Shown piece by piece: positions 1 through 64,000 of a DNA stretch of 64,000 nucleotides. Each line of letters starts with the position of its first letter. The first letter of the stretch is position 1. This DNA comes from Eubacteriales bacterium. GTDB lineage: Bacteria > Bacillota > Clostridia > Oscillospirales > JAAYXM01. The notes under the pieces were generated by a model. The model did no database searches. It saw nothing but the letters and a program-made list of their open reading frames with translations, and had not been told where the DNA came from. Both the position numbers and the translations under genes were made by a program. Where the stretch lies: the NCBI GenBank assembly GCA_045539475.1, contig JAZQFJ010000045.1:2024-66023 (forward strand). The letters are read 5' to 3'.

Positions 1-3000
1 TGGACATTTCTTATTTCTGTTCCTTCGCTGCTTGTGTTGTAACGTCCGGTGTCATAACCGAAGCCGTCATCAACGCCCCAGAAATATCCCTCATTCGGAA
101 CGCCGCTGTCTCCTCCGGTTTCGTAATTTTCAAGCCAACCCTGAGTTATCTTATCGCCGTAAAACGGATCCACCGCATCTGCGGCATAAAGTTCGCTGTA
201 TGTTTCGTTATAAAGATTGCCCTTCGGGTCGCCGTAGCCGTACGGGTTGTCCTTCGCCCATTCAAACACCACATACTCGCCTTTTTCATTTCTCTCGCCG
301 CGTCCGCAGAGAATACCGTTTTCTTCTCTTGCAAGCGTGTAGTCAAACTCGCCATGTTCATCCAATCCAAGCTCATAGTATGCACCAAAGTCGTTTGACG
401 GGAACAGGCGCTTACAATCCGGGCACTGAATCTTCCACGGGCGGTTTATCGCATCTATCTTCCATGCGTATTTGCCGTACTTGTAGTTAAGGTCAACTCC
501 GCAGTAGAAGCAGCGCCAGACAAGCGGGTCTTTCGTTTCTACAAGATCGAATGCACGCGGCAGCGTATGCGCGGTTATCATATTATATATGTAATCATAA
601 TGCGGCAGATACTTATCCGCTTCTTCAACTGCCGCTTCTGCAGTATCCTTTGCCCAATCGTAAAGCTCAATGTTCTCACGTGCGGCTTTGATTTTCTTCT
701 CCGTATAATACGTCCGGTCAGTCTTTCCGTCACGCACGGAAATTATTATACTTTCGCTTCGTGAAACCCCATCAATTGTTACCGTTGCCTCGATTTCTGC
801 AACGCCGGTATCAACCGGAGTTACGAAGCCTTTTTCATCAACGGTAACTACGCTTTCATCCGACGATACATAGCTTAAGGCACCGTCCGGAACGGTAAGC
901 GCCGCTCCGTTGTTGTCGTATGCACAGACAGAAAGCTTTATTCCTTCACTGCTCTTCTTCAGAACCTGCGTTGCAGAGGTAAGCTCAAGGCTTGCAAAGC
1001 CTTCGCTGAGAACATTGAGCGGGATATAGTCTGAATAATAAGTGGCTCCTCCAAAGGTTACCTTTGCCCTTACCGTTGTAGAGGCAGCCTTCACGCCTGT
1101 TATCTTTTCTTCTGAACTTACCGCAATTTCCGTATCAGCAACCTCAAACTCAACAGAAATATCCTCTGCCTTGATTTCGCTTCCGTTTGTAAGATATGCT
1201 TTTACGACAGGAGAAACAGATCCTGAAACAAAGATGTCATACTGTGGTTCTGTAAATTCTATTCTGTCAAGCGTTTGCTCATTTACGGTAATCTCAATGC
1301 TTTTGCTTACCGCCTCGGCACCTTTTACATATGCCGTTGCCGTTATTGTTGCCGTTCCCGGTGCCACGGCAACAAGCTTTTCACCGGATATTTTTACGAT
1401 GCTGTCATCCGAGCTTTCAAGAGCAAGGTTATTTTCCGCATCCTTCACGGTTTCCTTATCTCCGTGCTTTGCGCCGAAGACATAGCTTCGTCCGCCTGCC
1501 ATAACCACACCCGGGGTAAGAGAGGTGCTTTCACCTGCCGCAATAGAAGCCTTTTCGGCGAAAAGCTCTATAGACTCTATTCCGCCAAGCCCCTCAACAT
1601 ATGAAAGCGAGAGGTATGCAGGAATCATATAAGCATAGCTTCCCTCAGGGCTTAAGCTCATTGCTCGCATCGTGAAGGTATGCACACCTTCTGTAAGATA
1701 CACGGTGTTAAGTGATTTGAGCGTATTGTAGTTTCTGTTTGTGGACATATCCGTCCAGAAGCAGAAATCACCCATAAACGCACCGTCCATATAGAGGTTT
1801 GCGTTGTTTGCACCTCGGTAGTACTGAGTTCCGAGGAAATCGAGCTCATACCATCCGTCATAATCTACCTGAATATCTATCGCAAGGTCTGCATTTTGCG
1901 TCTGTCCGACTTTCGTAATCTGAGCCTGCGTTCCCTGCGTGAAGCAGCGAAGCTTTGAATTTGCCGGTCCGGAGAGGATGTTTGCGCTCTCATCAAAGTT
2001 TACTTTCCAGCCGTATTGCTCTATCGTTACATTCGATGCAAAGCCGGTTCCGGGCTTTCTGAAATCAACAAGCTTGCTCTTCGGGGATTTCGGCTCTACC
2101 TTTACCGAAAACGGCTCGCTATTTATTGAGCTTCCGCCGCAAGTCACCGTTGCGATAACGTTTACCTTATCCTTTGCTGCAACACCGGTGATAACTCCGG
2201 TCTCAGCATTGATTGCGAGATACTGCTCATCCTCAGGATTTGCAAGTGCATAGGTCACCGTATATCTGTCGGCATTTGCAAGATCCGCCTCATTTCCGCT
2301 TTCATGCCATGCACGGACGGTAAGTGCCGTTGAGAAATCAACCTCAACGTTGTCTGCACCGATAATCGCTGCATATTCAAACGGAGTATCATCCGCAACG
2401 GCAATATGCAGCGTTCCCTTTATCTGCACACCGTCTGCCTCAACCCACACAGCAATATCTGCATTTCCCGGCCCACGGGCGGTAATGATACCGTCCTGCG
2501 AAACTGTTGCAACAGCGGTGTCGGAGCTTTCATACCAGTAAACAGAGCTTTCGCCGGTATACTCCTCTCCGTCATTGTAGAAAAGCTTATATTCCGATGT
2601 TGCGGTTTCCCCGCGGATAAACGCCGTCTTGTCAGCTGTTACCTCTGCACGGGAAAGAACCTTCTCAACTCCGCTGAATGTAACCAAAGCCGATGCCTCG
2701 CGCGTTACTCCGTTTATCGTAACCGTTGCGGTTATCTCTGCTTCTCCGTTTGATACAACGGATATAACGCCGGTTGTTTCGTCAACTGTCGCAACATTCT
2801 CATTCGATGAAGTATATTTAACCTCTTCACTGTCAAGCGCCGCGCCTATGGTTATGGGCGTTCCGGTATTTGAATAAAGAGTAAGCTTTGTTGAAAGTGT
2901 GTCGCCGTATTTCGGAGCATCAAGCTCACTTGTAAGTGAAAGCTCTGCACAGTCAAGCGCAACCTCGTGAACGGAAATATGGGACACAAATATATCCGCA

Positions 3001-4580
3001 CCCTTGCACTCTGCCGCGTTGAAGTCCATACGTGTTTCCAGACCGTAAACATCTGCATAGCCATAGTTTAAGTAAAGAGCTCCAACGTTAAATTTTGTCC
3101 AATCCTGATCGCCGGTCTTTCCTGCCCACTGGGAATCGGCGATGCTCTTTACCGTCACGCCACTTGAGGTAAGGTCATTGTAATAATAAGCTCTCATAAT
3201 TGCCGACGGCAGTGTGTTTGTGTTCTCGCTCTTTATGTAACCGCTGTATTCATAAAGCTTTCCCGCCTCTGCCTGCACAATGTTTCGCTGGTCGCTCGAG
3301 CTGTTTGCTTTGCGCTGATAGCTCTGAATTCTTATGTTGTTTGAGTTTCCCGTCGGAGCAAGCGAGAATTTCGCAATATTGGTTGTCTTGCCCGTTATCT
3401 CGGAAACAACGTCGCGCAGAAGCGTATATTCATAATTATACGTTGTAGCGTTCTTCGTTGCTTTCCAATACGAAAGCTTAGGATCAGTTATACCCGACCT
3501 ATCTGTAAGGTAAATGTCCCGTTCAAACTCACCGTGGAGTACATTCACCCATTTGTTACTTCCTTCCGGCTTTACTTGGCGTGAATTTAAGATATTTGCA
3601 CCGATTACGTTTACCTCGCACTCCGTCGATATTTCATTCTCGCCAAGGCTTGCTGTGACGGTGATTTTTGTTCTACCCGGTGCAAGCGGCTTGAGTATTC
3701 CGTTTTTATCTACCGTTGCGATATCTTCATCATCTGATTTATAAGAAAGCTCGATATCTTCCCCAAGCGTTTTTCCGTTATCATCAGTCACGGAAATCGG
3801 ATACGTGTTGCCTACACTGAGAATTTCCGCGCCGATATCAGCTATCATGCCGGCGGGAAGGCGCACAATCTCGTCCTCAGAAACCTGCTGTCCCTCCGGA
3901 ACGATTCTCATTCCGGAAAGATACATTTCCTGACGGTACGCGGCATTCAGAGAGTCATTTACTCCGGTCGCATCAGTGGCTACTGAACCATCCACCACAT
4001 TTATTACTTTAGAATTAAGTGTAACAGAATTTAATGTTGCTGCAAAAAGAATGCAGTAATCCCCCGTTTCAAGCTCTACTGCGATTTTTTCCCCATCGGC
4101 ACTTCCATCCACCGTAACCGGCGTGTATTCCCCTGCAGTTGCCGCAGAAAAGTTGAAATAGCCGAGAAGATTGTTGTCCGTTCCGATAATCGCATTGGTG
4201 TTTGTTGCACTGTCCATTGCTGAATTATATTTTGCAATCGCAATTGCGGGTGCAATTGATGTTTCTGTTGGATTGTCCGTTTTGAAGTAGACATTATATT
4301 TGCCCGGTGTTGCCACGCTTACCTTCAGCGCAACGAACTGGCGATGCCCTGTGTTTCCGCCGGCACTATACCTCCGCACCTGTATTCCTGTCCATGAGAG
4401 AGCGAACTTGGTAGCCTCAACAGATTCCGAAGCACTGCTGCCTGTGGTTTTTGCTATAATTTGGGATATTTCAAACTTCTGCTCAACTCCCTCTGCAAAT
4501 ACAGACATTGCAGGCATGAGCGACAGCATAATCGCAAAGCTGAGCAGTAATGATAACATTCTGTTCATTTTAGTTCTCAT
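1..4580 (-). CDS. Giant secreted multidomain protein, N-terminal ~1526 codons only (3' end lies beyond window start). Contains a signal peptide, an N-terminal module shared with the 542-aa neighbour, Ig-like repeats and the start of a heparinase II/III-like lyase region. Paralog of 47945..56395.
   Basis: Absent from the ORF track because it runs off the window. My minus-strand translation from ATG 4580 (RBS GGAAGGAG) begins MRTKMNRMLSLLLSFAIMLSLMPAMSVFAEG. The frame was stop-free where I spot-checked it (about 3000-3120, 1740-1800, 600-660, 1-20). Near 380-480 it encodes RPWKIQCPDCKRLFPSNDFGAYYELG, matching RPWKVQCPDCKRLFPSNDFGSFYKLG in the 2827-aa ORF. All track ORFs inside 1..4580 are short shadow frames. 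Confidence 0.8.
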   Translation of the reverse strand, partial: MRTKMNRMLSLLLSFAIMLSLMPAMSVFAEGVEQKFEISQIIAKTTGSSASESVEATKFALSWTGIQVRRYSAGGNTGHRQFVALKVSVATPGKYNVYFKTDNPTETSIAPAIAIAKYNSAMDSATNTNAIIGTDNNLLGYFNFSAATAGEYTPVTVDGSADGEKIAVELETGDYCILFAATLNSVTLNSKVINVVDGSVATDATGVNDSLNAAYRQEMYLSGMRIVPEGQQVSEDEIVRLPAGMIADIGAEILSVGNTYPISVTDDNGKTLGEDIELSYKSDDEDIATVDKNGILKPLAPGRTKITVTASLGENEISTECEVNVIGANILNSRQVKPEGSNKWVNVLHGEFERDIYLTDRSGITDPKLSYWKATKNATTYNYEYTLLRDVVSEITGKTTNIAKFSLAPTGNSNNIRIQSYQRKANSSSDQRNIVQAEAGKLYEYSGYIKSENTNTLPSAIMRAYYYNDLTSSGVTVKSIADSQWAGKTGDQDWTKFNVGALYLNYGYADVYGLETRMDFNAAECKGADIFVSHISVHEVALDCAELSLTSELDAPKYGDTLSTKLTLYSNTGTPITIGAALDSEEVKYTSSNENVATVDETTGVISVVSNGEAEITATVTINGVTREASALVTFSGVEKVLSRAEVTADKTAFIRGETATSEYKLFYNDGEEYTGESSVYWYESSDTAVATVSQDGIITARGPGNADIAVWVEADGVQIKGTLHIAVADDTPFEYAAIIGADNVEVDFSTALTVRAWHESGNEADLANADRYTVTYALANPEDEQYLAINAETGVITGVAAKDKVNVIATVTCGGSSINSEPFSVKVEPKSPKSKLVDFRKPGTGFASNVTIEQYGWKVNFDESANILSGPANSKLRCFTQGTQAQITKVGQTQNADLAIDIQVDYDGWYELDFLGTQYYRGANNANLYMDGAFMGDFCFWTDMSTNRNYNTLKSLNTVYLTEGVHTFTMRAMSLSPEGSYAYMIPAYLSLSYVEGLGGIESIELFAEKASIAAGESTSLTPGVVMAGGRSYVFGAKHGDKETVKDAENNLALESSDDSIVKISGEKLVAVAPGTATITATAYVKGAEAVSKSIEITVNEQTLDRIEFTEPQYDIFVSGSVSPVVKAYLTNGSEIKAEDISVEFEVADTEIAVSSEEKITGVKAASTTVRAKVTFGGATYYSDYIPLNVLSEGFASLELTSATQVLKKSSEGIKLSVCAYDNNGAALTVPDGALSYVSSDESVVTVDEKGFVTPVDTGVAEIEATVTIDGVSRSESIIISVRDGKTDRTYYTEKKIKAARENIELYDWAKDTAEAAVEEADKYLPHYDYIYNMITAHTLPRAFDLVETKDPLVWRCFYCGVDLNYKYGKYAWKIDAINRPWKIQCPDCKRLFPSNDFGAYYELGLDEHGEFDYTLAREENGILCGRGERNEKGEYVVFEWAKDNPYGYGDPKGNLYNETYSELYAADAVDPFYGDKITQGWLENYETGGDSGVPNEGYFWGVDDGFGYDTGRYNTSSEGTEIRNV
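3910..4500 (-). repeat. Copy 1 of a ~600-nt direct repeat (approximate ends) encoding the shared N-terminal module of the two tandem paralogs
   Basis: Long near-identical runs are visible by eye against 5617-6205, for example ggaaagatacatttcctg...cattcagagagtcatttactccggtcgcatcagtggctactgaaccatccaccacatttattactttagaattaagtgtaacagaatttaatgttgctgcaaaaagaatgcagta. Confidence 0.85.
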
Positions 4581-4645
4581 ACGCAATTCTCCTTCCTGGA
4601 TTATAAAAGGGAGGGTGAACACCGTCCATCCTCCCCTGGTGTGTG

Positions 4646-6274
4646 TTAGTTATTCTTTTCGTATTCGCCGTCGGTGATTAGGGTATACGCACTTTCGTTT
4701 CTCAAAATTGCATAACCGACATATGTTCCTTTTTCATCCGCAATAACGCTGAACTGTGTGCCCGGCTTTGTCATAGCAATTCTCGTTGTGTTACTTTCAC
4801 TGTCTGTAAACATAATGCCCTTTTCAACTGCATCTTCAAGACCGATAAACTCTGCCATAACACCGGTTACGCCTGCAGCTACATCAAATGCGTCGATGAT
4901 TATCTTCATCTTGCTGCCGGTGTAATAGTGGTCTTCGTATTCTGCAGTTACTGTGCACTCTTCCCACGCCTTGAAGCTGTATGTTGAATCACAGCTTACA
5001 ATTTCTGTCTCACCGTTTATACCGGTCTTTGTCCAGCACTTGAATACACCTGTGGCGTTTGCTGTGCAGATAACTGTGTCACCGTAAGCATACAAACCTG
5101 TGCCGGTACCACCGGTTACGGTTATACCGATATTCTTTTCCGGTTCATCAAGGTCATAATGTGCAACATAGATGTTTGTTTCGCCGTAGCGGTCCCAGCC
5201 AGTTGATGTGCCGTAGCCTGCCATCGAAACTCTTGTTTCCTGATTTGCCCCGGGAATAAGCTGACCGTTTGCATTGTAGTATTCCGTTCCGGAAACTTCA
5301 TCAGCATATACCGGGATAAGATAATTTGCATACTTTGAATCCGGAGCATAGTTTTTAAGCTCGTTGGTCTCGCCGATAAGAATTCTCTTCTGTGTGGTAA
5401 GCCCCTTTGCCCAATAGAGGAATTTTGCACCGTTTTTATTTATTTCCGGAGCTGTGATGTTATGCGTTCCGTCAGCGTTCTTAACTGATTTAATCTCGCT
5501 GCCGTCTTTTGAAATAGTTATTACGGCCGGTTCGTTGTAGTTTTCCTCCGGAACACTGCCGTCAAGCTCAAATGCCGCGACGAGCTCTTCATCTTCCTCT
5601 ACCGGAACAAGCTTTATTCCGGAAAGATACATTTCCTGCTGATACGCGGCATTCAGAGAGTCATTTACTCCGGTCGCATCAGTGGCTACTGAACCATCCA
5701 CCACATTTATTACTTTAGAATTAAGTGTAACAGAATTTAATGTTGCTGCAAAAAGAATGCAGTATTCTCCCACTTCAAGGTCTGCTACGATTTTTTCTCC
5801 ATCAGCACTTCCATTCTTCGTGACCGGAGCATATTCCCCTGCAGGTGCCGCAGAAAAGTTGAAGTAACCGAGAAGCTTGTCGTCCGTTCCGATAATCGCA
5901 TTGGTGTTTGTTGCACTGTCCATTGCTGAATTATATTTTGCAATCGCAATTGCGGGTGCAATTGATGTTGCCTCAGGATTGTCGGTCTTAAAGTAGACAT
6001 TATATATGCCCGGTGTTGCCACGCTTGCCTTCAGCGCAACGAACTGGCGATGTGATGAGTTTCCGCCGGCACTATATCTCCGCACCTGTATGCCTGTCCA
6101 TGAGAGAACGGAATCGGTAATCTCAACAGATTCCGAAGCACTGCTGCCTGTGGTTTTTGCTATAATTTGGGATATCACAAGCTCCTGCTCGGTTGCCTCT
6201 CCCGTTGCGAAGACTGACGGGATGAGAGAGAGCATAATCGCCGCCGCAAGGATAATTGATAATATTTTTTTCAT
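4646..6274 (-). CDS. Secreted 542-aa protein. Its N-terminal module is shared with the 1..4580 product, and its C-terminal repeats are of the Listeria/Bacteroides (YxFxGW-like) kind.
   Basis: ORF track, with an AGGAGG RBS and signal peptide MKKILSIILAAAIMLSLIPSVFA. Nucleotide repeat 5617-6205 matches 3910-4500. C-terminal motifs are AKFLYWAKG and GVFKCWTKTG. Confidence 0.8.
   Translation of the reverse strand: MKKILSIILAAAIMLSLIPSVFATGEATEQELVISQIIAKTTGSSASESVEITDSVLSWTGIQVRRYSAGGNSSHRQFVALKASVATPGIYNVYFKTDNPEATSIAPAIAIAKYNSAMDSATNTNAIIGTDDKLLGYFNFSAAPAGEYAPVTKNGSADGEKIVADLEVGEYCILFAATLNSVTLNSKVINVVDGSVATDATGVNDSLNAAYQQEMYLSGIKLVPVEEDEELVAAFELDGSVPEENYNEPAVITISKDGSEIKSVKNADGTHNITAPEINKNGAKFLYWAKGLTTQKRILIGETNELKNYAPDSKYANYLIPVYADEVSGTEYYNANGQLIPGANQETRVSMAGYGTSTGWDRYGETNIYVAHYDLDEPEKNIGITVTGGTGTGLYAYGDTVICTANATGVFKCWTKTGINGETEIVSCDSTYSFKAWEECTVTAEYEDHYYTGSKMKIIIDAFDVAAGVTGVMAEFIGLEDAVEKGIMFTDSESNTTRIAMTKPGTQFSVIADEKGTYVGYAILRNESAYTLITDGEYEKNN
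5617..6205 (-). repeat. Copy 2 of the ~600-nt direct repeat (approximate ends)
   Basis: See 3910-4500. The antisense shadow ORFs 4300..4677 and 6006..6302 also have near-identical translations (MPGVATL.FSATNWRC...). Confidence 0.85.
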
Positions 6275-6503
6275 TCTGTTTTTCCTCCTAAAAATACATT
6301 AAAAATTTTATCTATATAAAACAACCCGAGGGTTGCACAATACAATCATAACATTGCGGATAAAATATCACCCGGAAAGTTTGATTTTACTGTAATTATA
6401 CACTTAACTGAAAGCAAAATAAATACACAAATATGCGAGTTTTATACTTTTTGGTACTAAAACGCAAAATGCACACAATACACAAAGAAGTCCTGATAAA
6501 GCA

Positions 6504-6539
6504 AAAAGCAGTGAGTGGACCCGTTGTCTGCTCACTGCT
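6504..6539 (-). terminator. Hairpin plus T-run downstream of the AraC gene
   Basis: agcagtgag...ctcactgct stem, followed on the minus strand by TTTTTGC. Confidence 0.5.
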
Positions 6540-6563
6540 TTCCTATGATGAACCGTCTGTATT

Positions 6564-7367
6564 TTACTTTGAAGACTTATACCGTTGCATAAAGAGTGTC
6601 GGCGAAGTTCCAACATACTCCTTAAACTGACGACTGAAATAATATACGTTGTCGTATCCGCACATCTCAGCCACCTCGGATATTGAGTAGCGTTCGGAGC
6701 TGAGAAGATCGCAAGCGTAATTTATTTTCATCTGAATTACGTATTTTACCGGAGTTACCCCAAACTTTTTGACAAACAGCTTTTTGAGATATGACTCACT
6801 TATTCTGCACTTTTCAGCGAGCAATGGTACGGATATCTTTTTCTCCAGAAAGTTGTTCTCAATATAATTTATAGCCGGTTTTATTGCGTCATACTGGCTT
6901 TGCCTTATGTAGTTTGTTTTCTGCATTTCTGCGAAAATTTTGTAAAGCAAGGATATACACTCAAAATAGTAGCCGTCATTTTTGGAAACCCATACTGTAA
7001 AAAGCTTTTTAAATAAATTCCCAACTTTTTCCGAATTGTTGCACTTCATGACAAATGCTTCGTCGGTTACCGGAGAATCCGTATCAAAAAATATATCTAT
7101 GCACTCCGGACCGTGACCTATCTTTTGGTTTTTAACAATATACTCCCGATTTTCTCCTTTCGGCAAAAAACGAATCATATTTTCCTCAACATTCATGATT
7201 TTTCCGTTGAAACAAACCGTATTCTTTCCCGTAAAATTGTATATAAGTTCATTATGTGTGACCTGATTCTTAAAAACCACTCTTTCCTGAGGATATTCAT
7301 TTTTTCCTACAAAAACAGCTCTGGTAATTCCCGTTATAAGAAAATTATTTTTAAAATTATCACTCAT
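6564..7367 (-). CDS. AraC-family transcriptional regulator
   Basis: C-terminal double HTH: ISVPLLAEKCRISESYLKKLFVKKFGVTPVKYVIQMKINYACDLL...ISEVAEMCGYDNVYYFSRQFKEYVGTSP. I place the start at the internal ATG 7367 (MSDNFKNN) rather than the ORF-track start 7472. Divergent from the GRE gene. Confidence 0.85.
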   Translation of the reverse strand: MSDNFKNNFLITGITRAVFVGKNEYPQERVVFKNQVTHNELIYNFTGKNTVCFNGKIMNVEENMIRFLPKGENREYIVKNQKIGHGPECIDIFFDTDSPVTDEAFVMKCNNSEKVGNLFKKLFTVWVSKNDGYYFECISLLYKIFAEMQKTNYIRQSQYDAIKPAINYIENNFLEKKISVPLLAEKCRISESYLKKLFVKKFGVTPVKYVIQMKINYACDLLSSERYSISEVAEMCGYDNVYYFSRQFKEYVGTSPTLFMQRYKSSK

Positions 7368-7524
7368 AAATAACACCGCCTCAGCTATTATAATACATAA
7401 AAAGCGGCGCTGTGTCAACACACTAAAACTATTTTTTTGTACCAAAATATGCAAGTATTGTCTTTTGTGCATTTACTTCTTCTGCTATTTAAATGTATAA
7501 TCGCAACGAAAGGTGGAATACGCA

Positions 7525-9645
7525 ATGACAGAAAGAATAAAAGAGCTTACAAAATTAACGCTTGAGGGAAAAATGTATGCAAATCCCATCAAGACCGAAT
7601 TTAATAAGGAAGATATACTGTTGCCGAAGCAACAGAAAGAAGCAAAGCAGCTTTGTGAATATATTTTAAATCAGGAGCCAGTACTTACCCCATATTCAAT
7701 GATGACCGGATTCTTTAACTGCAGCAATTCCGTTGTCGGCGATGTTTTCCGCCGTATGGGACATAAAACATTCGCGGAGCTTTTCACCAGTCTTTACTTA
7801 AAGCCAATCGACAATCTCTCAACCTTTGAATGGCAGCATGCAACGGCTGATTATAAAAAAGTCCTCGAAAAAGGAATTTCTGGAATAATCGGTGAGATAG
7901 ATGATTCTCTTAAGGTACATACGGATCCGAATGAGACAGAATTCTTAAATGCACTGAAATCCGTCGCCCACGCGCTCATCAGCTGGGCACACAAATGTGC
8001 AGACCGCGCGCTCGCGCTTTCGAAAACGGTTGGTAATTGCGAATACAAAGAAAATCTTGAAAAGCTTTCAGAAACGTTATACAGAGTTCCCGAAAACGCA
8101 CCTTCTTCCTTTTACGAAGCCGTGCTTACAATATATCTCTGCTTTTCCGCAGATCCGGACAGCATTGGAACACCTGACCGTTATCTTACGCCATTTTATG
8201 AAAGCGACATAAAAAACGGAGTGATAACAAGAGACGGTGCTAAAGAAATACTTCAGGAGCTGTTTTTAATGCTTCAGGCAGCAACCCACGTGACATCAGC
8301 GTGGTTTACAAGAGGCGGCGAATCCCACTTCTGCATCGGCGGATACCTCCCGAATGGCGAGGATGGGTTCAATGACCTTTCACGCCTTATTCTCGAAGGC
8401 TTAATGGAGCTTCCCACATGGATACCACAGGTAACTCTTCGCTGGACAAAAAAGATGCCGAAGGAAGACTTCCGATTCGTACTTAACTGCGAACGGAATG
8501 ACCCCAACAAGAGAATTGCTTTCCAAAACGACGAAAAGCGCATAAAATGCTATACCGAAATATGCGGCTTCCCGTTTGAAAAAGCGGTAGGATATACTAC
8601 CGTAGGATGTAACGAACCGGCATTTCAGGGCGCAGTTACCGGCAGCACCTCAGCGGTAAATTTTGCCCGTTCAACAGAAACCGTTTTCTACAAAAAGAGC
8701 GATGAAATCCTGAATGCAAAAACGTTTGATGATTTCTATAATGTTTTTATTACTGAATTGCTTTCGGATATTGACGTTGCCTGCGACTATGATGATAAAT
8801 ACAACCTCAAGCGCGCGGAGGATATCAACTATTTATCCTCTCTTTTCTTTGACGGCTGTATCGAAAAGGCAAAAAGTGCAACGCAAGGCCCCGGCACTTT
8901 CGCTATCGCATCCATTTTTTATATCGGAATAACAAATGTAATAGATTCACTTATCATAACAAAGCAGTTCGTATTCGATGAAAAGCTTGTTACGATGCAA
9001 GAGCTTGTTTCCGCACTCCGCGCTGACTGGCAAGGATATGAAGAGCTTCACGCCACTATTCTGAAAAAGGGTGACTTTTTCGGCAATGACACCGAACGCT
9101 CAAATTATATTGCACAAAAGCTTTTCCAAAACCTTTACGAGCATCTGAAAGATAAAACAAATCTTTTCGGTTACCACTGGCTTATCGGCGATCTTACAGG
9201 ATATCGCGATCATCCGAAATTGTTCGGTAAAAAAACAAAAGCCACGCCGGACGGAAGATATTCAGGCGATTCTCTCAAATTCGGCTTCGGTCAGAGCGAG
9301 GGCAAAGATCGGAACGGGCTCTCCGCGCTTTTAAATTCAATTGCAAAAGCCGATCCCAATGCAATCGGCTGCGGTTCAACTGTCACCAACATAATGATAG
9401 ATGAGCAGTTGATAAAAAATGACGAGTATTTTGAGAAAACCGTTGATATGCTTGAAACGTACTTCAAAAACGGCGGTGTACATTTTCAGCTTACTTATGT
9501 ATCAAAAGAGGACCTTCTCAACGCAAAAGTTACACCGGATAATTACAAAAACCTGCGCGTTCGCGTTTCTGGCTTTGCCGATTACTTCGTAAAGCTGAGC
9601 GATACTCTGCAAGACGATATCATCGAAAGAACAATGCAAAAATGA
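7525..9645 (+). CDS. Glycyl radical enzyme (PFL2/dehydratase-like class), unusually short at about 706 aa
   Basis: C-terminal glycyl-radical fingerprint NLRVRVSGFADYFVKL. Cys-loop TTVGCNEPAFQG (GC-x-E-P as in GRE 1,2-eliminases). RBS AAAGGTGGA sits before ATG 7525; the ORF track starts at GTG 7513. Confidence 0.9.
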   Translation: MTERIKELTKLTLEGKMYANPIKTEFNKEDILLPKQQKEAKQLCEYILNQEPVLTPYSMMTGFFNCSNSVVGDVFRRMGHKTFAELFTSLYLKPIDNLSTFEWQHATADYKKVLEKGISGIIGEIDDSLKVHTDPNETEFLNALKSVAHALISWAHKCADRALALSKTVGNCEYKENLEKLSETLYRVPENAPSSFYEAVLTIYLCFSADPDSIGTPDRYLTPFYESDIKNGVITRDGAKEILQELFLMLQAATHVTSAWFTRGGESHFCIGGYLPNGEDGFNDLSRLILEGLMELPTWIPQVTLRWTKKMPKEDFRFVLNCERNDPNKRIAFQNDEKRIKCYTEICGFPFEKAVGYTTVGCNEPAFQGAVTGSTSAVNFARSTETVFYKKSDEILNAKTFDDFYNVFITELLSDIDVACDYDDKYNLKRAEDINYLSSLFFDGCIEKAKSATQGPGTFAIASIFYIGITNVIDSLIITKQFVFDEKLVTMQELVSALRADWQGYEELHATILKKGDFFGNDTERSNYIAQKLFQNLYEHLKDKTNLFGYHWLIGDLTGYRDHPKLFGKKTKATPDGRYSGDSLKFGFGQSEGKDRNGLSALLNSIAKADPNAIGCGSTVTNIMIDEQLIKNDEYFEKTVDMLETYFKNGGVHFQLTYVSKEDLLNAKVTPDNYKNLRVRVSGFADYFVKLSDTLQDDIIERTMQK

Positions 9646-10385
9646 AACTGAGAAATGATAAAATAATTGTTTTCGGTGGCGGAGGAGGCATTGGTTCTGC
9701 CATTGCAAAACGCTTTTGCGATGCCGGAGCAAAAGTTTTGATTGCAGGCAGAAGTGAAGCTTCGCTTAAAAAGGTTGCCGATGAAATCGACAGCAGGAAT
9801 TTGTTTTACAAGACATTCGACATCTCAAAGGTTGATGAACATATTTCTTTTTTCGACGAAGCTGAAGCTCTTCTTGGCGAGATTAGCGGATTTGTAAACT
9901 CTGCCGCTCTCGGAAGCAAGAGAGGATATGAACCGTGGGATATAACGAGCGCTGAATGGGATGCCATGTCAGACATAAACTTCAAAGCAGCATTCTTTTT
10001 AATGCGCAATGAGGTTGACTATATGCTTAAAAAAGGCATACGGGGAAATATCCTGAATCTTTCTTCCAATGCCGCATGTATGGATATCACAGGTAGCTAC
10101 GGTGCATCAAAGGAAGCAATCGTCAAATGGACAAGAGCGTTCGGGAAAAGATTCGGTCACAAAGGAATTATCATAAACGGAATTGCTCCGGGTGCGACGT
10201 TCACTCCCATGATTTTCGATTATGCACACGATATCAACCAAAAGTATGAACGCCACGCGATTGAGCGCTTTATCCGCCCCGACGAGATCGCAGAGCTTGC
10301 TTTTTATCTCATGAGCGACTATGGCGAAATAATCTGCGGTCATACGGTTGTTGCTGATGGCGGCGATAATGTGGCGACATTATAA
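9642..10385 (+). CDS. Short-chain dehydrogenase/reductase (SDR)
   Basis: Gly-rich NAD(P) motif VFGGGGGIGSAIA and catalytic S...YGASK (YxxxK). ATGA overlap with the GRE stop suggests translational coupling. Confidence 0.9.
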   Translation: MKLRNDKIIVFGGGGGIGSAIAKRFCDAGAKVLIAGRSEASLKKVADEIDSRNLFYKTFDISKVDEHISFFDEAEALLGEISGFVNSAALGSKRGYEPWDITSAEWDAMSDINFKAAFFLMRNEVDYMLKKGIRGNILNLSSNAACMDITGSYGASKEAIVKWTRAFGKRFGHKGIIINGIAPGATFTPMIFDYAHDINQKYERHAIERFIRPDEIAELAFYLMSDYGEIICGHTVVADGGDNVATL

Positions 10386-10452
10386 AAAACCTAATTTGTA
10401 TCTGTATAACTCACGAATTATAAAATAAATTTTCCTTTTAGGAGCTACATTT

Positions 10453-11592
10453 ATGTTTGAAAATTTAAAAAAGTTTTGCGACTCATTTTTAGAAATTGAT
10501 GTTCCCGGGTTTGATTTGGCGGTTTATAAAGACGGTGAGTGTATCCTACGGCATATGAACGGCTACAGCGACCTTGAAAACAAAATCAAAATGAACGGAA
10601 AAGAAAAATACAATATTTATTCCTGCTCAAAGGTTATAACCTGTACTGCAGCCTTGCAGTTATGGGAAAAAGGATTGTTTTCACTTGAGGACAAGCTTTC
10701 CGACTATATGCCCGAGTTTAAGGAAATGACGATCAAAACAGAGGGTGGCATCAAAAAAGCCGAGAACCCGATTTTAATAAAACACTTGTTCGAAATGACA
10801 GCAGGCTTTTCCTACAACTGTTCTTCACCGCAATTAAAGAAGGCTTTTGACGAAACGGCCGGTAGGTGCCCTACCCGTGAAGTAATGAAATATTTGGCAA
10901 AAGAGCCGTTGCTTTTTGAACCGGGCGACAGGTGGTTGTATAGCTTATGCCACGATGTTTTGGCAGCTTTTGTCGAAGTGGTTTCGGGTGAGAAATTTGA
11001 AGCCTATGTCAAAAAGAATATTTTTGATGTTTTGGGAATGAATGATTCTACGTTTATGCTACCCGAATCGGAAATTGAAACAATTGCACCGCAATACAAA
11101 TTTAAAGACGGTAAAGCGATCAATATCGGAAGACCTATATCTAACTATAAAATAGGCACTGAATACGCGTCAGGCGGCGCAGGTGGAATTTCTACCGTAG
11201 ACGATTATATGAAATTTTTGGAAGCGATTCGTACCCATAAACTGATAAAGTCTGAAACGCTGAAATTGATGATGACTGACCGTTTAAGCTCTCATCAAAA
11301 ACGCACCTATGAGGCAAAAAACACCCACGGCTACGGCTTGGGCGTGCGTTGTCCAATGGGTGACAAACGGTATATTGATTTCGGTTGGGGCGGTGCTGCA
11401 GGCGCATTTTGGGCTATTGATGTTGAAAATGCCATTTCCCTTTATTTCGGTATGCATTTATTGTCTTCTCCCTCCCAGGGGTTGCGTTCCATGCTTTATC
11501 TCTTCGTAAGAACAGAGCTGTTTGATAACAGCGAGTTTGATGATTTGTATAAAGATTTAAAAGAATTACACGATTATAATTTAACCTATTAA
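10453..11592 (+). CDS. Serine hydrolase of the beta-lactamase/transpeptidase-like fold
   Basis: SxxK motif in YNIYSCSKVIT, size 379 aa, no signal peptide, AGGAG RBS. Confidence 0.8.
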   Translation: MFENLKKFCDSFLEIDVPGFDLAVYKDGECILRHMNGYSDLENKIKMNGKEKYNIYSCSKVITCTAALQLWEKGLFSLEDKLSDYMPEFKEMTIKTEGGIKKAENPILIKHLFEMTAGFSYNCSSPQLKKAFDETAGRCPTREVMKYLAKEPLLFEPGDRWLYSLCHDVLAAFVEVVSGEKFEAYVKKNIFDVLGMNDSTFMLPESEIETIAPQYKFKDGKAINIGRPISNYKIGTEYASGGAGGISTVDDYMKFLEAIRTHKLIKSETLKLMMTDRLSSHQKRTYEAKNTHGYGLGVRCPMGDKRYIDFGWGGAAGAFWAIDVENAISLYFGMHLLSSPSQGLRSMLYLFVRTELFDNSEFDDLYKDLKELHDYNLTY

Positions 11593-11604
11593 CGGAGAGA
11601 AACT

Positions 11605-12429
11605 ATGTCTGTTTCCACAATATTTGATATACAAAGAAATTCATTTGTTGACGGGCCCGGCATCCGCACGACTGTGTTTTTCAAAGGTTGTAACTTAAGA
11701 TGCAGATGGTGTCACAATCCCGAAAGCCGGAATTTTGAAAAAGAAATATTGTTTTATCAAAACAAATGTACCGGTTGCGGAAGATGCAAGGAGATAACTG
11801 CCGACAACATAGACTTTATTTGCTTTAGCGATGCAAAGGAAATCTGTGGAAAAGAATATACCGTTGACGAAGTTTTCGGCGAAATAATCAAAGATAAAAC
11901 TTTTTATGAAACATCAGGCGGCGGTGTAACATTTTCCGGTGGAGAATGTATGCTGCAGATTGATTTTCTCACCGAAATACTCAAAAAATGCAAGGATACC
12001 GGCATCCATACGGCTATTGATACTGCAGGGCATATATCTTGGGAAAGCTTTGAAAAAATTCTTCCGTACACCGACTTGTTTTTATATGACATCAAAACTA
12101 TGGATGAAAAAAAACACAAGGAATATACAGGCGTCACAAACAGGCTTATACTTGAAAACATCAAAAATCTTCTCAAAACCGGAGCGGATATATGGGTAAG
12201 AGTCCCGGTAATTCCCGGTTTCAATGATAACGAAGAAGAAATGAGAAGCATCCGTTCTTTCTTTGAAAAGAACGGATATCCGAAAAAAATCGAGCTTCTT
12301 CCCTACCACGCGATGGGCGAACACAAATATACGGCACTGGGCGAAGAAGTTCATCACTTCGCCGTTCCAAACAAAGAAAAGATCGATGAACTGAATGCTG
12401 TTTTCTATGCCCATCGGCATAATTCATAA
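11605..12429 (+). CDS. Glycyl-radical-enzyme activating enzyme (radical SAM)
   Basis: CNLRCRWCHNPE (Cx3Cx2C), ferredoxin-like CTGCGRC, and GGVTFSGGE SAM-binding motif. Confidence 0.9.
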   Translation: MSVSTIFDIQRNSFVDGPGIRTTVFFKGCNLRCRWCHNPESRNFEKEILFYQNKCTGCGRCKEITADNIDFICFSDAKEICGKEYTVDEVFGEIIKDKTFYETSGGGVTFSGGECMLQIDFLTEILKKCKDTGIHTAIDTAGHISWESFEKILPYTDLFLYDIKTMDEKKHKEYTGVTNRLILENIKNLLKTGADIWVRVPVIPGFNDNEEEMRSIRSFFEKNGYPKKIELLPYHAMGEHKYTALGEEVHHFAVPNKEKIDELNAVFYAHRHNS

Positions 12430-12515
12430 AATACATCCGCACAGCTCCGGACAAAGGTGAGAACCCTTGCCCGGAGAAAATTGTATTTTGCAACTTTCAA
12501 GCAAATTAAAACATC

Positions 12516-12544
12516 TTGCAAAATATGGGGATTTTTGGTACAAT
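12516..12544 (+). promoter_or_regulatory. Sigma-A-type promoter upstream of prmA
   Basis: TTGCAA, 17 nt, TACAAT. Preceded by an imperfect hairpin (ctccggacaaagg...cccttgcccggag) that probably terminates the GRE cluster. Confidence 0.5.
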
Positions 12545-12574
12545 ATATAGTAGCAAATGTTTGGAGGTTTTTTT

Positions 12575-13534
12575 GTGGAGTGGATTCAGGTAAGTATATC
12601 TACAGCTCACGAGGGCATTGAAGCGCTAACCTCAGCTCTTGAGGATATCGGCATCCGCGGTTTTGAAATTGAAGATCCGGCAGATTTCTGTGAGTTTATG
12701 CAGGCAGAATTTCCGTACCGCGACTATGTGGACGATGACCTTGTGAAAGAAAAAACGGAAGAAAGCGTGAAAGTGAAGATTTATGTCAGCGCAAACGCCG
12801 CAGGCCACGAACAGCTCGCCGCCGTGCGTGAGCTTCTCTCATCCCTTTCATCCGATGTCTCTTTCGGAAGCCTTGAGCTTTCGTTTGAAACAATGAACGA
12901 AGAGGATTGGTCCGAAAACTGGAAGCAGTTTTTCCATCCTTTGAAAATAGGAAAGCGCGTTCTTGTCCGCCCCGAATGGGAGGAATGCGAAAACACCGAT
13001 GGCAGAGTGGTGTTTACTATAAACCCGGGCATGAGCTTCGGCACAGGCTCACACGCCACAACTCAGCTGTGCCTTGAAGCGATTGAGGAATACACAAAAG
13101 ACGGCGACACCATCCTTGATCTCGGTTGCGGAAGCGGTATTCTCTCAATTACCGCATGCCTTCTCGGCGCAAAAAGTGCAGTCGCATGTGACATTGACAA
13201 AAACGCAGTGGATATAGCAGTAAGAAATGCAGAGCTCAATGGCGTAAGTCAGGATAAATTTGAGGCTCTTGCCGGAAATATTCTGGATGACGAAGGTCTG
13301 CGCCGCCGTTTTGAAAACGAGAAGTATGACATCGTTGCGGCAAATATCGTGGCAGACGTCATTATCGGCATAAGCCCGTTTGCATCGGGTTTTGTAAAGC
13401 CCGGCGGAATATTCATTGCATCCGGCATAATAACAGAGCGCCTTGACGAGGTTCTGTCGCATCTTGAAAAAAGTTTTAAAATTATTAAAATTTGTGATAA
13501 AAACGGCTGGGCGTCTGTGATTGCAACGGTTTGA
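12575..13534 (+). CDS. prmA: Ribosomal protein L11 methyltransferase
   Basis: EWIQVSI...GIRGFEIED N-terminus, SAM motif LDLGCGSGILSI, and ANIVADVI. GGAGG lies 7 nt before GTG 12575; the ORF track uses ATG 12557, in frame. Confidence 0.85.
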   Translation: MEWIQVSISTAHEGIEALTSALEDIGIRGFEIEDPADFCEFMQAEFPYRDYVDDDLVKEKTEESVKVKIYVSANAAGHEQLAAVRELLSSLSSDVSFGSLELSFETMNEEDWSENWKQFFHPLKIGKRVLVRPEWEECENTDGRVVFTINPGMSFGTGSHATTQLCLEAIEEYTKDGDTILDLGCGSGILSITACLLGAKSAVACDIDKNAVDIAVRNAELNGVSQDKFEALAGNILDDEGLRRRFENEKYDIVAANIVADVIIGISPFASGFVKPGGIFIASGIITERLDEVLSHLEKSFKIIKICDKNGWASVIATV

Positions 13535-13659
13535 GGAAAATATTTTTCCTGATATCGGGCAAACTTAATAAAACAGTACTGGACAAATGGTATTTTTTTT
13601 GGTAAAATATAATGTATGGCATATATGTTGCCTTATGAGTGATTTGGGAGTGAACCGGT

Positions 13660-14439
13660 TTGAAAGAGAATAAATCGCCGAAGGATGCGGCAATGTACAG
13701 AAAAAAAGATTATGTGACTAACAAGCTCCTTCTTGTTTTCACGCTTGCATTTGCGCTTTTGCTTTTACTTATGAACGTAGGGCGCATGATGAAGAGCACA
13801 GCAACGTTTATGTCCGCGTATACCGTGGTTAAGGTTGTTGCAGTTGCCGCCGTGGTACTCGTTGCCGCGGGAATCGTTATGATGATTGTTGAGCATTCTA
13901 AAAAGAAAGATATGAGCTACCGACTTCTCTCGGGCAAGAACGTGACAGTTGCGGCTTTGTTCGTTGCAATCTGTGCTATCGCCCTTTCCCTCGTCTTTTC
14001 GCAGAGTATGCTTATGCTTCTTTACATCTTCGTTCCTGCAGTTGTTGTTTTGTATATCATCTACTATTCATATCAGCGCGAATTTTTCCTTATCGCCCTT
14101 TCCTGTATCGTCGGCGGTATCGGAATCTGGCTTTTGGGTTCTGACCTTGTGAACACTAAAGATGTTCTCGCAATTGCAGGCGCTGCTGCACTCGTTATTC
14201 TCACTGCAGGCTTTGCACTGTGGGCACAGCTCGGAAAAGGGAAGATAAAGCTTTTCGGACGTGAGCTTGCGGTTTTCAAGGCAGATGCACGTTACGGAAT
14301 CATCTACCTCACCTGTCTTTTGGTTCTTATGCTTCTTGCCGCAGCTTTCCTCGCTCCGGACCTTGCAATGTACTTTGTTTTCGCACTCATTGCATACATC
14401 GTTCTTACCGGTGTGTATTATACCGTAAAGCTTATTTAA
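13660..14439 (+). CDS. Polytopic membrane protein of unknown function
   Basis: The ORF-track translation shows about 7 hydrophobic segments. The start is uncertain: TTG 13660 or ATG 13693. Confidence 0.65.
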   Translation: MKENKSPKDAAMYRKKDYVTNKLLLVFTLAFALLLLLMNVGRMMKSTATFMSAYTVVKVVAVAAVVLVAAGIVMMIVEHSKKKDMSYRLLSGKNVTVAALFVAICAIALSLVFSQSMLMLLYIFVPAVVVLYIIYYSYQREFFLIALSCIVGGIGIWLLGSDLVNTKDVLAIAGAAALVILTAGFALWAQLGKGKIKLFGRELAVFKADARYGIIYLTCLLVLMLLAAAFLAPDLAMYFVFALIAYIVLTGVYYTVKLI

Positions 14440-14468
14440 ATTTTATTTGAACTTTTGCAAAAAAAGGC

Positions 14469-14497
14469 TTGACGTAAACACATTTTTCATTTATAAT
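14469..14497 (+). promoter_or_regulatory. Promoter for tRNA-Ser
   Basis: TTGACG, 17 nt, TATAAT. A perfect 12-bp hairpin (gtcggtattcgg/ccgaataccgac) lies between the promoter and the tRNA. Confidence 0.55.
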
Positions 14498-14560
14498 ATA
14501 TCAAGTAAGTCGGTATTCGGCTTACACAAAACCGAATACCGACGACTTTATTTTCGACTT

Positions 14561-14652
14561 GGAGAAGTACTCAAGCTGGTCGAAGAGGCGCCCCTGCTAA
14601 GGGCGTAGGTCGCGAAAGCGGTGCGGGAGTTCGAATCTCCCCTTCTCCGCCA
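14561..14652 (+). tRNA. tRNA-Ser (anticodon GCU), CCA encoded
   Basis: Manual fold: acceptor GGAGAAG/CTTCTCC, anticodon stem CGCCC/GGGCG with loop CTGCTAA, long variable arm, T-arm GGGAG-TTCGAATC-CTCCC, then GCCA. Confidence 0.9.
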
Positions 14653-14657
14653 GAAAA

Positions 14658-14684
14658 AAGACATCCTTTAGGGTGTCTTTTTTC
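14658..14684 (+). terminator. Rho-independent terminator after tRNA-Ser
   Basis: aagacatcc-ttta-gggtgtctt followed by a T-run. Confidence 0.8.
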
Positions 14685-14823
14685 AGTTATATTTGCCTTA
14701 TGGCAAGTTATGAATTGACTTTGTCAACGCTTGTCTTATTAAAGGTAAATATATCATAACAGCAAACGAAGTTTGCTTCATAACTATAAACTCTAAACTT
14801 TCAACTTCCCTCTAAACCATTCA

Positions 14824-15356
14824 TCTCCGCCAGAAAAACCTCATCATTCTCTCATGAAAAAACGGCAAAAACCGGCGAAAATTTGGCAGAAACTTGGCAA
14901 CACAAAAAATAAATTCTGTGTTATAATTTATGGCAATGATGCTTTCGGAGTGAACATCTGTGAATTTGTGCGCGATTCATGAAGGATGCTCCGTGTGCGC
15001 AAAGCGTCAGGTTTGTATTGAAAAAACAATACAAATAAATTATAATAGAAAGGAAAACAACAATGTTAACACAAAATTTATTTAACAAAAAGCCAAAAAC
15101 TTTCATGGACTATGAGCCTGGTAAGTTGCCAAACAACAAAGATTGGGACACGCAGACGAAATCCGAAACCAAAAATTATGCCCCTTTTGCATCAAATGTG
15201 AAAATAGTCGGAAACAATGTAACAAAAAAGGACTACGATGATTTCTTTGAAGGGTTCAATGACCCGTACGGAGAAAAAAGAGAGCAAGAACAACAACGAA
15301 AAGAAAGGCTTGCTAACATTCGTGCAAACGCGGATAAGCAAAACCGGTATTCTCAG
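14824..15356 (+). repeat. Cassette repeat copy 1: tRNA-3'-end-like core, 239-nt leader and first 98 codons
   Basis: Near-identical to 17053..17586. Homology starts exactly at tctccgccagaaaaacc and ends after codon 98. Confidence 0.9.
14919..14927 (+). promoter_or_regulatory. Extended -10 promoter element (TGtTATAAT) in the cassette 1 leader
   Basis: ctgTGtTATAATtt. There is no good -35. Four phased GGC(A/G)(A/G)AA repeats sit upstream. Confidence 0.45.
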
Positions 15357-16208
15357 AGTGCATCCACTTTACAAACAGATGCGTTTGTTAAAGGATTTAA
15401 TAAAGAAAAAACAACCGGCATATTAAATCCACATCCTCCCTATGATACCGACCGTGCTTTTGGATTACTCGGTACAGAAGAGAGCGAATTAAAATCGACG
15501 CTGCAAAAACTCAACGCTTCTCCTGCGATAACAAATGCTATCAATCGCAATCCCAATGCCAAAAGCGAATACAAACCCATCGGCACACATGATCCGAATG
15601 AAGAACCTGTTATAACACAATTGTCAAATGATGAGAAAACTTCGGATTTTACTGAGGTATTAGGTAATACATTAAAAAGATCATTTTTTGAAGCTTTTGC
15701 TCCGGATTATTTAAAACCATCCAGACATACTGCACTATGGTTTGTCGGTGCTGAAACCTACTTGAAGCATAAAGGTTATGATACTTCTGCATGGTTACTA
15801 AAACACTCTTTGCAACCAAATCCCGAAGATGTTTATAGGGATGATAATTCAAGAATTGCACAGCTTATCAAAAATGATCCGGCGTTTGTGAAAGAACTCG
15901 ACATAGCAATTGCCAATAGCGATGGGAAAACATTGGATAAAACAATTTCTGTTTCATTTAAGCAGGGAGATTTATATTATTCCATACATAAAAACGATAT
16001 AAAACTAACCGGATATAAAGATGAAAATGGAAAATGGAAAATTTCCGCAAGGTTGTCTGATGAATATAATTTCTCGGAACTTACTTCATGGATGGATGGT
16101 GAAGATGCTACATTGGGTACATTGGCTAATGATGTAGCGTATTTTTCTGAAAAGATTGGTGCGATAACTCCATACAATATTTATGTCGATTTTAATATTG
16201 AAAGGTAG
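15063..16208 (+). CDS. Cassette 1 large protein (381 aa): conserved 98-aa N-terminus plus a unique C-terminal domain. Polymorphic-toxin-like architecture; function unknown.
   Basis: ORF track, RBS AAAGGA. No signal peptide or TM segment. The first 98 residues differ at 2 positions from 17293..18498; the remainder is unrelated. Confidence 0.6.
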   Translation: MLTQNLFNKKPKTFMDYEPGKLPNNKDWDTQTKSETKNYAPFASNVKIVGNNVTKKDYDDFFEGFNDPYGEKREQEQQRKERLANIRANADKQNRYSQSASTLQTDAFVKGFNKEKTTGILNPHPPYDTDRAFGLLGTEESELKSTLQKLNASPAITNAINRNPNAKSEYKPIGTHDPNEEPVITQLSNDEKTSDFTEVLGNTLKRSFFEAFAPDYLKPSRHTALWFVGAETYLKHKGYDTSAWLLKHSLQPNPEDVYRDDNSRIAQLIKNDPAFVKELDIAIANSDGKTLDKTISVSFKQGDLYYSIHKNDIKLTGYKDENGKWKISARLSDEYNFSELTSWMDGEDATLGTLANDVAYFSEKIGAITPYNIYVDFNIER

Positions 16209-16214
16209 AGTTTT

Positions 16215-16820
16215 ATGAAAAAAATCTTTTTGCTCGTTTTGACACTTTTACTTTTAACATCCTGTAGTAGCAGTGTGGAATTAAATCCCGAATGGTATCC
16301 TCACGGATGGGCAGGTAAAGATACTATTTTTGTCTCCCGACCAAATGGAAAATTCAGTATCGGGCAATATTCTAAAAGTCAAGCTCTCGCTGTAAACACC
16401 GATGACGAAAGGCATGACATCCTTCTTTCTTCAGTAACTGACCATAAACGAATCGAAGATAAAGTGTATGTATATTCCGATGAAGGATATTGCGTTATTG
16501 ATGAAACTGCCAACACCGCAGAAGTTTTGGTTATCGTGGAAGATCAGTATGCGTTATCGGGTACGGATGATCCTGCCGTCACATATCTAAAATCATTTGA
16601 CGATTTTTCAGACAAGGCAAAAAAGATTTTTACAGAGATGGGGCAATACTGGTCTGACAAAGAATATCGTAGATACGGTTCAAATGACAAAATATATCCT
16701 GACGGGACCATTGAATATTCGGATGGTGGTTTATATCAGATGGTAGTAATTTATGTTATACTTCAACTACTTGTTGCTACTGTCCTTGTAATTATTAGAT
16801 TGCGTGCGCGAAAAAAATAA
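16215..16820 (+). CDS. Lipoprotein with C-terminal TM anchor (201 aa). Candidate immunity or partner protein of cassette 1.
   Basis: Lipobox MKKIFLLVLTLLLLTSCSS and C-terminal hydrophobic VVIYVILQLLVATVLVIIRL. Starts 7 nt after the upstream stop. Confidence 0.6.
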   Translation: MKKIFLLVLTLLLLTSCSSSVELNPEWYPHGWAGKDTIFVSRPNGKFSIGQYSKSQALAVNTDDERHDILLSSVTDHKRIEDKVYVYSDEGYCVIDETANTAEVLVIVEDQYALSGTDDPAVTYLKSFDDFSDKAKKIFTEMGQYWSDKEYRRYGSNDKIYPDGTIEYSDGGLYQMVVIYVILQLLVATVLVIIRLRARKK

Positions 16821-16943
16821 TTTCTTTTGCGTTTCGCTTGTAATTTTATCCACCTACGGTTAATTTAGCAGTGAGTGGATTTTTTCTCTAAAGCTACTAT
16901 TTATACAACTTCAGAATATATTGTGCATATGGGTGGCAGAGCT

Positions 16944-16955
16944 CCTTCTCCGCCA
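16944..16955 (+). repeat. Copy of the tRNA-Ser 3' end (ccttctccgcca)
   Basis: A 12/12 match to 14641-14652, closing cassette 1. It sits within a ~36-nt stretch homologous to 18903-18938. Confidence 0.75.
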
Positions 16956-16987
16956 AAAACTGACAAGTTTCAACTTGTCAGTTTTTT
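16955..16987 (+). terminator. Rho-independent terminator directly after the tRNA-end copy
   Basis: ctgacaagt-ttca-acttgtcag followed by a T-run. Confidence 0.75.
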
Positions 16988-17052
16988 ACTTTTCACTATT
17001 CTCTTTTATCTATTCTCTCTTCACAAAAAGTGTATTTACATAAAACTTAAGT

Positions 17053-17586
17053 TCTCCGCCAGAAAAACCTCATCATTCTCTCATGAAAAAACGGCAAAAA
17101 GTTGGCGGAATTTTGGCAGAAACTTGGCAACACAAAAAATAAATTCTGTGTTATAATTTATGGCAATGATGCTTTTGGAGTGAACGTCTGTGAATTTGTG
17201 CGCGATTCATGAAGGATGCTCCGTGTGCGCAAAGTATCAGGTTTGTATTGAAAAAACAATACAAATAAATTATAATAGAAAGGTAAACAACAATGTTAAC
17301 ACAAAATTTATTTAACAAAAAGCCAAAAACTTTTATGGACTATGAGCCTGGTAAGTTGCCAAGCAACAAAGATTGGGACACGCAGACGAAATCCGAAACC
17401 AAAAATTATGCCCCTTTTGCATCAAATGTGAAAATAGTCGGAGACAATGTAACAAAAAAGGACTACGATGATTTCTTTGAAGGGTTCAATGACCCGTACG
17501 GAGAAAAAAGAGAGCAAGAACAGCAACGAAAAGAAAGGCTTGCTAACATTCGTGCAAACGCTGATAAGCAAAACCGGTATTCTCAA
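17053..17586 (+). repeat. Cassette repeat copy 2
   Basis: See 14824..15356. ttctccgccagaaaaa at 17052-17067 matches the tRNA end plus flank for 16 nt. Confidence 0.9.
17149..17157 (+). promoter_or_regulatory. Extended -10 promoter element in the cassette 2 leader
   Basis: Same TGtTATAAT as in cassette 1. Confidence 0.45.
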
Positions 17587-18498
17587 AATAACTCATTTCT
17601 CGAAGGTTTCAATTCTGCTGGAATTACGAAAAAAAGCAGAAAAGGAAACGGCATGTTTCAAAAAACAAAACCGGAGATTACAAAACTTCCCTTTAACCCA
17701 TCACAAGAAGTGAAAATTGAGAAAATGCCAGGCGGTCCAAATAAACCATTATCCTTTATTCAATATGTAAATGGAGAAACAAATGACCCGTGGGGGTCTT
17801 CTCTCGGTGGTGATTTGAAGTCCAACGAAGACAAGGCTCTTTTTCTTGAAGGTTTTGCGGGAGAGTCTAAACAACCACAAAACAAAACCCAAGATAAAGA
17901 TGCCATAGAGTTTGGAGTAGATTCCGAAACCTATAAAATTCTTCAGGATCTCAGTAAACGATGGTATGCAACTTCTGATTCTGCAGAAAAAGACAGACTG
18001 CACGAGGTAGCAGAGAAAGTAAGGATGTATCATCGTCAAGGAACTCCAATTTTTGATAAGCACGATGCGATAATGAATCTTTTGCACGAAAATAAAAAAA
18101 GGGCTCAAGATTATCAGAAAACGATGACAGAAGGTTTTCCAGGCTTTCTTTATCGAATGTCTGACGGAAACTATATGTTAGATTCCTCAACATATCTTAT
18201 CGGAATGGTCGATGAAGGTGAATGGGACTACAAGTACAATAAAGATTGGCAAGTGCCACACGATCACTTCGATGGCAAATATATGGATACCCCCGGAAGT
18301 AATTATAGAAATTGGTTGCCATGGATGTATTTTGATGGTCGATTGATTTCAGCTGATAAACTTGGCAATATGAATATGGCGTATGTTGGCAAAAATATGG
18401 GATTACCCGAGTGGGTGTACAAAAACATTACTACCACAGATAAAGATGATGCGGAGTGGGTTCAGTACGGCATTGACCTTGCAAATTCAGGGAGGTAA
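17293..18498 (+). CDS. Cassette 2 large protein (401 aa): the same 98-aa N-terminus with a different C-terminal domain (possibly toxin-44-like)
   Basis: ORF track. The C-terminal stretch GEWDYKYN...ADKLGNMNMAYVGKNMGLPEW recalls, from memory, the WDYK / GNxxYG pattern of polymorphic toxin type 44 domains. This is unverified. Confidence 0.6.
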   Translation: MLTQNLFNKKPKTFMDYEPGKLPSNKDWDTQTKSETKNYAPFASNVKIVGDNVTKKDYDDFFEGFNDPYGEKREQEQQRKERLANIRANADKQNRYSQNNSFLEGFNSAGITKKSRKGNGMFQKTKPEITKLPFNPSQEVKIEKMPGGPNKPLSFIQYVNGETNDPWGSSLGGDLKSNEDKALFLEGFAGESKQPQNKTQDKDAIEFGVDSETYKILQDLSKRWYATSDSAEKDRLHEVAEKVRMYHRQGTPIFDKHDAIMNLLHENKKRAQDYQKTMTEGFPGFLYRMSDGNYMLDSSTYLIGMVDEGEWDYKYNKDWQVPHDHFDGKYMDTPGSNYRNWLPWMYFDGRLISADKLGNMNMAYVGKNMGLPEWVYKNITTTDKDDAEWVQYGIDLANSGR

Positions 18499-18502
18499 AC
18501 TC

Positions 18503-18823
18503 ATGAAGAAACATTTTCTCGTTAATACATTGTTTTCTCTTGCTTTCATTATTTTCGACCCATTTTTAATCTGGTGCAGTGATTTAGCTGATGTGTATAG
18601 CTTGGGCGCAGAAATGGTTTTAGGAATGTTAATACCTTTTGTTTTCTTCCTTTTTATTCTCTTTGCCATTTTCTCTGTATCACTTTCTTTGTACAAAGCC
18701 ATTGCTACGAAAGACATAAAGCAAACTATACCAACTTTGGTGCTCATTGCATTTGTAACACTGTATATTACTTTGTCAACACAAGACAGTCTATGGGTTC
18801 GTGTCATTGAATATTGTAAATAA
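18503..18823 (+). CDS. Small 3-TM membrane protein (106 aa). Candidate immunity or partner protein of cassette 2.
   Basis: GGAGG RBS then ATG 18503 (MKKHFLVNTLFSLAFIIF...), 4 nt after the upstream stop. The ORF track shows a longer in-frame version starting at 18383. Confidence 0.6.
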   Translation: MKKHFLVNTLFSLAFIIFDPFLIWCSDLADVYSLGAEMVLGMLIPFVFFLFILFAIFSVSLSLYKAIATKDIKQTIPTLVLIAFVTLYITLSTQDSLWVRVIEYCK

Positions 18824-18926
18824 TGCGACGCAAAGTAAAAACAACATACCTAACCACCTCACAAAATCAATAATGAGATGAAATCCCAAAATAGAACAAG
18901 GCATTGTACACACTCGTGGCAACGCT

Positions 18927-18938
18927 CCTTCTCCGCCA
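18927..18938 (+). repeat. Copy of the tRNA-Ser 3' end (ccttctccgcca)
   Basis: A 12/12 match, closing cassette 2. Confidence 0.75.
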
Positions 18939-18940
18939 AC

Positions 18941-18982
18941 AAAAAAGTCACTTTTGTCTATCAAGACAAAGGTGACTTTTTT
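18941..18982 (+). terminator. Rho-independent terminator after the distal tRNA-end copy
   Basis: aaaagtcacttttgtct-atca-agacaaaggtgactttt followed by a T-run. Confidence 0.75.
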
Positions 18983-19086
18983 AAATGTTGTTTGCCTGCG
19001 GCAAATGATGTTGGCGTTGCCAATGATGTTCGATTCGCGAATGATGTGTGCCTTGCGGCAGGATTTTGCATATTTTACTGTTATTC

Positions 19087-20451
19087 TTATATCTTAAATA
19101 TTCCGAATGCATCAAGAACAGACGATACAAGGATGAGAACGATGCATATAGGTGCAACGTACTTTATAATCACCTCAAAAAGTCTCCTCTTCTTGAACTT
19201 AGAATTAAGCTCAACTTCTTCAATAACTGTTTTCGGCTTAATTACATAACCTACAAAGATGCAGGTAAGGAAAGCAACTATCGGCATAAGCACGCTGTTG
19301 CTTATGAAATCGAAGAAGTCAAGGAACTGAAGACCGATGATCGTGACATTTCCGAGCGGTCCGTAGCCGAGCGAGGAAAGAAGCCCGAGCGCAACGGAGA
19401 AGACGAACACGACAAGGCATGAAAGCTTGCGGGAAAGCTTCGTCTTATCACAAACTATGGAAACAACTGTTTCAAACAATGAAATGGACGATGTGAGCGC
19501 CGCAAAAAGAACGAGAAGGAAGAACGCAATGCCGACAACCGTTCCGGCAGGCATCGTCTCAAAGACCTTCGGAAGTGTTACGAACATAAGGCTCGGACCC
19601 TTACCGAGAGCCTCGGGGGTTCCGCCGGAGAATACGAACACAGCCGGGATAATCATAAGACCTGCAAGAACCGCGATGCCCGTATCGAAAATCTCTATCT
19701 GGGAAACGGAGGATTCGAGGTTAACATCCTTCTTCATATATGAGCCGTAGGTTATCATAATTCCCATCGCAAGAGACATTGAGTAGAAAAGCTGCCCCAT
19801 AGCGGCAAGAACCGTTGTTGCGGAGAATTTTGAAAGGTCCGGAAGGAGATAGTACTTAACGCCTTCTAGTGCGCCCGGCATACATACCGAATAAACCGCA
19901 ATAACAATTGAGAGTACAACAAGAATCGGCATCATAACCTTTGATACCTTCTCTATGCCCTTTTCAACGCCGCAGAGAACAACAATCGCAGTTATTCCGA
20001 TAAAGGCAAGGAACCAAAAAATCGGTTCTCCGGTCTGTGAGATAAAGCCGGTAAAATAAGAATCACCTGCAGCTGCACCGGCGCCGCCGCTTGCAAACGC
20101 ATAAAGATACTTCGTTACCCAGCCGCCTATTACGGAATAATACGGCAGAATAATCGCCGGAATAATCGCCGCGATGTATCCGATGAATGAATACTTTTTG
20201 TTAAGCGCGCGGTATGCACCAATTGCTGAAAGACCCGTTTTTCTTCCGATTGCAATTTCTGCCGTCATCAGCGCAAAGCCGAAGGTAATCGCAAGAAGGA
20301 TGTATACAAGGAGAAAAATGCCGCCGCCGTATTTCGCAGCGAGATACGGGAATCTCCATATATTACCAAGCCCGACTGCCGAGCCCGCAGCAGCAAGAAC
20401 AAAGCCTATCTTGCCGGTAAAGCTGCTTCTGTTTTCGTTTGACATACTCAT
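19087..20451 (-). CDS. Sodium-dependent transporter, neurotransmitter:sodium symporter (NSS/SNF) family
   Basis: Signature GLGNIWRFPYLAAKYGGG. Polytopic, 454 aa. Confidence 0.9.
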   Translation of the reverse strand: MSMSNENRSSFTGKIGFVLAAAGSAVGLGNIWRFPYLAAKYGGGIFLLVYILLAITFGFALMTAEIAIGRKTGLSAIGAYRALNKKYSFIGYIAAIIPAIILPYYSVIGGWVTKYLYAFASGGAGAAAGDSYFTGFISQTGEPIFWFLAFIGITAIVVLCGVEKGIEKVSKVMMPILVVLSIVIAVYSVCMPGALEGVKYYLLPDLSKFSATTVLAAMGQLFYSMSLAMGIMITYGSYMKKDVNLESSVSQIEIFDTGIAVLAGLMIIPAVFVFSGGTPEALGKGPSLMFVTLPKVFETMPAGTVVGIAFFLLVLFAALTSSISLFETVVSIVCDKTKLSRKLSCLVVFVFSVALGLLSSLGYGPLGNVTIIGLQFLDFFDFISNSVLMPIVAFLTCIFVGYVIKPKTVIEEVELNSKFKKRRLFEVIIKYVAPICIVLILVSSVLDAFGIFKI

Positions 20452-20531
20452 CTATCCTTTTCTGTAATATGATACTATATTCTACCATATTCTCTGCCAT
20501 AATACAAGCATTTTCTTGTTTTTAACGAGTT

Positions 20532-20562
20532 AAAACTCCCTGTGCAAAAGCACAGGGAGTTT
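20532..20562 (-). terminator. Hairpin terminator downstream of tRNA-Arg
   Basis: aaaactccctgtgc-aaaa-gcacagggagtttt, a perfect 14-bp stem flanked by A/T runs (potentially bidirectional). Confidence 0.8.
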
Positions 20563-20637
20563 TGGCACCCGCAACAGGAATCGAACCTGTAACTAACCCT
20601 TAGGAGGGGTTTATTATATCCATTTAACTATGCAGGC
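20563..20637 (-). tRNA. tRNA-Arg (anticodon CCU), CCA encoded
   Basis: The reverse complement GCCTGCATAGTTAAATGGATATAATAAACCCCTCCTAAGGGTTAGTTACAGGTTCGATTCCTGTTGCGGGTGCCA folds as a cloverleaf. Anticodon loop CTCCTAA, T-arm ACAGG-TTCGATT-CCTGT. Confidence 0.85.
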
Positions 20638-20711
20638 AATTACCTATATAATTTTAATACACATCAGCCAACTTGTCAAGTAAGTCGGCTGATGTTTTTT
20701 GTATTCAGCGT

Positions 20712-22103
20712 TCAGTTTTCTTTTTTTTGATTTTTGAGCAAAAGCCCAAGCGTCATAAACACGGCAAATACGATGAGATACCACACGCACGCAAGCTTAT
20801 GTGCGCGCACCGTTGCATAAATCATAAACGCAGATGCGCAAACCGCAAGCGCCGGAACAACAAATCTCCGCAGCGCGTTTTCGTCTTTTGCCTTTCTCAT
20901 CCACGCAATGAATATTGGAATATACAGTGCATACATCGTAAGAATCGGAAGCTCCGTCGGGTCAAACACCAAAAATCCTACGCCGTCACCCGCAATGTTT
21001 GTGAAATAAAAATAAGCATACCACAGAACAACGCAGATAAGACCGAACACGGACGAATTTGTTGCCATATTCGTGTCCTCGTCAATTGTTTTGAATATGT
21101 GCGGTGCCGGACCCTCTTCGCGCACCGCAAGAGAATACGCTCCGCGGCTGCAGCCGAGCATAAGTCCGTTAAGCGTACCTATGCACGATATTGCGATAAA
21201 CAGATTGAGAATATTACCGAAAACGTTCCCGAAAAGATTTGTAAATGCAACTGTTGCGCCATGGTCGATCAGCTCGCGGTTTGTCGCACCTCCCGCAACT
21301 CCCACAAAATACAAAACATAAACACTGATTATAATAATACACCCTGCAATCAGCGCAATAGGAAGGTTTCTCTTTGAATTTTTAAGCTCGGAATTGATTG
21401 ATGTAGCAATTATCCAGCCTTCATATGCAAACGCCGTGGCGCACACCGATGCAAGCAGCGGATTATCAACAACCGAAACGCCCGCAGCGGGTGTTGTGAA
21501 GTTATGTGCAAGCCCGCCGGTTGCAATGCCGTATATTATTCCGCCAACCGCCATAACGCCGAGCGGCACGAGCTTTATAAGCGTTGTGCTCACCTGCAGC
21601 TTTCCGGCAAGGCGCGGAGAAAGCGCATTTACGGAAAAGGCAAGAATCATAAATAACATAGCAAGCACCATGCATTCCGGTCCCACGGCACAGCCACCCT
21701 CTGCCGCCGGAATCAGAAGCGGGAAATCCGGATTTACGGAGGTTATGAAAACAAGCGTATATCGCGCCGAAAGCCATGCAAGTGCCATTGTGAGGGTGGG
21801 ATAGTAAAACGTTGCGAGAAACCACCCGATGAAATATGCATAATTTTTTCCGAGCGTTGCCTCGGCATAGTCTACAATACCGTTTACCTTTTCATATTTC
21901 TGCGCCATAGATGAAAAAGCGAGTACACAAAAAAGCATTACAAAGCCGCCGATTATCCACGCAATTATGCCCAGCGGCATATTTCCGCCCGTCTTTTCCA
22001 GAATTTCCTGTGCTTTAAAGAATACACCGCTGCCGATAACTATTCCGACAACAAGACAAATCGCCGTGAACAGCCCGTAGCGTCTCTCAAACTGATTGCT
22101 CAT
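20712..22103 (-). CDS. Amino acid permease (APC superfamily)
   Basis: N-terminus YGLFTAICLVVGIVIGSGVFFKA. 463 aa, about 12 TM segments. Confidence 0.85.
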   Translation of the reverse strand: MSNQFERRYGLFTAICLVVGIVIGSGVFFKAQEILEKTGGNMPLGIIAWIIGGFVMLFCVLAFSSMAQKYEKVNGIVDYAEATLGKNYAYFIGWFLATFYYPTLTMALAWLSARYTLVFITSVNPDFPLLIPAAEGGCAVGPECMVLAMLFMILAFSVNALSPRLAGKLQVSTTLIKLVPLGVMAVGGIIYGIATGGLAHNFTTPAAGVSVVDNPLLASVCATAFAYEGWIIATSINSELKNSKRNLPIALIAGCIIIISVYVLYFVGVAGGATNRELIDHGATVAFTNLFGNVFGNILNLFIAISCIGTLNGLMLGCSRGAYSLAVREEGPAPHIFKTIDEDTNMATNSSVFGLICVVLWYAYFYFTNIAGDGVGFLVFDPTELPILTMYALYIPIFIAWMRKAKDENALRRFVVPALAVCASAFMIYATVRAHKLACVWYLIVFAVFMTLGLLLKNQKKEN

Positions 22104-22123
22104 ATTTTATACCCATTCCTGAA

Positions 22124-22966
22124 TTATTTTTTAGGGAGCGCAAATTTCCGCTCTGCAGAAGCTTTTATAACTATCTCTTTTCCCGTTACGGGGTGAACAA
22201 AGCCCAGTGCCGATGCGTGAAGCCCGAGCCTTCCGACAGGATTTGAAGACGAGCCGTATTTCTTATCCCCGACAACAGGGTTCCCAAGCTCCTTCATATG
22301 CACACGGATCTGATTTTTGCGCCCGGTCTGTAACCTTACGCGCACAAGCGAAAATCCCGCCCGCTCGCTTATCACTTCATAATCTGTTATTGCTCGCTTA
22401 CCCTCACGCGCGGAGTACATAACGTGCGCACGGTTTTCCGCAATAAAGCTGTCACATCTCCCCTTCTTCTTATCAAAGCTTCCCTCACATATTGCAAGAT
22501 ATTCACGAAGGCTTATGCGCTCATTCCAATCCTCCTGCAGTGCATCACGAATCTTCGCGCTCTTCGCAAAAAGAAGGACACCCGACGTGTCACGGTCAAG
22601 ACGGTGAACAACGAAAATATCCCCGCGCCGCATTTCGGAAAGCGCGACGTACGCCGTGCGGATTTTCTCTCCGTCGGTTGCAACGGTAAGCAGCCCAGCC
22701 GGCTTGTTTACCGCGAGAAGATATTCATCCTCGTATATTATCTGAAGTCCGCGCTTTGTCTGCGTTCCCTCTCCAAGCAGTATTTTGACGCTATCTCCCT
22801 CTCTTAACGGATGGTTGAATTTCGTCGTGACAACACCGTTTACAAGCACCTGCCGGTGTTCAAGATAGGATTTCACTTTTCCCCGCGGAAGATTTTTCAG
22901 TTCTTCATACAAAAGCTTTAAAAGCTCACCGTCGGATGATATATTAATTATAATGTCCCTTTTCAC
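22124..22966 (-). CDS. RluA-family pseudouridine synthase with N-terminal S4 domain
   Basis: Catalytic motif HRLDRDTSGVLLFAKS and KNQIRVH. Confidence 0.85.
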   Translation of the reverse strand: MKRDIIINISSDGELLKLLYEELKNLPRGKVKSYLEHRQVLVNGVVTTKFNHPLREGDSVKILLGEGTQTKRGLQIIYEDEYLLAVNKPAGLLTVATDGEKIRTAYVALSEMRRGDIFVVHRLDRDTSGVLLFAKSAKIRDALQEDWNERISLREYLAICEGSFDKKKGRCDSFIAENRAHVMYSAREGKRAITDYEVISERAGFSLVRVRLQTGRKNQIRVHMKELGNPVVGDKKYGSSSNPVGRLGLHASALGFVHPVTGKEIVIKASAERKFALPKK

Positions 22967-22972
22967 TTTCTC

Positions 22973-23341
22973 TTACTCCTCAATATGCTCCATACCCATT
23001 TTTATAATTGTACGCACATGGTCATCTGCAAGCGAATAAAAAACGCTTTTCCCCTCCCTGCGGCTCTTTACAAGCTTTGCCCGCTTAAGTGCATTTAACT
23101 GATGCGATACGGCAGAGCTTGTCATGCCCAGTGCTTCGGCGAGGTCGCAAGTGCACACCTCTGCCTCGAAGAGTACGAATAGAATTTTCATACGGGTAGA
23201 GTCACCGAACATTTTAAAGAGCTCGGCGAGGTCAAAAAGCTTTTCATCGGCAGGCATTTCTTTTGCTATAACCGCAAGAAGCTCGCTGTGGACCTCCGAA
23301 ACCTCGCACCTCTCATTTTCAAAATCATTGTTCATTTGCAT
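22973..23341 (-). CDS. ArsR/SmtB-family metal-sensing repressor
   Basis: FGDSTRMKILFVLFEAEVCTCDLAEALGMTSSAVSHQLNALKRAKLVKSRREGKSVFYSL. Confidence 0.85.
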   Translation of the reverse strand: MQMNNDFENERCEVSEVHSELLAVIAKEMPADEKLFDLAELFKMFGDSTRMKILFVLFEAEVCTCDLAEALGMTSSAVSHQLNALKRAKLVKSRREGKSVFYSLADDHVRTIIKMGMEHIEE

Positions 23342-23359
23342 TTTTCCACCCTTTCTTGC

Positions 23360-24925
23360 TTAAATATTCTTCACATACAGCGCCCGCACGGCATTAAGCA
23401 CAGCAAGCACCATAACTCCAACATCCGCAAATATTGCAAGCCACATATTCGCGATACCGAACACGCCGAGAATAAGGCATAATGCCTTTATACCTATCGA
23501 AAAATATATATTCTGATAAACTATTCCCATGCACTTGCGGGAAATTCTTATAGCCTTCGCTATCTTTTCGGGGTTGTCGTCCATAAGAACAACATCCGCC
23601 GCCTCAATCGCCGCATCTGAGCCAAGCGCACCCATAGCTATGCCTGCATCAACACGCGCAAGGACCGGCGCATCGTTTATCCCATCACCGACAAATGCAA
23701 CCGCTTCTCCTTTTTTCTTTTCTGCAAGAAGCTTTTCACATATGCTGACCTTATCCGCAGGAAGAAGCTCGCTGTACGCCTCGTCAATACCTATTTCAGA
23801 AGCGACCTTCACGACAACGCTCTTTTTATCTCCGCTGAGCATAACTGTTTTCTTGACGCCGGATGCTTTAAGTGCAGATATCGCCGATTTTGCTTCCGGC
23901 TTTATCTCTTCAAAAACTTCATCCGAAAACTTTTTTCCGGTAAGCGTTCCTGTTTTATCAAAGGCAATATATTTTACCTTTGCAAGCGTTTCAAGATAAT
24001 CTGATCCCTTGATAAGCACTCCGGTACGGCTTGCTCCACCAATACCTGCAAAAAAGCTAAGAGGTATGCTTATAACAAGCGCACACGGACACGATATTAC
24101 AAGAAACGTAAGCGCGCGGTATATCCACACACCGGTCTCCGCCGGAAGATTCAATACAAAACTCCTGAAAAGCGGCGGAATAATGCACAGCGCAAGCGCC
24201 GAAAAACAAACTGCGGGTGTATAATACTTTGCAAATCTCGTAATAAACCGTTCCGAACGTGCCTTGCTCATCCCTGCATTTTCCGCAAGCTCTGAGATTT
24301 TCGCCGCAGTGCAGCTGTGAAATTCGCACGTTGTCTGCACATATAAATCACCCGAAAGATTTACACAACCGCTCAGGACGCTGTCTCCGGATGCCACACT
24401 GCGCGGCGCACTCTCGCCGGTAAGCGCGGCGGCATCAAGCGAGGACTGCCCGCTTACAACAACGCCGTCTATCGGGATTTTCTCTCCTGCGCGGACAAGA
24501 ATAACCGTTCCGGTTTCCACCTCATCCGGCGAAACCGTAATAATTTCTCCGTTTTCGTTCTTAATGTTTGCAGAATCCGGCCGTATATCCATAAGAGAAG
24601 AAATGCTCCTGCGGCTTTTCCCGACGGCATAGCTCTGAAAGAGCTCTCCGATCTGATAAAAAAGCATAACCGCAACGCCCTCGGCATATTCCCCGAGAGC
24701 TATCGCGCCGACGGTTGCAACCGCCATAAGAAAATTCTCATCAAACGGCTCACGGTTTTTCACACCGCGGACCGCTCCCAAAAGTATATCGTAGCCTGCA
24801 ACCGTGTACGGTATTAAGAATATCACAAGTCTGCCCCATCCGTCAAGCGGAATGATGTGTGCTGCAATAAGAAGCGCCGACGCGCATATTATGCGTGCCA
24901 GTCTCTTTTTCTGTTTTCTGTTCAT
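23360..24925 (-). CDS. P1B-type heavy-metal ATPase lacking the nucleotide-binding (N) domain; possibly degenerate
   Basis: CPC motif (SCPCALVIS), phosphorylation site FDKTGTLT, and hinge VGDGINDAP. Only about 13 residues separate DKTGTLT from the region that normally follows the ~120-aa N-domain. ATG 24925 is my preferred start; the ORF track starts at TTG 24940. Confidence 0.7.
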   Translation of the reverse strand: MNRKQKKRLARIICASALLIAAHIIPLDGWGRLVIFLIPYTVAGYDILLGAVRGVKNREPFDENFLMAVATVGAIALGEYAEGVAVMLFYQIGELFQSYAVGKSRRSISSLMDIRPDSANIKNENGEIITVSPDEVETGTVILVRAGEKIPIDGVVVSGQSSLDAAALTGESAPRSVASGDSVLSGCVNLSGDLYVQTTCEFHSCTAAKISELAENAGMSKARSERFITRFAKYYTPAVCFSALALCIIPPLFRSFVLNLPAETGVWIYRALTFLVISCPCALVISIPLSFFAGIGGASRTGVLIKGSDYLETLAKVKYIAFDKTGTLTGKKFSDEVFEEIKPEAKSAISALKASGVKKTVMLSGDKKSVVVKVASEIGIDEAYSELLPADKVSICEKLLAEKKKGEAVAFVGDGINDAPVLARVDAGIAMGALGSDAAIEAADVVLMDDNPEKIAKAIRISRKCMGIVYQNIYFSIGIKALCLILGVFGIANMWLAIFADVGVMVLAVLNAVRALYVKNI

Positions 24926-24936
24926 GCTGTGAACCC

Positions 24937-25155
24937 TCAAAAATAAATTTCGCAGTCACGCTCTATCTTGCGGCAAGCTGAGAGCACGTTTTTCATAACG
25001 ACACTGACCTCTGCACCGTCGTCAAATTCCACCTGCATCTTCAATGCCATAAAATTGACAACTGCGCTCTTTACTCCTTCTGTCTTATTTGCCGCTTCCT
25101 CCATTTTGTTCGCGCAGTTTGCGCAGTCAACCTCAATTTTATAAGTCTTTGTCAT
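24937..25155 (-). CDS. Stand-alone heavy-metal-associated (HMA) domain protein
   Basis: MTKTYKIEVDCANCANKMEEAA... (CxxC). GGAGG RBS before ATG 25155. Its stop overlaps the ATPase ORF in a different frame at a T5 run. Confidence 0.75.
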   Translation of the reverse strand: MTKTYKIEVDCANCANKMEEAANKTEGVKSAVVNFMALKMQVEFDDGAEVSVVMKNVLSACRKIERDCEIYF

Positions 25156-25182
25156 ATCATATAACCTCCACGAATGTTTTAT

Positions 25183-25202
25183 GATTGAACAATTATTCAA
25201 TC
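25183..25202 (-). promoter_or_regulatory. Candidate ArsR-type operator
   Basis: Inverted repeat GATTGAA-caatta-TTCAATC, immediately downstream of the -10 of the HMA/ATPase promoter. Confidence 0.5.
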
Positions 25203-25212
25203 GTTTTATTAT

Positions 25213-25241
25213 ATGATATCACGCCTGTCGAATATTGTCAA
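25213..25241 (-). promoter_or_regulatory. Promoter of the HMA-ATPase-ArsR operon
   Basis: Minus strand: TTGACA, 17 nt, TATCAT. Confidence 0.55.
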
Positions 25242-25320
25242 GTAAAAAAATACTGTCTCAACGACCGCATAATCTCATTTACTAAGGTATGCTCATTGAA
25301 ACAGTATTTTAAATAATATT

Positions 25321-26328
25321 TTACAGTATAATAGCGTTGCTCTCAAGTGCACGGACAAGAAGCTTTGCCGCCGTTTCCGCATCCTCAAGGTCAGCAACCT
25401 CATTCGGTGAATGCATATAACGAACGGGAACGCTGATTCCACCCGTCGGAATTCCGTTTCTCGTAAGGTGGATGCTTCCCGCATCCGTACCGCCGACTGT
25501 TATGACATCGCGCTGATACGAAATCTTGTTTTCCTCGGCACACCGGATAAGTGCGGAAACTATAGCAGGATGCGCAATTGCCGCCTTGTCCATTATCTTT
25601 ATCGCGGCACCACCGCCCATTTTTACTTCGCTGTATCCGTCAAAGCCCGGGGTGTCGCAAGCATCGGTAACGTCAAGCACAATTGCAAAATCGACATCCG
25701 TCGCATACGCCGCTGTTTTCGCACCGCGGCAACCCACCTCTTCCTGCACAGAAAATGATGCATACACATCAAGGTCACAATCCGAAAGCGATATTATCGT
25801 ATAAAGCGCAACAGCACAGCCTATACGATTATCAAGATACGGAGCCGCAATTTTTTTGCCCGGAAGCTCGCGCAAGCCTCCTGCAAATACCGCAGCATCG
25901 CCCGGGAGAACATATTTTCTCGCCTGCGCTTCGTCTTTTGCACCGATATCAATGAAAAACGAGCTCATTTTTCTGTCCTTGAGCGCTATTTTCTGCTCAT
26001 ATGAAATCGTTCCCGGCGTTCCGTCAAGAAACTCTACCGGCGTATTGTGAAGCTCGGGAACAGGCACACCGCCGAGTGCATCAAAACGTATAAATCCCTT
26101 TTCGTCAACATATGTTGCAAGAAATCCGGTCGTGTCCATATGCGCGTCCAAAAGCACACGCTTTCCTACACCGGAGCGGCGCACAACGAGGTTTCCGAGC
26201 GCATCGGTGCAATGTGTAAGCCCGGCTTCCTCTGCCATTTCTGCAATAACACGTGCCATTTCCCCTTCAAAGCCTGATGGTGATTTGACCGTGTACATCT
26301 TTTTCAGAATATCCGTTATACTAAGCAT
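25321..26328 (-). CDS. M42-family metallopeptidase (glutamyl aminopeptidase / FrvX-like), paralog 3
   Basis: LDAHMDTTGF, DNRIGCAV, VQEEVGCRGA. I prefer ATG 26328 (GAGGAGG RBS; ATG overlaps the upstream TAG). The ORF track starts at 26346. Confidence 0.85.
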   Translation of the reverse strand: MLSITDILKKMYTVKSPSGFEGEMARVIAEMAEEAGLTHCTDALGNLVVRRSGVGKRVLLDAHMDTTGFLATYVDEKGFIRFDALGGVPVPELHNTPVEFLDGTPGTISYEQKIALKDRKMSSFFIDIGAKDEAQARKYVLPGDAAVFAGGLRELPGKKIAAPYLDNRIGCAVALYTIISLSDCDLDVYASFSVQEEVGCRGAKTAAYATDVDFAIVLDVTDACDTPGFDGYSEVKMGGGAAIKIMDKAAIAHPAIVSALIRCAEENKISYQRDVITVGGTDAGSIHLTRNGIPTGGISVPVRYMHSPNEVADLEDAETAAKLLVRALESNAIIL

Positions 26329-27352
26329 TAAGCATTTCCTCCTCACAGTTTATAAGCTCACGCGAAAGCTTAAGCACCGCTTCCATATCCCGCACATCCG
26401 CAACGCTTGACGGCGAATGGATGTACCTTGTTGCAAGAGAAAGCGATGTTGTTCTCACTCCTCCGCGCGATACGTGGATACGGCTTGCATCCGTTCCTCC
26501 CGCAACGCGGGATTTCATCTGCCACTTTATCCCTTTTTCCTCTGCTATGCCGCGCAGAAGCGAAAACATCTTTTTGTCATAAATTGTTCCGCCGTCCATA
26601 CAGCCTATTACAGCACCCTCTCCCGGTGCGCATACGCGCATTGCGCCTTCCGATGACGGAATATCCGCAGCAGTTGTCCCCTCAAGCACAAGTGCAAAAG
26701 CCGGAGACAGAGAATACGCCGCAACGGTTGCACCGCGGCAGCCCACCTCTTCCTGAACGGTGAATACAAACCACGTATCGTATAGAAGCTCTTCCTTTAT
26801 AAGCTGAATCATAACCGCACAGCCAAAGCGGTCATCAAGCGCGCGCGCCTTGATTTTATGCTCGCCAAGCATTTTGACATCGCTGTCAAACACGCCATAA
26901 TCCCCGGGGCGTACTATCCGCTCTGCCTTTGCCTTTTTCTCGCATCCGATATCAATGCAAAGCTCCGAAAGCTTCGGCGCCTTTTTTCTCTCTTCGCGAG
27001 TGGTAAGGTGAACCGCACGCATTCCTATAACGCCCGGAATACCTTTTTCCCCCACAAAAACACGCTTACCGATAACCACGCGGCGGTCAACTCCGCCCAC
27101 AAAGTCAAATTTGAGATATCCGTCCGAGGTGATCTCCTTTATTATAATTCCCACCTCATCCATATGCGCACACACCATAAAAGGCTTTTTGCGTCTCTTT
27201 TGTCCTTTTTTCAGAACAAACAGGTTTCCGATTGAATCCTCGCGGATTTCGTCGGCGCACTCTGCAACACACTCGCGCACAAATTCACGCACCTTTTCCT
27301 CATCGCCGGAAGCGCCGGGTATTGTGCACAGCTTCTTCAATGTCTCAATCAC
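26321..27352 (-). CDS. M42-family metallopeptidase, paralog 2
   Basis: CAHMDEVG, DDRFGCAV, VQEEVGCRGA. GTG start in a GTGA overlap with the upstream stop. Confidence 0.85.
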   Translation of the reverse strand: MIETLKKLCTIPGASGDEEKVREFVRECVAECADEIREDSIGNLFVLKKGQKRRKKPFMVCAHMDEVGIIIKEITSDGYLKFDFVGGVDRRVVIGKRVFVGEKGIPGVIGMRAVHLTTREERKKAPKLSELCIDIGCEKKAKAERIVRPGDYGVFDSDVKMLGEHKIKARALDDRFGCAVMIQLIKEELLYDTWFVFTVQEEVGCRGATVAAYSLSPAFALVLEGTTAADIPSSEGAMRVCAPGEGAVIGCMDGGTIYDKKMFSLLRGIAEEKGIKWQMKSRVAGGTDASRIHVSRGGVRTTSLSLATRYIHSPSSVADVRDMEAVLKLSRELINCEEEMLNA

Positions 27353-28377
27353 AGCTTCGCACCTCCTGCAGAAAGATAAAGCACAAACTCATATATGAGC
27401 TTCGCCGTAGCCTCAATGTCATTTTTCTTAATCGTCTCAACAGGGGTGTGCATATATTTAAGCGGGATTGAGATAAGTCCCGTCGCAATTCCCTCTCGTA
27501 CCGTCTGCAGTGTCCACGCGTTTGTTCCGGAATGGCCGGAGCAAACCTCAACGGTATGCGGAATTTTTTTATCCTTTGCAACAGAGATAAGCGCGTCTGA
27601 CATTTTCTTCGTCATATTCGGTCCCACGCCTATCGCCGCGCCGCTTCCCGCATCGAACGTTGATGACTTGTCCGCACCGGGAGTTGTGGCATGCGTAACG
27701 TCTACCGCTATCGCCCAATCAGGATTTACTTTATACCCCGCAACAGTTGCACCGCGGCATCCAAGCTCTTCCTGAACACTTGCAACTGCAACAATATCAA
27801 AGCAGAGCTTTTTGCCCTTCAGCATATCCAAGGCAAGAAGAATTGCGGCAAGGCTTGCGCGGTCATCAAGAGCACGTGCGGAGATATATCCTTCGCGCAG
27901 GCGCACAGGCTCTGAATTAAACACAACAGGTGTTCCGACCGCAACTCCGCTTGCTTTCTCCGCACCGATATCAATGAACAAATCCGAAATATCAAGCGCG
28001 CTATCCATCTCCTCACGCGTGAGAAGATGCGGCGGGCACACCGTTATAACTCCGCTTTTCGGCGGATTCGTAAGAACGGTCACCTCGCACGCCGGAAGTA
28101 TGCGGGGATCCACTCCGCCGAGAGTGTCAAACCGCAAAAATCCGTTTTCTTCTCCCGTCACGATAAGACCTATCTCATCAATATGCGCATCAAGAAGCAG
28201 GCATTTTGCATTCTTTTTTCTGCATTTTCTTATACCGTAAACATTGCCTGATTTATCTGTTTCGGTTTTGTCAAAAAAGCGTGCCATCATTGCCTCGGCA
28301 CACTTTGACGCCGAGTGCTCAAAACCCGAGGGCGACGGATGCGCCGACAGCTTATTTATTATTGAAAGTATATCCAA
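27349..28377 (-). CDS. M42-family metallopeptidase, paralog 1
   Basis: LDAHIDEIG, DDRASLAA, VQEELGCRGA. Confidence 0.85.
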   Translation of the reverse strand: MDILSIINKLSAHPSPSGFEHSASKCAEAMMARFFDKTETDKSGNVYGIRKCRKKNAKCLLLDAHIDEIGLIVTGEENGFLRFDTLGGVDPRILPACEVTVLTNPPKSGVITVCPPHLLTREEMDSALDISDLFIDIGAEKASGVAVGTPVVFNSEPVRLREGYISARALDDRASLAAILLALDMLKGKKLCFDIVAVASVQEELGCRGATVAGYKVNPDWAIAVDVTHATTPGADKSSTFDAGSGAAIGVGPNMTKKMSDALISVAKDKKIPHTVEVCSGHSGTNAWTLQTVREGIATGLISIPLKYMHTPVETIKKNDIEATAKLIYEFVLYLSAGGAKL

Positions 28378-28439
28378 GAGCGCACTTCCTTTCTAATGTC
28401 CCATTCCAATAATAATAAGTATAGCACACTTTCCTTCAT

Positions 28440-29444
28440 TTATGAAGAGGCTTTTTCCTGAATTTTCCCTAAGGTAACCCCGCTGTAATAGCTTTTGAGT
28501 ATCTCGTCGTATTTCTTTCCTTCAAGCGCCATTGCCCGCGCGCCGTATTGGCTCATTCCCACGCCGTGTCCGTAGCCGCGCGTTTTTATTTTTAACTCAC
28601 CGTCTGCATATGATACCGTGAAATTTGTGGAATTTAATCCGAACACCGAGCGAAAATCGCTCCCCTTTACCGCAACACCCGCAACGGATAGCGACTTAAC
28701 GCCTCCGGCAGAGGAGCGGGATATCTTACTTATCCAGTTTTCGGGGTTTTCATCATATACAGCATCCGGATATTTTTCCGAAAATTTCTTTTTAAATTCA
28801 TCCGGCAAAAGCACCTTTTCCTCTTCGTATCGCGGAGATTCTTTATCCCCCGGGCTTTCAACGCTCACAAGATACGGAACATTCCCGCCCCAGACATCAA
28901 CGGCATTTTCGGTCTTTCCGGATGACGTGGAATGAAACACCGCCGTTATCGGCTCTCCGTCATACAAAAGTATCTCTCCGTCCGTTTCTTCAACTGCACG
29001 GAGGATTTTTTCCGTATATTTTTCTGCATCACCGCTCCATCCCGCCGCCGTTTCCGAAAGCGGCGCATATGCCTTGCAGTGAGATGGATTTGCACACACC
29101 GCCGCACCGTTATGCTCCGCCGCGGGAGCTGCCGCAATTTTTTTCATTGTATATGTCCTTGCCGCAACCGCCTGAGCCTTGAGCGCTTCTTCGGGAAACA
29201 GTGCCGGCATCTCGGCGGCAACCACTCCGGCAAGATACTCATCAAGAGGAAGCTTCTCCACACTTCCGTTTCTTGAAAGCGTCACGGTAACACCTGAATC
29301 GGAAAGCTCTTTTGCTTCGTTTTTCTCTGCCGTAGGCACGGGAAGCGTCGGCACATCATTCGCCGAGTTTTTTCCTACGGTTATGAGCGGAGCAACAAAC
29401 AAAAATACCCAAAGACAAACACAAAGCAACAGAAAACGTCTCAT
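28440..29444 (-). CDS. spoIID: Stage II sporulation protein D (SpoIID/LytB domain)
   Basis: N-terminal TM segment, AQAVAARTY, FHSTSSGKTE, YGHGVGMSQYGA. Confidence 0.85.
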   Translation of the reverse strand: MRRFLLLCVCLWVFLFVAPLITVGKNSANDVPTLPVPTAEKNEAKELSDSGVTVTLSRNGSVEKLPLDEYLAGVVAAEMPALFPEEALKAQAVAARTYTMKKIAAAPAAEHNGAAVCANPSHCKAYAPLSETAAGWSGDAEKYTEKILRAVEETDGEILLYDGEPITAVFHSTSSGKTENAVDVWGGNVPYLVSVESPGDKESPRYEEEKVLLPDEFKKKFSEKYPDAVYDENPENWISKISRSSAGGVKSLSVAGVAVKGSDFRSVFGLNSTNFTVSYADGELKIKTRGYGHGVGMSQYGARAMALEGKKYDEILKSYYSGVTLGKIQEKASS

Positions 29445-29543
29445 AATCTACACATCCTTAATCTTTTAATAACAAATAAACCATTGACTATTCCGCCTAA
29501 ATATTATAAAATAATATATTATATCAATTCAGGAGGCACAGAC

Positions 29544-30908
29544 ATGTCCGAAATAAAAGTCCGTGACAGCGAAGGCTTTATTAAAAGAGTATGCGATACG
29601 GTCCGAAATAATAACCTCGTCAGTCCCGAGCTTGTGAAAAATCCGCATGTAAAGCGCGGTCTCAGAAACCAAGACGGTACAGGTGTTCTCGCAGGCGTCA
29701 CGTCCATAGGTAACGTCCGCGGATATACGGTTATAGATAATGAAAAAATGCCGATGGACGGTGTTCTCACCTACCGCGGCATAAGTATTGAAGATATTGT
29801 GAACGGAATAACGGAGGATAACCGCTTCGGTTTTGAAGAGGTTGCATATCTTCTTATGCTCGGCAAGCTTCCGTCTAAGGATGAGCTTGCTGAATTCAAC
29901 GATATTCTTGCACATCACAGAACCCTTCCTCACAACTTCACGGAGGATATGATTATCAAAGCGCCAAGCGCAAACGTTATGAATAAGCTCGCGCGCTCGG
30001 TTCTCGCGCTGTATTCCTTTGACGAAAACGCCGATGATACATCTCTTGAGAATATGATGCGTCAATCGTTTGACCTTGTGGCACGTCTTCCTATAATCGC
30101 CGCTCAGGCTTATCAGGTAAAGCGCCACTACTATGAAAATAAAAGTATGTATCTCCATGTTCCGCCGGATAATCTCTCTGCGGCAGAGATTCTGCTGTAC
30201 TGCATCCGCTCCGACCGCAAGTATACCGACGAAGAGGCAAAGCTTCTTGATAAGTGCCTCATTCTCCACGCAGAGCACGGCGGCGGTAACAACTCCGCAT
30301 TTACCTGCCGCGTTCTTTCCTCTTCTGGAACGGACACATATTCGGCAATCGCATCTGCAATCTGCTCCCTTAAAGGTCCGCTCCACGGCGGCGCGAACAA
30401 GCAGGTTGTAGATATGATGAAGGATATCGAAGCAAACGTAAAAAACTGGAAGAATGATGATGAAGTCTCCGAATATCTTGCAAAAATCATCCGCCGTGAG
30501 GTTGGTGACAGGAGCGGAAAAATCTACGGCATGGGGCACGCTATTTACACAAAATCCGATCCGCGTGCCGTCATCCTCAAGAAGCACGCAAAATCACTTT
30601 GCGAAAAGCAGGGCTATCTTGACAGATTCGAGCTTATTGAATCTGTTGAGCGCCTTACTCCGGAGGTCTTCCGCACTGTTAAAAACAACGACAAGCCGCT
30701 TTGTGCAAACGTCGATATGTATTCAGGCTTGATTTATGAAATGCTGGGCATACCGCAGGATCTCTTTACTCCTATTTTCGCCATTTCCCGCGTTGCCGGT
30801 CTCTGCGCCCACCGAATAGAAGAGGCACTTACCGGCGGAAGAATTATGCGTCCGGCATACAAGTGTGTATCCCGAAATACCGAATATACTGCATTAAATA
30901 ACAGATAA
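29544..30908 (+). CDS. Citrate synthase (citrate/2-methylcitrate synthase family)
   Basis: ILHAEHGGGNNSAF and YGMGHAIYTKSDPRA. AGGAGG RBS before ATG 29544; the ORF track starts at 29484. Confidence 0.85.
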   Translation: MSEIKVRDSEGFIKRVCDTVRNNNLVSPELVKNPHVKRGLRNQDGTGVLAGVTSIGNVRGYTVIDNEKMPMDGVLTYRGISIEDIVNGITEDNRFGFEEVAYLLMLGKLPSKDELAEFNDILAHHRTLPHNFTEDMIIKAPSANVMNKLARSVLALYSFDENADDTSLENMMRQSFDLVARLPIIAAQAYQVKRHYYENKSMYLHVPPDNLSAAEILLYCIRSDRKYTDEEAKLLDKCLILHAEHGGGNNSAFTCRVLSSSGTDTYSAIASAICSLKGPLHGGANKQVVDMMKDIEANVKNWKNDDEVSEYLAKIIRREVGDRSGKIYGMGHAIYTKSDPRAVILKKHAKSLCEKQGYLDRFELIESVERLTPEVFRTVKNNDKPLCANVDMYSGLIYEMLGIPQDLFTPIFAISRVAGLCAHRIEEALTGGRIMRPAYKCVSRNTEYTALNNR

Positions 30909-30920
30909 GGGTGATATCTG

Positions 30921-31697
30921 ATGAAAAACAAGCTGTTTCCATCTTTGTTCGCGCTCCCCGTTGTCACCGGGATATGCGGCGCATTTCTCCGCGCATCTCA
31001 GATTAAACATGCGTATGATCTTGAAACCGGCATCCTGCGCAGCGGAGAGCCCTCTACATACGGCCTTGTTGCAGTGTGCGTCATTGCATCGCTCATTGCA
31101 ATTCTTGCTGCGTTTCTCTTAAAAAACGGTTTTGAAATCAAATCAGAAAAGCTCGGAAAAAGCCTTTTTCTCTCCACGGTTACGGCATCGGCTTTCATTC
31201 TTGTTTATGCCGCAATGACGCTCTATTCGCTGCTTGATGAATTCAGCGTCCCCACGCTTATCCTTGGTCTCATTTCAGTTTATTGCGCAGTCGCATTCCT
31301 TGTTCTTGCAAAATATTCTTTTGCGGAGCGGGATGACGTTACCTACTGCGTCTTTTCTGCCGTGCCTTCTTTTTGGGCGTGCTTTATGCTTATTCTCGCT
31401 TTCCGTGATAAAATCTCGGATCCGATAATCGCAAACTACGCTCCTATGATATTTTCATATCTGTCCATTCTTATGTTCTGTTACTCGGTTGCGGCACATA
31501 TCCTCGGTAAAAACAAGAAACACGTTGCTGTTTTCACGTGTTTCTTCGGAATATTCTTTATTCTTACCGAGGTTTTATCTCCCATTTTCGCCGGAGGTCT
31601 TATTGAAATCAACGCTGTAAACATAAGATATCTTCTCCCCCAGCTTGCATTTTTGATTCTTATGCCGGCTGTTACAGCCGGGATTATTAAAAAATAA
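30921..31697 (+). CDS. Polytopic membrane protein of unknown function
   Basis: The ORF-track translation has about 8 hydrophobic segments. RBS AAGGGTGA. Confidence 0.65.
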   Translation: MKNKLFPSLFALPVVTGICGAFLRASQIKHAYDLETGILRSGEPSTYGLVAVCVIASLIAILAAFLLKNGFEIKSEKLGKSLFLSTVTASAFILVYAAMTLYSLLDEFSVPTLILGLISVYCAVAFLVLAKYSFAERDDVTYCVFSAVPSFWACFMLILAFRDKISDPIIANYAPMIFSYLSILMFCYSVAAHILGKNKKHVAVFTCFFGIFFILTEVLSPIFAGGLIEINAVNIRYLLPQLAFLILMPAVTAGIIKK

Positions 31698-31720
31698 CTT
31701 TTCCGAAAGGGTGCTTAAAT

Positions 31721-32407
31721 TTGGCAGACGGACACCGCGGAAGAATTCGCGATCGCTTTGAAGAAGAGAATATTGACACAATACCCGAAATTTATGTTGT
31801 TGAAAGAATCATTCACAACGTTGTGCCACGCCGTGATGCCGGCAAGGTCTCGCGGGCGCTTCTTGAAACATTCGGAAGCTTTGCCAAGATCATAGACGCA
31901 CCAAAGAGCGAGCTTCTTAAGGTCGACGGGATCGGTGAAGCTTCGGCAACCTTTCTGAAAACAGTCCCATCTTTTTACAGAAAGTATAAGCTCAGCAAAT
32001 GGAATGACAGCAAATTTTTCACTGATGCCGACACAATTATGGAATATCTATCAGACAAGCTTGCCGGATATAAAGATGAAGTTTTTGCAGCTATGTGTCT
32101 TGATTCGAAGTTCCGGCTGATAGCCTGCAAAACGTTGTTTGAAGGCGGCGTTCGTTCCATTGATGTAAATATGAGAAAGCTTCTTGATTTTGTGATGAAC
32201 AGCGGAGCAGAGCGCGTTGTTATTGCACACAATCATCCAAACAGCGATCTTATCCCCTCTTCCGATGATATTCACACAACTAAAATTATATACAATGTAT
32301 TGCATTATGCCGGAATCCATCTTGATGACCACATAATAGTAAACGACAGCGGTGCGGTTTCTCTTGTACAGCTCGGGGAATTTCCCGGCAGCCCCACAAT
32401 GATATAA
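31721..32407 (+). CDS. RadC-like JAB/MPN domain protein
   Basis: JAMM motif AHNHPNSDLIPSSDD with HhH-like LLKVDGIGEASA. TTG start. Confidence 0.8.
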   Translation: MADGHRGRIRDRFEEENIDTIPEIYVVERIIHNVVPRRDAGKVSRALLETFGSFAKIIDAPKSELLKVDGIGEASATFLKTVPSFYRKYKLSKWNDSKFFTDADTIMEYLSDKLAGYKDEVFAAMCLDSKFRLIACKTLFEGGVRSIDVNMRKLLDFVMNSGAERVVIAHNHPNSDLIPSSDDIHTTKIIYNVLHYAGIHLDDHIIVNDSGAVSLVQLGEFPGSPTMI

Positions 32408-32421
32408 CATTTATAAACAAC

Positions 32422-32458
32422 GGACGGTAAAAAAGCCTGATTGACTTTTTTACCGTCC
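32422..32458. terminator. Bidirectional terminator between convergent genes
   Basis: Perfect 14-bp stem ggacggtaaaaaag / cttttttaccgtcc. Confidence 0.8.
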
Positions 32459-32468
32459 CGGTTTTTAT

Positions 32469-32912
32469 TCATCCTCTTATTATTTCCGTAAGCTTTTTTT
32501 CAAAGCGGAGATTTTGCTCAGGTGTGCGTTTCGGAGGACCTTTAAGCCTTCCCCCGCTGTTTCGTATTTTCTTCGCGGTGTGGCGTGCAAGTAAAAGCGC
32601 GTCTATGTTATCATCGGTGTATTCATCACCATCCTGATTGATGCACAATGCTCCGCGGGAGAGTGCCATTGACGCGAGACCGTAATCTTGAGTTATAACT
32701 ATATCCCCGCGCCGGGCAAAATTGACAAGCGCAAAATCCGCACTGTCAGCACCCTTGGGCAGGATGTGAGTTTCTGCTCCTTCTTTGTCAAAAACATGAG
32801 CAGTATCGCAAAATATATGGCATGACACAGAAAACCTCCGCGCAACTGCAACCGCGATGTCCACCACCGGACATCCGTCCGCATCTATAAGTATCCGCAT
32901 TCTCATAATCAT
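32469..32912 (-). CDS. YaiI/YqxD-family protein (UPF0178/DUF188)
   Basis: MRILIDADGCPVV N-terminus, typical of the family. Three closely spaced ATGs make the exact start uncertain. Confidence 0.7.
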   Translation of the reverse strand: MIMRMRILIDADGCPVVDIAVAVARRFSVSCHIFCDTAHVFDKEGAETHILPKGADSADFALVNFARRGDIVITQDYGLASMALSRGALCINQDGDEYTDDNIDALLLARHTAKKIRNSGGRLKGPPKRTPEQNLRFEKKLTEIIRG

Positions 32913-32939
32913 TCCTTACCTGTCCGAATTCATTTCAAT

Positions 32940-33779
32940 CTATCCGCGTATATCATCTGCTGACGGAATTACTCCGTATTTTTTGGTATACGCGCGGTAA
33001 AATGACGAATAGTCTCCAAATCCACAGGCAGTTGCCGCCTCGGTCACTCTTATTCCGTCAGCAATATACGAACGCGCCATATGAAGCCTTTTTGTCAGAA
33101 TATAGTCCCATACGGTTGAGCCTGTAGCCGAACGGAAGCTCCTGTAAAGCTGGCCGCGGCTTATAAAAAACTTCTCGCACAGCGAGTCCACCGAAATATC
33201 ATCTGTAAGGTTTCTGTTTACATACTCGATAACGGCACGTATCTGTTCCGTTTTCTCTGCCGGAGTGATATAAAGCTTTGCATCAAACAGCTTCTTTATT
33301 TCTGCGAGAATCGAAAGAAGCACGACGCGTGTGTTAAGCTCAGTTTCATATTCGCTTGCTTTTTTCTCGTGAAGTCTTGCAAACATCTCATAAATTCCCG
33401 TCGGTGCAGCAACCGAACGGTCATAAACATTGCACTGCCCAAGCGGACGGTCGAAAAACGGCGTGAGAAGCCGCCTTTCCGGATCAACCCCATCAACAAC
33501 AGAAGCCGGAAAATGGTGAGTTATCCGGTCATATGGCTCATCCCCCGTAAGGTCTGCCTTGTGTGATTCACCGGGTCTCATAAGAAAAATTCTTCCATGC
33601 TCAAACTTATGCCTTGCCCCTTCAGTTATATAATATCCGTCACCGCGAAAAACACAAAAAACCTCGCACCATTCGTGAACATGCATGTGTTGAGGGGAAA
33701 ACGGCGGATATGATACCGAACCGCCGTAAGACGGAAACTTCCCCCCTATTGCAGAAGTCTTGTTGTGTTGTGCCATCAT
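32940..33779 (-). CDS. AraC-family regulator (cupin sensor plus HTH)
   Basis: C-terminal TEAATACGFGDYSSFYRAYTKKYGVIPS. GGAGGTGAGG RBS before ATG ATG; the ORF track starts at 33791. Confidence 0.8.
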   Translation of the reverse strand: MMAQHNKTSAIGGKFPSYGGSVSYPPFSPQHMHVHEWCEVFCVFRGDGYYITEGARHKFEHGRIFLMRPGESHKADLTGDEPYDRITHHFPASVVDGVDPERRLLTPFFDRPLGQCNVYDRSVAAPTGIYEMFARLHEKKASEYETELNTRVVLLSILAEIKKLFDAKLYITPAEKTEQIRAVIEYVNRNLTDDISVDSLCEKFFISRGQLYRSFRSATGSTVWDYILTKRLHMARSYIADGIRVTEAATACGFGDYSSFYRAYTKKYGVIPSADDIRG

Positions 33780-33911
33780 CCTCACCTCCATATATGGATA
33801 GTATACACCATTCCGGAACGATTTGCAATATAAAAGTGTAATTATATGCTATTGACTTGCAATGCGTATTGTTGTAAAATTAACACATCACACTGAGAAA
33901 GTGGTGCTGCT

Positions 33912-35099
33912 ATGACTCTTGAAGCAATGCGCGATGAGTTGGGGCTTTCAAAGCTTCCGGAAAGTTTTTACGGAATTTATGAGGGAATCAAGAGCACATA
34001 TGAACCTTATGCCACGCTCATCCTTTCTGATGAATACATAACCAAAACTCTTTCAGACTGCTTTGCGCTCTCTTCTTTCACGCAGGAAATTCTCGCATCC
34101 GCAGCTGAGGTAAGAAAAAATCCTGCCTTGCGTCTGCTAGTCTGCATTATGGCAGAGTGGATACGCCATGGTGCGGAAGATATCGCAGATTACGAAGCAC
34201 CACATGGAAAAGGTACGGCATTTGATTTTCTGCATCTCTTCCCGATGATTCCGACAATGCCGGATACCGTGGCGCATCTTCGCGAAAGAAATATTCCCGA
34301 AGATATAATTATAGCCACTATGCAGGAATATGACTTCTGCGTAGATATGCTTTTGCGCAACACCGGTCGTCCTGCCTTTGATAAAGGAAGATTTAATTGG
34401 GTGCGCAGAGTTGCCAAAAATGAAATGATAAGAATCGGCAGATTTAAATATGATTTGCCCGCAAAAAGGGTTTCGGACATCCGTGCATACAAAAACGAAT
34501 CCGGCGATATCTGCGTGCTTGCAGATGGAGTTGATGTTCATCACAGCGGCAAGGTGCTCGGTTCTGCAGGGTGTGAGGATACAGCAGGCAGCTTCCGCGC
34601 CGAAATTGAAGAAACGAAAGATAAAATCATCGGTTACACGATAGTTGACGGACTTATTACGAATAAAAAATGTGAGCTTGAAAAATCGGAATGGTCGCTC
34701 TGCCTTTCGGAAGATGATAACGTTGTTTTCGTGCATATTCCCCCGAGAGAAAGCTTTGACGTTGCCGCTATGGAAAGCTCATATGCGCGCGCAAGAGAAA
34801 TCCTTACAAAGCACTATCCCGACCGCCCTTACAGCGCTTTCTTCTGCCGCTCGTGGCTTATGTCCCGCGATTTACGTAAGGTGCTAAAGCCGACGTCGAA
34901 TATTCTTGCGTTTCAGGATAAATACATACATTACCCGTGTCTGTGCAACGGCACACAAGTCTTTAACAACGTCTTTCCCGGAATTGCTGTTTCTGAGGAC
35001 TACACCGCGCTTCCCGAAGAAACCAGCCTTCAGAGAAACGTAAAAAACCTGTATATCAATGGTGGACATATTCTCAACGACTGCGGATTTTTCTTTTAA
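33912..35099 (+). CDS. Hypothetical 395-aa cytoplasmic protein, first gene of the divergent sugar cluster
   Basis: ORF track only. I recognise no diagnostic motif. Confidence 0.6.
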   Translation: MTLEAMRDELGLSKLPESFYGIYEGIKSTYEPYATLILSDEYITKTLSDCFALSSFTQEILASAAEVRKNPALRLLVCIMAEWIRHGAEDIADYEAPHGKGTAFDFLHLFPMIPTMPDTVAHLRERNIPEDIIIATMQEYDFCVDMLLRNTGRPAFDKGRFNWVRRVAKNEMIRIGRFKYDLPAKRVSDIRAYKNESGDICVLADGVDVHHSGKVLGSAGCEDTAGSFRAEIEETKDKIIGYTIVDGLITNKKCELEKSEWSLCLSEDDNVVFVHIPPRESFDVAAMESSYARAREILTKHYPDRPYSAFFCRSWLMSRDLRKVLKPTSNILAFQDKYIHYPCLCNGTQVFNNVFPGIAVSEDYTALPEETSLQRNVKNLYINGGHILNDCGFFF

Positions 35100-35191
35100 A
35101 TAAGAATTTACCTTGTGAAAACTTTCGCATTAAGTTACAATAAAAAATAATTTTTATAATACACATTACAATGAATGAGGAGAGAGAAAAA

Positions 35192-36025
35192 ATGAGTATT
35201 TTTAAACTTTGCGCTTTCGCAGACGAAGCAGACCCGGCGGTAAGCGGTCAGATTGATGCGCTTCACGGCAACGGCATTGAGCTTATCGAGCTCCGCGGTG
35301 TTGACGGCAAGAACGTAACAGAGCTTACCTGTGATGAAATGCTTAAGCTCCGCCGCCGTCTTGATGATGAAGGCATCAAGGTCTGGTCAATCGGTTCACC
35401 GATAGGCAAGATTGATATCAACGGCGATTTTGATGCTCACGTTGAGCTTTTCCGCCACACCCTTGAGCTTGCAAACATTGCGGGAGCAGGAAAGCTTCGT
35501 ATGTTCAGCTTCTTTATGAATCCGGAGGATGCTCCGAAATACAAGAACAAGGTTATCGAGCAGCTCGGCGTGTTAGTCGATGTTGCAAAGGGCAGCGGCG
35601 TCACTCTCTGCCACGAAAACGAAAAAGACATCTATGGCGATATTGCATCACGTTGCGTTGATATTCACAAGGCTCTTCCCGAGCTTCGTGCGGTTTATGA
35701 CCCGGCAAACTTCGTACAGTGCGGTCAGGACACGCTTGAAGCATGGGATCTTCTCGCTCCGTATATCGACTATATGCATATGAAGGATGCCCGTCCGGAC
35801 AAGGTCATTGTCCCCGCAGGCAAAGGCGCAGGAAATGTTCCGAAGCTTCTTGAAAATTATGCGGCAATCGGCGGCGGTGTAATAACGCTTGAACCTCATC
35901 TTTATGAGTTCGTTGGTCTTGCGGGTCTTGAGCGTGAGGGATCAACCTCTGTTATCGGCAATAATTATTCTACAAAACGTGAAGCGTTTGATGCAGGCGT
36001 AAACGCACTTAAAGCTCTTATATAA
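35192..36025 (+). CDS. Xylose-isomerase-like TIM-barrel protein (sugar phosphate isomerase/epimerase family)
   Basis: Family-typical CHENE and H.KD motifs (TLCHENEKDIYG, YMHMKD). RBS GAGGAGAG before ATG 35192. Confidence 0.75.
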   Translation: MSIFKLCAFADEADPAVSGQIDALHGNGIELIELRGVDGKNVTELTCDEMLKLRRRLDDEGIKVWSIGSPIGKIDINGDFDAHVELFRHTLELANIAGAGKLRMFSFFMNPEDAPKYKNKVIEQLGVLVDVAKGSGVTLCHENEKDIYGDIASRCVDIHKALPELRAVYDPANFVQCGQDTLEAWDLLAPYIDYMHMKDARPDKVIVPAGKGAGNVPKLLENYAAIGGGVITLEPHLYEFVGLAGLEREGSTSVIGNNYSTKREAFDAGVNALKALI

Positions 36026-36060
36026 AGATAATTAAATTCACATAAAAGGAGAGAAATATC

Positions 36061-36846
36061 ATGCAGATCGGTGCACAGCTTTACACGGTCCACAACCACA
36101 CAAAAACACTTGAGGATTTTTCTGCAGCTCTTAAAAAGGTAGCCGACATCGGTTACCGCTCGGTTCAGGTTTCCGGCACCTGCGCCTACGAGCCGGAATG
36201 GCTCCGCGACGAACTTGCAAAGAACAACCTCGTCTGCGCAATGACACATATCGCTCCCAAGCGCATTATTGAAGAGACAGCGGATGTTGTCCGTCAGCAC
36301 ACTGTTTTTGGCTGCAAGCACATCGGTATCGGCGGTATGCCGGTGGATATGCGCGGCACACTTGATGGATATAACGAATTCAAGAAGGTTTACCTTCCTG
36401 CCGCTGAAAAAATGCGCGACCTCGGCGCAAAACTTCTTTACCACAACCACTGGTTTGAGTTTGATAAGTTAGACGGCAAAGACGTTATCGAGCGCATCCT
36501 TGAAGACTTCCCTGAAGACAGCATTGACTTTACTCTTGACCTTGGCTGGGCTGCATTTGCCGACAAGGATGTTTTGGCGCTTATTGATATGCTCAAGGGC
36601 CGCCTTTCCCGCATCCATCTTAAGGACTTTGCAGACAAGCCGGCAGACGGAAGCATCGAAACCCCCGCATATCTCCGCCCGATTTTTGAGGGCAAGCTCC
36701 CGTATGAAGACTACATAAACGCTCTTTCAAAGGTAGGCTGCGAATATATGCTCGTCGAGCAGGATTGGTGCTACGATGAGGATGAGTTCGAGTGCCTCAA
36801 GAGAAGCTTTGAGAACGTAACATCCCGTTTCCCGAACGTAAAGTAA
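36061..36846 (+). CDS. Second xylose-isomerase-like TIM-barrel protein
   Basis: LYHNHWFEF and RIHLKD motifs. AAGGAGAG RBS. Confidence 0.75.
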   Translation: MQIGAQLYTVHNHTKTLEDFSAALKKVADIGYRSVQVSGTCAYEPEWLRDELAKNNLVCAMTHIAPKRIIEETADVVRQHTVFGCKHIGIGGMPVDMRGTLDGYNEFKKVYLPAAEKMRDLGAKLLYHNHWFEFDKLDGKDVIERILEDFPEDSIDFTLDLGWAAFADKDVLALIDMLKGRLSRIHLKDFADKPADGSIETPAYLRPIFEGKLPYEDYINALSKVGCEYMLVEQDWCYDEDEFECLKRSFENVTSRFPNVK

Positions 36847-36882
36847 AAAAATTCAAATTAATTTATAAGGAGAGTTTTAAAA

Positions 36883-38037
36883 ATGGATAAGGTAAGACTT
36901 GGTATTATCGGTTATGGTAATATGGGCAACCCTGTTACAAAATGGGTTGTCAAGGATAAGAACTGCCCTGAGATTGAAGTCACTGCTATCTGCGATTGGG
37001 ATGAAAAGCGCATCGAGACCGCAAAGAAGGATTACGCAGACTATGATTTCAAGTATTTCTCCGATGCAGAAGAAATGATGAAGGCAGGCGTTGTAGATGC
37101 AGTTTACATCGCGGTTCCCCACTACGACCATCCGGTTCTTGCACAGAAGGCATTCGCTCTCGGCATTCACGTCATGCTTGAAAAGCCCGCCGGTGTTTAC
37201 ACTAAGGCTATCCGCGAAATGAATGCTGCAGCGGAGCGCGCAGGCGTTAAGTTTGGTATGATGTTCCAGCAGAGAACACGTCCGATGTACCAGAAGGCAA
37301 AGGAAATCCTTTCTTCCGGTGTTTACGGTCAGATCAGAAGCGTAAACTGGCTTATCACGACCTGGTTCCGTTCACAGCAGTATTATAATTCCGGTTCATG
37401 GCGTGCAACCTGGGCAGGCGAAGGCGGCGGCGTTCTCCTCAACCAGTGCCCGCATCAGCTTGACCTTCTCGCATGGCTCTGCGGTATGCCGGAAGAAATT
37501 TACGCAAAGTGCTCTGTTGCCCAATGGCACGATGTTGAGATTGAAGACGATGTTATTGCAACCCTTAAATACAAGAATGGCGCAATGGGAAGCTTTATCA
37601 CATCAACAGGTATCAATCCGGGTACTAACCGCCTTGAAATTGCACTTGACAAAGGCACTATGATTGTTGAAAACGATAAGGTTACCATCAACGAGCTCAG
37701 TATGAGCCTTGCTGATTACACAGGCATCAACCAACCGCCGCTTCAGATAACAAAAATCAACTATGAATTCCCCGAAAACAAAGCTCCGGGGCATGCAATT
37801 ATGCTTAATTCCTTCGCAGGCGCAATTCTCCGTGGCGAGGAAATGTATGCGGGTGCCGAGGACGGTCTCAATGAGCTTACTCTCTCCAACGCAATGTATC
37901 TCTCCTCCTGGACTGATTCCACAATCAAGCTTCCGATGAATGAGGATCTCTTCTATGAAGAGCTTAAAAAGCGCATTGCAACATCTAAGCACAAGACTGT
38001 TGAGGCTCAGGCAATCGACGCATCAAGCATGTTCTAA
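36883..38037 (+). CDS. Gfo/Idh/MocA-family NAD(P)-dependent oxidoreductase
   Basis: Rossmann N-terminus VRLGIIGYGNMG and EKP motif (MLEKPAG). Confidence 0.85.
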   Translation: MDKVRLGIIGYGNMGNPVTKWVVKDKNCPEIEVTAICDWDEKRIETAKKDYADYDFKYFSDAEEMMKAGVVDAVYIAVPHYDHPVLAQKAFALGIHVMLEKPAGVYTKAIREMNAAAERAGVKFGMMFQQRTRPMYQKAKEILSSGVYGQIRSVNWLITTWFRSQQYYNSGSWRATWAGEGGGVLLNQCPHQLDLLAWLCGMPEEIYAKCSVAQWHDVEIEDDVIATLKYKNGAMGSFITSTGINPGTNRLEIALDKGTMIVENDKVTINELSMSLADYTGINQPPLQITKINYEFPENKAPGHAIMLNSFAGAILRGEEMYAGAEDGLNELTLSNAMYLSSWTDSTIKLPMNEDLFYEELKKRIATSKHKTVEAQAIDASSMF

Positions 38038-38216
38038 TCCAAATCGGATAATTTTAATAAGCTTTCTCATCATTCACCATAAGAAGAGGGCGTGCGGATC
38101 CATTCCGTGCGCTCTCTTCGCAATTTTTGCCGTAATTTTGTTGATATTGCTCACAACCATCTTGAAAACCAACTCTTTGTATGATACAATATTTTTATAA
38201 GGAGATGTATAATAAA

Positions 38217-38762
38217 ATGTATGAAGATGTAAAAAACGCTCTGCACACTGCGGCACAAGAGCTTATTGAAAATGCAGAGCTTTCCCATGGCGATATTGTT
38301 GCCGTAGGCTGTTCCACCAGCGAGGTTATGGGTGAGAAAATCGGCACATCGAGCGTTGCCGAGCTTGGCAAGCTTATCTACGATTCCCTTGCAGAGGTAT
38401 TCTCCCCTGCCGGGATTTACATTGCGGCACAGTGCTGTGAGCATTTAAACCGCGCTATTATTATAGAGCGCGAAGCGGCAAAAGGCGCATACATATGCAA
38501 TGCCGTTCCTCAGCCGAAGGCAGGCGGCTCTTTTGCAACCGCGGCATACGGCGCAATGCGCGATCCGGTCGCACTTGAGAGCATATCCGCCGATGCGGGT
38601 ATGGATATCGGCGACACGCTTATCGGTATGCATATACGTCCCGTTGTTGTTCCCTGCCGTCTGTCGGTCAAAAATATCGGCGCGGCACACCTTGTCTGCG
38701 CGCGAAGCCGTGCGAAATTTATCGGCGGTGAGCGAGCACATTACGACGACAATCTTAAATAA
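38217..38762 (+). CDS. TIGR01440/UPF0340-family protein (YwlG-like)
   Basis: VAVGCSTSEVMGEKIGT and AAQCCEHLNRAII match what I remember of the family. Confidence 0.6.
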   Translation: MYEDVKNALHTAAQELIENAELSHGDIVAVGCSTSEVMGEKIGTSSVAELGKLIYDSLAEVFSPAGIYIAAQCCEHLNRAIIIEREAAKGAYICNAVPQPKAGGSFATAAYGAMRDPVALESISADAGMDIGDTLIGMHIRPVVVPCRLSVKNIGAAHLVCARSRAKFIGGERAHYDDNLK

Positions 38763-38870
38763 CTTTATTTTACAAAAAAGGAATGTAAAAATTTATCTCC
38801 ACGTTTTTCCTTACATAAAAATCCCTTGAATGTAAACAATAGTGTTATAACATCAAAACAAAAAGGGGAT

Positions 38871-40721
38871 TTATATAATGAAAGCTACAGGTATTGTACG
38901 CCGTATAGACGATCTCGGGCGTGTCGTTATTCCGAAGGAAATCCGTCGCACAATGCGTATTCGTGAGGGCGACCCCTTGCTGACAACATTGACAGTATAA
39001 GCCTTTGCCCTCCGGTTACGCACCTTTTGAGCATATTCGGCGTTATATGAGATACCTATACTGTCAAACTGAAAATTTACAAGCGCCTCACGGTTCGGGA
39101 GCTTTCCGGTTTTCAAGAGGCTATCTATATCTGCTTTTAACCGGATATCAACCGTGCCGTTTTCAAACACTTCGATTTTGTCTACGATTAAAGATATATC
39201 CATCTTGGAAAGCTTTTCCTTATTGAGGATATCCTCAAATACATCAAAAACGGTTTTTGAAACACGTGCAATCTCAACGATAGAGCTTCTCTTTTCGATA
39301 TTGTCGCGAAGCTGTGCTTGATAGCCGTAAATTCGATGTGTAATTTCATCCTCAAGCTCTGAGTATGTTTCCTCCAGTATATCCGCATCACCGGGATTTT
39401 TTGCAATATCGCGGATTTTCTGTTTCTTAATTGCTTTTAATTCTTCTTTGGCACCTGTAAGCTGTTTCTCCAAAAGCTTTATTACTGCTTCGCTGTCTTT
39501 TACAGTTTCTGCTTCGCTTGCGATTGTTTTCTCAAGCTCTTCTATCATATCGCTGCAATTCATTTTTACCAGCCTGATATAGTCCTTTAAAACCGAATCA
39601 AGAAAGTCTACTCTTATATGATGTGCAGTGCATGCTTTAAGACCTCGCTTATGATATGTTCCGCAAATATATGAAGGAGCGAGATTCGGACGGCTTCTGC
39701 TGAACATAGGTTCTCCGCAGTCACCGCAAAAAAGATATCCGGTGTACGGAGTTTCGTATTTTTTCACTCCGCGGTAATGGGATTTGGTCCGCTTTTCAAG
39801 CAGTTCCTGCGTATACATAAAAAGCTTGTCATCTATTATTGCCTTATGATGCTTCTCAATTACAATATGCTCGTTCTCATCAACTCTTGTATCTTTACCT
39901 TTAATTGATTTGCGCGTGTACTTGTGTCCTCTGAAGGTTCCTATATAGTAATCGTTGCGTAAGATAGTCTGAACAGAAACAATGCTCCACGCTTTTTTCA
40001 CCGTTCTGTTATAATCCCGCTCAGATTCCTCCGCACGCTCTTTTTCTTTCATCCTCGGCGTGGGGATTTTCTTATCTGTGAGATAGTTTGCTATCTTCAT
40101 ATAACCCCAGCCTTCTTCAGAATAAAGGCGGAAAATTTCTTTTATAACCTCAACCTCATCGGCAACGGGTTCAACAAGATTTTTCTTCTGGTTTTTGATT
40201 ATATATCCATACGGTACGGCGCAAAGCCACTCCCCCGCCTGTTGTTTCATATCAATAACGCCACGGACCTTTTTACTCGTTTCCGTAACCGGCATTTCAT
40301 TGAACAAAAAGCGTATGGCAATGTTCGTCCATTCATCGTTTGTCGGATAGTCAATGCTGTCCATTATGCTGATAATACGGACGTCCCTATCCCTCATTTT
40401 TTCAAGCTCGTGAAGGCCAAGGCTCGTTCTTCTCGAAAAACGAGAAAAATCCTTGACGATCAAAATTTTTGACTTGCCGCTAAGAAGCCTTTCCCGCAGC
40501 ACCATATAATTCTCACGTTCTTCAAAGGTATATCCCGAGCGGTCTCGGTCAACATATTCTCTTACTGTGCACTTAGGAAAACGCTGTTGTATGAATGTGT
40601 TTATTATTTTAAGCTGGTTTTCAATGGATGTATTGGAATCGCTCTCGCGCTCTGTATCAACCGAAATTCGCGCATATACGGATATCTCCTCCGTAAGCTC
40701 ACAATCGGGAGTTTTGACCAT
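38871..40721 (-). CDS. Large serine recombinase (resolvase/invertase N-domain, recombinase domain, zinc ribbon, coiled coil)
   Basis: VYARISVD...IENQ...DRDRSGYTFEER...LIVKDFSRFSRR, zinc ribbon CGDCGEPM...C, and a long helical region. ATG 40721 follows AAGGCGGTG. The last ~35 codons are antisense to the spoVT fragment. Confidence 0.9.
   Translation of the reverse strand: MVKTPDCELTEEISVYARISVDTERESDSNTSIENQLKIINTFIQQRFPKCTVREYVDRDRSGYTFEERENYMVLRERLLSGKSKILIVKDFSRFSRRTSLGLHELEKMRDRDVRIISIMDSIDYPTNDEWTNIAIRFLFNEMPVTETSKKVRGVIDMKQQAGEWLCAVPYGYIIKNQKKNLVEPVADEVEVIKEIFRLYSEEGWGYMKIANYLTDKKIPTPRMKEKERAEESERDYNRTVKKAWSIVSVQTILRNDYYIGTFRGHKYTRKSIKGKDTRVDENEHIVIEKHHKAIIDDKLFMYTQELLEKRTKSHYRGVKKYETPYTGYLFCGDCGEPMFSRSRPNLAPSYICGTYHKRGLKACTAHHIRVDFLDSVLKDYIRLVKMNCSDMIEELEKTIASEAETVKDSEAVIKLLEKQLTGAKEELKAIKKQKIRDIAKNPGDADILEETYSELEDEITHRIYGYQAQLRDNIEKRSSIVEIARVSKTVFDVFEDILNKEKLSKMDISLIVDKIEVFENGTVDIRLKADIDSLLKTGKLPNREALVNFQFDSIGISYNAEYAQKVRNRRAKAYTVNVVSKGSPSRIRIVRRISFGITTRPRSSIRRTIPVAFII
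38878..38979 (+). pseudogene. spoVT: 5' fragment (34 codons) of a spoVT-type AbrB-fold regulator gene, interrupted
   Basis: Too short for the ORF track. RBS aaaagggga then ATG, encoding MKATGIVRRIDDLGRVVIPKEIRRTMRIREGDPL. The family continuation (EIF...) is replaced by LTTLTV-stop (TAA 38998-39000). Confidence 0.75.
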
Positions 40722-40783
40722 ATTATCACACCGCCTTTTAGACTTTCTTATAACATTGTAACACATTTAACCGCCAAGGTCAA
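38980..40783 (-). mobile_element. Left-end module of an integrated element (junction in spoVT, recombinase and its promoter). The right boundary is not identified within the window.
   Basis: spoVT homology is lost abruptly at 38979/38980. The recombinase gene abuts the junction, and this segment is visibly AT-richer than the flanks. Confidence 0.55.
40755..40783 (-). promoter_or_regulatory. Promoter of the serine recombinase gene
   Basis: Minus strand: TTGACC, 17 nt, TACAAT, about 30 nt before the RBS. Confidence 0.55.
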
Positions 40784-41032
40784 GAAAATCTGTTGTAACT
40801 AATCCTTAGGAGTATGTTGCACAGCTTTTGGGTTAAATTTAACTACGAATGAACAATCCCCGTAACCCTTGATATTCCAAGGTTTTATCGGGGATTGTCT
40901 TGTTAATTTGTACTTTTTGTTTTTAGGCTGTTTTACCGCTTCAATTATTGGTTTTATAAATCCACTTTGCCAGCAAGCATTGCGAAAATGCATAAAGCTA
41001 CGCTCTTCACGGAAGTTTACATATGCTTAAAA

Positions 41033-42610
41033 TCACTTCTTAAAGCAGCGATCTGCAATGCGTCTCATATTTCCGCCAAGAATTTTCTTTTTATCCTCAA
41101 CAGATACGTTTGCAAAAGCAACCCATCCAAGCTGCGGACGAGGATCGCGCATCGGAGCATCCGTTCCATACAGCGTTTTGCTTGCAAGACCTTCCTCGCA
41201 AAGATACTCTATGACGCCTTCCGGAACGCTTGTAAACGTAAGTTGGAGATACACATTGTCATACTTCTTGGCAAGCACAGCATAGCTCTCTGCGCAAGCA
41301 AAGCTTCGTCCTGCATGGTCAAGGAAGAATGAAATATTCGGATACTTCTCGGCGAGTTCTTCCATGTCTGAAAGGTATGTGGGATATCCACCGCTGTCCA
41401 TAAGCGCAAAAAGGTGATTTTCATTTGCAATCTTAAGCCATGGTTCATACACTGGGTCGTTATATCTTACCCCTGTTCTTGAATAGAACATCTTCATTGC
41501 CGGCATCTTCTCTTCAATATGGTAGTGGTATGCCTCTTTCTCTATATCCTCCACATAGTTCGGATCAATGAGGACATACGGATAAACTCGCTTATCTCGT
41601 TTTGCCATATCTGAAACGAGAAGATTTCCCGCTTCGCTGTCTGTCCATATACCAAGCCACGGTGCCACGCAGTATTCATCAACACCCATTATATCGGAAA
41701 GCATTGACATGTGCTGAAGGTCTCCGTCAACCATAGAAAATCCTCCGCCACAGTTTCCGCCATTCTCAAGAAAATGTGCGTGTGAGTCAAACACAGGTGC
41801 GCTTATCGGCTTGCCCTCTGATGCTTCAACTGCAATTTCATCATTCTGCACCTCAACCTCGGTAGGTAAAGGAATGTTACAAAGCCTTGCAAGGTTTCCA
41901 CCTGCCATAAGTTGCTTTTCCTCATCGCTTATTTGAGCATAATCGATAAACGCACGTGCAGCACCCGGACACATCAGCGGAAGCCCGCTTCCCATACACA
42001 CACGCTCTGCTCCAAATTCCTTTGCTATGATTTCTACCGCAAAATTTGCCTGCATACTCGAAAGGTCAGTATACAGGTTGGGGTATTTTCTGAGATATGC
42101 AGCAAGGTTATGGAAATCAGACCACGCCGTTCCCTGAAGCAGAACATTAAGTTGCTTATGATTTGAAAGAATTGCAGAAAGCTCATCCCAGCTAATCTGT
42201 AGCTTGTCAATGAGAAGCGGTATTCCATCCTCTTCAAGTACACTGTAATATTCTCCCATCACATCCTCACACGGAGAGAAAATATGCGTTTTCGGGAACA
42301 TTTTTACCGCAACCATATTCTTACTTTTCATATCAGAAACAAATTCATCCGGCTTTAAGAAACTTCCTGTATATCCCGGGGCAATTACATAGCAACCATA
42401 GAAGCGACTGTGCTTTGAAAGCTCCTCCGCAAGGCGCTCGTTTCCGTAGGCGGGCGCGTAGTCGCGCGCCCATCCCGAATACACAAGCGCTCCAGCTATC
42501 CCTGCTCTATCCATTGCGGCAAGTATATCCTCGCTCTTCCATATTTCCCGATGGTCTTTAAGCCCACGTTTCCCTATACATACGTTTGAATCGAAATATA
42601 TCAGTGACAT
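41033..42610 (-). CDS. Amidohydrolase-fold protein with two metal-dependent hydrolase-like halves
   Basis: Two half-repeats start IYFDSNVCIG and VFDSHAHFLE. GAGGTG RBS before ATG 42610; the ORF track starts at GTG 42622. Confidence 0.55.
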   Translation of the reverse strand: MSLIYFDSNVCIGKRGLKDHREIWKSEDILAAMDRAGIAGALVYSGWARDYAPAYGNERLAEELSKHSRFYGCYVIAPGYTGSFLKPDEFVSDMKSKNMVAVKMFPKTHIFSPCEDVMGEYYSVLEEDGIPLLIDKLQISWDELSAILSNHKQLNVLLQGTAWSDFHNLAAYLRKYPNLYTDLSSMQANFAVEIIAKEFGAERVCMGSGLPLMCPGAARAFIDYAQISDEEKQLMAGGNLARLCNIPLPTEVEVQNDEIAVEASEGKPISAPVFDSHAHFLENGGNCGGGFSMVDGDLQHMSMLSDIMGVDEYCVAPWLGIWTDSEAGNLLVSDMAKRDKRVYPYVLIDPNYVEDIEKEAYHYHIEEKMPAMKMFYSRTGVRYNDPVYEPWLKIANENHLFALMDSGGYPTYLSDMEELAEKYPNISFFLDHAGRSFACAESYAVLAKKYDNVYLQLTFTSVPEGVIEYLCEEGLASKTLYGTDAPMRDPRPQLGWVAFANVSVEDKKKILGGNMRRIADRCFKK

Positions 42611-42618
42611 TTTAGTTT

Positions 42619-43335
42619 TCACCTCATCATTGTTTCAACAAGAGATGTTGCAAAAAGGTTATGCAGTTCCCTCGTCGGGTGATTTAATTTGTTTGACAAA
42701 AGCTCCGTCACATTGACACCGAGTTCTGCCATTCTCTTCCACTTTGCATAAACATCGCATACGGGAACATTCTCCTCCTCGCAGAGCGTTCTTGCCGCAT
42801 CCATATAGCGATCGAGCACACCGCGCCTTTGCCGGTCAGAAAGCTTTTCCGCAAGCTCAATAAAATCGGGGTGAATCGTTTCACTCACATTTTCCGCAAG
42901 CATACACGGCGTCATAAAGATTATCTCACTTTCCACTTCACGAAGACAACGGAAAATCTCGCGAAGGCTCTCTACATATTCAGCAAGTCCCTCGTCCTCT
43001 TTTCCGCAATCATTTAAGCCGAAGCAGACGACTGTGAGATCCGGATTTTTTGAAAGGACATCACGTTCTATACGAGAAAGTCCATATGCTGCCCCCGTTC
43101 CCGCAACGCCTGCATTGATGATATTAAGCGGCACTGTCGGAAAAAGAACACCGAGGATTTCCGAAACCTTTTTGTGATAGACGCTTTCGCGGTCAAAAAC
43201 ATTGTCATGTCCGCCGCTTCTTCTCGGAATAAGCTCAAAGCAACCTTCAGTCACGCTGTCACCGAAAAAAGCTATCGTCGGACGGGGATTGTTTGCATCC
43301 TGCGCCTTTTTTGCAATTTTTCCTATTATTTTCAT
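42619..43335 (-). CDS. SGNH/GDSL-family hydrolase (esterase)
   Basis: Block I IAFFGDSVTEG and block III GLNDCG. ATGA overlap with the upstream gene. Confidence 0.8.
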   Translation of the reverse strand: MKIIGKIAKKAQDANNPRPTIAFFGDSVTEGCFELIPRRSGGHDNVFDRESVYHKKVSEILGVLFPTVPLNIINAGVAGTGAAYGLSRIERDVLSKNPDLTVVCFGLNDCGKEDEGLAEYVESLREIFRCLREVESEIIFMTPCMLAENVSETIHPDFIELAEKLSDRQRRGVLDRYMDAARTLCEEENVPVCDVYAKWKRMAELGVNVTELLSNKLNHPTRELHNLFATSLVETMMR

Positions 43336-44189
43336 TTTATTATCTCTCCCAAAAACTTATCGGCAAACCATTCCTGCACCTTAGCTACATAATGCGCACG
43401 GTCGGACGCGAGAACACCATAGCACAAATTGTCGTTTTCATCCCAATAGAGGCAGTCGCGCGGATCAACGAGCTTTGCACCAATGCGTTTTGCCTGACGT
43501 ACAATTTCTTCGTTTATGATATCCTCGCTCTCAAGCGGGAGATTAAAACGTTCAAGTCCACCGCGAACAACTATCTTATAAAGATATGTCGGAACATCTC
43601 CGCCCATAGACTCACGCATAACATCGAAGTGATAATCATAACGCTCTTGAAAATCATCCCGGAGGTATGCTTCATGCCAAACCTCCTGTTCGCAACCGAG
43701 CCAGTGCCATCCGATAACCTCGGGATTCTTGCCTGCATCGGTCAGGTTCTTCATAACAAGGCGGTTTATATGCAGTGCGAGCGGGAGAAGCGAAATATCC
43801 GCTTCTCCGAGTATACCGGGCTTTATTACCGGTTCTTTGTCGCGGTTCCACATTCCGTTGATTATACCCTGACTTCCGATTGAAATCTGAACGATATAGA
43901 GGTCGGGCAACTTCTTTCCGGAATCAATCGCCGCCTGCCACTTCTTTGCGATGAAATATGCAAGACTTGCCGTGTGGTCCTGGCTTTCACCGAGATTCTT
44001 GCCCATACTTGTCCACCCGCTCCACGTAACGTCCGTTATATCAAGCGACTGGTTAGGATTTCTGTCAAGGCCGAATACATTTCTCATCGGTGTAAGCACC
44101 TTGTCCTCTTCGGAAAGAAACTGCTGGTGCGCCGTTGCATTAGACTGACCGTTTATAAAAAGCACGGCAGCTTTTGTGTTTTTGTTCAC
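43332..44189 (-). CDS. SASA/DUF303-like carbohydrate esterase (sialate O-acetylesterase-like)
   Basis: N-terminal LFINGQSNA (GQSN motif). GTG start 7 nt after AAGGAG. Confidence 0.5.
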   Translation of the reverse strand: MNKNTKAAVLFINGQSNATAHQQFLSEEDKVLTPMRNVFGLDRNPNQSLDITDVTWSGWTSMGKNLGESQDHTASLAYFIAKKWQAAIDSGKKLPDLYIVQISIGSQGIINGMWNRDKEPVIKPGILGEADISLLPLALHINRLVMKNLTDAGKNPEVIGWHWLGCEQEVWHEAYLRDDFQERYDYHFDVMRESMGGDVPTYLYKIVVRGGLERFNLPLESEDIINEEIVRQAKRIGAKLVDPRDCLYWDENDNLCYGVLASDRAHYVAKVQEWFADKFLGEIIK

Positions 44190-44200
44190 ACTGATACTCC

Positions 44201-44773
44201 TTATTCGGGCTTGGTTTCAAGCTTTAACGGGAAATCGCCGAGCTTATTTACCTTGAAGCCGTTTTTCTTATACTCTTCATAGTCAAATGCCTCAAGCTCG
44301 TCAATTGCAAGCTTATGGAACTCATAAAAATTCTTCCACCATTCATAGCCTGAGCCAAGTTCTGCATTAAGATATGCATCTGCAATATCACAGCCCATTG
44401 CCGGAGCAACATAAAAAGCACCCATAGCAAGAACGTTTACGCCGTTGCCCGTGATTGCGCGCAGTGCTGCAGGAACGCTCTCAACAACGCCTGCATGAAC
44501 GTGCGGGCATTTGCTTGCAGCGATATGGATACCCATACCTGTGCCGCAGAAGAGCAGTGCACGCTCAAACTCGCCCTCGCTTATCATTGAGCCGACGCGA
44601 AGACCGACTCTATGGAACATAAGGTCTGTATCATTCGGGTCGGAATCTTCTCTTACGCCTACGTCAGTTATCTTCCAGCCCTTTGCCTTAAGATGCGCAA
44701 CAACCGCTTCTTTAAGCGGGAATCCTGCAAAGTCTGCGCCCACAACAAGATATTTGTCTTTAACCAGTTTCAT
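44201..44773 (-). CDS. RpiB/LacA/LacB-family sugar-phosphate isomerase with C-terminal extension
   Basis: LFCGTGMGIHIAASKCPHVHAGV. GAGGAG RBS. Confidence 0.7.
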   Translation of the reverse strand: MKLVKDKYLVVGADFAGFPLKEAVVAHLKAKGWKITDVGVREDSDPNDTDLMFHRVGLRVGSMISEGEFERALLFCGTGMGIHIAASKCPHVHAGVVESVPAALRAITGNGVNVLAMGAFYVAPAMGCDIADAYLNAELGSGYEWWKNFYEFHKLAIDELEAFDYEEYKKNGFKVNKLGDFPLKLETKPE

Positions 44774-44798
44774 AATTCATTACTCCTCTATAAAAATT

Positions 44799-46250
44799 TT
44801 AATGTGCACATTTTCCGAATACCGTAAAGCTGATAACCCCCGGCTCTATCCCTTCCGGCGCACCGAGAACCGTTAGACGGACTTTTCTTGCTGTTACCGT
44901 CTCAAACGTGCGATAATCCACGCAATAGTCAATCTTATTTTCTGATGCGTCGACAAGCATTTTCCATTCGTCCGAATCCGGAGCTGAGTATTCAACTTTA
45001 TACTGAAAAGCACCAGGGTTGATTCCATCGAGTGTTTCCATCCCGACATCGCGCCAGATTATGCGGCAAGACTCGATGTGATAGCCCTTTTCCGCGGCGA
45101 GGTCAATTTCTAAAGTTTTCTCCTTATCCTCGGGAGTCGGTTGCCACCATGTAAGTGCGCAATCATCCGTTGCGTAAATCGGCTCACGTCCCGGCATATG
45201 GCTTGATGCCTCAACCGGCTGGAAAAACGTAAGTGGCAAAAGTCCTGCATCGTTGCCACACTCGGGTTCTTTCATAACTCCCGGTGCAAACTGCGGTGTT
45301 TCTGTGAGTGCAGGGCAGAAAAGCTCTCCATTTTCGTCAATACCGAGAGGATCCATACCGACTCTTCTTTCAAATTTATAGTGGTGACCAAAGAAATATG
45401 TATAGAATATCCAGTATGTATTGTCGGGCCCTTCTGCTATACTTCCGTGCCCTGCACCGCGGAGAAGTCCGGTAGGCTTACGTGTAAGCGGATCGTGCTT
45501 CTCCTGACGGCGAAATCCGGAAAGCGGACCTTCATCAGAATAGAGGATTCCACAAGCATAGGAAGAATACTGTGTGCCGCTTCCCGAATAGAGAAGATAA
45601 TAGCGCGAACCTATTTTTATCATCCACTGGCCTTCCGTCCATCCGATGCGCTCATTCTGATTATATTCACCGTGGCGCTCCCACTCTTTGTCGGGTGAGA
45701 ATGTGTTTATCCACACCGGTTCCGAGATAAGCTTCCACGGCTCATTCGGGTCGCATTCCGCACCAACGGTTCCGGTAACGCATTCAACATCCTCCCCTTC
45801 CTCAGGCTCTCTTATTTCACACCAGTAAAAATATAGCCGGTCATTCTCTGTAAAATAACAGCCGTCGGGAACTTTCATTTCATTCCCGTGCATATCAGTG
45901 AGGTTGCCGCAATGTTTGAAGGGACCTAAAGGACTATCCGCAACATACATTTCAGGCAGGCTGTGACCGCTTAAATACCACTTTCCGCGAAACTGTACCA
46001 CCGCAGGACTGTAACGCAGATTGTCAATCCCGATATCAACCTTTTTCCAATGAACAAAATCCTCAGTTACATGTGCAAGGCTGTAGCTTGCATACATAAT
46101 CCATTTTCCGTCGTGATATATAACGCTCGGGTCTGAAATAGAGCGGTAATCCTCAAAATTTCTTATATCAATCCCCGTGTGCTCTACATCCAGCCATCTT
46201 CCGCTGGCAACCTTCTCAACGCACAAGGGATTACAATATGTTCTTTCCAT
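44799..46250 (-). CDS. Beta-propeller glycoside hydrolase-like protein (GH43-like) with C-terminal discoidin/F5-8-type-C domain
   Basis: Blade-like DPSVIYHDGKWIMYAS, SPAVVQFRGKWYLSG, GAGHGSIAEGPDNTYWIFY. C-terminal ...IIWRDVG...KVRLTVLG. ATG 46250 (MERTYCNP) is preferred over the ORF-track start 46307. Confidence 0.55.
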   Translation of the reverse strand: MERTYCNPLCVEKVASGRWLDVEHTGIDIRNFEDYRSISDPSVIYHDGKWIMYASYSLAHVTEDFVHWKKVDIGIDNLRYSPAVVQFRGKWYLSGHSLPEMYVADSPLGPFKHCGNLTDMHGNEMKVPDGCYFTENDRLYFYWCEIREPEEGEDVECVTGTVGAECDPNEPWKLISEPVWINTFSPDKEWERHGEYNQNERIGWTEGQWMIKIGSRYYLLYSGSGTQYSSYACGILYSDEGPLSGFRRQEKHDPLTRKPTGLLRGAGHGSIAEGPDNTYWIFYTYFFGHHYKFERRVGMDPLGIDENGELFCPALTETPQFAPGVMKEPECGNDAGLLPLTFFQPVEASSHMPGREPIYATDDCALTWWQPTPEDKEKTLEIDLAAEKGYHIESCRIIWRDVGMETLDGINPGAFQYKVEYSAPDSDEWKMLVDASENKIDYCVDYRTFETVTARKVRLTVLGAPEGIEPGVISFTVFGKCAH

Positions 46251-46325
46251 TTTATTTTCCTTCTTTTGTATGTCTTTGCCCGCAAATGAAGCTTCATCTG
46301 CGGGCATATTTTTCTTACAAGGTGT

Positions 46326-47879
46326 TTACTTTACGCGATTATATGCAGATGTATATGCTGCAATGACTTCATCAACACCCATTGACTTTACAGTCTCAAC
46401 AAATGTATCAAAGTTAGAGAGCGGCTCCTGACCGAGAATGAACTTGATAAGCATTTCTTCTGTATATGTATAAAGTCCGGTCCTGTATGTTTCGATCACT
46501 TTCTGCTCTTCATCATTGAAGTCTAGCCACAATGTTACCGGATATTCAGGAAGCGTATGCTCAATGATGAGGTCTTCACTTTCAAGAGTTGTCTCGGACT
46601 GCATTGCCTCTGCAGCAAGCGGATCAAGGCGGCAGAATGTACCATAGGTCTGGAAGCCATACATTGTATCCGGAAGAGTTCCCGCTTCATCAGTAATGAA
46701 CTTCTTCTTTCCGTCAACAACTTCGTATGTCTCTCCTTCCTTACCCCATGAGACAAGCTCCATAGCCTCGTCGGTATACATCCAGTCAATGAACTTCGCC
46801 GCATTGCCTATTCCCTTTGTGTTTCCTGTGTCTGTAATCGAAAAGCCTATCATTTCAAGGTCGCCGCGTTCGATCATGGAAACTCCCTTTTCGGGGTTTG
46901 CAACAGGAGGTGCAAGTGCCTGAAGCTTATAGTCTGTTTTTCCGCCCTTCTTTGCGAGCTGGTTGAAATAATCTATGCGAAGCTGAAGGTGCGGCAAGAT
47001 AAAGCCGCGATCTGTAAGCATAAGCTCTTCCCATGTAGCATTGTTGAGATTATACGCATCTGCTGGCATAAGCTTTTCTTCAATCATCTTCTTATAGAAT
47101 GATACAATCTCAAGAGCCGTATCTTCGATTGCACCCCAACGCCACTCGTCATCGTCAAAATCATAGTAGATACCATATTCCCACCATTTATCAAATGATG
47201 AACCGGCAATGTTGAACATATATGACATAGAGCGTGTGCAGAACGGGTAAGAATCCGGATAAAGCTCCTTAAGCTCCTTACATACTGAATAAAGCTCCTC
47301 ATAAGTTTCCGGAACCTTGAGGTTATGCTTTTCGAAAATATCCTCACGATAGAGCCATGCACGCATACGGGTTTTTCCCTCGCGACCCGAACCCGGAGTG
47401 TAGTAAACCTTTCCGTCAGCGCGCTTTCTCGGCTTGACTGCTACATTGTATTCCTCTTCAGAAAGGGACTCGAGCCATGCATTGTAGTTAGGCATATACT
47501 CTTTTAAATCATCAAAAGCAATAAGCCCTTCTCCTGCATATTGGGAATGTGTTCCCGCAACGCTGAATGCAATAATATCCGGAAGCTCTTCGCGGGCTGC
47601 AAACATAATCGGAAACTTTGTGGCTGCATCTGACGCAGGAACGGCAATAATGTTGAGCGTTGCGCCGGAGCCTTCCTGCATATATTCCCAAATCTTCCAG
47701 TCTTCGCGAACAGGCCAGCTTGCAGATGACTCAACCATAAAGTTAATAACATCATCTTTTGTGAGCGGCTCTGCTGCATCCGTACCGTCAAGCTGCGTTG
47801 CTCCACCACTGACACCGCCGCAAGCGCAAAGTGCAAGCATCATAATTGCGGCAAGGATTAATGCGATAAGTCTTTTCAT
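46326..47879 (-). CDS. Extracellular solute-binding lipoprotein (ABC family-1 type, large ~517 aa); no permease genes adjacent
   Basis: MKRLIALILAAIMMLALCACGG lipobox. AAGGAGG RBS before ATG 47879. Confidence 0.75.
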   Translation of the reverse strand: MKRLIALILAAIMMLALCACGGVSGGATQLDGTDAAEPLTKDDVINFMVESSASWPVREDWKIWEYMQEGSGATLNIIAVPASDAATKFPIMFAAREELPDIIAFSVAGTHSQYAGEGLIAFDDLKEYMPNYNAWLESLSEEEYNVAVKPRKRADGKVYYTPGSGREGKTRMRAWLYREDIFEKHNLKVPETYEELYSVCKELKELYPDSYPFCTRSMSYMFNIAGSSFDKWWEYGIYYDFDDDEWRWGAIEDTALEIVSFYKKMIEEKLMPADAYNLNNATWEELMLTDRGFILPHLQLRIDYFNQLAKKGGKTDYKLQALAPPVANPEKGVSMIERGDLEMIGFSITDTGNTKGIGNAAKFIDWMYTDEAMELVSWGKEGETYEVVDGKKKFITDEAGTLPDTMYGFQTYGTFCRLDPLAAEAMQSETTLESEDLIIEHTLPEYPVTLWLDFNDEEQKVIETYRTGLYTYTEEMLIKFILGQEPLSNFDTFVETVKSMGVDEVIAAYTSAYNRVK

Positions 47880-47944
47880 TTTATTTCCTCCTTGTTTTTT
47901 CATGGTCCGGTGGGAGAAAATCTCCCACCGACCGTTTTTTACTG

Positions 47945-50900
47945 CTACGCGATATAGTCGAGAATTCTCTTGATGAGAACTGCAACCTCTGCACGGGTGG
48001 TGTTAGCAAGCGGGTCAATAAGACCGTTCTTACCGTTGACAAGCTCTGCCTTGACAAGCGCAGAAACCGCTTCCTTTGCATAATCTGCAACTTCATTGAA
48101 ATCAGCCGCCTGAGGCTCATCTTCCGCTGCGGTGATTTTCTCCATCGAATACAGTGCACGATAAACTATAACCATCATATCCTGACGGGTTATTGTGTTT
48201 CTCGGTGCGTATTTATTGTCACCGATGCCGTTTACAATACCTGCATTGCGTGCTATTGCAAGCTCTGATGCGAAGTAGTCATTTTCATTTACGTCTGCAA
48301 AGTTTTCGGTATTGTCCGATGCGAGCTTGAATGCACGGACAAGCAGGAGCGCGAAGTCTGCGCGCGTTATATTCGCGGATGGACTAAACGTACTTGCAGA
48401 CGTGCCCTTTATTATTCCATCCTCTGCAAGATAGTTTATCGCGCTCTCTGCCCATGCGTGATTAGAAAGGTCTGTGAAACGGATAGTATCCGTTTCACCC
48501 GACGCGTCGGGTGCGGTGTTCGCATCATCTGCAGTTTCGCCGTTTTCTGTGCCATCGGGGGCTTCCTGCTTATCGGTAGGTGCGGCATCTCCGCCACCAC
48601 CGCCGCCTCCGCCACCGCCGGACGGTGTGGTGGTATCATCGGTGCTTCCGGAATTGTCGGTTGACTGGTTATCATCTGCCGATGGCTTACTTGTCGTCGA
48701 ACCGTAGACCGTTACCGTAAAGTGAACAGTTGTTTCCGTAATCCCGTCAGTCACGGTTATTGCAAAGTGATTGTCGCCAACCTGCGAGCTATCCGGTTTC
48801 CATGTGACGGTCATATCATTTGCGCTTACGGTTGCTCCTCGCGGAAGCGATGTTCCAACAGCCCAAATTGCTCTTCCCGCAGGGCTGTATGCGCTTATCG
48901 GAATTGATATAGAGCTTCCTGCCGAGGTTGTATAGTTCTTGGGTTGAACAACATTCGGTGCACTGTCATAAATGCTTGAAACCGGAATTCTGAGCGTTTG
49001 CCCCTCATCAATATTATAAACATATCCGCGAGCTGTGTTATTTACGTCAACATAGCTTCTGATTAGGGAAACATCACCTATATTAAGCTTAATATTTCCG
49101 TCTTCGACAGATGCAGACTCGATTCTGTATGCGCCGTTCCGGACTCCGTCGTTCTCGACATATACAAACTTACCTGCGAGAGCCTCATTAGCAGCCTTCG
49201 TATCGTTAAGAGCAATCTCATTATCGGGCTTGTAAACGATATAGTTCTCCTTTGAAAGATCTTCTGTGAAGCTCTGAACCTTTCCTGTGTATGCCGCGAT
49301 TGCTTCTTCGGTTTCAGTATCACCAACGAGTTTTAAAACCTCACCGTCGTTGAGATATGAGTGGATGATTTTTCCTTCCTTATCAAAAGAAATTACACCT
49401 GCAAAGCCACGGAAGTTTATTTTATCCTCTATAACATAATCAACCGAATTATTGGTTGAATACATTATATAATCAACTCTTCCGTTCTTAAGAGTTACCT
49501 TGACTGCACTGTAAGCGTCAAGAACACCCGGCTTTGAATCTTCCTCACGGACCATCGGAACCTTTTCAATTTTTTCAATATACTTATTCGTTACATCATA
49601 CGGTTCAAAAACGGTCGTGAATACCGTGTCAAGATTTGTTCCGCGATTTCTGACAAGCATATATTCAAGGTTTCCTGCATGAGCGTTGCTCTTATTCTGC
49701 GGAGGCAGCGCCTTTGCAAAGGATACTTCAGAAACAGGACTGTCATTCAGCATCGTGACTCTCAGGCGGACATCACGTTTCTTATCCATAACCTTTTTCC
49801 AGTCCTTGACATTGAACTCAACAGTGAAATCCTTTTCAACAGAGTTATAGGTACGTACATCACGAAGCCATGTATATCCTTTCGGGTAAACTTCAGAACC
49901 GGCACCACCCGGGTCCGGACCGTATTTTACATCGGGACCTGCATATGTACCGTAAAGGTTTCCTTTATCATCCGTATACATCGGTGTCGCTTCCATATCT
50001 CCAAGACCGGAAATAGCCGTATGCTCATCGGACTGGCTGTGGAAGCTGTAGAGATGGTCGTCGCCGCCCTTGATATGGAAGAAGTCAACACCATAAGAAA
50101 TTTCATCATCGACATCAACCATAACTACCGATCTTCTGTATTCCTCAGTATTGCTGTACACATCGGCGCTTATATCCATAAGCTTGACGCGTCCGGAATC
50201 ATCGAAGTGTATCGGAGTCTGAGTAGCCTTAATTGTCTCCTGCTCATTCTCATCAACGACAACCGTGTTGTGAGAAATCGTTGTGCTTACCCACTGAACG
50301 CGGTTCGGCTGCTGACCAGTTTGCTCCGGATATCCGATATCGGGAGCGATATTGAGACCATATGCATCTGCAAAGAGGTTCAATGTATCGCGGTGACCGT
50401 GCATATCATTTTTTCCGAAATAGATTGCAAAGTCGCGATGCGTGTTGTTATAGCTTGATGTGCTTGCGGAGTCATGTTCTCCGCCGGCGCGAAGCGCGGC
50501 AAAACCGTAGCCTGCAAGCATATCACTGGGAAGAGCAAGCTTTCCTTCCGTTTCAATTACCTCTTCAATATCCTTTGTAAGCTGCTCGGGATCGTCATCA
50601 AGGATACTGCCGCGAAGCTCGATTCCACGCGTCTCATGCAAGAAGTAAAGCGCCTGAGCAAGAATCGGCTGCTTCGTGTTCTTATATGCCAGAAGAATAT
50701 CATCCTCTACAACTGCAAGACCCGTTCCTCCGATTGCACCGAAGTCGCCTGTGTGCGAGGTGTAGTAACCGCCGAGAAGCAGACGGATCTGAGCCGCAAA
50801 CATCTTTGTAAACTTCGGGTTTTCATAAAGGTCAGCCTGCGGATAAAGCTCAAATCCACGCAAAAGCTCTGCAACGCCCTGGAAGTGCGTAATCAATTCG

Positions 50901-53900
50901 CGGTTATATCCCGGAGAATTTTCCTTTCCGTTTCCGTCGCGGTCAATATCACCGATAAGTGACCCCATAAACATGCCACCGGCAGCAGGAATAGTTCTCG
51001 GAATCTTACCTGTGTTTATACCGGAAGTTCCAGCAACCGGACCCGGAGCGAATATCCAATCAATCATCTCGATTGATTCAGGTGCTCTGTTGAGAGAAAC
51101 CGCTGCAGCTGCAACAGATTTCTGGTGCATACCGAAGTTACCCCAGTTTTTGCCGTATTTTGTTCGTTCGAATATTTTAAGAATAAGGTTTTCTTCGACA
51201 TTCTTTCTTACTGCGCCGGGGCTGTCTTTAAGGTTAACCGGAATAAGCTCTCCACTTTCATCCTTAACCCAGTTGCCAAATTCATCCTTTTCATATTGCG
51301 GCGCTCTCTCGGAGAGATATTCAATTACCGCAGGGTCATTGTAAATCGGCTTAAACGCATCGTATGCCATTGCAAAATCATAGGTCATAAATGTGGACCA
51401 GACAGGGTCAACGATTGTACCATAGTAATCGTCGCCGCGCCAGGTATGCCACTGGAACCAGTCATAGCCGGGGAAGAAGTCGGCAACTCTGTCGAGAAGA
51501 ATTGCGCCCGCTCTTCCGTATTTCGCTTCACCCGTGTACACAAAAGCCGTGGCAAGAGAATTTATTGCCTTTCTGATTATCTCATCTCCTGCATACCACA
51601 AGCCGTTGTGGATGAAGTATCCAATATAGGTATACTGTACCGGACCTTTATATGCTCCGTCTGTATACCACGCATAACCTTCGTTATCATAGTAGCGTGG
51701 GTCATATCCCGGAACCTTTGTTACGTCTCCGCCCTCGCCGACAATTTCTTTTGCCTTTTCAATCGAAATATAGGGCATTTTATATCCGAAGCCGTCGTCA
51801 ACACCCCATCCCGCGATACCGAGCTTCGTGTCAAGCTCAGGATAAAGATCGTTTGTGAGATATCCACCCTTGACATTATATCCGTAGTGGTCCTTCCACT
51901 CCTGGCTTTCGCGAGCCTCGTTCCAGGCATCAAGCTCTGCTGTCCACTCTGCCGTTCCGGGTGTCTTTGTTGTATAGCTCGGGAATTTGCCGATGTGCGA
52001 ACACTCATTTCCCGCCTTTACATCCTCACAGACAAACTTTTCATGATGCTTCTGAAGTGCTCTGTCAATTGAGAATGTTCCATCGTCTGCAAGACCAAGC
52101 TTATAGAAGGAGCCAAAGTCGTTTGACGGGAACAGACGCTTACAATCCGGACACTGAACCTTCCACGGTCTGTTTATAGGATCTGTATCAAATACCGCAT
52201 TGTATTTCGTTCCGATATCCGCTCCGCAGTAACGGCAGAAGTTCTGCAACGGGTCGTACTTATGGCCGATATGGTAAAAACGCGGCAGACCTTCGGACAC
52301 GACAAGCTCATACAGCAAATCAAGCTTTTCAACGTATTTCTCTGCTTCTGACTTAACAGCCTTTACCTCATCGCGAGCCCATGAATATCGCTGTGCGTTT
52401 TTCTTTGCGTTTTCGCGCTCCTCTAATGTGTATATCGTCGGGTCAACGGTTGCATCCCAAGTAACCTGGAGCGCAAGCGGCTTAATTACAATTCCTTCTG
52501 CCGCACCGTTTTTATAATCCGCGCTGACAGTTGCGGATATTACCGCAGTACCAACGCCGATACCGTAGACACTTCCGTCTTCTGAAAGCTCAACATATTC
52601 GGAGCCTTCAACGAGTTCCCATGTAATGAACTCGCCAGGAACTGTGAGTATATTTCCGCTGTTCATACGCGCGCTTACACCAAGCTTTGACCCTCCGTAA
52701 ACGTAAATAGACTCAGGAGCGGTAATCTTGATTCCGTTTTCAGCGATACCTGAATTGTCGGAAACCGAAACAGTAAATTCGGCTTTCTTCGTTATGCCGT
52801 CATATGTTACTGTTGCGGTTATTTTTGCTTTACCTTCGCTGATACCGGTGATTGCACCGTTTTCATCAACCGTTGCAATATCGGGATTTTCAGATTTGTA
52901 TACGACAGCTGTAATATCGCCGTCTGCATATCCGATATCCTCACCCTTGACGGTTTTGAGCTTAAGCGTGGTGTTTACCGTTTCACCAAGACCTAAAACA
53001 TCGCTTCCGCTCTCCGTCACAATTTCTGCACTGCCTAAAGCGTTTTCGTCTGCAAACGTAAACGAATTCATATAAGCGGCATCACCGCCTGCCTTTGCTT
53101 CTCCGCTTTCGCTTACACGATAGACAACAAGATGCTCGCCTTCTGTAATTTCCTTTATGCCAAAGGGCTTTACGCAGCCGTCATTGTCTTCAACCTCAGA
53201 ATAGAAATCCGCCGTTCCGACATAATATTCACTTGTCGGTACTGCATATTTGAGGATGTTGTTTTCAAACTCCTCTGTTGCAGGCATAACGTAAAGGTCG
53301 AGCGCCGCATTTCTCCAACGGCTTCTGAACATATCGCCTTCTGCAAGATATGTGCTGGTTTTAGGGAACTTAACCTTAAATGCAACGTATGAATTATAGA
53401 GATTTGTTCCCTGCCAGACTATCTGTGCAGATGTTTTCGGACCGTTAAGCAGTATATCGGGATATCTCGGATCAATGTTTTCCACACTGTGGAATATCCA
53501 CGGGCGGAAATCCGTATATGATTTAATATCATTTACCCTGCTGTAGTTATCGGCGGGGTATGCACCCTGATTAAAGTTAATTGCAACAACGGATGAGGGT
53601 GGCACGTCTTCGCTGAAAACAACAATTTTTTCGGGTACACTCTCAATGATATTTCCGCGAATGTTGATTTTCGCCTTTACTTCAAAGGTTCCGGCCTTCG
53701 CCGCGCGGACACCATCTTCTGTCAGAGTTGCAACACCGTCTTCAGACTGATTCTGAATCTCAAGGCTTTCGATTGTTCCGCCGGGCAGAACCTTTCTGTT
53801 TACAAGCTCATAACCGGTTGTGAAGAGAAGCTCTTCGCCAAGCATAATCCTGTTGTTTGTGTAAAGATACGTTTTTGCTATTTTGTAATCATTATCAACG

Positions 53901-56395
53901 GTCAACTCGGTTTCACAATGGCTGACCGTTCCGTTGAGGATGACGCAGGTCTTAATTGTTCCTACGCCTTCGGAAAGAGCGATGAACTCTCCCTTCTCGG
54001 CGTCGTACTTAATGATATCCTTATCTTCCTCCGCAATCTCATAGATGAACTGCGCCCCTGCAAAGTCAACCATACCGCCACCGTCAAGCTTTCCCGTTAC
54101 GGACTTGACGGTTACCGCTTCTCCCACACCTATTTCGTTCTCCGAAAGAGTTGTCGTTACCTGAATCTCTCTCGGCGTACCAACAAGGTTAATACTTCTG
54201 AGAATCGCATATTCCTGCACGGTATTTTTTCTGCTGTAGTGCTCTTTAACTATCATAAGATATTCTGCATATCCGGCGCTGTAGTCTAGTTCCTCTGATG
54301 CGACGAACTGTCCTGCAAAAGCGCGCCAGCCAACACCGCCGCTTGTGCCATACAAGTCAGCATCTCCCACAAGGTTCTCCGGTACGCAGTATGAACTGAG
54401 GTTGTTTGTTATGTCCGAGAAGGTCATATCTGAGGTATAGGGAAGCATATAAAGCTCCATACGTCCTGCGCTTGTATACTCACGACCTCTGACATCAACA
54501 TTATATTTTCCGGGTGCCGGAACCTTCACCTTATATGCAACCCAGTCTCCGTTACGACCGGAAAGATCTGTCCAGCTGGCATTTGCTCCGAGATATGTTC
54601 CCGATGAGTCAGGTCTTGTTAGCCTTGCGGCAACCATACCCCACGGACGGTCTGTTCCGTAATCGCGCATAGCATATGCTGAGAACTGCTCTTCCGTTAA
54701 TGGAGTTCCTTTTACAGCTCCTTCGATTGCTAGCCCCGGAGAAAAATCTTCATACACACCGCTGTAGAAGAAGTAGTCCTGATTTACTCCGGAAAGGGGC
54801 GCCGGCGGTAAAACATTGATTGTAACATCAACAGACTTTGTTACGCCATCAAGTGTTCCGCTTACCGTTAGCGTCGCTTCACCCTCGGCAATGGCATAGA
54901 TTTCTCCATCGCTTGGCTCAATAAGGGCGCCATTCTCATTGTCTGTAACTTCTACCGTAAACGAGCCCTTCACATCGGTGGTTTCCTCGTCATTTACAAA
55001 CCATTTTATTTCAGGCGAAAGCTTGTCGCCTACGCACACCTCACCAAAATCCGCTTCGATTGCCGTAAGCTCGGGCGGTGCGATGTACGGTGTGAGAGTG
55101 AGTCCTTTTGTTTTAAAATATGTTGCCCAGCCATGAGTTGATGCCCCGGCTCCCTGAACAAGGCTTATAATGACATAATATTCTCCCGAATCGAGATAAA
55201 CATTGTCGTATTCACCTTGTACATTTACAGAGCTTCCGCTTGCTACCCAACCATCCTGAGAAGCAACGAGCTTCACGCCTGAGTCTGCAAAAATCTCCGG
55301 AAGATTCAGTGTTGCTGATTTCATTGTCCATTTGCTGTCCGCATAGGAAACGGGAACAAAATAAACATTGAGCTTTCCGTACTGTGCATACGTTGCATAT
55401 ACCATAGACGGTGTATATGTGCCCGAATTTTCAACTTTTGCCTTTAAAATGACCGCGTTATTATTTTCTCCAAGGGTAGTAGATACCGCACGGAAAGTCG
55501 TACCGTGGTCTTTTTCAGCATACATCAGCTGGGCATCCATGCCTATCTTGCTGTAATACATCCATTCGCCCGTCGATACCTTTTTATTGAGAGCGGCATA
55601 AGCGGTCATAGTAGTCATATCCACACTGCCGCTTGTATAACCCGCCTTTGCCTCTGCATTGAAGGAATATACAATGGGTGCTGATGCATCCGGTGCTATG
55701 TAAGGAGTGAGAGTAAATCCCTTTGTTCTGAAATAAGCATTTGATGCGTGTGAAGACTCTCCACTTCCTTCAAAAAGGCTTATAAGAACATAGTATTCTC
55801 CCGACTCCAGATGAACTCTATCATATTCACCTACTATATTTGCAGAACTTCCGCTTTTCACCCATCCATCCTGTGAAGCAACGAGCTTTACTCCGGAATC
55901 TGCAAACACTTCCGCAAGATTCAAGTCCGATGCACTCATTGTCCACTTGCTGTCTGCATAGGATACAGGAACAAAATAAATGTTGAGTTTACCATACTGA
56001 GCGTATGTTGTATAAACCATAGACGGAGTATATGTTCCCGAATTTTCAACCTTTGCCTTCAGTATAAATGCATTGTTTCCGAGGTTTGTTTTTGCAGCTC
56101 TGAAGGTCGTACCACCATCTTTATCTGCGTACATCATGTATCCGTCCATTCTGTGGCAAATGCCCGAATACATCCATGCACCCGTTGATATTGTACTGTC
56201 AAGCTGAGTATAATTCTTCATAAGTCGCATATCGACATTGGCAGCACTTGTATTTCCCGCCACTGCTTCTGCAATGAAGGAATACACAATAGGTGCAAGC
56301 TCCTCGCTGTCTTCCGCTCCGGCTGTCAGCACAACGCCCGGCAAAAGACCGATAAGCATTGAGAGCGCAAGAATAACAGATAATATTCTTTTCAT
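47945..56395 (-). CDS. Giant (2816-aa) SLH-anchored surface enzyme. Contains tandem N-terminal modules, Ig-like domains, an alginate-lyase/heparinase II/III-like core with a Cys4 motif, a Gly-rich linker and three SLH domains.
   Basis: Signal peptide MKRILSVILALSMLIGLLPGVVLTAGA. Heparinase II/III-like block MHGHRDTLNLFADAYGLNIAPDIGY...TISHNTVVVDENEQ. CRYCG...CPDCKRLFPSNDFG. A GGGGGGGGGG linker, then three repeats of the type FTDLSNHAWAESAINYLAEDGIIKG. AAGGAGG RBS before ATG 56395. Confidence 0.85.
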   Translation of the reverse strand: MKRILSVILALSMLIGLLPGVVLTAGAEDSEELAPIVYSFIAEAVAGNTSAANVDMRLMKNYTQLDSTISTGAWMYSGICHRMDGYMMYADKDGGTTFRAAKTNLGNNAFILKAKVENSGTYTPSMVYTTYAQYGKLNIYFVPVSYADSKWTMSASDLNLAEVFADSGVKLVASQDGWVKSGSSANIVGEYDRVHLESGEYYVLISLFEGSGESSHASNAYFRTKGFTLTPYIAPDASAPIVYSFNAEAKAGYTSGSVDMTTMTAYAALNKKVSTGEWMYYSKIGMDAQLMYAEKDHGTTFRAVSTTLGENNNAVILKAKVENSGTYTPSMVYATYAQYGKLNVYFVPVSYADSKWTMKSATLNLPEIFADSGVKLVASQDGWVASGSSVNVQGEYDNVYLDSGEYYVIISLVQGAGASTHGWATYFKTKGLTLTPYIAPPELTAIEADFGEVCVGDKLSPEIKWFVNDEETTDVKGSFTVEVTDNENGALIEPSDGEIYAIAEGEATLTVSGTLDGVTKSVDVTINVLPPAPLSGVNQDYFFYSGVYEDFSPGLAIEGAVKGTPLTEEQFSAYAMRDYGTDRPWGMVAARLTRPDSSGTYLGANASWTDLSGRNGDWVAYKVKVPAPGKYNVDVRGREYTSAGRMELYMLPYTSDMTFSDITNNLSSYCVPENLVGDADLYGTSGGVGWRAFAGQFVASEELDYSAGYAEYLMIVKEHYSRKNTVQEYAILRSINLVGTPREIQVTTTLSENEIGVGEAVTVKSVTGKLDGGGMVDFAGAQFIYEIAEEDKDIIKYDAEKGEFIALSEGVGTIKTCVILNGTVSHCETELTVDNDYKIAKTYLYTNNRIMLGEELLFTTGYELVNRKVLPGGTIESLEIQNQSEDGVATLTEDGVRAAKAGTFEVKAKINIRGNIIESVPEKIVVFSEDVPPSSVVAINFNQGAYPADNYSRVNDIKSYTDFRPWIFHSVENIDPRYPDILLNGPKTSAQIVWQGTNLYNSYVAFKVKFPKTSTYLAEGDMFRSRWRNAALDLYVMPATEEFENNILKYAVPTSEYYVGTADFYSEVEDNDGCVKPFGIKEITEGEHLVVYRVSESGEAKAGGDAAYMNSFTFADENALGSAEIVTESGSDVLGLGETVNTTLKLKTVKGEDIGYADGDITAVVYKSENPDIATVDENGAITGISEGKAKITATVTYDGITKKAEFTVSVSDNSGIAENGIKITAPESIYVYGGSKLGVSARMNSGNILTVPGEFITWELVEGSEYVELSEDGSVYGIGVGTAVISATVSADYKNGAAEGIVIKPLALQVTWDATVDPTIYTLEERENAKKNAQRYSWARDEVKAVKSEAEKYVEKLDLLYELVVSEGLPRFYHIGHKYDPLQNFCRYCGADIGTKYNAVFDTDPINRPWKVQCPDCKRLFPSNDFGSFYKLGLADDGTFSIDRALQKHHEKFVCEDVKAGNECSHIGKFPSYTTKTPGTAEWTAELDAWNEARESQEWKDHYGYNVKGGYLTNDLYPELDTKLGIAGWGVDDGFGYKMPYISIEKAKEIVGEGGDVTKVPGYDPRYYDNEGYAWYTDGAYKGPVQYTYIGYFIHNGLWYAGDEIIRKAINSLATAFVYTGEAKYGRAGAILLDRVADFFPGYDWFQWHTWRGDDYYGTIVDPVWSTFMTYDFAMAYDAFKPIYNDPAVIEYLSERAPQYEKDEFGNWVKDESGELIPVNLKDSPGAVRKNVEENLILKIFERTKYGKNWGNFGMHQKSVAAAAVSLNRAPESIEMIDWIFAPGPVAGTSGINTGKIPRTIPAAGGMFMGSLIGDIDRDGNGKENSPGYNRELITHFQGVAELLRGFELYPQADLYENPKFTKMFAAQIRLLLGGYYTSHTGDFGAIGGTGLAVVEDDILLAYKNTKQPILAQALYFLHETRGIELRGSILDDDPEQLTKDIEEVIETEGKLALPSDMLAGYGFAALRAGGEHDSASTSSYNNTHRDFAIYFGKNDMHGHRDTLNLFADAYGLNIAPDIGYPEQTGQQPNRVQWVSTTISHNTVVVDENEQETIKATQTPIHFDDSGRVKLMDISADVYSNTEEYRRSVVMVDVDDEISYGVDFFHIKGGDDHLYSFHSQSDEHTAISGLGDMEATPMYTDDKGNLYGTYAGPDVKYGPDPGGAGSEVYPKGYTWLRDVRTYNSVEKDFTVEFNVKDWKKVMDKKRDVRLRVTMLNDSPVSEVSFAKALPPQNKSNAHAGNLEYMLVRNRGTNLDTVFTTVFEPYDVTNKYIEKIEKVPMVREEDSKPGVLDAYSAVKVTLKNGRVDYIMYSTNNSVDYVIEDKINFRGFAGVISFDKEGKIIHSYLNDGEVLKLVGDTETEEAIAAYTGKVQSFTEDLSKENYIVYKPDNEIALNDTKAANEALAGKFVYVENDGVRNGAYRIESASVEDGNIKLNIGDVSLIRSYVDVNNTARGYVYNIDEGQTLRIPVSSIYDSAPNVVQPKNYTTSAGSSISIPISAYSPAGRAIWAVGTSLPRGATVSANDMTVTWKPDSSQVGDNHFAITVTDGITETTVHFTVTVYGSTTSKPSADDNQSTDNSGSTDDTTTPSGGGGGGGGGGDAAPTDKQEAPDGTENGETADDANTAPDASGETDTIRFTDLSNHAWAESAINYLAEDGIIKGTSASTFSPSANITRADFALLLVRAFKLASDNTENFADVNENDYFASELAIARNAGIVNGIGDNKYAPRNTITRQDMMVIVYRALYSMEKITAAEDEPQAADFNEVADYAKEAVSALVKAELVNGKNGLIDPLANTTRAEVAVLIKRILDYIA
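55085..55681 (-). repeat. Module copy B in the giant protein
   Basis: APIVYSFNAEAK...ILKAKVENSGTYTPSMVYATYAQYGKLNVYFVPVSYADSKWTM...GEYYVIISLVQG...LTLTPY. Confidence 0.85.
55700..56296 (-). repeat. Module copy A (~200 aa) in the giant protein
   Basis: APIVYSFIAEAV...ILKAKVENSGTYTPSMVYTTYAQYGKLNIYFVPVSYADSKWTM...GEYYVLISLFEG...TLTPY. Repeated at 55085-55681 and 58216-58806. Confidence 0.85.
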
Positions 56396-56466
56396 TTTTT
56401 CCTCCTTGTGGAAATGTGTAAGGGGCAAGCAAGCCTCCCTCCGTGTGTGAAGGGAGGCTTGTTTTT

Positions 56467-59400
56467 TTAGTCGCTGTATACTACTTTGTATTCACTGCCA
56501 TCCTGATAAATCATATATCCGCGTGCTGCTGTCTGCGTGCTGTTTGCAGGCTTTGCGGTAAACTGACCGTGGCCGGTAGTTCCGCCCTTTTCCTGTGAAA
56601 CTGCCTTATATTCGCAGCTGTCAACCGTTCCGCCTTCGCTGCCACCAAAGAGTATACCGACTTCGACAATTGTCTTTCCGCCTGCATCGTATTCTATCAT
56701 GTATGCATTTGTGCCGGTTGAGTCTGTCTTGACCGCCTTGTCAAGCACAACAAGCGGCTGTGCCGTGCCTTCAACATAAGTAATTTTTTCTACGTTGTCC
56801 CATACATAATATTCGTATGTTGTGCCGAAGCCTACGCGTACATCGTCACGATACCAGACAACAGAATCCTTATCATTGTAGGTTCTTGTAATCTTTGTGT
56901 CGTATTTGAGATCTTCTACACCGTCAACGGTAAATCTGTCGCCTGTGTCTTCGAACACCGCAACTGCACGGGTAACCGGTGCTGTAAGAACTGTTTCGGA
57001 AAGTTTTGTATCCTTTGCCGTGAACCAGTCAAGGAACTTAAATCCCGTAAGGCTCGGTGCGGCAGGAGCCTCTACTTTATCGTCAACAACATTGACAGTT
57101 GTAATATATTCGCGGTTTCCGTTGAAGAACTCAACTATCTTTGCATCCTCTTCTACATTCGGTGTGTAAACCGCTGTAAGGTAAGTGTTTGTGATAAGCT
57201 TATAGGTAAAGCTTGGCTCTGTTGAAACAAGCTCACCTTGTTCTTCCGTTCCGCGTACCCAACGGCGGAAGGTATAACCTTCTATCTCCGGAGCTTCGAT
57301 TTCAACCTCGTCGCCGCGTCTGTACTGACTACCCTCAACCGTAATTTCCTTGTTGACATTGTCTGTAAGCGCAAGGGAAACATACTGATTTTCTACGTCT
57401 TCGCTGAGCGCCGACACCCAATCAAGCTCAAGGCTCTCTAACATTGCAAAAGCTTTGCCCTCGGAATCGTTACCGTTTCCTAACTCGGATATGAGGACGA
57501 TAACGTAATATTCATCATCAGAAAGCTTAATGGGGTTTCCAGATTTCTTCTCGTCCGAGGTGCTCATATCTGCAGAAACAACGAGCTTTACACCGGCGGT
57601 GTCAGCAGCAATATCCGCCAAGTTTGTACCATTCGCCATTGACCATCTTGCATTGGCATACGCAGCAGGTACGATGTATGTGTTTACGATTGAATTGTTG
57701 GTTCTTGCATCCCAAGTCACAGCCGGTGTGTATATGCCGGGGTTTTCAACGGGAATTTTCAGAACATATCCGCCGTTTCCGATATATGTGCCATTAACTC
57801 TGAAATTCAATCCGTAATCAGTCACACTGCCTGTCTCGATGTTCGTTTTGCACATATATCTCCACGGAGCGGAAACTGCTGAATCAATATTTGTATATCT
57901 CATAAGCTCTAATAATGTTCCGTCGGTGGCTTGCTTTGTGAATACATACTTTACATCTCTTGAAACGGTTATATCAATAGTGCTTGTAAATTCAACACCG
58001 CATGAGGATGCCGTTACCTGAATGGTTGCTGTGCCTTCTTCAACGCCGGTGACAACACCGCTGTTATCTACTGTTGCAACGGAAGGGGCAAGGCTCTTAT
58101 ATGTAACACTGCTTGTAGGAGCAGTATTTCCTGCCTCATTCTTAAGAGCCACAGAAACAGTTGCCGTCTCGCGGACTTTTACGGTATCCTTAGAAGCTGT
58201 GAGAGCAACCGCGGACTGAGGTGTGAGAGTAAGACCTTTTGTTTTGAAATAAGCATTTGACACGTGAGTTGATACCCCATTTCCTTCAAAAAGGCTTATA
58301 AGAACATAATATTCTCCCGAACCGAGATACACATCGCCGTATTCACCTGTTATATTCGCAGTGCTTCCACTACTTACCCAACCGTTCTGGGAAGCGACAA
58401 GCTTTACCCCCTCGTCACCGAACACCTCTGCAAGATTTAAGTTTGTATCGCTCATTGTCCATTTGCTGTCCGCATAGGAAACAGGAACAAAGTAAATATT
58501 CAATTTTCCGTACTGAGAATACGTCGTGTAAACCATAGACGGCGTATATGTTCCCGAATTTTCAACCTTTGCCTTTAAGATAAACGCGTTATTTCCGAGA
58601 TTGCCCTTTGCAGCACGGAAGGTTGCACCACCATCTGCATCAGGATACATTGTATATCCGTCCATTCTGTGACAGAAACCCGAGTACATCCATGCACCTG
58701 TTGAAATGCTGCTGTCAAGCTGAGTATAATCTTTCATAAATCTCATATCCTGACTGGCAACACCAGCCTTTACTGCCTCTGCAACAAAAGAATATACAAC
58801 AGGTGCAGCTTCAACTGCATCCTCAGATGTGAGAGTAAGCTTTGTAAGCATACCCCAGATGTTGCTGGCATCTTCCGTTCCGGGGGACGGGTCAGTAGTG
58901 CTGTCGCTTGCAACTACAAACATATAATAATCTCCGGCAAAGAGATATACATTTTCTGCAAGCTCATCATCAGCCCCCGTTGCATTGTAACATGCATCGT
59001 AAGAAGCGATATGCTTTACAGAAGCTGCAGGATCATTCATTGACGATACTGCTATTGCTGCCTGAATGCCGCCGATTGTCGCTACATTCCAGCCCTTTGC
59101 TGTCACAACATCCTTGCTTACAAGATATATATCAGTCCACTCATTGTTGTAATAGTTTTTATAGCCCGAAACCGACGCAGTATATGATCCGGATGCCGGA
59201 ACATTTATGGTAAATACCACTGCATTGTTATTAGGAGTTATCCCGGCGCGAGCGGTCTTGAAGTAGAGACCGTTATCCTGGAATGGGGCATTGTCTACGT
59301 TTATCAGGCGCTCAAACTTCCAGTAGTTTGACTTTTCTTCGTTAACGGTATAATTGTTGACATCTGAGTATTTTACAGTATCCGTGCCGTGAGGCGTACC

Positions 59401-59544
59401 GTCAGGCTCTAAAAGAGCTGTGCATCTAAAATCATACTCGAGAGTGGTTGTGGTCGCCTCACCCTCTGCCGCAAATACCGTCGGAAGCATACCTCCTATC
59501 ATGCATATTGTGAGTAGAAATGCTAAAAGTCTTTTGCTTTTCAT
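56467..59544 (-). CDS. Secreted 1025-aa protein made of three module copies, an Ig-like domain and C-terminal Listeria/Bacteroides-type repeats
   Basis: Signal peptide MKSKRLLAFLLTICMIGGMLPTVFA. AAGGAGGAG RBS before ATG 59544. Motifs GYTFRRWVRG...LTAVY and GFKFLDWFTAKD. Confidence 0.85.
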   Translation of the reverse strand: MKSKRLLAFLLTICMIGGMLPTVFAAEGEATTTTLEYDFRCTALLEPDGTPHGTDTVKYSDVNNYTVNEEKSNYWKFERLINVDNAPFQDNGLYFKTARAGITPNNNAVVFTINVPASGSYTASVSGYKNYYNNEWTDIYLVSKDVVTAKGWNVATIGGIQAAIAVSSMNDPAASVKHIASYDACYNATGADDELAENVYLFAGDYYMFVVASDSTTDPSPGTEDASNIWGMLTKLTLTSEDAVEAAPVVYSFVAEAVKAGVASQDMRFMKDYTQLDSSISTGAWMYSGFCHRMDGYTMYPDADGGATFRAAKGNLGNNAFILKAKVENSGTYTPSMVYTTYSQYGKLNIYFVPVSYADSKWTMSDTNLNLAEVFGDEGVKLVASQNGWVSSGSTANITGEYGDVYLGSGEYYVLISLFEGNGVSTHVSNAYFKTKGLTLTPQSAVALTASKDTVKVRETATVSVALKNEAGNTAPTSSVTYKSLAPSVATVDNSGVVTGVEEGTATIQVTASSCGVEFTSTIDITVSRDVKYVFTKQATDGTLLELMRYTNIDSAVSAPWRYMCKTNIETGSVTDYGLNFRVNGTYIGNGGYVLKIPVENPGIYTPAVTWDARTNNSIVNTYIVPAAYANARWSMANGTNLADIAADTAGVKLVVSADMSTSDEKKSGNPIKLSDDEYYVIVLISELGNGNDSEGKAFAMLESLELDWVSALSEDVENQYVSLALTDNVNKEITVEGSQYRRGDEVEIEAPEIEGYTFRRWVRGTEEQGELVSTEPSFTYKLITNTYLTAVYTPNVEEDAKIVEFFNGNREYITTVNVVDDKVEAPAAPSLTGFKFLDWFTAKDTKLSETVLTAPVTRAVAVFEDTGDRFTVDGVEDLKYDTKITRTYNDKDSVVWYRDDVRVGFGTTYEYYVWDNVEKITYVEGTAQPLVVLDKAVKTDSTGTNAYMIEYDAGGKTIVEVGILFGGSEGGTVDSCEYKAVSQEKGGTTGHGQFTAKPANSTQTAARGYMIYQDGSEYKVVYSD
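58216..58806 (-). repeat. Module copy C (in the 1025-aa protein), closest to copy A
   Basis: APVVYSFVAEAV...ILKAKVENSGTYTPSMVYTTYSQYGKLNIYFVPVSYADSKWTM...GEYYVLISLFEG...LTLTPQ. Long nucleotide identities to 55700-56296 are visible. Confidence 0.85.
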
Positions 59545-59780
59545 TTTAAACTCCTCCTTGTAATTTAAAGGCATAATTGCCCTTTGATACAATAATACTA
59601 TTTTTCTTGTGCCCATTCAACCGATACCCTTTACACATCGGGCAAATATAATCTTTGACACTTCCGAAAACATATGCCGTACCCCAAGCGAAAAGCCCGG
59701 GGTATAGCAAATGTTTTACGAAAAGGTCAAGGTGCAAACAAACGCAGAAACTATCGAAAAACAATAAATAAATATTTATT

Positions 59781-61157
59781 TTACAGGTTGAATTTTTCTT
59801 TTGCTGCGGCTAATGCCAAATCGAATGTTGCCATCATTTCGTCAACATTTTCCTTTGTGAATACAATGGGAGGTGCAACAACGATTAAATCGTCATTGTT
59901 TCTCATAATAAGTCCGTGGTCATAGCAGAAATCGTTAATAAATGTACCAACATGATAATCGGGATTAAGCGGAACAAGCTCATCTCCCTTGGTGTATGCA
60001 AGCTCAATACAGAGCATAAGCCCAAGCCCCTCATATCCGGATACAAAGTTGTATTTAGCCATGAGCTTTTCTATTCCTTCTTTTATGTAAGCGCTGAGCA
60101 TATTACATCTTTCAACAAGCTTGTTTTCCTCTATATAATCAAGAGTTGCGATAGCTGCTGCGCATGCAAGGTTGTGAGCACCGAAGGTGTTACCGCTTAC
60201 GAACTCGTTGCCCGGCTTTTCGCGGAAAGAATCCATGATTTTCTGCTTCATTGCGCACATACCCATCGGCATCATACCGTTAGTAAGAGATTTTGCAGTA
60301 GTTAAAATATCGGGAGTTACACCATAAAGCTCGGACACGAACATAGCACCGCTCTTTGCAATACCGACCTGAACTTCATCGAAAATGAGAAGAATTCCAT
60401 ATTCGTCGCAAAGCTCTCTTACCTTCTGCAAATAGCCATCAGGAGGAACGGGATAGCCTGAATTGGAGCCGGGAAGCGGATCCATTATAAGGCAGGAAAT
60501 TGTCTCAGGGTCATTGTCGATAATTGTCTGACGCAAAGACTCGATACAATCCATATTGCAGGTTGCCTTTTTCTTTCCCAGATGGCAGTGCTTGCAGTTA
60601 GCACCGAAGGTTCTTATAACAAACGGATTTACCATCGGCTCATAATTTTTTCTGAAGTAATCAAGGCAGGTAAGAGACATGGTTGTAACGGTTGTTCCGT
60701 GGTAGGAAGCCTGTCTTGCTATTACCTTATACCTCTTATCGTCCCCTCTGTTTACGTGGTAGGAACGAGCCATCTTGACTGCTGCATCGTTAGCTTCCGA
60801 ACCGCTTGATACAAAGAAGTAAGAAGAAAGACCCTCAGGCATAATCTTATCAAGTCTCTTTGCAAGCTCAATTGCGGGCATGCAATAGTCATCACCGAAG
60901 TTAGGGAAGAAATCTATCTTCTTAAACTGTTCGTTCATTGCATCCATAATAGCCTGGTTATTGTGTCCGCAAATAGTTGTTAAAAGCGAACCAAAGGTGT
61001 CAAGATAACGAGTTCCGTGAATGTCATAAACATAAACGCCTTCGCTTCTGTCATAAATTTTGGGGTGCTTGTCAATATCAGCATTTACCGCATAGTGAGT
61101 ACAAACGTGCTTCGCCGCATACTCTTTTATTTCTTTGATTTCCTTATCTGTATACAT
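59781..61157 (-). CDS. Class-III (omega) pyridoxal-phosphate aminotransferase
   Basis: SGSEANDAAVKMAR, DEVQVGIAKSG, and DILTTAKSLTNG (PLP lysine). AGGAGG RBS. Confidence 0.85.
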   Translation of the reverse strand: MYTDKEIKEIKEYAAKHVCTHYAVNADIDKHPKIYDRSEGVYVYDIHGTRYLDTFGSLLTTICGHNNQAIMDAMNEQFKKIDFFPNFGDDYCMPAIELAKRLDKIMPEGLSSYFFVSSGSEANDAAVKMARSYHVNRGDDKRYKVIARQASYHGTTVTTMSLTCLDYFRKNYEPMVNPFVIRTFGANCKHCHLGKKKATCNMDCIESLRQTIIDNDPETISCLIMDPLPGSNSGYPVPPDGYLQKVRELCDEYGILLIFDEVQVGIAKSGAMFVSELYGVTPDILTTAKSLTNGMMPMGMCAMKQKIMDSFREKPGNEFVSGNTFGAHNLACAAAIATLDYIEENKLVERCNMLSAYIKEGIEKLMAKYNFVSGYEGLGLMLCIELAYTKGDELVPLNPDYHVGTFINDFCYDHGLIMRNNDDLIVVAPPIVFTKENVDEMMATFDLALAAAKEKFNL

Positions 61158-61178
61158 AATTTGCCTCCTAAATATAAA

Positions 61179-62201
61179 TTATTTCAAAATACCCATTCTG
61201 GACTCGATGTACGAGATGCTGTCAAGCACCCAGCCTGAGAAGCAAGCTGCGTGGTCGATATAAATAAGCAGAATATCCGGCTCATCGTCATACCAGAGGC
61301 CGCCTGCATACTTACCGTCCTTATCCTTAACCTTAACCTGTGTTTCCACAACAAAGTCGATAAACTTAACTGCTGCTTCCATAGCTCTTTCATCGCCTGT
61401 AAAGGAGTAGTACATAGCGCAGCCGAGTGCTGCTTTTCCGCTTCCCCAGTAGCTCCATGTGTCTTCTGCACAGGTAAACAAAAATTCCATATAACGCTTT
61501 GTATATCCAAGATATTTTTCATCCTTGGTAATCTGATACAAGCGATTCATAAGAATCATGGCAAAACCACATTCCCAATAGCACTGCTTAAGCTTTTTAT
61601 TATCAATGAATTCGCCGCCGTCAGCCTCTAATGCGAGCTTACCGTCTGGTGTGGTCATAAAATAAAATCTGTTCTTATCCGGCTGAGCTTCCAAAACGTT
61701 GATGCACCATTCAGCACACTTTAATGCTGTCTCCATATCGTTAAAATACAGGGCTGTTGTTCCAAACCATGCAGTTGTCATCATTCGCGCATTGGGCATT
61801 CCCTTCTGTAACGGGAAACCGCCGCAAGGCATCGCCAAAGTTTTTGTGAAATTATATACAGGATAAGACACATCAAAACGACCTAAACGGTGCGCACCCT
61901 GACAGGTCCATGCGTGCTTGTAAACATCCACGTTGTTTTCAGTATCATTTATATCCTCGGTTAAAATCAAAGAGCCATCAGGACGAAGACGATTATCTCT
62001 GATCCAGGTTAAAAGGCGATGAGCCTCTTCGTTGTTACCGACAAGATTCCATGAATAAGCCTGCTTATGGAAAGCATCGGGAACGTAACCATCCCATATG
62101 TATCCGCCATCCTCCTGCAAGAAGCCAAGCTGAAAGTCAACAGCTTTTCTTATAGCCTTGCGGCCTGCTTCGAATTTAATTTGTAATTCCGCTTTGTTCA
62201 T
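61179..62201 (-). CDS. Hypothetical 340-aa cytoplasmic protein, Trp/Tyr-rich (possibly alpha/alpha-toroid fold)
   Basis: ORF track. AAGGAGG RBS before ATG 62201 (MNKAELQIKF). The fold guess rests on composition only. Confidence 0.6.
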   Translation of the reverse strand: MNKAELQIKFEAGRKAIRKAVDFQLGFLQEDGGYIWDGYVPDAFHKQAYSWNLVGNNEEAHRLLTWIRDNRLRPDGSLILTEDINDTENNVDVYKHAWTCQGAHRLGRFDVSYPVYNFTKTLAMPCGGFPLQKGMPNARMMTTAWFGTTALYFNDMETALKCAEWCINVLEAQPDKNRFYFMTTPDGKLALEADGGEFIDNKKLKQCYWECGFAMILMNRLYQITKDEKYLGYTKRYMEFLFTCAEDTWSYWGSGKAALGCAMYYSFTGDERAMEAAVKFIDFVVETQVKVKDKDGKYAGGLWYDDEPDILLIYIDHAACFSGWVLDSISYIESRMGILK

Positions 62202-62244
62202 CTTAATTTCCTCCTTATGAATTATCGAATACATTATACACTAT

Positions 62245-62260
62245 TGGAAAACGTTTTTCA
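62245..62260. promoter_or_regulatory. LacI-family operator candidate 1
   Basis: TGGAAAACGTTTTTCA contains the perfect palindrome AAAACGTTTT. It lies next to the start of the minus-strand operon. Confidence 0.55.
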
Positions 62261-62401
62261 AGTGTTTTGTAAAAAATTTTTAGCTTTTCTATTTTTGCCA
62301 AAAACCTTGATATTCATAGGCTTTGCGGGATTTTTTCATAATTTTTCCAAAAAAATTCTAAAAAATTTTTTTAAAAACACCAAAGAAATCAGCGTTAATT
62401 T

Positions 62402-62417
62402 TGGAAATCGTTTTCCA
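62402..62417. promoter_or_regulatory. LacI-family operator candidate 2
   Basis: TGGAAATCGTTTTCCA, with 7 of 8 half-site symmetry, 10 nt upstream of the lacI-type gene -35. Confidence 0.55.
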
Positions 62418-62427
62418 TTTTTTGCGT

Positions 62428-62456
62428 TTGACACTGTTTTTAATTTGTGTTATGAT
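62428..62456 (+). promoter_or_regulatory. Promoter of the LacI-family regulator gene
   Basis: TTGACA, 17 nt, TATGAT. Confidence 0.6.
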
Positions 62457-62486
62457 ATACCTACAATATTACAAGGCAGGTAAATC

Positions 62487-63524
62487 ATGGAACAAAAGAG
62501 AGTAACCATAAAAGATATTTCAGAAAAATTAGGAGTATCCAACGGCGTAGTAAGCAAAGCTTTGAACAACAAAAGAGGCGTCAAAAAGGACTTAAGGGAA
62601 AAAATCCTCAAAACCGCTGATGAATTGGGTTATCATATCAACAAGGTTGCTCAGAGCATGGCTCGTAACACCATCGTGATCGGCGTTGTAATCCCTTCAA
62701 CCGCGGAAAACTATTTTTCTTTCCTTGAGAAAGGACTTGATATTGAGTTTGAAAGGCTCCGGGACTATAACGTTGAAAAACGTTACTATGTAATAGAAAA
62801 TCTTTATTCCAGCATCGACACCGTAAACGCGCTGAACCAATGCATTGAGGACGAGATTAACGGAATTATCCTTTGTGATTTCTTCCCGGGCGGTCTTGAA
62901 AAAGTATTTTCTAAGCTCGAAGAAAAAAAGATTCCTATTGTTATAATCGGAGATTCACAGTCCACCACAAACAAGTATTTGTGTTCTGTACAGGTAGATG
63001 CTTACGGTTCAGGGCAGATGGCTGCAGAAATGCTTAGCCTTTGCACCAAAAAGGATGCAAATGTTGCTATTTTTGTCGGTAATAAGGATAATATCGAGCA
63101 TAAGCTTAAAATCCAGGGTTTTATCGACAGTCTTAAGGAGTACGGTTTAAACTCCGTCGGAGTTTATGAAACCCACGATGATGATACCATCGCCCTTCAG
63201 CTTATAAAGAAGATACTTGGCAATAACAAAAACCTTCACGGTCTTTATTCTGCCACCTCAAATTTCGCCTCTATCGGAAAGATAATTGAGGAGGAAAAGC
63301 TTGACCTAAAGGTTGTTTGTACAGACATCGACAGTGTTGTTTGTCATTATCTTAAGTCAGGTATTGTACAGTGCACTATTTTCCAGGACCTGGAGAGGCA
63401 GGCACGTACCGCAGTAAGAGTTTTATACGAGCATATTGCCGAGCACAAGAAAATCGAAAAAACCGTGCATATTTCCCCTATCCTTGTGATAAAAAGCAAT
63501 CTGCATACATATTTAAAAAAGTGA
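62487..63524 (+). CDS. LacI-family transcriptional regulator
   Basis: N-terminal HTH VTIKDISEKLGVSNGVVSKALNNKRGV with a periplasmic-binding-protein-like core. Confidence 0.9.
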   Translation: MEQKRVTIKDISEKLGVSNGVVSKALNNKRGVKKDLREKILKTADELGYHINKVAQSMARNTIVIGVVIPSTAENYFSFLEKGLDIEFERLRDYNVEKRYYVIENLYSSIDTVNALNQCIEDEINGIILCDFFPGGLEKVFSKLEEKKIPIVIIGDSQSTTNKYLCSVQVDAYGSGQMAAEMLSLCTKKDANVAIFVGNKDNIEHKLKIQGFIDSLKEYGLNSVGVYETHDDDTIALQLIKKILGNNKNLHGLYSATSNFASIGKIIEEEKLDLKVVCTDIDSVVCHYLKSGIVQCTIFQDLERQARTAVRVLYEHIAEHKKIEKTVHISPILVIKSNLHTYLKK

Positions 63525-63574
63525 TCCCGCAAAACATCAATATAATAAAGCTTTACCATTCCAAATAATACACA

Positions 63575-63611
63575 CACAAAACAGCACTCTTTAGCAGAGT
63601 GCTGTTTTGTG
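63575..63611. terminator. Bidirectional terminator between convergent genes
   Basis: 16-bp stem cacaaaacagcactct / agagtgctgttttgtg. Confidence 0.8.
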
Positions 63612-63655
63612 TATTATCTAAAGGAGAACTGCAAACATTGCAGAAGAAAACGCTT

Positions 63656-64000
63656 TTAGTTGAGTTTTTGTCCGAGGCGATCTCCCTCTTCGCAGTATGC
63701 TCTTGATTCCGTCCAGTAATTGATATTTTCAACCGGCTCCGCATCAAGCTGCCAATACTGAGTCATCATACGCTCACGCACCGGACCGAGGCCGCTGTTA
63801 TGAAGAAGATGTTCGCGAAGCTCATCTACGCCGATTTCTGCCTCAGGGTTGAATGCATCGCTCTTTGCATAGTTTACAAGTGCTTCAAACATTCCGCAAA
63901 CATCCGGAAGCTGAGTTCCGAGACCTGTAAAGTTCAGCCCCGTAACGATGAGCTTCCCCTTGCCTACCTTCAGCTCACAGATATGTGAAAAACAGCGGAG
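63656..64000 (-). CDS. 3' end of a gene whose 5' part lies beyond the window; product unknown
   Basis: I translated upstream of the ORF-track start (63892). The frame stays open to 64000: LRCFSHICELKVGKGKLIVTGLNFTGLGTQLPDVCGMFEALVNY... Confidence 0.6.
   Translation of the reverse strand, partial: LRCFSHICELKVGKGKLIVTGLNFTGLGTQLPDVCGMFEALVNYAKSDAFNPEAEIGVDELREHLLHNSGLGPVRERMMTQYWQLDAEPVENINYWTESRAYCEEGDRLGQKLN

Follow-up and report, generated by a model that had tools for sequence, protein, structure and literature searches.

The window, the whole stretch of 64,000 nucleotides analysed from a Eubacteriales bacterium, carries genes for an AraC-family regulator, a glycyl radical enzyme (GRE), an SDR, a serine hydrolase and a GRE activase. 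Gene calls and profile searches showed all of them to be present and intact (Table 1), which bears out the gene set given in a preliminary description, with AraC divergent and the hydrolase of the SxxK type. The operon is real and intact, and its host is an uncultured gut Clostridia bacterium. By ORF calls and neighbourhood comparison, the cluster has no genes for a microcompartment, an aldehyde dehydrogenase, a P5C reductase or a small subunit, and no transporter was conserved in it among the related loci compared. The cluster had also been called visibly AT-richer than the neighbouring prmA. Its GC content (40.6%) is indeed slightly below that of prmA (47.4%) and of the whole window (44.7%), but this says little since the next 5 kb have only 38.3%.

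Table 1. Features of the GRE locus (nucleotide positions counted from the first letter of the window)
Feature	Position	Strand	Evidence and remarks
AraC-family transcriptional regulator	6564..7367	-	Pfam HTH_18 3.4e-18, HTH_AraC 4e-17; divergent from operon
Divergent control region, 33.8% GC	7368..7524	.	Back-to-back promoter-like sites and GRE ribosome-binding site
GRE, 706 aa, compact uncharacterised clade	7525..9645	+	Pfam PFL-like 1.5e-78, Gly_radical 2.1e-18
Classical SDR, 247 aa	9642..10385	+	Pfam adh_short 2.1e-38; start overlaps GRE stop (ATGA)
Beta-lactamase-fold serine hydrolase, cytoplasmic, 379 aa	10453..11592	+	Pfam Beta-lactamase 3.2e-55
GRE-activating radical SAM enzyme, 274 aa	11605..12429	+	TIGR02494 332 bits (cut-off 174), Pfam Radical_SAM 4.3e-18

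The promoter-like sites on the minus strand (TTGACA-17-TATTAT, 7418-7390) and on the plus strand (TTTACT-18-TATAAT, 7472-7501) were recognised by consensus match only. The AraC reading frame is open up to 7472, but its start is most likely Met36 (nt 7367), because homologues have about 260 aa and the minus-strand site falls within the long ORF. Among the 44 related loci with full context, on which all neighbourhood counts are based, 38 have an AraC homologue upstream of the GRE (median length about 261 aa), and this regulator would control the operon, probably in response to the substrate. The true start of the GRE is the ATG at 7525, preceded by the Shine-Dalgarno sequence AAAGGTGG, within which a GTG at 7513 falls; the length of about 706 aa given previously was confirmed by this start.

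The radical glycine fingerprint reported beforehand, RVRVSGFADYF, is present, with Gly683 (nt 9571-9573) as the radical site, and the Cys loop VGCNEP contains Cys362 (nt 8608-8610) within a Cys362-x-Glu364 loop (nt 8608-8616). Both GCNE and RV[ST]G[FY], including Gly683, were kept in 69 of the 69 related GREs examined. Cys362 aligns with Cys433 of glycerol dehydratase (GD) and with the Cys-loop cysteine of HpyG (Cys435 in the numbering of PMC13450708), and His105 aligns with GD His164. The AlphaFold (AF2) model of the protein (pLDDT 93.6, pTM 0.93) has the ten-stranded beta/alpha barrel fold, with Foldseek TM scores of 0.80-0.86 to GD, PD, HplG, HypD and CutC (0.85 to GD structure 1R8W). Judged by its Gly loop, Cys loop, predicted fold and nearby activase, the protein is a genuine GRE. 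Its C362-N-E364 corresponds to the Cys-x-Glu motif of GRE 1,2-eliminases, a motif not exclusive to them and also carried by HPAD. The loop had been termed eliminase-type; it is present, but it is not diagnostic, as the isomerases YbiW, PflD and HplG share CxE (PMC13450708, where the roles of the loop and of the His corresponding to GD His164 in eliminases are also set out).

Identity of the GRE to every solved GRE was about 30%, the top sequence matches among solved structures being HpyG (4e-60) and then IseG (8.7e-59). With the PFL2/glycerol-dehydratase model TIGR01774, which we take to cover the characterised eliminases and isomerases, it scored 273 bits (cut-off 678); eight of ten representatives of uncharacterised GREs of about 800 aa reached 720-866 bits and two stayed below the cut-off. 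No NCBIfam equivalog was reached (scores of at most 256 bits, cut-offs of 994-1150 bits). The candidates rejected on these scores were CutC (TIGR04394, 208 bits, cut-off 1050), HypD (NF043068, 242 bits, cut-off 1100), the sulfonate GREs IslA/IseG, HpsG and HpfG (NF048011, 256 bits, and NF048009, 216 bits, cut-off 1000), the arylacetate decarboxylases HPAD and IAD (NF033715, 157 bits, cut-off 1150, and NF033718, 200 bits, cut-off 1100) and pyruvate formate-lyase (TIGR01255, 87.7 bits, cut-off 994). The VGCNE of the GRE has a single Cys and no Cys-Cys pair, unlike the last of these, and ORF calls found no HPAD-type small subunit in the operon.

The active site also differs from those of GD and IseG. 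Of the GD pocket residues, which we take to be His164, Ser282, Asp447 and Tyr640 (GD numbering), the first is matched by His105, but the Asp447 position has no acidic counterpart (Ser or deletion), Tyr640 is replaced by Leu557 and the 281-282 loop is shortened or remodelled, with an ambiguous alignment; glycerol/propanediol dehydratase was accordingly rejected. In the remodelled loop 210-213, HMMER and MAFFT pair the residues differently, and that Asp212 corresponds to Asp278 of HypD, which binds the amine, is no more than a lead. The sulfonate-binding Arg and the Gln of IseG, presumably Arg676 and Gln191 if the PDB chain is assumed to be offset by 20 residues, align with Gly555 and Glu102. 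The residues of the Arg/Gln/Arg triad by which sulfonate GREs bind sulfonate (PMC13450708) are thus not kept. Taken with the equivalog scores and the low identities, the preliminary placement of the GRE outside every characterised family stands.

The description of the GRE as atypically short holds in comparison with characterised enzymes, but not for its wider surroundings. The protein falls within a well-populated clade whose members, from gut MAGs, have 702-713 aa; this clade nests among other uncharacterised GREs of 700-760 aa, so that shortness is a trait of the clade and not an oddity of this gene. To judge from these comparisons, the clade is widespread, unusually short relative to characterised GREs and outside their families.

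The SDR has the motifs GGGGGIG, NSAA, Ser141/142 and Tyr153-x3-Lys157, in agreement with a classical SDR with an intact catalytic Ser/Tyr/Lys. Among solved structures it comes closest to ketoreductases, including NADPH-dependent R-specific alcohol dehydrogenases (about 1e-24), and the enzyme is probably NADPH-dependent itself, the one indication being Gly-Arg after beta-strand 2. The translational overlap with the GRE was confirmed by the coordinates of the GRE stop (9643-9645) and the SDR start (9642-9644), and the same geometry was found again in 8 related loci. SDR orthologues adjoin the GRE in 19 of the 44 complete loci, down to a GRE identity of 49%, and in two gene orders: the SDR is downstream, overlapping the GRE stop codon, in the window and closer relatives, and immediately upstream of the GRE in a more distant subclade (GRE identity 49-55%). 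Orthologue identity is 60-78% in close relatives and 37-41% in distant ones.

The hydrolase had been presented as a cytoplasmic SxxK enzyme, in keeping with its Pfam match to the beta-lactamase fold and with an N-terminus in which no signal-like segment is visible. All 11 orthologues compared keep S57-C-S-K60, Tyr163 and W312-G-G, and the closest matches in the PDB are the esterases 7PP3 and Est-Y29 and the carboxylesterases 4IVI and 1CI8, presumably EstU1 and EstB (1.8e-32 to 4e-18). SxxK, Tyr, WGG and the beta-lactamase fold are common to it and to the family VIII carboxylesterases Est-Y29, 4IVI and 1CI8 (E-values of 1e-18 to 1e-32). Given SxxK, a catalytic Tyr and WGG in place of KTG, the sequence fits best into family VIII of the carboxylesterases, and we know of no link between this family and GREs. 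The activase, clearly above the TIGR02494 cut-off, has CX3CX2C at Cys29/33/36 and is encoded in 34 of the 44 complete loci. Its ferredoxin-like insert is reduced, leaving ligands for only one auxiliary cluster according to the Cys pattern (43 family activases compared).

Accessory hydrolases, at least one per locus, were found in 21 of the 44 loci: beta-lactamase-fold genes in 13, PLL-type lactonases in 12, PepV-type M20 genes in 10 and CapA-like genes in three. They recur in varying combinations at one operon position, in most loci between the GRE and the activase and hence inside the operon. In locus L004 the PTE gene is fused to what is left of an M20 5' end, which shows loss and rejoining of genes at this position. 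Another 13 loci lack the SDR and all hydrolases and consist of AraC and GRE, in some cases with the activase, so that the accessory steps must be either dispensable or carried out by products of genes located elsewhere. From these counts, the link between SDR and GRE is deep and recurrent. The beta-lactamase-fold gene, in contrast, is one of several facultative hydrolases, replaced or joined by the other types, so that the association proposed beforehand was upheld for the SDR and only in part for the serine hydrolase. Esterase and lactonase types are mixed with peptidase-like types, and no single obvious conjugate is indicated. As had been noted from the gene set, no such combination occurs among the characterised GRE pathways covered by a 2026 review (PMC13450708).

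The preliminary proposal of hydrolysis, followed by radical beta-elimination and carbonyl reduction by the enzymes of the operon, is still the most economical order, and we consider it somewhat probable; however, elimination is not distinguished from ring-opening isomerisation by the CxE loop and the His, which GRE isomerases have in common with eliminases. We infer the following course. The family VIII esterase here, and PLL-type lactonase, PepV-type M20 or CapA-like proteins in relatives, would release the substrate from conjugates in which it is bound as an ester, lactone or amide. The activase and SAM would place the radical on Gly683, from where it would move to Cys362, and the thiyl radical would take a hydrogen from the carbinol carbon of the substrate. 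Deprotonation of the carbinol hydroxyl by Glu364 would yield a ketyl radical, and a leaving group on the adjacent carbon, most likely a hydroxyl protonated by His105, would be lost. Return of the hydrogen would give a carbonyl product, to be reduced by the co-translated, probably NADPH-dependent SDR. The net reaction would be a reductive dehydroxylation, which may serve as an electron sink or as a catabolic entry step.

Dehydratases paired with reductases have precedents in GD with 1,3-propanediol dehydrogenase and HypD with P5C reductase. The B12-independent GD of Clostridium butyricum (1R8W) and 1,2-propanediol dehydratase (5I2G) are the best structural matches to the GRE (TM 0.85 and 0.77). 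They resemble the present system in the Cys-x-Glu loop, the aligned His, a dedicated activase and the putative dehydration followed by NAD(P)H reduction, each having a downstream alcohol dehydrogenase. However, identity in the structural alignment is 22-24%, the present GRE lacks about 80 residues, most of them N-terminal, and at this locus microcompartment genes are lacking, an SDR replaces the iron alcohol dehydrogenase and hydrolases are added. The hydroxyproline-type enzymes HypD (6VXC), HpyG (8ID1) and HpzG (8IOF) are also from gut Clostridia and act in a two-step dehydration and pyrroline reduction, with peptidases often supplying the substrate, but besides the limited identity the present locus has an SDR and no P5C reductase. 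The C-S lyases IslA/IseG and HpsG stand near in sequence match and equivalog score but differ in the sulfonate-binding residues; in this group, IslA with IsfD, and the dehydratase HpfG with the reductase HpfD (PMC11489063), are further GRE-reductase partnerships.

It is very probable that the substrate differs from all those known for GREs. Whether the clade acts on a substrate class new to GREs, fed by hydrolysis of esters, lactones or amides and forming with the SDR a new reductive dehydroxylation or ring-opening pathway, seems to us evenly balanced; small diols, choline, hydroxyprolines, C2/C3 sulfonates and anhydrohexitol phosphates would not belong to such a class. In that case uncultured Clostridia from the guts of humans and herbivores would widely possess the pathway, whose minimal architecture would rest on a GRE of 706 aa and, for part of the clade, on an activase having one auxiliary cluster only. 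The operon is a good candidate for new gut chemistry.

A less likely, though credible, explanation is that the GRE opens rings as an isomerase like YbiW, PflD or HplG. The ketyl radical would then expel ring O or N from a cyclic ether or amine, such as an anhydro-sugar or cyclic hydroxy-amino acid, and the SDR would act on the ketone formed. YbiW, PflD (8ID7, 8ID0) and HplG (7VUA), which share the fold and the CxE loop, are as near in fold and sequence as the eliminases, paralogous cassettes hold sugar esterases and an SMP-30 lactonase, and some flanks are carbohydrate-related, with Pfam support for GH123 and with genes which, read by eye, we take to encode a xylose-isomerase-like TIM barrel, Gfo/Idh/MocA, GH16 and GH130-like proteins. 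Anhydroglycolysis loci, however, carry kinase, PTS and aldolase genes, and neither these nor other sugar-phosphate pathway genes are conserved beside the GRE; the PflD-type equivalog gave 192 bits against a cut-off of 1109, and the sequence gives no preference for a ring leaving group over a hydroxyl.

A reversed order of steps seems rather improbable. The SDR would reduce a keto or aldehyde precursor to the GRE substrate, as sulfoacetaldehyde reductase does before isethionate sulfite-lyase, or would oxidise a lactol to a lactone for opening by lactonase or esterase. SDR and lactonase are a classical pair of oxidative sugar pathways, and genes for PLL-type lactonases and esterases recur. The SDR-type sulfoacetaldehyde reductase IsfD (PMC6616044) offers a precedent, but the alignment of the IseG Arg with Gly555 makes isethionate itself unlikely. 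The upstream SDR of the 49-55% subclade fits this order and the downstream, overlapping one of the window and closer relatives does not, gene order being weak evidence in either direction.

That SDR and hydrolase are unrelated neighbours of an AraC-GRE-activase cassette, sharing no pathway with it, is very unlikely: accessory content differs even among close relatives, and the 13 bare loci agree with such a view, but SDR orthologues adjoin the GRE in two arrangements, the stop/start overlap is kept and the hydrolases mostly lie inside the operon. Least probable of all, and disfavoured, is a diverged orthologue of a characterised enzyme (glycerol/propanediol dehydratase, HypD, CutC, IslA or arylacetate decarboxylase) with incidental neighbours, since despite the common fold, CxE loop and His and the best equivalog scores with the HpsG-type (256 bits) and HypD (242 bits) models, no score exceeds about a quarter of its curated cut-off, pocket positions differ, the cluster is devoid of the partner genes listed above, and conservation of the neighbours goes far beyond chance.

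The locus certainly encodes a member of the superfamily of glycyl radical enzymes (GREs). The radical loop of the window GRE reads RVSGF, with Gly683, its Cys loop is G361-C362-N363-E364, and the combination of GCNE with RV[ST]G[FY] was present in all 69 full-length family members collected among loci from a species-dereplicated genome set. The AlphaFold model, based on 130 diverse GREs (pLDDT 93.6, pTM 0.93), replaced one from 45 close homologues (pLDDT 63, core below 50). It matched all solved eliminases and isomerases with TM-scores of 0.80-0.86; glycerol dehydratase (GD, 1R8W) ranked first, with none of the structural neighbours clearly ahead. By sequence, the best solved relatives were HpyG (8ID1), IseG (5YMR), GD (1R8W), HpzG (8IOF) and HplG (7VUA), entries identified via the June 2026 superfamily review (PMC13450708), with E-values of about 1e-55 to 1e-60 and about 30% identity over alignments starting only from about residue 100. 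Two PDB chains labelled 'formate acetyltransferase' (38la_A and 38lb_A, 687 and 739 aa) matched residues 520-617 only weakly and locally (5e-6 and 7e-4); the PDB thus contains short GRE-like structures, though these are not close relatives.

The window GRE is outside every characterised family tested. Each NCBIfam equivalog model remained far under its cut-off, including those for HpsG-type enzymes (256 bits, cut-off 1000), HypD (242, cut-off 1100), CutC (208, cut-off 1050), indoleacetate decarboxylase (200, cut-off 1100) and PFL (88, cut-off 994). Model TIGR01774 (PFL2/glycerol dehydratase subfamily, cut-off 678) scored 273 bits with the window GRE and 720-866 bits with 8 of 10 ordinary uncharacterised GRE representatives of about 800 aa. 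These representatives were 40-46% identical to fragments of characterised enzymes, versus 24-29% to the window GRE. Both the low TIGR01774 score and the latter identity levels make the family an outlier to the group holding the characterised eliminases and isomerases. The preliminary description, which had recognised no characterised counterpart, was upheld by these searches. In a neighbour-joining tree, the family sat within a larger ladder of uncharacterised GREs of 700-760 aa. An HplG-like sequence was the sole characterised leaf of this tree; the representatives were otherwise unlabelled, none having attained an NCBIfam equivalog cut-off.

Shortness had been put forward as atypical. This holds in comparison with solved characterised GREs, which have 776 aa and more, but not as an oddity of a single gene: short length is shared by a large uncharacterised radiation. 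In the window GRE it mainly affects the part N-terminal to the first barrel strand (about 55-65 residues less), and a few loops are trimmed as well. A word-indexed search retrieved more than 120 clusters (90% identity) of 705-722-aa proteins that were 74-78% identical to the window GRE, with one more at 99%; metagenomes or MAGs were the source of all. Exhaustive searching of 50%-identity representatives added full-length relatives of 702-713 aa at 53, 45, 43, 42 and 38% identity. A further representative of 705 aa at 34% likewise aligned from residue 1, and lower ones aligned by the barrel only.

The layout of the cluster is given in the table below and confirmed the gene set as first described: an AraC regulator, the 706-aa GRE, a short-chain dehydrogenase/reductase (SDR), a hydrolase and a GRE activase. 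The GRE start codon is the ATG at 7525, with AAAGGTGG ahead of it; the GTG at 7513 given by the ORF finder falls within this ribosome-binding site. The GRE stop overlaps the SDR start (ATGA), and the hydrolase and activase genes are each preceded by their own Shine-Dalgarno sequence and a short spacer. In the control region, the best two promoter-like sites are arranged back to back. Across the region, 17 such sites were counted versus 14.6 expected from shuffled sequence, so that no excess was found and only the position of the best two is informative. The AraC start was shifted because the minus-strand site falls inside the long ORF and AraC homologues have about 260 aa. The AT-richness of the cluster noted previously carries no message: its GC content (40.6%) differs from that of prmA (47.4%) and of the window (44.7%), but the next 5 kb reach 38.3%. 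Horizontal transfer based on AT-richness was rejected, the composition being inside the window's own range.

Features of the GRE cluster and its flanks in the window
Feature	Position	Strand	Remarks
Predicted secreted protein, >1500 aa	3-4649	-	N-terminal hydrophobic leader
Predicted secreted protein, 542 aa	4646-6274	-	N-terminal hydrophobic leader
AraC-family regulator	ORF 6564-7472, likely start Met36 at 7367	-	Start from promoter-like site position and homologue length
Control region, 157 bp	7368-7524		AT-rich, between AraC and GRE
Promoter-like site	7418-7390	-	
Promoter-like site	7472-7501	+	
Glycyl radical enzyme, 706 aa	7525-9645	+	Pfam PFL-like and Gly_radical domains
Classical SDR, 247 aa	9642-10385	+	Gly-rich motif, Ser141/142, Tyr153-x3-Lys157
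Beta-lactamase-fold serine hydrolase, 379 aa	10453-11592	+	Closest to family VIII carboxylesterases
GRE activase, 274 aa	11605-12429	+	CX3CX2C at Cys29/33/36
prmA	from 12557		After activase

The neighbourhoods of related GREs were collected in a single scan of species-representative genomes, which yielded 80 loci (designated L001 onwards, with their own coordinates), all from Clostridia MAGs or uncultured assemblies and including Acutalibacteraceae, Christensenellales and Oscillospiraceae. Records retrieved for the family were all MAGs or uncultured assemblies; their sources were human guts, Hadza among them, and those of ruminants and rabbits, with goats, sheep, deer and buffalo indicated by the names of the locus records. 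ORFs were called in all loci and clustered, and recurrent families were named by Pfam, NCBIfam and PDB searches; gene counts were limited to the 44 loci whose flanks were long enough. AraC was present in 38 of the 44, the activase in 34, an SDR in 19 and at least one accessory hydrolase in 21. Beta-lactamase-fold proteins were found in 13 loci, phosphotriesterase (PTE)-family proteins in 12, M20 proteins in 10 and PGA_cap (CapA-like) proteins in 3, and 13 had neither SDR nor hydrolase. The beta-lactamase-fold enzyme of the preliminary description is consequently not a constant partner. In most loci the hydrolases lie between GRE and activase (AE), in varying combinations, with gene orders such as GRE-M20-CapA-PTE-SDR-AE, GRE-SDR-PTE-M20-CapA-AE, GRE-PTE-BLA-AE and GRE-AE-BLA among others (BLA, beta-lactamase-fold hydrolase); GRE-SDR-BLA-AE is the order of the window and of L001. 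The coupling of the SDR was upheld: eight loci share the ATGA-type overlap, and in a distant subclade (49-55% identity) AraC is followed by SDR-GRE-AE. The link between SDR and GRE therefore comes in two arrangements and spans the family's full depth.

The hydrolases belong to several types. The window enzyme had Est-Y29, 4IVI and 1CI8 (the last two presumably EstU1 and EstB) as nearest relatives, and its S57xxK60, Tyr163 and W312GG are invariant among orthologues. The PTE-family protein was closest to phosphotriesterase-like lactonases, its best solved matches being aryldialkylphosphatases of 314 aa such as 2VC5 (which we take to be SsoPox), at about 1e-41. The M20 protein of relatives passed the Sapep/PepV dipeptidase subfamily model, and the lasso-peptide epimerase MslH was the only curated relative of the CapA-like protein. 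The nearest solved relatives of the SDR, all at about 1e-24, were NADPH-dependent R-specific alcohol dehydrogenases, hydroxysteroid dehydrogenases, FabG, levodione reductase and glucose dehydrogenases, a profile predicting a generic secondary-alcohol/ketone oxidoreductase. In SDRs, Gly-Arg after beta-strand 2 goes with NADP(H), and its occurrence here suggests use of this cofactor.

Most GRE activases carry eight extra cysteines (PMC13450708). The ferredoxin-like insert of the window activase keeps only Cys55, Cys58, Cys61 and Cys73, that is, three Cys of the first motif and the last of the second, plus Cys80. By the pattern of two-cluster ferredoxins, this four-Cys set would ligate one auxiliary 4Fe-4S cluster instead of two. 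Among 43 activases examined, 12 had the five-Cys form (including the window, L002, L004, L010, L011, L013, L014, L028, L040, L041 and L053) and 22 had nine Cys, with both CX2CX2CX3CP motifs where sequences were read.

Alignment of the window GRE with GD placed His105 at His164, which is proposed to protonate the leaving hydroxyl, and Cys362 and Glu364 at Cys433 and Glu435, residue types whose roles are described in the same review (PMC13450708). The Cys loop had been described as eliminase-type; its diagnostic value is limited, since the isomerases YbiW, PflD and HplG share CxE (PMC13450708). Several pocket positions differ from characterised enzymes. GD Asp447 has no acidic counterpart, the loop after the Cys loop is two residues shorter, and GD Tyr640 is replaced by Leu557. 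Where IseG has its sulfonate-binding Arg, the window GRE has Gly555, and the IseG Gln aligns with Glu102, assuming a 20-residue offset between PDB chain and published numbering. The GD His281-Ser282 loop is shortened to D210-P211-D212-S213, where HMMER and MAFFT alignments disagree; as they lie two residues apart there, an equivalence of Asp212 with the amine-binding Asp278 of HypD is at most a lead. Candidates for lining the pocket among the polar residues invariant in the family include Glu102, His105, Asp212, Arg263, His268, Tyr560 and His563.

Eliminases and ring-opening isomerases share three steps: a thiyl radical takes H from the carbinol carbon, the CxE glutamate deprotonates to yield a ketyl radical, and the leaving group is expelled from the neighbouring carbon (PMC13450708). 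Because the residues for this chemistry are retained, the window GRE is expected to act as a 1,2-eliminase, most simply a dehydratase that would give a carbonyl product. The coupled SDR would reduce this product, and the expected net reaction of the pair would be a reductive dehydroxylation, by analogy with GD and propanediol dehydrogenase, HypD and P5C reductase, or HpfG and HpfD. The facultative hydrolases would free the substrate from conjugates. The sequence of hydrolysis, elimination and reduction suggested at the outset is plausible. Both the mixture of ester/lactone and amide hydrolases and their patchy occurrence alongside GREs that share about 65-78% identity with the window GRE fit with several conjugates being funnelled into one core molecule.

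Two substrate classes are candidates. A hydroxylated amino acid or amino alcohol is suggested by the M20 dipeptidase and the CapA/MslH-like protein, by the acidic loop 210-212 and by the ranking of hydroxyproline enzymes among the best matches. A sugar-derived polyol, aldonate, lactone or anhydro-sugar is suggested by the lactonases and esterases, by carbohydrate genes in some flanks (Pfam supporting GH123 only) and by paralogous cassettes that carry GDSL and SASA esterases together with an SMP-30 lactonase. Unclustered beta-propeller-like genes of L040 and L063 were considered as lactonases and excluded from the evidence, their Pfam matches being weak, non-specific propeller matches.

Several of the most familiar anaerobic reactions of the gut depend on GREs, among them trimethylamine formation from choline, the production of sulfide precursors out of taurine-derived isethionate, and the use of hydroxyproline. 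To our knowledge, an SDR together with such hydrolases occurs in none of the characterised systems named in the superfamily review. These comprise formate lyases, decarboxylases, X-succinate synthases as well as aminoacyl radical enzymes, the eliminases GD, 1,2-propanediol dehydratase, HpfG, HypD, HpyG, HpzG, CutC, IslA/IseG and HpsG, and the isomerases HplG, YbiW and PflD; entire clades are still without assigned function (PMC13450708). Uncharacterised clades are to be expected, but this one is abundant, compact and endowed with informative partners. Literature searches on links of GREs with an SDR, lactonase or esterase turned up no account of the family, and the aminoacyl radical enzyme paper does not mention it. 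The conserved partner genes of a compact operon narrow the substrate search; substrate identification would add a GRE reaction and account for a metabolic trait in uncultured Clostridia that are abundant in the gut. A minimal GRE and a one-auxiliary-cluster activase could also help to study the roles of the N-terminal region and the ferredoxin domain.

Additional AraC-GRE-activase cassettes were found beside the family member in L002 (1-6700), L003 (1450-7490), L009 (140-6910), L027 (1168-2988), L040 (5173-7005), L056, L057, L070 and L074 (10195-17364). Their paralogous GREs have 719-756 aa, are only 23-29% identical and display Gly loops of RVCGW/RVCGF type; the glycine is kept in all, ruling out aminoacyl radical enzymes. 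In L003, L009 and L074, further genes of these cassettes encode GDSL and SASA carbohydrate esterases, an SMP-30 lactonase, a PTE-family protein and an EamA transporter. This suggests that uncharacterised short GREs with ester- or lactone-related partners form a broader radiation. Tandem family GREs occur in one operon, GRE-AE-BLA-GRE-M20, in L027 (3960-10115) and L037 (3811-10115), where one copy shares 54-55% and the other 66-69% identity with the window GRE, and two family GREs lie side by side in L031.

In L004 (5097-6056), the PTE-family ORF opens with MLSYKNEIHDYIV, the N-terminus of the M20 dipeptidase family, which is found at the same operon position elsewhere, e.g. MLSYKKQIHNYII in L009. 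It has the appearance of a scar left when a deletion in the M20 gene fused its 5' end to the PTE gene. A second AraC gene lies upstream of the cluster's own in L030, L052, L061 and L059. In the first three (about 1000-7000) it forms part of a divergent block that also encodes two BNR/sialidase-like proteins, a protein predicted by reading to be a DHDPS/NanA-like aldolase and a protein with a signal-peptide-like N-terminus; this block may be an adjacent sialic-acid-like utilisation locus.

Exact matching of the window GRE against the assembly index gave no record; the nearest one is L001 (MAG contig JAZLCV010000207), whose GRE is 99% identical. Between the secreted protein and AraC, it carries an extra gene of 268 aa (about 6000-7000), probably a xylose-isomerase-like TIM barrel as read from its sequence, which is absent from window 6275-6563. 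The AraC regions are only 81% identical over the long ORF. Both differences indicate that the window represents a close but distinct strain or assembly. Upstream, the two predicted secreted proteins of the window are encoded in tandem, and over its first 230 or so residues the 542-aa protein shares 79% identity with the beginning of its larger neighbour. Pfam and NCBIfam searches gave no match for the 542-aa protein, and a 40%-identical counterpart is found at the same place in L001.

Follow-up and report, generated by a model that had tools for sequence, protein, structure and literature searches.

Downstream of a tRNA-Ser(GCT) gene in the window (the whole 64,000-nt stretch of DNA analysed here) lie two cassettes, A and B, which, judged from their sequences, are paralogous operons encoding a polymorphic toxin and a putative immunity protein, with differing C-terminal toxin domains and envelope-located immunity proteins. 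We consider tandem accretion of integrase-less units at the tRNA gene, recombined in trans, to be the best explanation of the locus and a reasonably probable one. The earlier note had also proposed tandem accretion at a tRNA att site, and much of that proposal stands, since the block is variable, its junctions fall at ...CCGCCA, it has no integrase, and its cargo is more similar between genomes than its flanks are; however, homologous recombination between the shared 5' halves probably reshapes the array as well. The same note had left out the paralogy of A and B, and missed that the cargo consists of polymorphic toxin-immunity operons.

Copies of the tRNA-Ser 3' end in an AT-rich block

The host is an uncultured gut Clostridia bacterium. 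Its tRNA-Ser gene, described in the earlier note together with three copies of the tRNA end, was recovered by ARAGORN and Rfam (Table 1). The last 12 nt of the gene, CCTTCTCCGCCA (core O), have three exact + strand occurrences, at 14641, 16944 and 18927; chance would give 0.14 matches even with one mismatch, and none of 100 shuffles reached the observed count. The sequence TCTCCGCCAGAAAAA occurs exactly at 14644, 14824 and 17053. The direct repeats of the tRNA 3' end thus comprise three exact 12-nt copies and two copies of 9-10 nt, with the intact tRNA at one side. All three full copies are followed within 0-3 nt by a strong hairpin and T-run, different in each case; the claim that each copy has its own terminator is true for only three of the five, because the two left-edge copies have none. 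Several further claims made from the letters were borne out: the flanking similarity of the two distal copies (80% over 40 nt, 16920-16959 against 18903-18942), the AT-richness of the block (GC 0.34-0.40 over 14.8-19.0 kb, against 0.42-0.51 in the flanks), and the lack of an integrase, transposase or replication gene, none of the block's only four real ORFs matching such a family in Pfam, NCBIfam, PADLOC or PHROGs. A search of 14300-19300 with Rfam returned nothing at E <= 1 except the tRNA and noise, and the leader RNA matches no model.

Table 1. Features of the tRNA-Ser array, in window coordinates.
Feature	Position	Strand	Remarks
tRNA-Ser(GCT) gene	14561-14652	+	ARAGORN, Rfam
Core repeat O	14641-14652	+	Last 12 nt of the tRNA
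T1 segment	14653-14823	+	Terminator hairpin 14653-14684 and non-coding spacer
Partial tRNA-end copy	14824-14838	+	TCTCCGCCA + GAAAAA; relic junction, start of A/B shared block
Cassette A GGC repeats	14862-14899	+	Four (T/C)GGC(A/G), spacing 10-11 nt; candidate regulator-binding sites, kept in 14 loci
Cassette A extended -10	14919-14927	+	TGtTATAAT, downstream of GGC repeats
Cassette A leader RNA	14938-15008	+	Structured, three helices, conserved, then U-run
Cassette A second promoter-like site	15018-15046	+	
Toxin A1 (predicted)	15063-16208	+	381 aa; shared N-terminal domain about 1-95, low-confidence linker, C-terminal domain about 191-381
Putative immunity protein A2	16215-16820	+	201 aa; lipoprotein signal (LTSC), C-terminal membrane anchor
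Operon A terminator	16848-16886	+	Hairpin and U-run, upstream of arm; mispair restored to pair in L015
Cassette A right end	16920-16955	+	24-nt element-specific arm ATTGTGCATATGGGTGGCAGAGCT + 12-nt core O
Cassette A right-end dyad	within 16920-16955	+	TGGCAGAG-N6-CTCCGCCA
T2 segment	16956-17051	+	Terminator hairpin 16955-16986 (overlaps last O base) and spacer
Partial tRNA-end copy	17052-17067	+	TTCTCCGCCA + GAAAAA; left of cassette B
Cassette B control region	17091-17276	+	
Cassette B GGC repeats	17091-17129	+	Four, 11-nt spacing
Cassette B leader RNA	17168-17238	+	
Cassette B second promoter-like site	17248-17276	+	
Toxin B1 (predicted)	17293-18498	+	401 aa; N-terminal domain as in A1; C-terminal domain (B-CT) about 201-401, elsewhere at C-terminus of RHS-repeat and PG_binding_1 proteins
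Putative immunity protein B2	18503-18823	+	106 aa; three hydrophobic segments
Cassette B right end	18903-18938	+	Arm + core O
T3 terminator hairpin	18941-18982	+	19 pairs; distal boundary of array

The arm at the right end is kept in nine cassettes with different cargo, and has only 4-9 of 24 positions identical to the tRNA, indicating that it is not tRNA-derived. A run of identity to the tRNA 3' end follows over 9-18 nt in eight of these nine cassettes and is degenerate in L002, and the dyad TGGCRGAG-N6-CTCCGCCA matches at 7-8 of 8 positions in four cassettes. Because the arm of A-type cassettes sits downstream of the operon's own terminator, its conservation is at the DNA level, and the conserved arm and tRNA core together look like an attachment site. 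It is very improbable that the tRNA-like 3' ends act in transcripts instead, for example by mimicking a tRNA so as to direct processing of the operon mRNAs or stabilise them. Cassette B would suit such a role, its arm and core being transcribed because they lie between the stop codon and the sole terminator; but there is no acceptor-stem partner (GGAGAAG) and no tRNA-like fold, the arm has little in common with the tRNA, the terminator precedes the arm in A-type cassettes, and the swapping of modules at the copies would be left unexplained.

Predicted polymorphic toxin and immunity cargo

We regard A and B as paralogues because 14824-15370 and 17053-17590 are about 95-98% identical; this common part of ~550 nt comprises the promoter with its 11-nt repeats, the structured leader RNA and the N-terminal domain (~95 aa). 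Among about 85 homologues, N-terminal, middle and C-terminal modules are shuffled: the N-terminal domain pairs with at least six different C-termini, B-CT is also present on RHS_repeat (P0025) and PG_binding_1 (P0026) proteins, and other C-termini in the family are Ntox37, SLT_2 and a C39-like peptidase. A conserved N-terminal part, with variable C-terminal domains exchanged between proteins that are otherwise unrelated, is the modularity of polymorphic toxins. The small gene that always lies 3' of the toxin co-varies with the C-terminal type and encodes an A2-like lipoprotein, a B2-like membrane protein or, at loci elsewhere, an ankyrin or beta-propeller protein. Residues 1-190 of A1 and B1 have no Pfam or NCBIfam match and low pLDDT. 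The N-terminal domain has no LXG (PMC5555719), WXG, signal peptide, known secretion signal or trafficking domain, and the cassette neighbourhoods examined hold no conserved secretion genes that would link the toxins to a secretion system.

The model of the A1 C-terminal domain matches syringacin M in Foldseek (E 3.6e-4, probability 1.0), but with a TM of 0.23-0.31 and an rmsd of 9 A, and it also matches the C-terminal domain of a Bacteroides fragilis T6SS effector. There is no Pfam match between A1 and the colicin M family (reviewed in PMC5821083), and at the place aligned with the motif DxYDx5HR, which as cited allows deviations (PMC5821083), A1 has DEYN...SW; in the family consensus DxYD is retained and HR is not. 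Judged by its predicted fold, A may be akin to lipid II-degrading enzymes of the colicin M kind. For the B-CT model the PDB gave no match, and the third type of cassette, found in relatives, carries an SLT_2 transglycosylase domain. We infer that the cargo would serve interbacterial antagonism against the cell envelope.

Variation among relatives

The locus was compared in about ten related assemblies, most of them MAG or metagenome scaffolds in which mis-assembly is possible at repeats, although the 12-nt core is shorter than the assembly k-mers. Where relatives share the gene order prmA / membrane protein / tRNA-Ser, they differ in cassette content: L001 has only cassette B, L008 and L027 only an A-type cassette, L003, L006 and L034 a third cassette type, and L035 has B before an A-like cassette. 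The comparison of this locus in relatives that the earlier note had suggested thus reveals a variable block, with cassettes present, absent or reordered, rather than invariant core. This presence/absence polymorphism has its breakpoints at the repeats (window against L001, L034, L035, L006 and L027), and all junctions between modules fall exactly after ...CCGCCA. Relative to L001, where the tRNA CCA leads directly into the T2 segment that follows cassette A in the window, the window carries 2303 bp more (14653-16955), with the 12-nt repeat at the limits. The earlier note had placed the exact left edges of the cassettes at the copies at 14824 and 17052; these copies are real and the A/B shared block begins there, but because the indel unit begins right after the tRNA CCA (14653) and ends at 16955, they are internal relic junctions of each unit and not its outer left edge.

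The terminator segments change partners in the same way. In the window T1 comes directly after the tRNA, whereas in L006, L034 and L035 it is preceded by a cassette end. T2 stands next to the tRNA in L001 and L003, yet behind a cassette end in the window and L027. TK is found after the tRNA in L027 (L008 has a related terminator there), after a cassette end in L015 and after a 20-nt piece of tRNA in L013. The close relative L034, whose flanks are 95% identical, has the third cassette type between the tRNA and T1, and L035 has the order B-T1-A-like at 99-100% identity, against A-T2-B in the window. Neither an excised circle nor a truly empty tRNA site was found; all six relatives with an intact tRNA locus carry at least one cassette.

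A junction of a B-type arm and core O with T1 is present in three independent assemblies (L006, L034, L035); it fits a circle junction and also fits a different insertion order.

The cargo is more conserved than the flanking genes, which argues for horizontal movement: relative to L001, the B1 C-terminal domain, B2 and T2 are 96-98% identical and the flanks 85-90%; relative to L008, the A1 C-terminal domain and A2 are 91-93% identical and the flanks 71-78%; and relative to L027, A is 83-87% and T2 94% identical, with flanks at 67-75%. Many family members (L005, L007, L009-L012, L014, L023, L028-L030) lie at non-tRNA loci and have no arm-core end, so that the cassette family must have other ways of spreading as well. 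The right end is missing from L008, and L002, which has an arm-core-like end, lacks a tRNA copy to the left of it.

We think it improbable that the cassettes are immobile, decayed ends of larger integrase-bearing islands or prophages at tRNA-Ser, with the differences between genomes due to old independent integrations and deletions. Relic or degenerate tRNA-end copies, including one in L034, gene-less segments between copies (T1, T2), a segment with a broken tRNA-Ser 3' half in L006, the missing right end of L008 and the lack of any integrase nearby would all be expected of such relics. However, the units are uniform, at about 2.0-2.4 kb, with intact operons and conserved ends, unlike random deletion remnants; a crude scan found no trace of an integrase pseudogene; and both the identity of the cargo (91-100%, against 71-95% in the flanks) and the permuted order in close relatives imply recent movement.

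Homologous recombination alone is a more serious alternative, though still an unlikely one. One operon would have been duplicated in tandem and reshaped by RecA-type recombination acting on the long 5' halves common to the cassettes, on the tRNA (identical over 92 nt) and on the conserved 3' arm, with the tRNA-end copies as passive passengers of one ancient event; C-terminal toxin and immunity modules are usually displaced in this manner in polymorphic toxin loci. Consistent with this, the 5' halves of A and B are only 87-92% identical to their orthologues, below their 95-98% identity to each other, which points to gene conversion between the cassettes of the array, and the high inter-genome identity of A is limited to the C-terminal and immunity parts, the leader and N-terminal region being only 77-83% identical to L008. 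A truncated B2 remnant persists behind a different module in L003, the toxin of L006 is frameshifted, and in L035 the protein P0033 has the N-terminal and middle parts of A fused to a different C-terminus; there are also the many members at non-tRNA loci. Yet T1, T2 and TK change partners exactly at a core of 9-18 nt, too short for efficient RecA recombination, and the indel between the window and L001 is bounded by the 12-nt repeat rather than by the 550-nt repeats. Nor would unequal crossing-over between long repeats yield the permuted order of L035, and the arm is conserved even where it lies outside the transcript.

We therefore return to accretion of units recombined in trans, and propose that two units without an integrase, about 2.0 and 2.3 kb long, form an array anchored at tRNA-Ser(GCT). 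Each consists, in order, of a terminator for whatever is upstream, a spacer with a relic tRNA-end copy, the promoter with 11-nt repeats and leader RNA, a polymorphic toxin gene, an envelope-located immunity gene, and an attachment-like right end made up of the 24-nt arm and a stretch of 9-18 nt that is the same as the end of the tRNA. Any two tRNA-end copies would be recombined by a site-specific enzyme whose gene lies at another place in the genome or on a helper element, allowing circle insertion at the tRNA end, excision of single or composite units, and the formation of tandem arrays. In a second process, for which the mosaic identity provides support, homologous recombination with the conserved 5' half and the 3' arm as its substrates would swap C-terminal toxin and immunity modules and homogenise neighbouring cassettes.

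Candidate recombinases and related systems

No integrase adjoins the attachment-like site, as it would in an island. No recombinase was found in the Pfam-annotated neighbourhoods of L001, L002, L023, L027-L031 and L034, nor any tyrosine-recombinase-like ORF in a crude catalytic-motif scan of 27 loci. The sole recombinase in the window is a large serine recombinase (38871-40766); its very large family is conserved across Clostridia, and nothing was seen that ties it to the cassettes. When phage and plasmid sequences and IMG/VR were searched for an ICE, IME or phage sharing the site, only tRNA genes matched.

Zhang et al. reportedly described in 2012 polymorphic toxin systems (Rhs, CDI, MafB, LXG) with displaced or orphan C-terminal toxin-immunity modules. 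The cassettes share with them a conserved N-terminal part with hypervariable C-terminal toxin domains, some of these common to RHS proteins, a (putative) immunity gene immediately 3' of the toxin, remnants of displaced modules and, by prediction, envelope-located immunity proteins for envelope-targeting toxins. They differ from those systems in an N-terminal domain without a match to any known trafficking domain, in being self-contained operons, each with a promoter and leader to itself, rather than parts of an orphan array behind one full-length gene, and in having an att-like end and lying at the 3' end of a tRNA gene.

Integron gene cassettes and Xer-dependent integrase-less modules (IMEX, pdif modules) are also small and lack their own recombinase. 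They likewise end in a short recombination site with an imperfect dyad and form arrays reshuffled by an enzyme encoded elsewhere, as we suppose here. In integrons, by contrast, an IntI gene and attI platform lie beside promoterless attC cassettes; here neither adjoins the array, no integrase is nearby and each cassette has its own promoter region. In place of attC or dif, the site here is the 3' end of a tRNA gene.

The array also resembles tandem genomic islands that target tRNA or tmRNA genes, such as the ssrA islands of Dehalococcoides (PMC3146451) and the tycheposon islands of Prochlorococcus (bioRxiv 10.1101/2020.12.28.424599), and CIMEs, which we compare on the basis of the streptococcal accretion-mobilisation concept (ICEberg 2.0, PMC6323972). 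As in a CIME, att-like sites lie on both sides and there are no recombination or transfer genes. Shared features are successive units downstream of a tRNA-type gene, set off by direct repeats of the gene's 3' end; units that have no integration genes and presumably move together with, or through, others; and relic partial copies that record older events. A further one is an element-specific conserved motif just upstream of each repeat, as is reported for the ssrA islands (PMC3146451). The units here differ in being only about 2 kb, in having no integrase-bearing member in any array examined (about ten assemblies), and in their uniform cargo, each carrying a single toxin-immunity operon that has its own promoter and the common 5' half. 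A further difference is that gene-less terminator segments act as separate modules.

tRNA-end repeats downstream of tRNA-Ser

The block downstream of the tRNA-Ser(GCT) gene carries cassettes A and B, two operons in which a putative toxin gene (A1, B1) is followed by a gene for a putative immunity protein (A2, B2). The last 12 nt of the tRNA, a core that we call O (CCTTCTCCGCCA), recur exactly at two further positions, with 0.14 matches expected by chance in a search that allows one mismatch. As the earlier note had described, a strong hairpin and T-run lie directly 3' of each of the three full copies, and the hairpins all differ. The block is also AT-richer than its surroundings (GC 0.34-0.40, against 0.42-0.51 in the flanks) and includes no recombinase, transposase or replication gene among its four real ORFs, both of which had been read correctly from the sequence. 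The two cassettes are paralogous operons, with 95-98% identity between 14824-15370 and 17053-17590. A shorter type of repeat, which spans the tRNA end and its flank, had been taken to mark the left edge of each cassette, at 14824 and 17052. This placement did not survive comparison with the related locus L001, relative to which the extra DNA starts at 14653; these copies read instead as probable relic junctions within each unit. Their equivalents are longer in relatives (19-22 nt in L003 and L006), and the one in L006 sits in a broken tRNA-Ser 3' half.

Features of the window discussed in the text
Feature	Position	Strand	Description
tRNA-Ser(GCT) gene	14561-14652		Called by ARAGORN and Rfam
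Full copies of O	14641; 16944; 18927		Exact; the first is the tRNA end itself
tRNA end plus flank	14824; 17053		TCTCCGCCAGAAAAA
Direct repeats TTGGCA(A/G)AAAC	14862-14899; 17091-17129		11-nt spacing, just 5' of extended -10
Structured leader RNA	14938-15008 (A); 17168-17238 (B)		Three helices, then U-run and second promoter-like site
Tandem repeats	19001-19056		Three 18-nt repeats (GCnAATGATGTnnGnnTTGC) between terminator of segment T3 and SNF transporter gene end
Large serine recombinase gene	38871-40766	-	Solitary; Resolvase, Recombinase and Zn_ribbon_recom domains

Degenerate "tgaaat"-rich repeats like those next to the SNF transporter gene fill segment T5 of L003 and a 450-nt segment of L034, both gene-less.

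Predicted toxin and immunity cargo

A1 and B1 share an N-terminal domain of ~95 aa, after which their C-terminal domains diverge, and each is followed by a small gene, encoding a lipoprotein with a C-terminal anchor (A2) or a 106-aa membrane protein (B2). A third cargo type, found in L003 and L006, consists of an SLT_2 toxin and a 208-aa lipoprotein. Homology searches returned ~85 relatives, among which the N-terminal, middle and C-terminal modules have been shuffled freely. The C-terminal domain of B1 is always at the extreme C-terminus, including on RHS-repeat and PG_binding_1 proteins, and the N-terminal domain is paired with six or more other C-termini, among them SLT_2, Ntox37 and C39-like peptidase domains. 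The 3' partner genes vary with the toxin C-terminus, and encode ankyrin-repeat proteins, beta-propeller proteins or lipoproteins. Judged from sequence, the cassettes are built like polymorphic toxin-immunity systems, and we assign the toxin and immunity roles on that basis as predictions.

The AlphaFold model of A1 is confident at residues 220-381. Its C-terminal part matches syringacin M, a bacteriocin of the colicin M type (E 3.6e-4, probability 1.0), as well as a Bacteroides fragilis T6SS effector domain. Because Pfam gave A1 no hit to a colicin M family and its catalytic motif is incomplete, we treat this predicted likeness as a lead rather than as family membership. The C-terminal model of B1 is confident (pLDDT ~90), with no match in the PDB and only a sub-threshold hit to Ntox44. 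The first 190 residues common to A1 and B1 gave no family hit and a model of low confidence; the N-terminal domain, unassigned to a family, must account for export in a monoderm. The three toxin-immunity pairs seem to be putatively aimed at the cell envelope. A defence-system or phage origin of the four window proteins was rejected, since PADLOC gave no hit and PHROG nothing meaningful.

A conserved control region and leader RNA

The control regions of A and B are alike, each with four GGC-containing repeats at 10-11 nt spacing, an extended -10, a conserved leader and a second promoter-like site. Two to five copies of the repeats occur in L003, L012, L023 and L027-L029, with TTGTCA in some loci, and they look like activator-binding sites, for example those of a response regulator. 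The TGGC(A/G)GA of these repeats is also found in the right arm of the cassettes and, on the opposite strand, in the tRNA-end core, possibly by coincidence.

We aligned 17 leader sequences (those of A and B, and those of L001-L003, L006, L008-L010, L012-L016, L023, L027 and L028). The predicted fold pairs 92% of cells in the alignment, compared with 28-50% when the partners are slid. Compensatory changes occur at nine pairs, a count reached in one of 500 shuffles, and a GCGC/GCGC pseudoknot is possible between the hairpin loop and the internal loop. With no match in Rfam, the leader is a candidate new cis-regulatory RNA, and it may control toxin expression, as an attenuator or in a riboswitch-like way.

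Cassettes and terminator segments change partners at the tRNA-end core

The comparison sequences, mostly MAG or metagenome scaffolds, commonly share the order prmA, 259-aa membrane protein gene, tRNA-Ser, and differ in the DNA downstream. L034 and L035 come from the metagenomes ENA ERZ28653809 and ERZ28653878. Cassettes are present, absent or reordered from one relative to another, so the block is not invariant core, an outcome in keeping with the tandem accretion that the earlier note had proposed.

Arrangement 3' of tRNA-Ser, and identity to the window (T1, T2, T3 and TK, gene-less terminator segments; ct, C-terminal domain)
Locus	Arrangement after tRNA	Cargo or segment identity	Flank identity
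Window	T1, relic copy, cassette A, O, T2, relic copy, cassette B, O, T3		
L001	T2 directly 3' of CCA, then cassette B	B1ct, B2, T2 96-98%	85-90%
L003, L006	Third cargo type		
L008	A-type cargo, preceded by another terminator segment, TK	A1ct, A2 91-93%	71-78%
L027	A-type cargo behind TK	A 83-87%, T2 94%	67-75%
L034	Third cargo type between tRNA and T1		95%
L035	B, O, T1, relic copy, A-like cassette (window order reversed)	Segments 99-100%	

Relative to L001, the window carries an extra 14653-16955, edged by the 12-nt repeat. The segments themselves change places. T1 stands next to the tRNA in the window but behind a cassette end in L006, L034 and L035. L001 and L003 have T2 next to the tRNA, whereas the window and L027 have it behind a cassette end. 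TK adjoins the tRNA in L027 (L008 has a related terminator in this place), comes after a cassette end in L015 and sits behind a tRNA fragment in L013. Every breakpoint in our junction table falls immediately after ...CCGCCA. The main rival to site-specific accretion is that the variation is purely homologous recombination, with the tRNA-end repeats as passive passengers; this would account for the mosaicism, but not for breakpoints at a core of 9-18 nt or for the swapping of terminator segments. That the cassettes are fixed relics is weakened as an explanation, since near-identical cargo stands in different orders in close relatives. The junction of a B-type cassette end with T1, present in three independent assemblies, is the one expected of a circle of the window's A+B array and could reflect such a circle; a different insertion order fits equally. 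Neither an empty tRNA site nor a circle was found among these mostly MAG or metagenome scaffolds.

A conserved 36-nt end (ATTGTGCATATGAGTGGCAGAGCTCCTTCTCCGCCA) closes nine cassettes of differing cargo (A and B, and those of L001, L002, L003, L006, L013, L015 and L027). The match to the tRNA is confined to the last 9-18 nt of this end, and the core is degenerate in L002. The arm, the 24 nt 5' of the core, has 4-9 identities to the tRNA, which is chance level and argues that it is element-specific sequence joined to a tRNA-identical core; by analogy, the right end is built like an attP or attR site. The same chance-level identity rules out the arms as decayed tandem tRNA genes. In the right-end dyad TGGCRGAG-N6-CTCCGCCA, 7-8 of the 8 positions are complementary in four cassettes, and the dyad is perfect in L006. 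It is unlikely that the tRNA-like ends act at the RNA level. In A-type cassettes a hairpin and U-run end the operon ~35 nt 5' of the arm, such that mRNA function does not explain the conservation of the arm; one mispair of the terminator hairpin is restored to a pair in L015. We also dropped hairpin-dependent recombination of single-stranded DNA, of the IS200/IS605 or integron type, because the hairpins after the tRNA-end copies vary in sequence from module to module and have the look of ordinary terminators.

In the best-supported model, integrase-less units would have accreted in tandem at the tRNA-Ser 3' end through a recombinase acting in trans, presumably by way of a circular intermediate, and ordinary homologous recombination, superimposed on this, would shuffle the toxin-immunity ends.

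Probable homologous exchange of modules

Cargo is closer to that of the window than are the adjoining housekeeping genes in L001, L008 and L027, a contrast that we read as probable horizontal movement. Within the window, the leader and N-terminal region are 95-98% identical between A and B and only 77-92% identical to their orthologues, which argues for gene conversion within the array. Such patterns indicate that C-terminal toxin and immunity modules are probably exchanged by homologous recombination. Behind the third cargo type, L003 retains the last B1 codons and a B2-like gene truncated to 71 aa (7742-7957), and in L006 the third-type toxin is split by a frameshift (116 and 235 aa; 6001-7124); both are footprints of module displacement and decay. 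Together with P0033, a chimeric homologue in L035, they agree with homologous exchange. L003 (2612-3436) and the window (11605-12429) share a pyruvate formate-lyase activating enzyme gene at 99.8% identity, with the neighbouring prmA and membrane protein genes at 88-90%, which looks like a recent recombination tract adjoining the tRNA locus.

Recombinase candidates and relation to known systems

No integrase was found in the Pfam-annotated neighbourhoods of nine loci, and in a crude catalytic-motif scan of the loci the sole recombinase was the window's large serine recombinase. We considered this protein as the trans-acting enzyme because serine recombinases drive the analogous Dehalococcoides ssrA island arrays (PMC3146451). 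It has thousands of Clostridia homologues at 55-80% identity, many of them fused to SpoVT_C, a pattern that hints at a conserved element or at gene interruption at spoVT; given the size of this family and its lack of a visible link to cassette-bearing genomes, we provisionally set it aside. Cassette DNA matched phage and plasmid collections at tRNA-Ser genes only. In IMG/VR, searches with the N-terminal profile, the arm-O end and the tRNA 3' end gave nothing save a chance 18-nt match to a large viral contig, within a coding region. The phage, plasmid and viral-contig collections searched yielded no carrier, helper phage or ICE, and in JGI metagenomes the N-terminal profile picked up a single locus, weak and irrelevant.

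The proposed mechanism is like that of tandem tRNA- or tmRNA-targeted islands and CIMEs (PMC3146451; bioRxiv 10.1101/2020.12.28.424599; PMC6323972), with which the locus shares end repeats and polymorphism; however, it lacks an integrase of its own, and no array examined has an integrase-bearing sibling. The cargo fits polymorphic toxin systems, from which the cassettes differ in their unassigned N-terminal domain, their organisation as complete self-promoted operons and their att-like end. If the units are recombined in trans at the tRNA end, uncultured gut Clostridia would have a very compact trade in antagonism genes, with one operon, one terminator and one ~36-nt site as the unit, linking tRNA-targeted integrative elements with polymorphic toxin diversification, usually separate fields. 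Should the copies be passive, what remains is an ordinary variable toxin island. The analysis yields a defined candidate att site, three toxin-immunity pairs and a covariation-supported leader RNA absent from Rfam.

With neither IntI nor attI, and with cassettes that carry promoters, the locus is not an integron. A more speculative reading, which we consider rather improbable, is that it is an integron-like platform without a linked integrase, in which the tRNA-Ser 3' end is the entry site for self-promoted cassettes of ~2 kb, each with its own short site (the arm and dyad), and these are taken up, cut out and rearranged by a recombinase whose gene lies elsewhere in the chromosome. Were this true, gut Oscillospiraceae would own a dedicated exchange system for interbacterial toxin-immunity pairs, the N-terminal domain would be a previously undescribed delivery domain, and the leader a previously undescribed control RNA.

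Downstream of the L006 tRNA, a gene-less segment (5584-5776) contains a broken tRNA-Ser 3' half (gcgaaagcggcgcgg ... atctccccttctccgcca) as well as a T-arm-like fragment on the opposite strand (gagttcgaatctccctcacc); L001 has a comparable reverse T-arm fragment close to the end of the SNF gene (11690-11710). These fragments may be traces of other tRNA-targeted insertions. In L035 (1-362), a B1 gene breaks off at the equivalent of window position 18081 and continues into the 3' part of a gene for a LexA/CI-like repressor (S24 peptidase), either through insertion of another mobile element in the toxin gene or as an assembly chimera. Lastly, the cassette of L002 and L004 (9770-12215) occupies a non-tRNA locus, with a GFO_IDH gene on one side and a DHHW gene on the other. 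It keeps a degenerate arm-core end (...TGGCAGCGCTTCTTCTCCGCAA). Its left homology ends at the same base as in the tRNA-linked cassettes, immediately before GAAAAC, and on that side no tRNA-end copy is present.

Follow-up and report, generated by a model that had tools for sequence, protein, structure and literature searches.

Probable toxin-immunity cassettes in tandem at a bacterial tRNA-Ser gene share a motif and promoter architecture with a phage-derived capsid-lysis operon

Tailocins and other phage-derived bacteriocins released by lysis consist of domesticated phage structural genes that are co-expressed with a holin-lysin cassette, and they are freed by lysis of a subpopulation and kill competitors. 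Encapsulins build a shell of the HK97 fold that loads cargo enzymes through short, sometimes repeated peptides in disordered tails. These shells were originally described as high-molecular-weight bacteriocins (for context, see PMC11245835). Polymorphic toxin systems (Zhang, Aravind et al. 2012, PMC3482391) join a constant N-terminal trafficking region to swapped C-terminal toxin domains, carry the cognate immunity gene directly 3′ of the toxin gene, share toxin domains with RHS, PG-binding and MuF-type proteins, and leave orphan toxin or immunity remnants; many of those in Gram-positive bacteria are exported by type VII secretion (Zhang et al. 2012, PMC3482391). The MuF polymorphic toxins of temperate phages (Jamet et al. 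2017, PMC5576092) have no signal peptide, are tied to phage head morphogenesis and are predicted to travel with capsids.

The locus described here resembles each of these systems in part. Within the window, the whole 64,000-nt stretch that was analyzed, two toxin-immunity cassettes are integrated in tandem at the 3′ end of a tRNA-Ser(GCU) gene. They have all of the above traits of polymorphic toxin systems in their constant and swapped regions, gene order, domain sharing and remnants. However, their leader differs from the catalogued trafficking domains (PMC3482391) in being disordered, motif-based, very narrow in distribution and free of adjacent secretion genes. Like MuF toxins, the toxins A1 and A2 lack a signal peptide and may be tied to phage heads, but no MuF domain was found in either protein, their genes lie outside prophages, and the capsid gene set associated with them has no portal, terminase or tail genes (PMC5576092). 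The features of the locus, in order, are these:

14561..14652, + strand: tRNA-Ser(GCU) (ARAGORN; Rfam tRNA, 52.8 bits)
14653..14684, + strand: terminator-like hairpin directly 3′ of tRNA-Ser(GCU)
14824..15355, + strand: duplicated block, copy 1, with tRNA-3′-end repeat, promoters, 5′ leader and A1 codons 1-98
14883..14927, + strand: promoter P1, TTGGCA-N5-TTGGCA, then ACACAAAAAA, then TGTGTTATAAT
14938..15008, + strand: conserved 5′ element of ~70 nt separating P1 from P2, nested stems predicted
15018..15046, + strand: promoter P2, TTGAAA-17-TATAAT, immediately 5′ of the ribosome-binding site
15063..16208, + strand: toxin A1, 381 aa (AlphaFold2; Foldseek; homologs)
16215..16820, + strand: B1, 201 aa, candidate immunity protein (weak LPAM_1 match; hydropathy)
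16920..16986, + strand: right end of cassette 1, with conserved 40-nt end, tRNA-Ser 3′ remnant (16935-16955) and terminator hairpin (16955-16986)
17053..17585, + strand: duplicated block, copy 2, with P1 (17102-17157), 5′ leader (17168-17238), P2 (17248-17276) and A2 codons 1-98
17293..18498, + strand: toxin A2, 401 aa (AlphaFold2; weak Ntox44 matches)
18503..18823, + strand: B2, 106 aa from MKKHF, candidate immunity protein (hydropathy)
18903..18982, + strand: right end of cassette 2, with conserved 40-nt end carrying a tRNA-Ser 3′ remnant, and terminator hairpin

Each cassette runs from promoters through toxin, small envelope protein and tRNA-end remnant to a terminator, and the four predicted open reading frames are borne out, with gaps of 6 nt (A1-B1) and 4 nt (A2-B2). 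The duplication that produced the two toxin N-termini is visible in the DNA, where 14824-15355 and 17053-17585 are 97.2% identical over 533 nt, and takes in ~240 nt of the 5′ region. Both cassettes are bounded by copies of the tRNA-Ser(GCU) 3′ end, TCTCCGCCA; the window holds six copies (expected, 0.44), five of them inside 14644-18938. Comparison with the related locus L001 reveals that 2.3 kb were inserted precisely at the end of the tRNA gene, flanked by a 16-nt repeat (14641-14656 and 16944-16959), and the cassette region has a G+C content of 36-37% against ~45% in the flanks. This integration structure did not figure in the original prediction. Integrative islets and cis-mobilizable elements linked to tRNA genes likewise accrete in tandem at a tRNA 3′ end, with att-like tRNA-end copies repeated and the integrase absent inside the element, although each element here is merely ~2.1-2.3 kb.

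The first 98 residues of A1 and A2 are, as had been noted, identical except for N24S and N51D. The absence of a membrane segment or signal peptide also holds (maximal 19-residue Kyte-Doolittle means of 0.58 for A1 and 0.08 for A2, with no hydrophobic segment in either), as does the absence of any LXG or WXG match to the leader. What had been called an N-terminal domain is instead predicted to be ~195 disordered residues that carry short linear motifs, because AlphaFold2 models residues 1-194 of A1 and 1-198 of A2 as disordered, the latter with one long helix at 70-106. The recurring motif itself is real and occurs three times in each protein: FFEGFN, FVKGFN (both within A1 residues 1-194) and FFEAFA in A1, and FFEGFN, FLEGFN and FLEGFA in the leader of A2.

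Such a leader might be a targeting signal of an unfamiliar kind that directs the toxins to a conventional secretion system with genes elsewhere, for example type VII or an ABC exporter. The type VII export of many Gram-positive polymorphic toxins and the fact that the genomes are seen only in part speak for this explanation, which we nevertheless regard as quite improbable: besides lacking LXG and WXG matches, the leader is predicted to be disordered and not to form a helical bundle, the surroundings of the ~25 cassettes examined contain no secretion genes, and the leader family, with 18 matches in 1.84 billion representative proteins, has a far narrower distribution than known secretion systems do. 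A search of IMG/VR viral contigs found no member of this family.

Across loci, the same leader is found with many unrelated C-termini, some of which match Peptidase_C70/C39_2, SLT, SLT_2 or PF15535, so that the leader is not tied to one C-terminal type, and the downstream partner co-varies with the toxin domain. Both results agree with the toxin/immunity diversification first proposed from the letters, and A1/B1 and A2/B2 are very probably toxin/immunity pairs. Partners include lipoproteins, ankyrin repeats, DUF5050 propellers and multi-TM proteins; most carry an N-terminal hydrophobic segment, a signal or lipobox, or TM segments, and are predicted on this basis to reside in the envelope, while a few small ones (L019, L064) have none of these. 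All related sequences come from metagenome-assembled genomes, and binning errors are therefore possible.

Residues 196-381 of A1 are modeled as a folded toxin domain whose best structural matches by Foldseek, 4fzl (E 3e-4) and 9jdi (E 0.027), belong to the colicin M/syringacin M family and the C-terminal domain of the Bacteroides fragilis T6SS effector BtpeA. The colicin M link comes from a single Foldseek result with low TM-scores (0.23-0.31), and comparison at the sequence level with colicin M models and PDB chains gave no match. Colicin M has the catalytic motif D-x-Y-D. The A1 domain family resembles it in an invariant D-x-Y within D-x-Y-D/N-F (A1 itself has DEYNF instead of DEYDF), but does not have the H-R of the colicin M motif, and the delivery domains are entirely different. 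The domain that initially could not be placed has, on moderate evidence, a colicin-M/syringacin-M-like fold, and is a candidate hydrolase of lipid II or an undecaprenyl-linked precursor. B1 was correctly read as a lipoprotein with a C-terminal TM segment: a lipobox (LLTSC) and hydropathy predict an extracytoplasmic domain with a C-terminal TM anchor, and as a candidate immunity protein it would be exposed outside the membrane, as in the colicin M/syringacin M family. In L014 and L015, B1 homologs lie 3′ of toxin domains of the A1 type, and of the MuF-like versions examined two (L055, L056) are likewise followed by B1 homologs; the A1 C-domain is found behind Phage_Mu_F-like and RHS N-termini.

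Residues 200-401 of A2 form a confidently modeled, mostly helical toxin domain that has no fold match in PDB or BFVD. The guess that it is toxin-44-like gains weak support, in that 19 of 37 relatives match Ntox44 at E ≤ 0.1, with none reaching the curated cut-off; the domain may be a distant Ntox44 relative. ADKxGNxNMxYVG and DxxD are invariant in its family, which also occurs behind RHS and PG_binding_1 domains. B2 is hydrophobic almost throughout, and its three to four TM-like windows (three had been counted before) predict a small polytopic membrane protein, a candidate immunity protein. The A2-B2 pair is conserved in L001, and L002 holds a remnant made of the A2 3′ end and a truncated B2.

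The 5′ regions of the cassettes are conserved as well. P2 is the best sigma-70-like match of the region (11/12) and is kept in all aligned cassettes. The ~70-nt element upstream of it is kept across 12 cassettes from different genomic sites; RNAalifold predicts 24 pairs, three of them with compensatory changes, and the element has no match to any Rfam family. P1, with its 11-nt TTGGCA repeats, has the architecture of the promoter of a capsid-lysis operon in related genomes, and a strict form of the P1 pattern was found nowhere but in toxin cassettes (L001, L003, L004, L010) and in the L065 capsid operon.

This operon encodes a scaffold-like protein, an HK97-type major head protein (phrog_422), a 128-aa protein, a holin, a NAGPA/SH3 lysin and usually a membrane protein of 64-65 aa. 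It is present in L005, L006, L064, L065, L066, L067 and L068, with toxin modules immediately 3′ in L005, L006, L064 and L068. The L065 operon shares a contig with the L001 cassette and the L066 operon one with L004, and the L068 operon comes from the same assembled genome as L015, which bears an A1/B1-like cassette. No head-protein, scaffold or lysin homolog lies in the window, so that the presence of the operon in this genome would be an extrapolation from relatives.

The operon is conserved and under purifying selection. Where dS could be estimated (~0.5-2.8), dN/dS is 0.06-0.16 for the head protein, holin, lysin and two 128-aa protein comparisons, and 0.16-0.39 for the scaffold-like gene. 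Cassettes and operon might alternatively be inert, decaying remnants of tRNA-integrated prophages, their shared promoter and motif reflecting common phage ancestry and serving no present function. Both adjoin tRNA genes, tRNA-end repeats flank the cassettes, the L004 toxin is frameshifted and L002 carries an orphan fragment. However, decay sits poorly with operon-gene dN/dS values near 0.1, with the same tRNA-Glu/tRNA-Met pair beside the operon in at least four genomes, and with the conserved promoters and, in most loci, intact toxin and partner reading frames, and we consider it very improbable.

A second link to the operon is the motif. When the window and 21 related loci were translated in all six frames, almost every occurrence lay in the leader family or in a single phage-type protein. 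The form D-x-F-[FL]-E-G-F agrees with the motif at the very C-terminus of the scaffold-like protein, whose gene lies just 5′ of the major head protein gene. Viral contigs totalling 377 kb gave 19 matches to D.F[LMIF].G[FLM], all of them in this protein and 18 of them 2-7 residues from its C-terminus, and hhalign aligns the toxin segment with the scaffold C-terminus at 93.5% probability (E 2.3e-7). Flavours of the motif are shared as well, FLEGF by toxins and by the scaffold-like proteins of L005, L006 and L064, and xWxAF by toxins (L017-L021, L064) and viral scaffold-like proteins (L031, L041). The match spans just ~11 residues and could reflect convergence or a partner other than the head protein, and the putative scaffold role of the phrog_14606 protein is assigned from gene position only.

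The same motif suggests an anti-phage decoy or abortive infection system, in which scaffold mimics bind the head protein of infecting phrog_422-type phages and either disrupt the assembly of capsids or set off damage to the envelope and early lysis. The occurrence of the motif in real phages, the cytoplasmic toxins without export signal and the island-like composition and mobility of the region are consistent with this proposal. We think it improbable, since no match to known defence families was found, the same toxin-immunity pairs are also found with RHS and PG-binding domains in front, as is typical of interbacterial toxins, the mostly extracytoplasmic predicted partners fit protection from outside better than control of an internal trigger, and the chromosome retains its own head protein and scaffold-like gene.

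We favour, at a probability of about 0.5, an explanation in which toxins are recruited to capsid shells and freed by programmed lysis. Some activator would induce all toxin cassettes along with the capsid-lysis operon; the scaffold-type motif, copied into the leaders, would dock the toxins onto the head-protein shell; holin and lysin would burst a fraction of the cells; and the toxin, capsid-bound or free, would leave them and kill neighbours that have no matching immunity protein. A1 and A2 would be directed against the cell envelope, and B1 and B2, acting on the outside of the membrane, would shield the cell that makes the toxins as well as its kin. We infer that A1 and A2 are toxic, that their partners confer immunity, that the toxins dock to capsids and that their release depends on lysis. 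Cassette anatomy, C-terminal polymorphism, partner co-variation, the identity of motif and promoter architecture, and operon conservation are established. A functional link between cassettes and operon seems probable, and actual packaging of toxins in or on capsids is a more tentative step. Free release by lysis would require no capsid.

Since portal and tail genes were not found, there is no obvious capsid route for cargo delivery, and the toxins may instead be colicin-style soluble bacteriocins, co-induced with holin and lysin and spilled at lysis while the capsid genes play no part. Colicins possess unstructured translocation domains, and the disordered leader would similarly serve target-cell binding or translocation. 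Toxins without signal peptide but with linear motifs in a disordered N-terminus, a promoter common to cassettes and a holin- and lysin-containing operon, and mostly envelope-anchored partners would all be expected. This explanation, which we judge somewhat unlikely, leaves unexplained the purifying selection on the scaffold-like and head-protein genes of the same operon, and a toxin motif that in phages is confined to the terminus of the scaffold-like protein.

Recruitment to capsids would place the system between several known ones. As in encapsulins, an HK97-fold shell would receive short peptides in disordered tails, but the shell protein is of the ordinary phage major-head type, has a scaffold-like partner of its own and is tied to holin and lysin; its putative cargo consists of toxins with immunity genes. 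As in tailocins, phage structural genes accompany holin and lysin for release by lysis; here the head rather than the tail is retained, and killing would fall to separate, diversifying enzyme toxins with immunity proteins. The export route, at first left open, need not stay fully so, because the evidence points to the phage-derived capsid-lysis operon. The toxins' motif and promoter are otherwise seen only with that operon, which suggests, if the explanation is true, a new way to release toxins that is linked to tailless capsids.

Translation of the window confirmed the four open reading frames of the original prediction, which encode two large putative toxins, A1 and A2, each with a downstream partner, B1 or B2, that is a candidate immunity protein. 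Residues 1-98 of A1 and A2 are the same save for N24S and N51D, as had been noted, and the DNA duplication behind this identity begins about 240 nt 5′ of the start codons (14824-15355 versus 17053-17585, 97.2% over 533 nt). Hydropathy analysis places no hydrophobic segment in A1 or A2, a lipobox and a C-terminal transmembrane (TM) segment in B1, and identifies B2 as a small polytopic membrane protein.

Toxin and partner genes in the window
15063-16208, plus strand: A1, 381 aa
16215-16820, plus strand: B1, 201 aa
17293-18498, plus strand: A2, 401 aa
18503-18823, plus strand: B2, 106 aa

Each gene pair lies in a cassette that runs from a copy of a tRNA end through a conserved promoter region, a TTGAAA-17-TATAAT promoter immediately 5′ of the ribosome-binding site, the toxin and its partner to a conserved 40-nt end, which holds a longer tRNA-3′ remnant, and a terminator hairpin. 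The 3′ boundary of tRNA-Ser(GCU) is at 14652, and its last nine bases, TCTCCGCCA, are found again at 14824, 16947, 17053 and 18930 (6 copies observed in the window, 0.44 expected). The G+C content of the cassette region is 36-37% against a background of roughly 45%, and housekeeping genes flank the cassettes. No integrase or recombinase is encoded inside them, and 14653-18982 holds no further plausible coding ORF. Small ORFs of 55-106 aa at 14921-15106, 17151-17318 and 18487-18807 (minus) and at 16875-17156 (plus) were rejected as genes; they lie across the conserved 5′ regions, B2 or the spacer between the cassettes, and look like by-products of conserved non-coding or A+T-rich DNA. A tRNA-Arg(CCU) is also present (20563-20637, minus strand), between an SNF-family transporter and an amino-acid permease.

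Comparison with related loci from other genomes indicates that these cassettes are mobile. A related MAG contig, L001, carries the A2/B2 cassette alone at the same tRNA-Ser where the window has two, and the difference is a clean 2.3-kb insertion with a 16-nt repeat of the tRNA end at its borders. Different cassettes occupy the same tRNA-Ser in L002, L004 and L015, and L014 is a further tandem array. At this site in L002, an orphan remnant (11742-12085) is located 3′ of a different, intact toxin-immunity pair; it retains the 3′-terminal codons of an A2-type toxin gene and a B2-type gene that has lost an internal part. Because of this insertion, the differing cassettes at one tRNA and the orphan fragment, we conclude that the cassettes are small mobile units accreting at the tRNA; they show the two features characteristic of tRNA islets, a directly repeated tRNA 3′ end at each border and presence/absence polymorphism at one site. 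Elsewhere, a MuF-like A1-type toxin and its B1-like partner adjoin two serine recombinase genes (L055 7221-11017), a hint that another kind of mobile element carries this version.

The proposal that these pairs reflect toxin/immunity diversification is well supported by the wider family. Homology searches mapped by BLAST place at least ten different C-termini behind the leader, as we term the shared N-terminal part of A1 and A2, and Pfam matches among them include Peptidase_C70/C39_2, SLT, SLT_2 and PF15535. The toxin domains are also reused, that of A1 (about 222-381) behind Phage_Mu_F-like and RHS N-termini and that of A2 (about 199-401) behind RHS repeats and PG_binding_1. In about 25 loci the gene 3′ of the toxin varies with the toxin domain, and the partners comprise lipoproteins, TM-anchored ankyrin repeats, DUF5050 propellers, which go with one A2 subfamily, and small multi-TM proteins. 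The next gene after two MuF-like A1-type versions (L055, L056) encodes a lipoprotein clearly homologous to B1, and B1-like lipoproteins there track the A1-type domain independently of the N-terminus. Swapped C-termini, a co-varying downstream gene and domains common to other delivery systems, all the computational hallmarks of a polymorphic toxin system, are hence present. Most partners have an N-terminal anchor, a lipobox or TM segments, and a few small ones (L019, L064) have no hydrophobic segment; this prevalence of envelope anchoring suggests toxins whose target is the envelope, reached from the outside. A reading of B2 as a holin, and of the pairs as lysin-holin modules, was rejected on the grounds that the partners are structurally diverse and follow the toxin domain.

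Searches of Pfam, NCBIfam, PADLOC and PHROGs with A1, B1, A2 and B2 returned nothing above threshold. AlphaFold2 predicts confident C-domains, the toxin parts behind the leader, in both A1 and A2 (pLDDT about 90). In Foldseek searches of PDB, the A1 C-domain is matched best by syringacin M (4fzl, E 3e-4, probability 1.0) and by the C-terminal domain of the Bacteroides T6SS effector BtpeA, at TM-scores of 0.23-0.31 and an rmsd of about 9 Å. The catalytic motif of colicin M is D-x-Y-D-x5-H-R, which the D-x-Y-D/N-F of the A1 family resembles; its D and Y are invariant, but no H-R follows, and Pfam and PDB sequence searches gave no match of A1 to Colicin_M. Because the TM-scores are low and sequence-level support is absent, the possibility that A1 is a colicin-M-like lipid-II hydrolase is a lead rather than a result.

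The suggestion that the A2 C-terminus is toxin-44-like is weakly supported: 19 of 37 relatives match Ntox44 (PF15607), weakly (best E 7e-4), and A2 itself scores 13.2 bits where the Pfam cut-off is 24. Its family has invariant A-D-K, G-N-x-N-M-x-Y-V-G and D-x-x-D motifs, similar but not equal to the DxK, GNxxxG and DxxxD of Ntox44, which PMC3482391 presents only as a prediction, an all-alpha toxin, and the A2 model is mostly helical. Despite the confident C-domain, Foldseek found no fold relative of A2 in PDB or BFVD, and PDB sequence searches with full-length and C-domain profiles produced nothing meaningful.

As expected, the N-terminus is constant and does not match LXG or WXG, but it is not a folded domain. 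AlphaFold2 predicts residues 1-194 of A1 and 1-198 of A2 to be disordered save for one charged helix, and comparison of family members resolves the leader into a mosaic of short modules.

Modules of the leader family
MxTQNLFNKxPKTFMDYEPGKxP: by itself precedes an SLT-like domain in the related protein P0094
PFASNVKIVGDxVTxKDYDxFFEGFN
DPYGEKREQE..ANIRANADKR
DPFLEGFN
KIQKLPYxPS: repeats in other family members

In many relatives (P0044-P0056, P0095, P0100), tandem repeats of the KIQKLPYRPSxxGEP type stand between leader and toxin domain, and A2 has a degenerate one, KLPFNPSQEVKIEKMP, at residues 131-146. A second leader type (..YYYDFGTGK..) has the FLEGFNDPYGEK part in common with the first. Only 18 members of the leader family emerged when 1.84 billion representative proteins were searched exhaustively with a profile, and its genome matches are all uncultured Eubacteriales/Oscillospiraceae MAGs. 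One protein, P0040, comes from a 1,973-nt contig of a MAG labelled Bacteroidales; every other placement is Eubacteriales/Oscillospiraceae, and the label possibly reflects a binning error. IMG/VR held no relative detectable with the leader profile, and JGI metagenomes yielded a single weak locus.

Polymorphic toxins are classed by exit route, and this leader matches none of the known routes. A1 and A2 are not LXG/WXG100 substrates of a T7SS, with no match in Pfam or NCBIfam and an N-terminus predicted to be disordered, and they are not MuF toxins, with no Phage_Mu_F match and cassettes outside any prophage head module. The S8-PTS system differs in its signal peptide, BetaH domain and S8 peptidase (PMC9424270). 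A secretion system that went undetected could in principle recognize the constant leader; no T7SS genes lie near the cassettes in the loci examined, and we consider such a system quite improbable.

A different destination is suggested by the leader motifs themselves. Both L005 and L006 encode a toxin with the leader closely 3′ of four genes, whose products are an acidic, scaffold-like protein of 221 aa, a major head protein (phrog_422, E 3e-53), a small protein and a NAGPA/SH3 lysin. The acidic protein ends in ..YRDEFLEGFEMYN and has relatives on 33 IMG/VR contigs. In L040, the gene for the scaffold-like protein is followed by those for the head protein, the large terminase and the portal, in this order; a tblastn search of the GenBank phage collection with the scaffold-like protein gave no match. 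D-x-F-L-x-G-F/L forms the C-terminal end in nearly all of the 24 scaffold-like relatives whose C-termini were read. The pattern D.F[LMIF].G[FLM] matches 19 times in 377 kb of viral contigs, each time in the scaffold-like protein and in 18 cases 2-7 residues from its C-terminus. Profile-profile alignment pairs the toxin segment with the C-terminus of the scaffold-like protein at a probability of 93.5% (E 2.3e-7, 11 columns). The two even vary in parallel. An FLEGF flavour is found in toxins and also in the scaffold-like proteins of L005, L006 and L064, and an xWxAF flavour is common to the L017-L021 and L064 toxins and the scaffold-like proteins of the viral contigs L031 and L041. An anti-phage decoy that imitates the scaffold would also carry a motif of viral type, a reading that we judge improbable. 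The L015 locus further contains, at 12863-15950 and 3′ of an A1/B1-like cassette, genes for a LexA-like repressor of phage type, a sigma-region-4-like protein and a 408-aa protein with NDYEEFLDGFF at residues 9-19, with two polytopic membrane genes opposite the last; the 408-aa protein may be another motif-tagged cargo or toxin.

The genes next to these toxins form a capsid-lysis operon whose gene set recurs in seven loci (L005, L006, L064, L065, L066, L067 and L068). It encodes the scaffold-like and head proteins, a small protein of 115-147 aa, a holin (Phage_holin_5_2), the NAGPA/SH3 lysin and, in most cases, a TM protein of 64-65 aa; the ORF picking used left the holin and 64-aa genes uncalled in L005 and L006. 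The 128-aa acidic protein 3′ of the head protein and the 64-65-aa protein with a C-terminal TM segment 3′ of the lysin (L005 8166-8609; L064 8021-8407; L065 11134-11520; L066 12617-12811) gave no family match, and head accessory and spanin-like roles are guesses. No portal, terminase or tail genes are present in the operon, which has housekeeping genes on its flanks and adjoins a tRNA-Glu/tRNA-Met pair in L005, L064, L065 and L066, the loci with upstream sequence read or a tRNA scan. Such a remnant might be inert prophage debris. However, dN/dS, given only where dS was estimable (about 0.5-2.8), is 0.06-0.16 for the head protein, holin, lysin and two 128-aa comparisons, and 0.16-0.39 for the scaffold-like gene; the operon is therefore maintained rather than decaying, and debris is a most improbable explanation.

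Toxin-immunity modules lie directly 3′ of the operon in L005, L006, L064 and L068. L065 and the L001 cassette are about 25 kb apart on one contig, L066 and L004 share a contig, and L068 shares a MAG with L015; the A1/B1-like cassette of L015 has about 92% identity with that of the window. In L064 (10001-16090), an array of two or more toxins with the leader (591 and 640 aa) is inserted between the operon and ApbE, and a small protein with no hydrophobic segment comes after each of them; this site is empty in L067. The window has no head-protein homolog, and presence of the operon in its genome is an extrapolation from these relatives.

Operon and cassettes also have a promoter arrangement in common.

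Promoter arrangement in the window
14883-14927: TTGGCA-repeat promoter of the first cassette, matching the capsid-lysis operon promoter
17102-17157: the same arrangement in the second cassette

In the operon promoter, three to eight TTGGCA repeats at 11-nt spacing precede an extended -10; TTGTCA replaces them in L005, and ACACAAAAA stands between repeats and extended -10 in L064-L066. The GG-N10-GC spacing of TTGGCA-N5-TTGGCA fits a sigma-54 promoter, a reading that was rejected because as many as eight copies of the element follow one another every 11 nt and look more like activator sites. Between the two promoters of each cassette (14938-15008 and 17168-17238) is a conserved element of about 70 nt, kept in cassettes at different genomic sites, with predicted nested stems (GATGCTTT..AAAGCGTC, GGAGTG..GCTCC and TGAAT..ATTCA) and paired GTGCGC(G/A) boxes that vary in step between loci. 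The conserved 5′ region has no Rfam match, and the element could be a leader RNA or an operator.

We infer, with a probability of roughly 40%, that an uncultured gut Oscillospirales clade has domesticated a tailless, portal-less phage head and a holin-lysin pair as a dedicated vehicle or release device for diversifying enzyme toxins. Small mobile cassettes, dispersed over tRNA genes and other sites, encode these toxins; a D-x-F-F/L-E-G-F peptide of scaffold origin in the disordered leader would direct them to the capsid, and a common activator-dependent promoter would switch on toxins and capsid together. Toxins and capsid-lysis operon appear to constitute one regulon, scaffold-type motifs would dock the toxins onto the head-protein shell, holin and lysin would free them through lysis of a subpopulation, and immunity proteins at the membrane surface would shield kin. 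Plain bacteriocins released by lysis would make the same use of holin and lysin and none of the resemblance between toxin and scaffold motifs; we regard this scheme as rather unlikely.

The domesticated-head reading has partial likenesses among known systems. MuF toxins resemble it in their head-associated mode of working, tailocins in being domesticated phage parts set free by lysis, and encapsulins, functionally only, in loading cargo by short peptides in disordered tails, whereas the shell gene here encodes a phage major head protein in one operon with holin and lysin. None of the three brings a head that lacks a tail together with a lysis cassette and scattered toxin cassettes, and no description of the leader, the motif or the capsid-lysis-toxin arrangement was found in the literature searched. 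The cassettes provide at least two uncharacterised, putative envelope-directed toxin domains, one with no solved fold relative, together with immunity proteins from abundant but uncultured gut anaerobes, and motif and shell could serve as a programmable protein-loading pair. If the capsid link holds, this would be the first concrete, testable peptide code that loads bacterial toxins onto a phage-derived head, and a simpler model system for the idea, predicted long ago, that toxins of the MuF type travel in capsids. The domestication of a head, not a tail, for bacterial warfare would then represent an undescribed mode of protein-toxin trafficking, the capsid equivalent of a tailocin or an encapsulin turned into a weapon.
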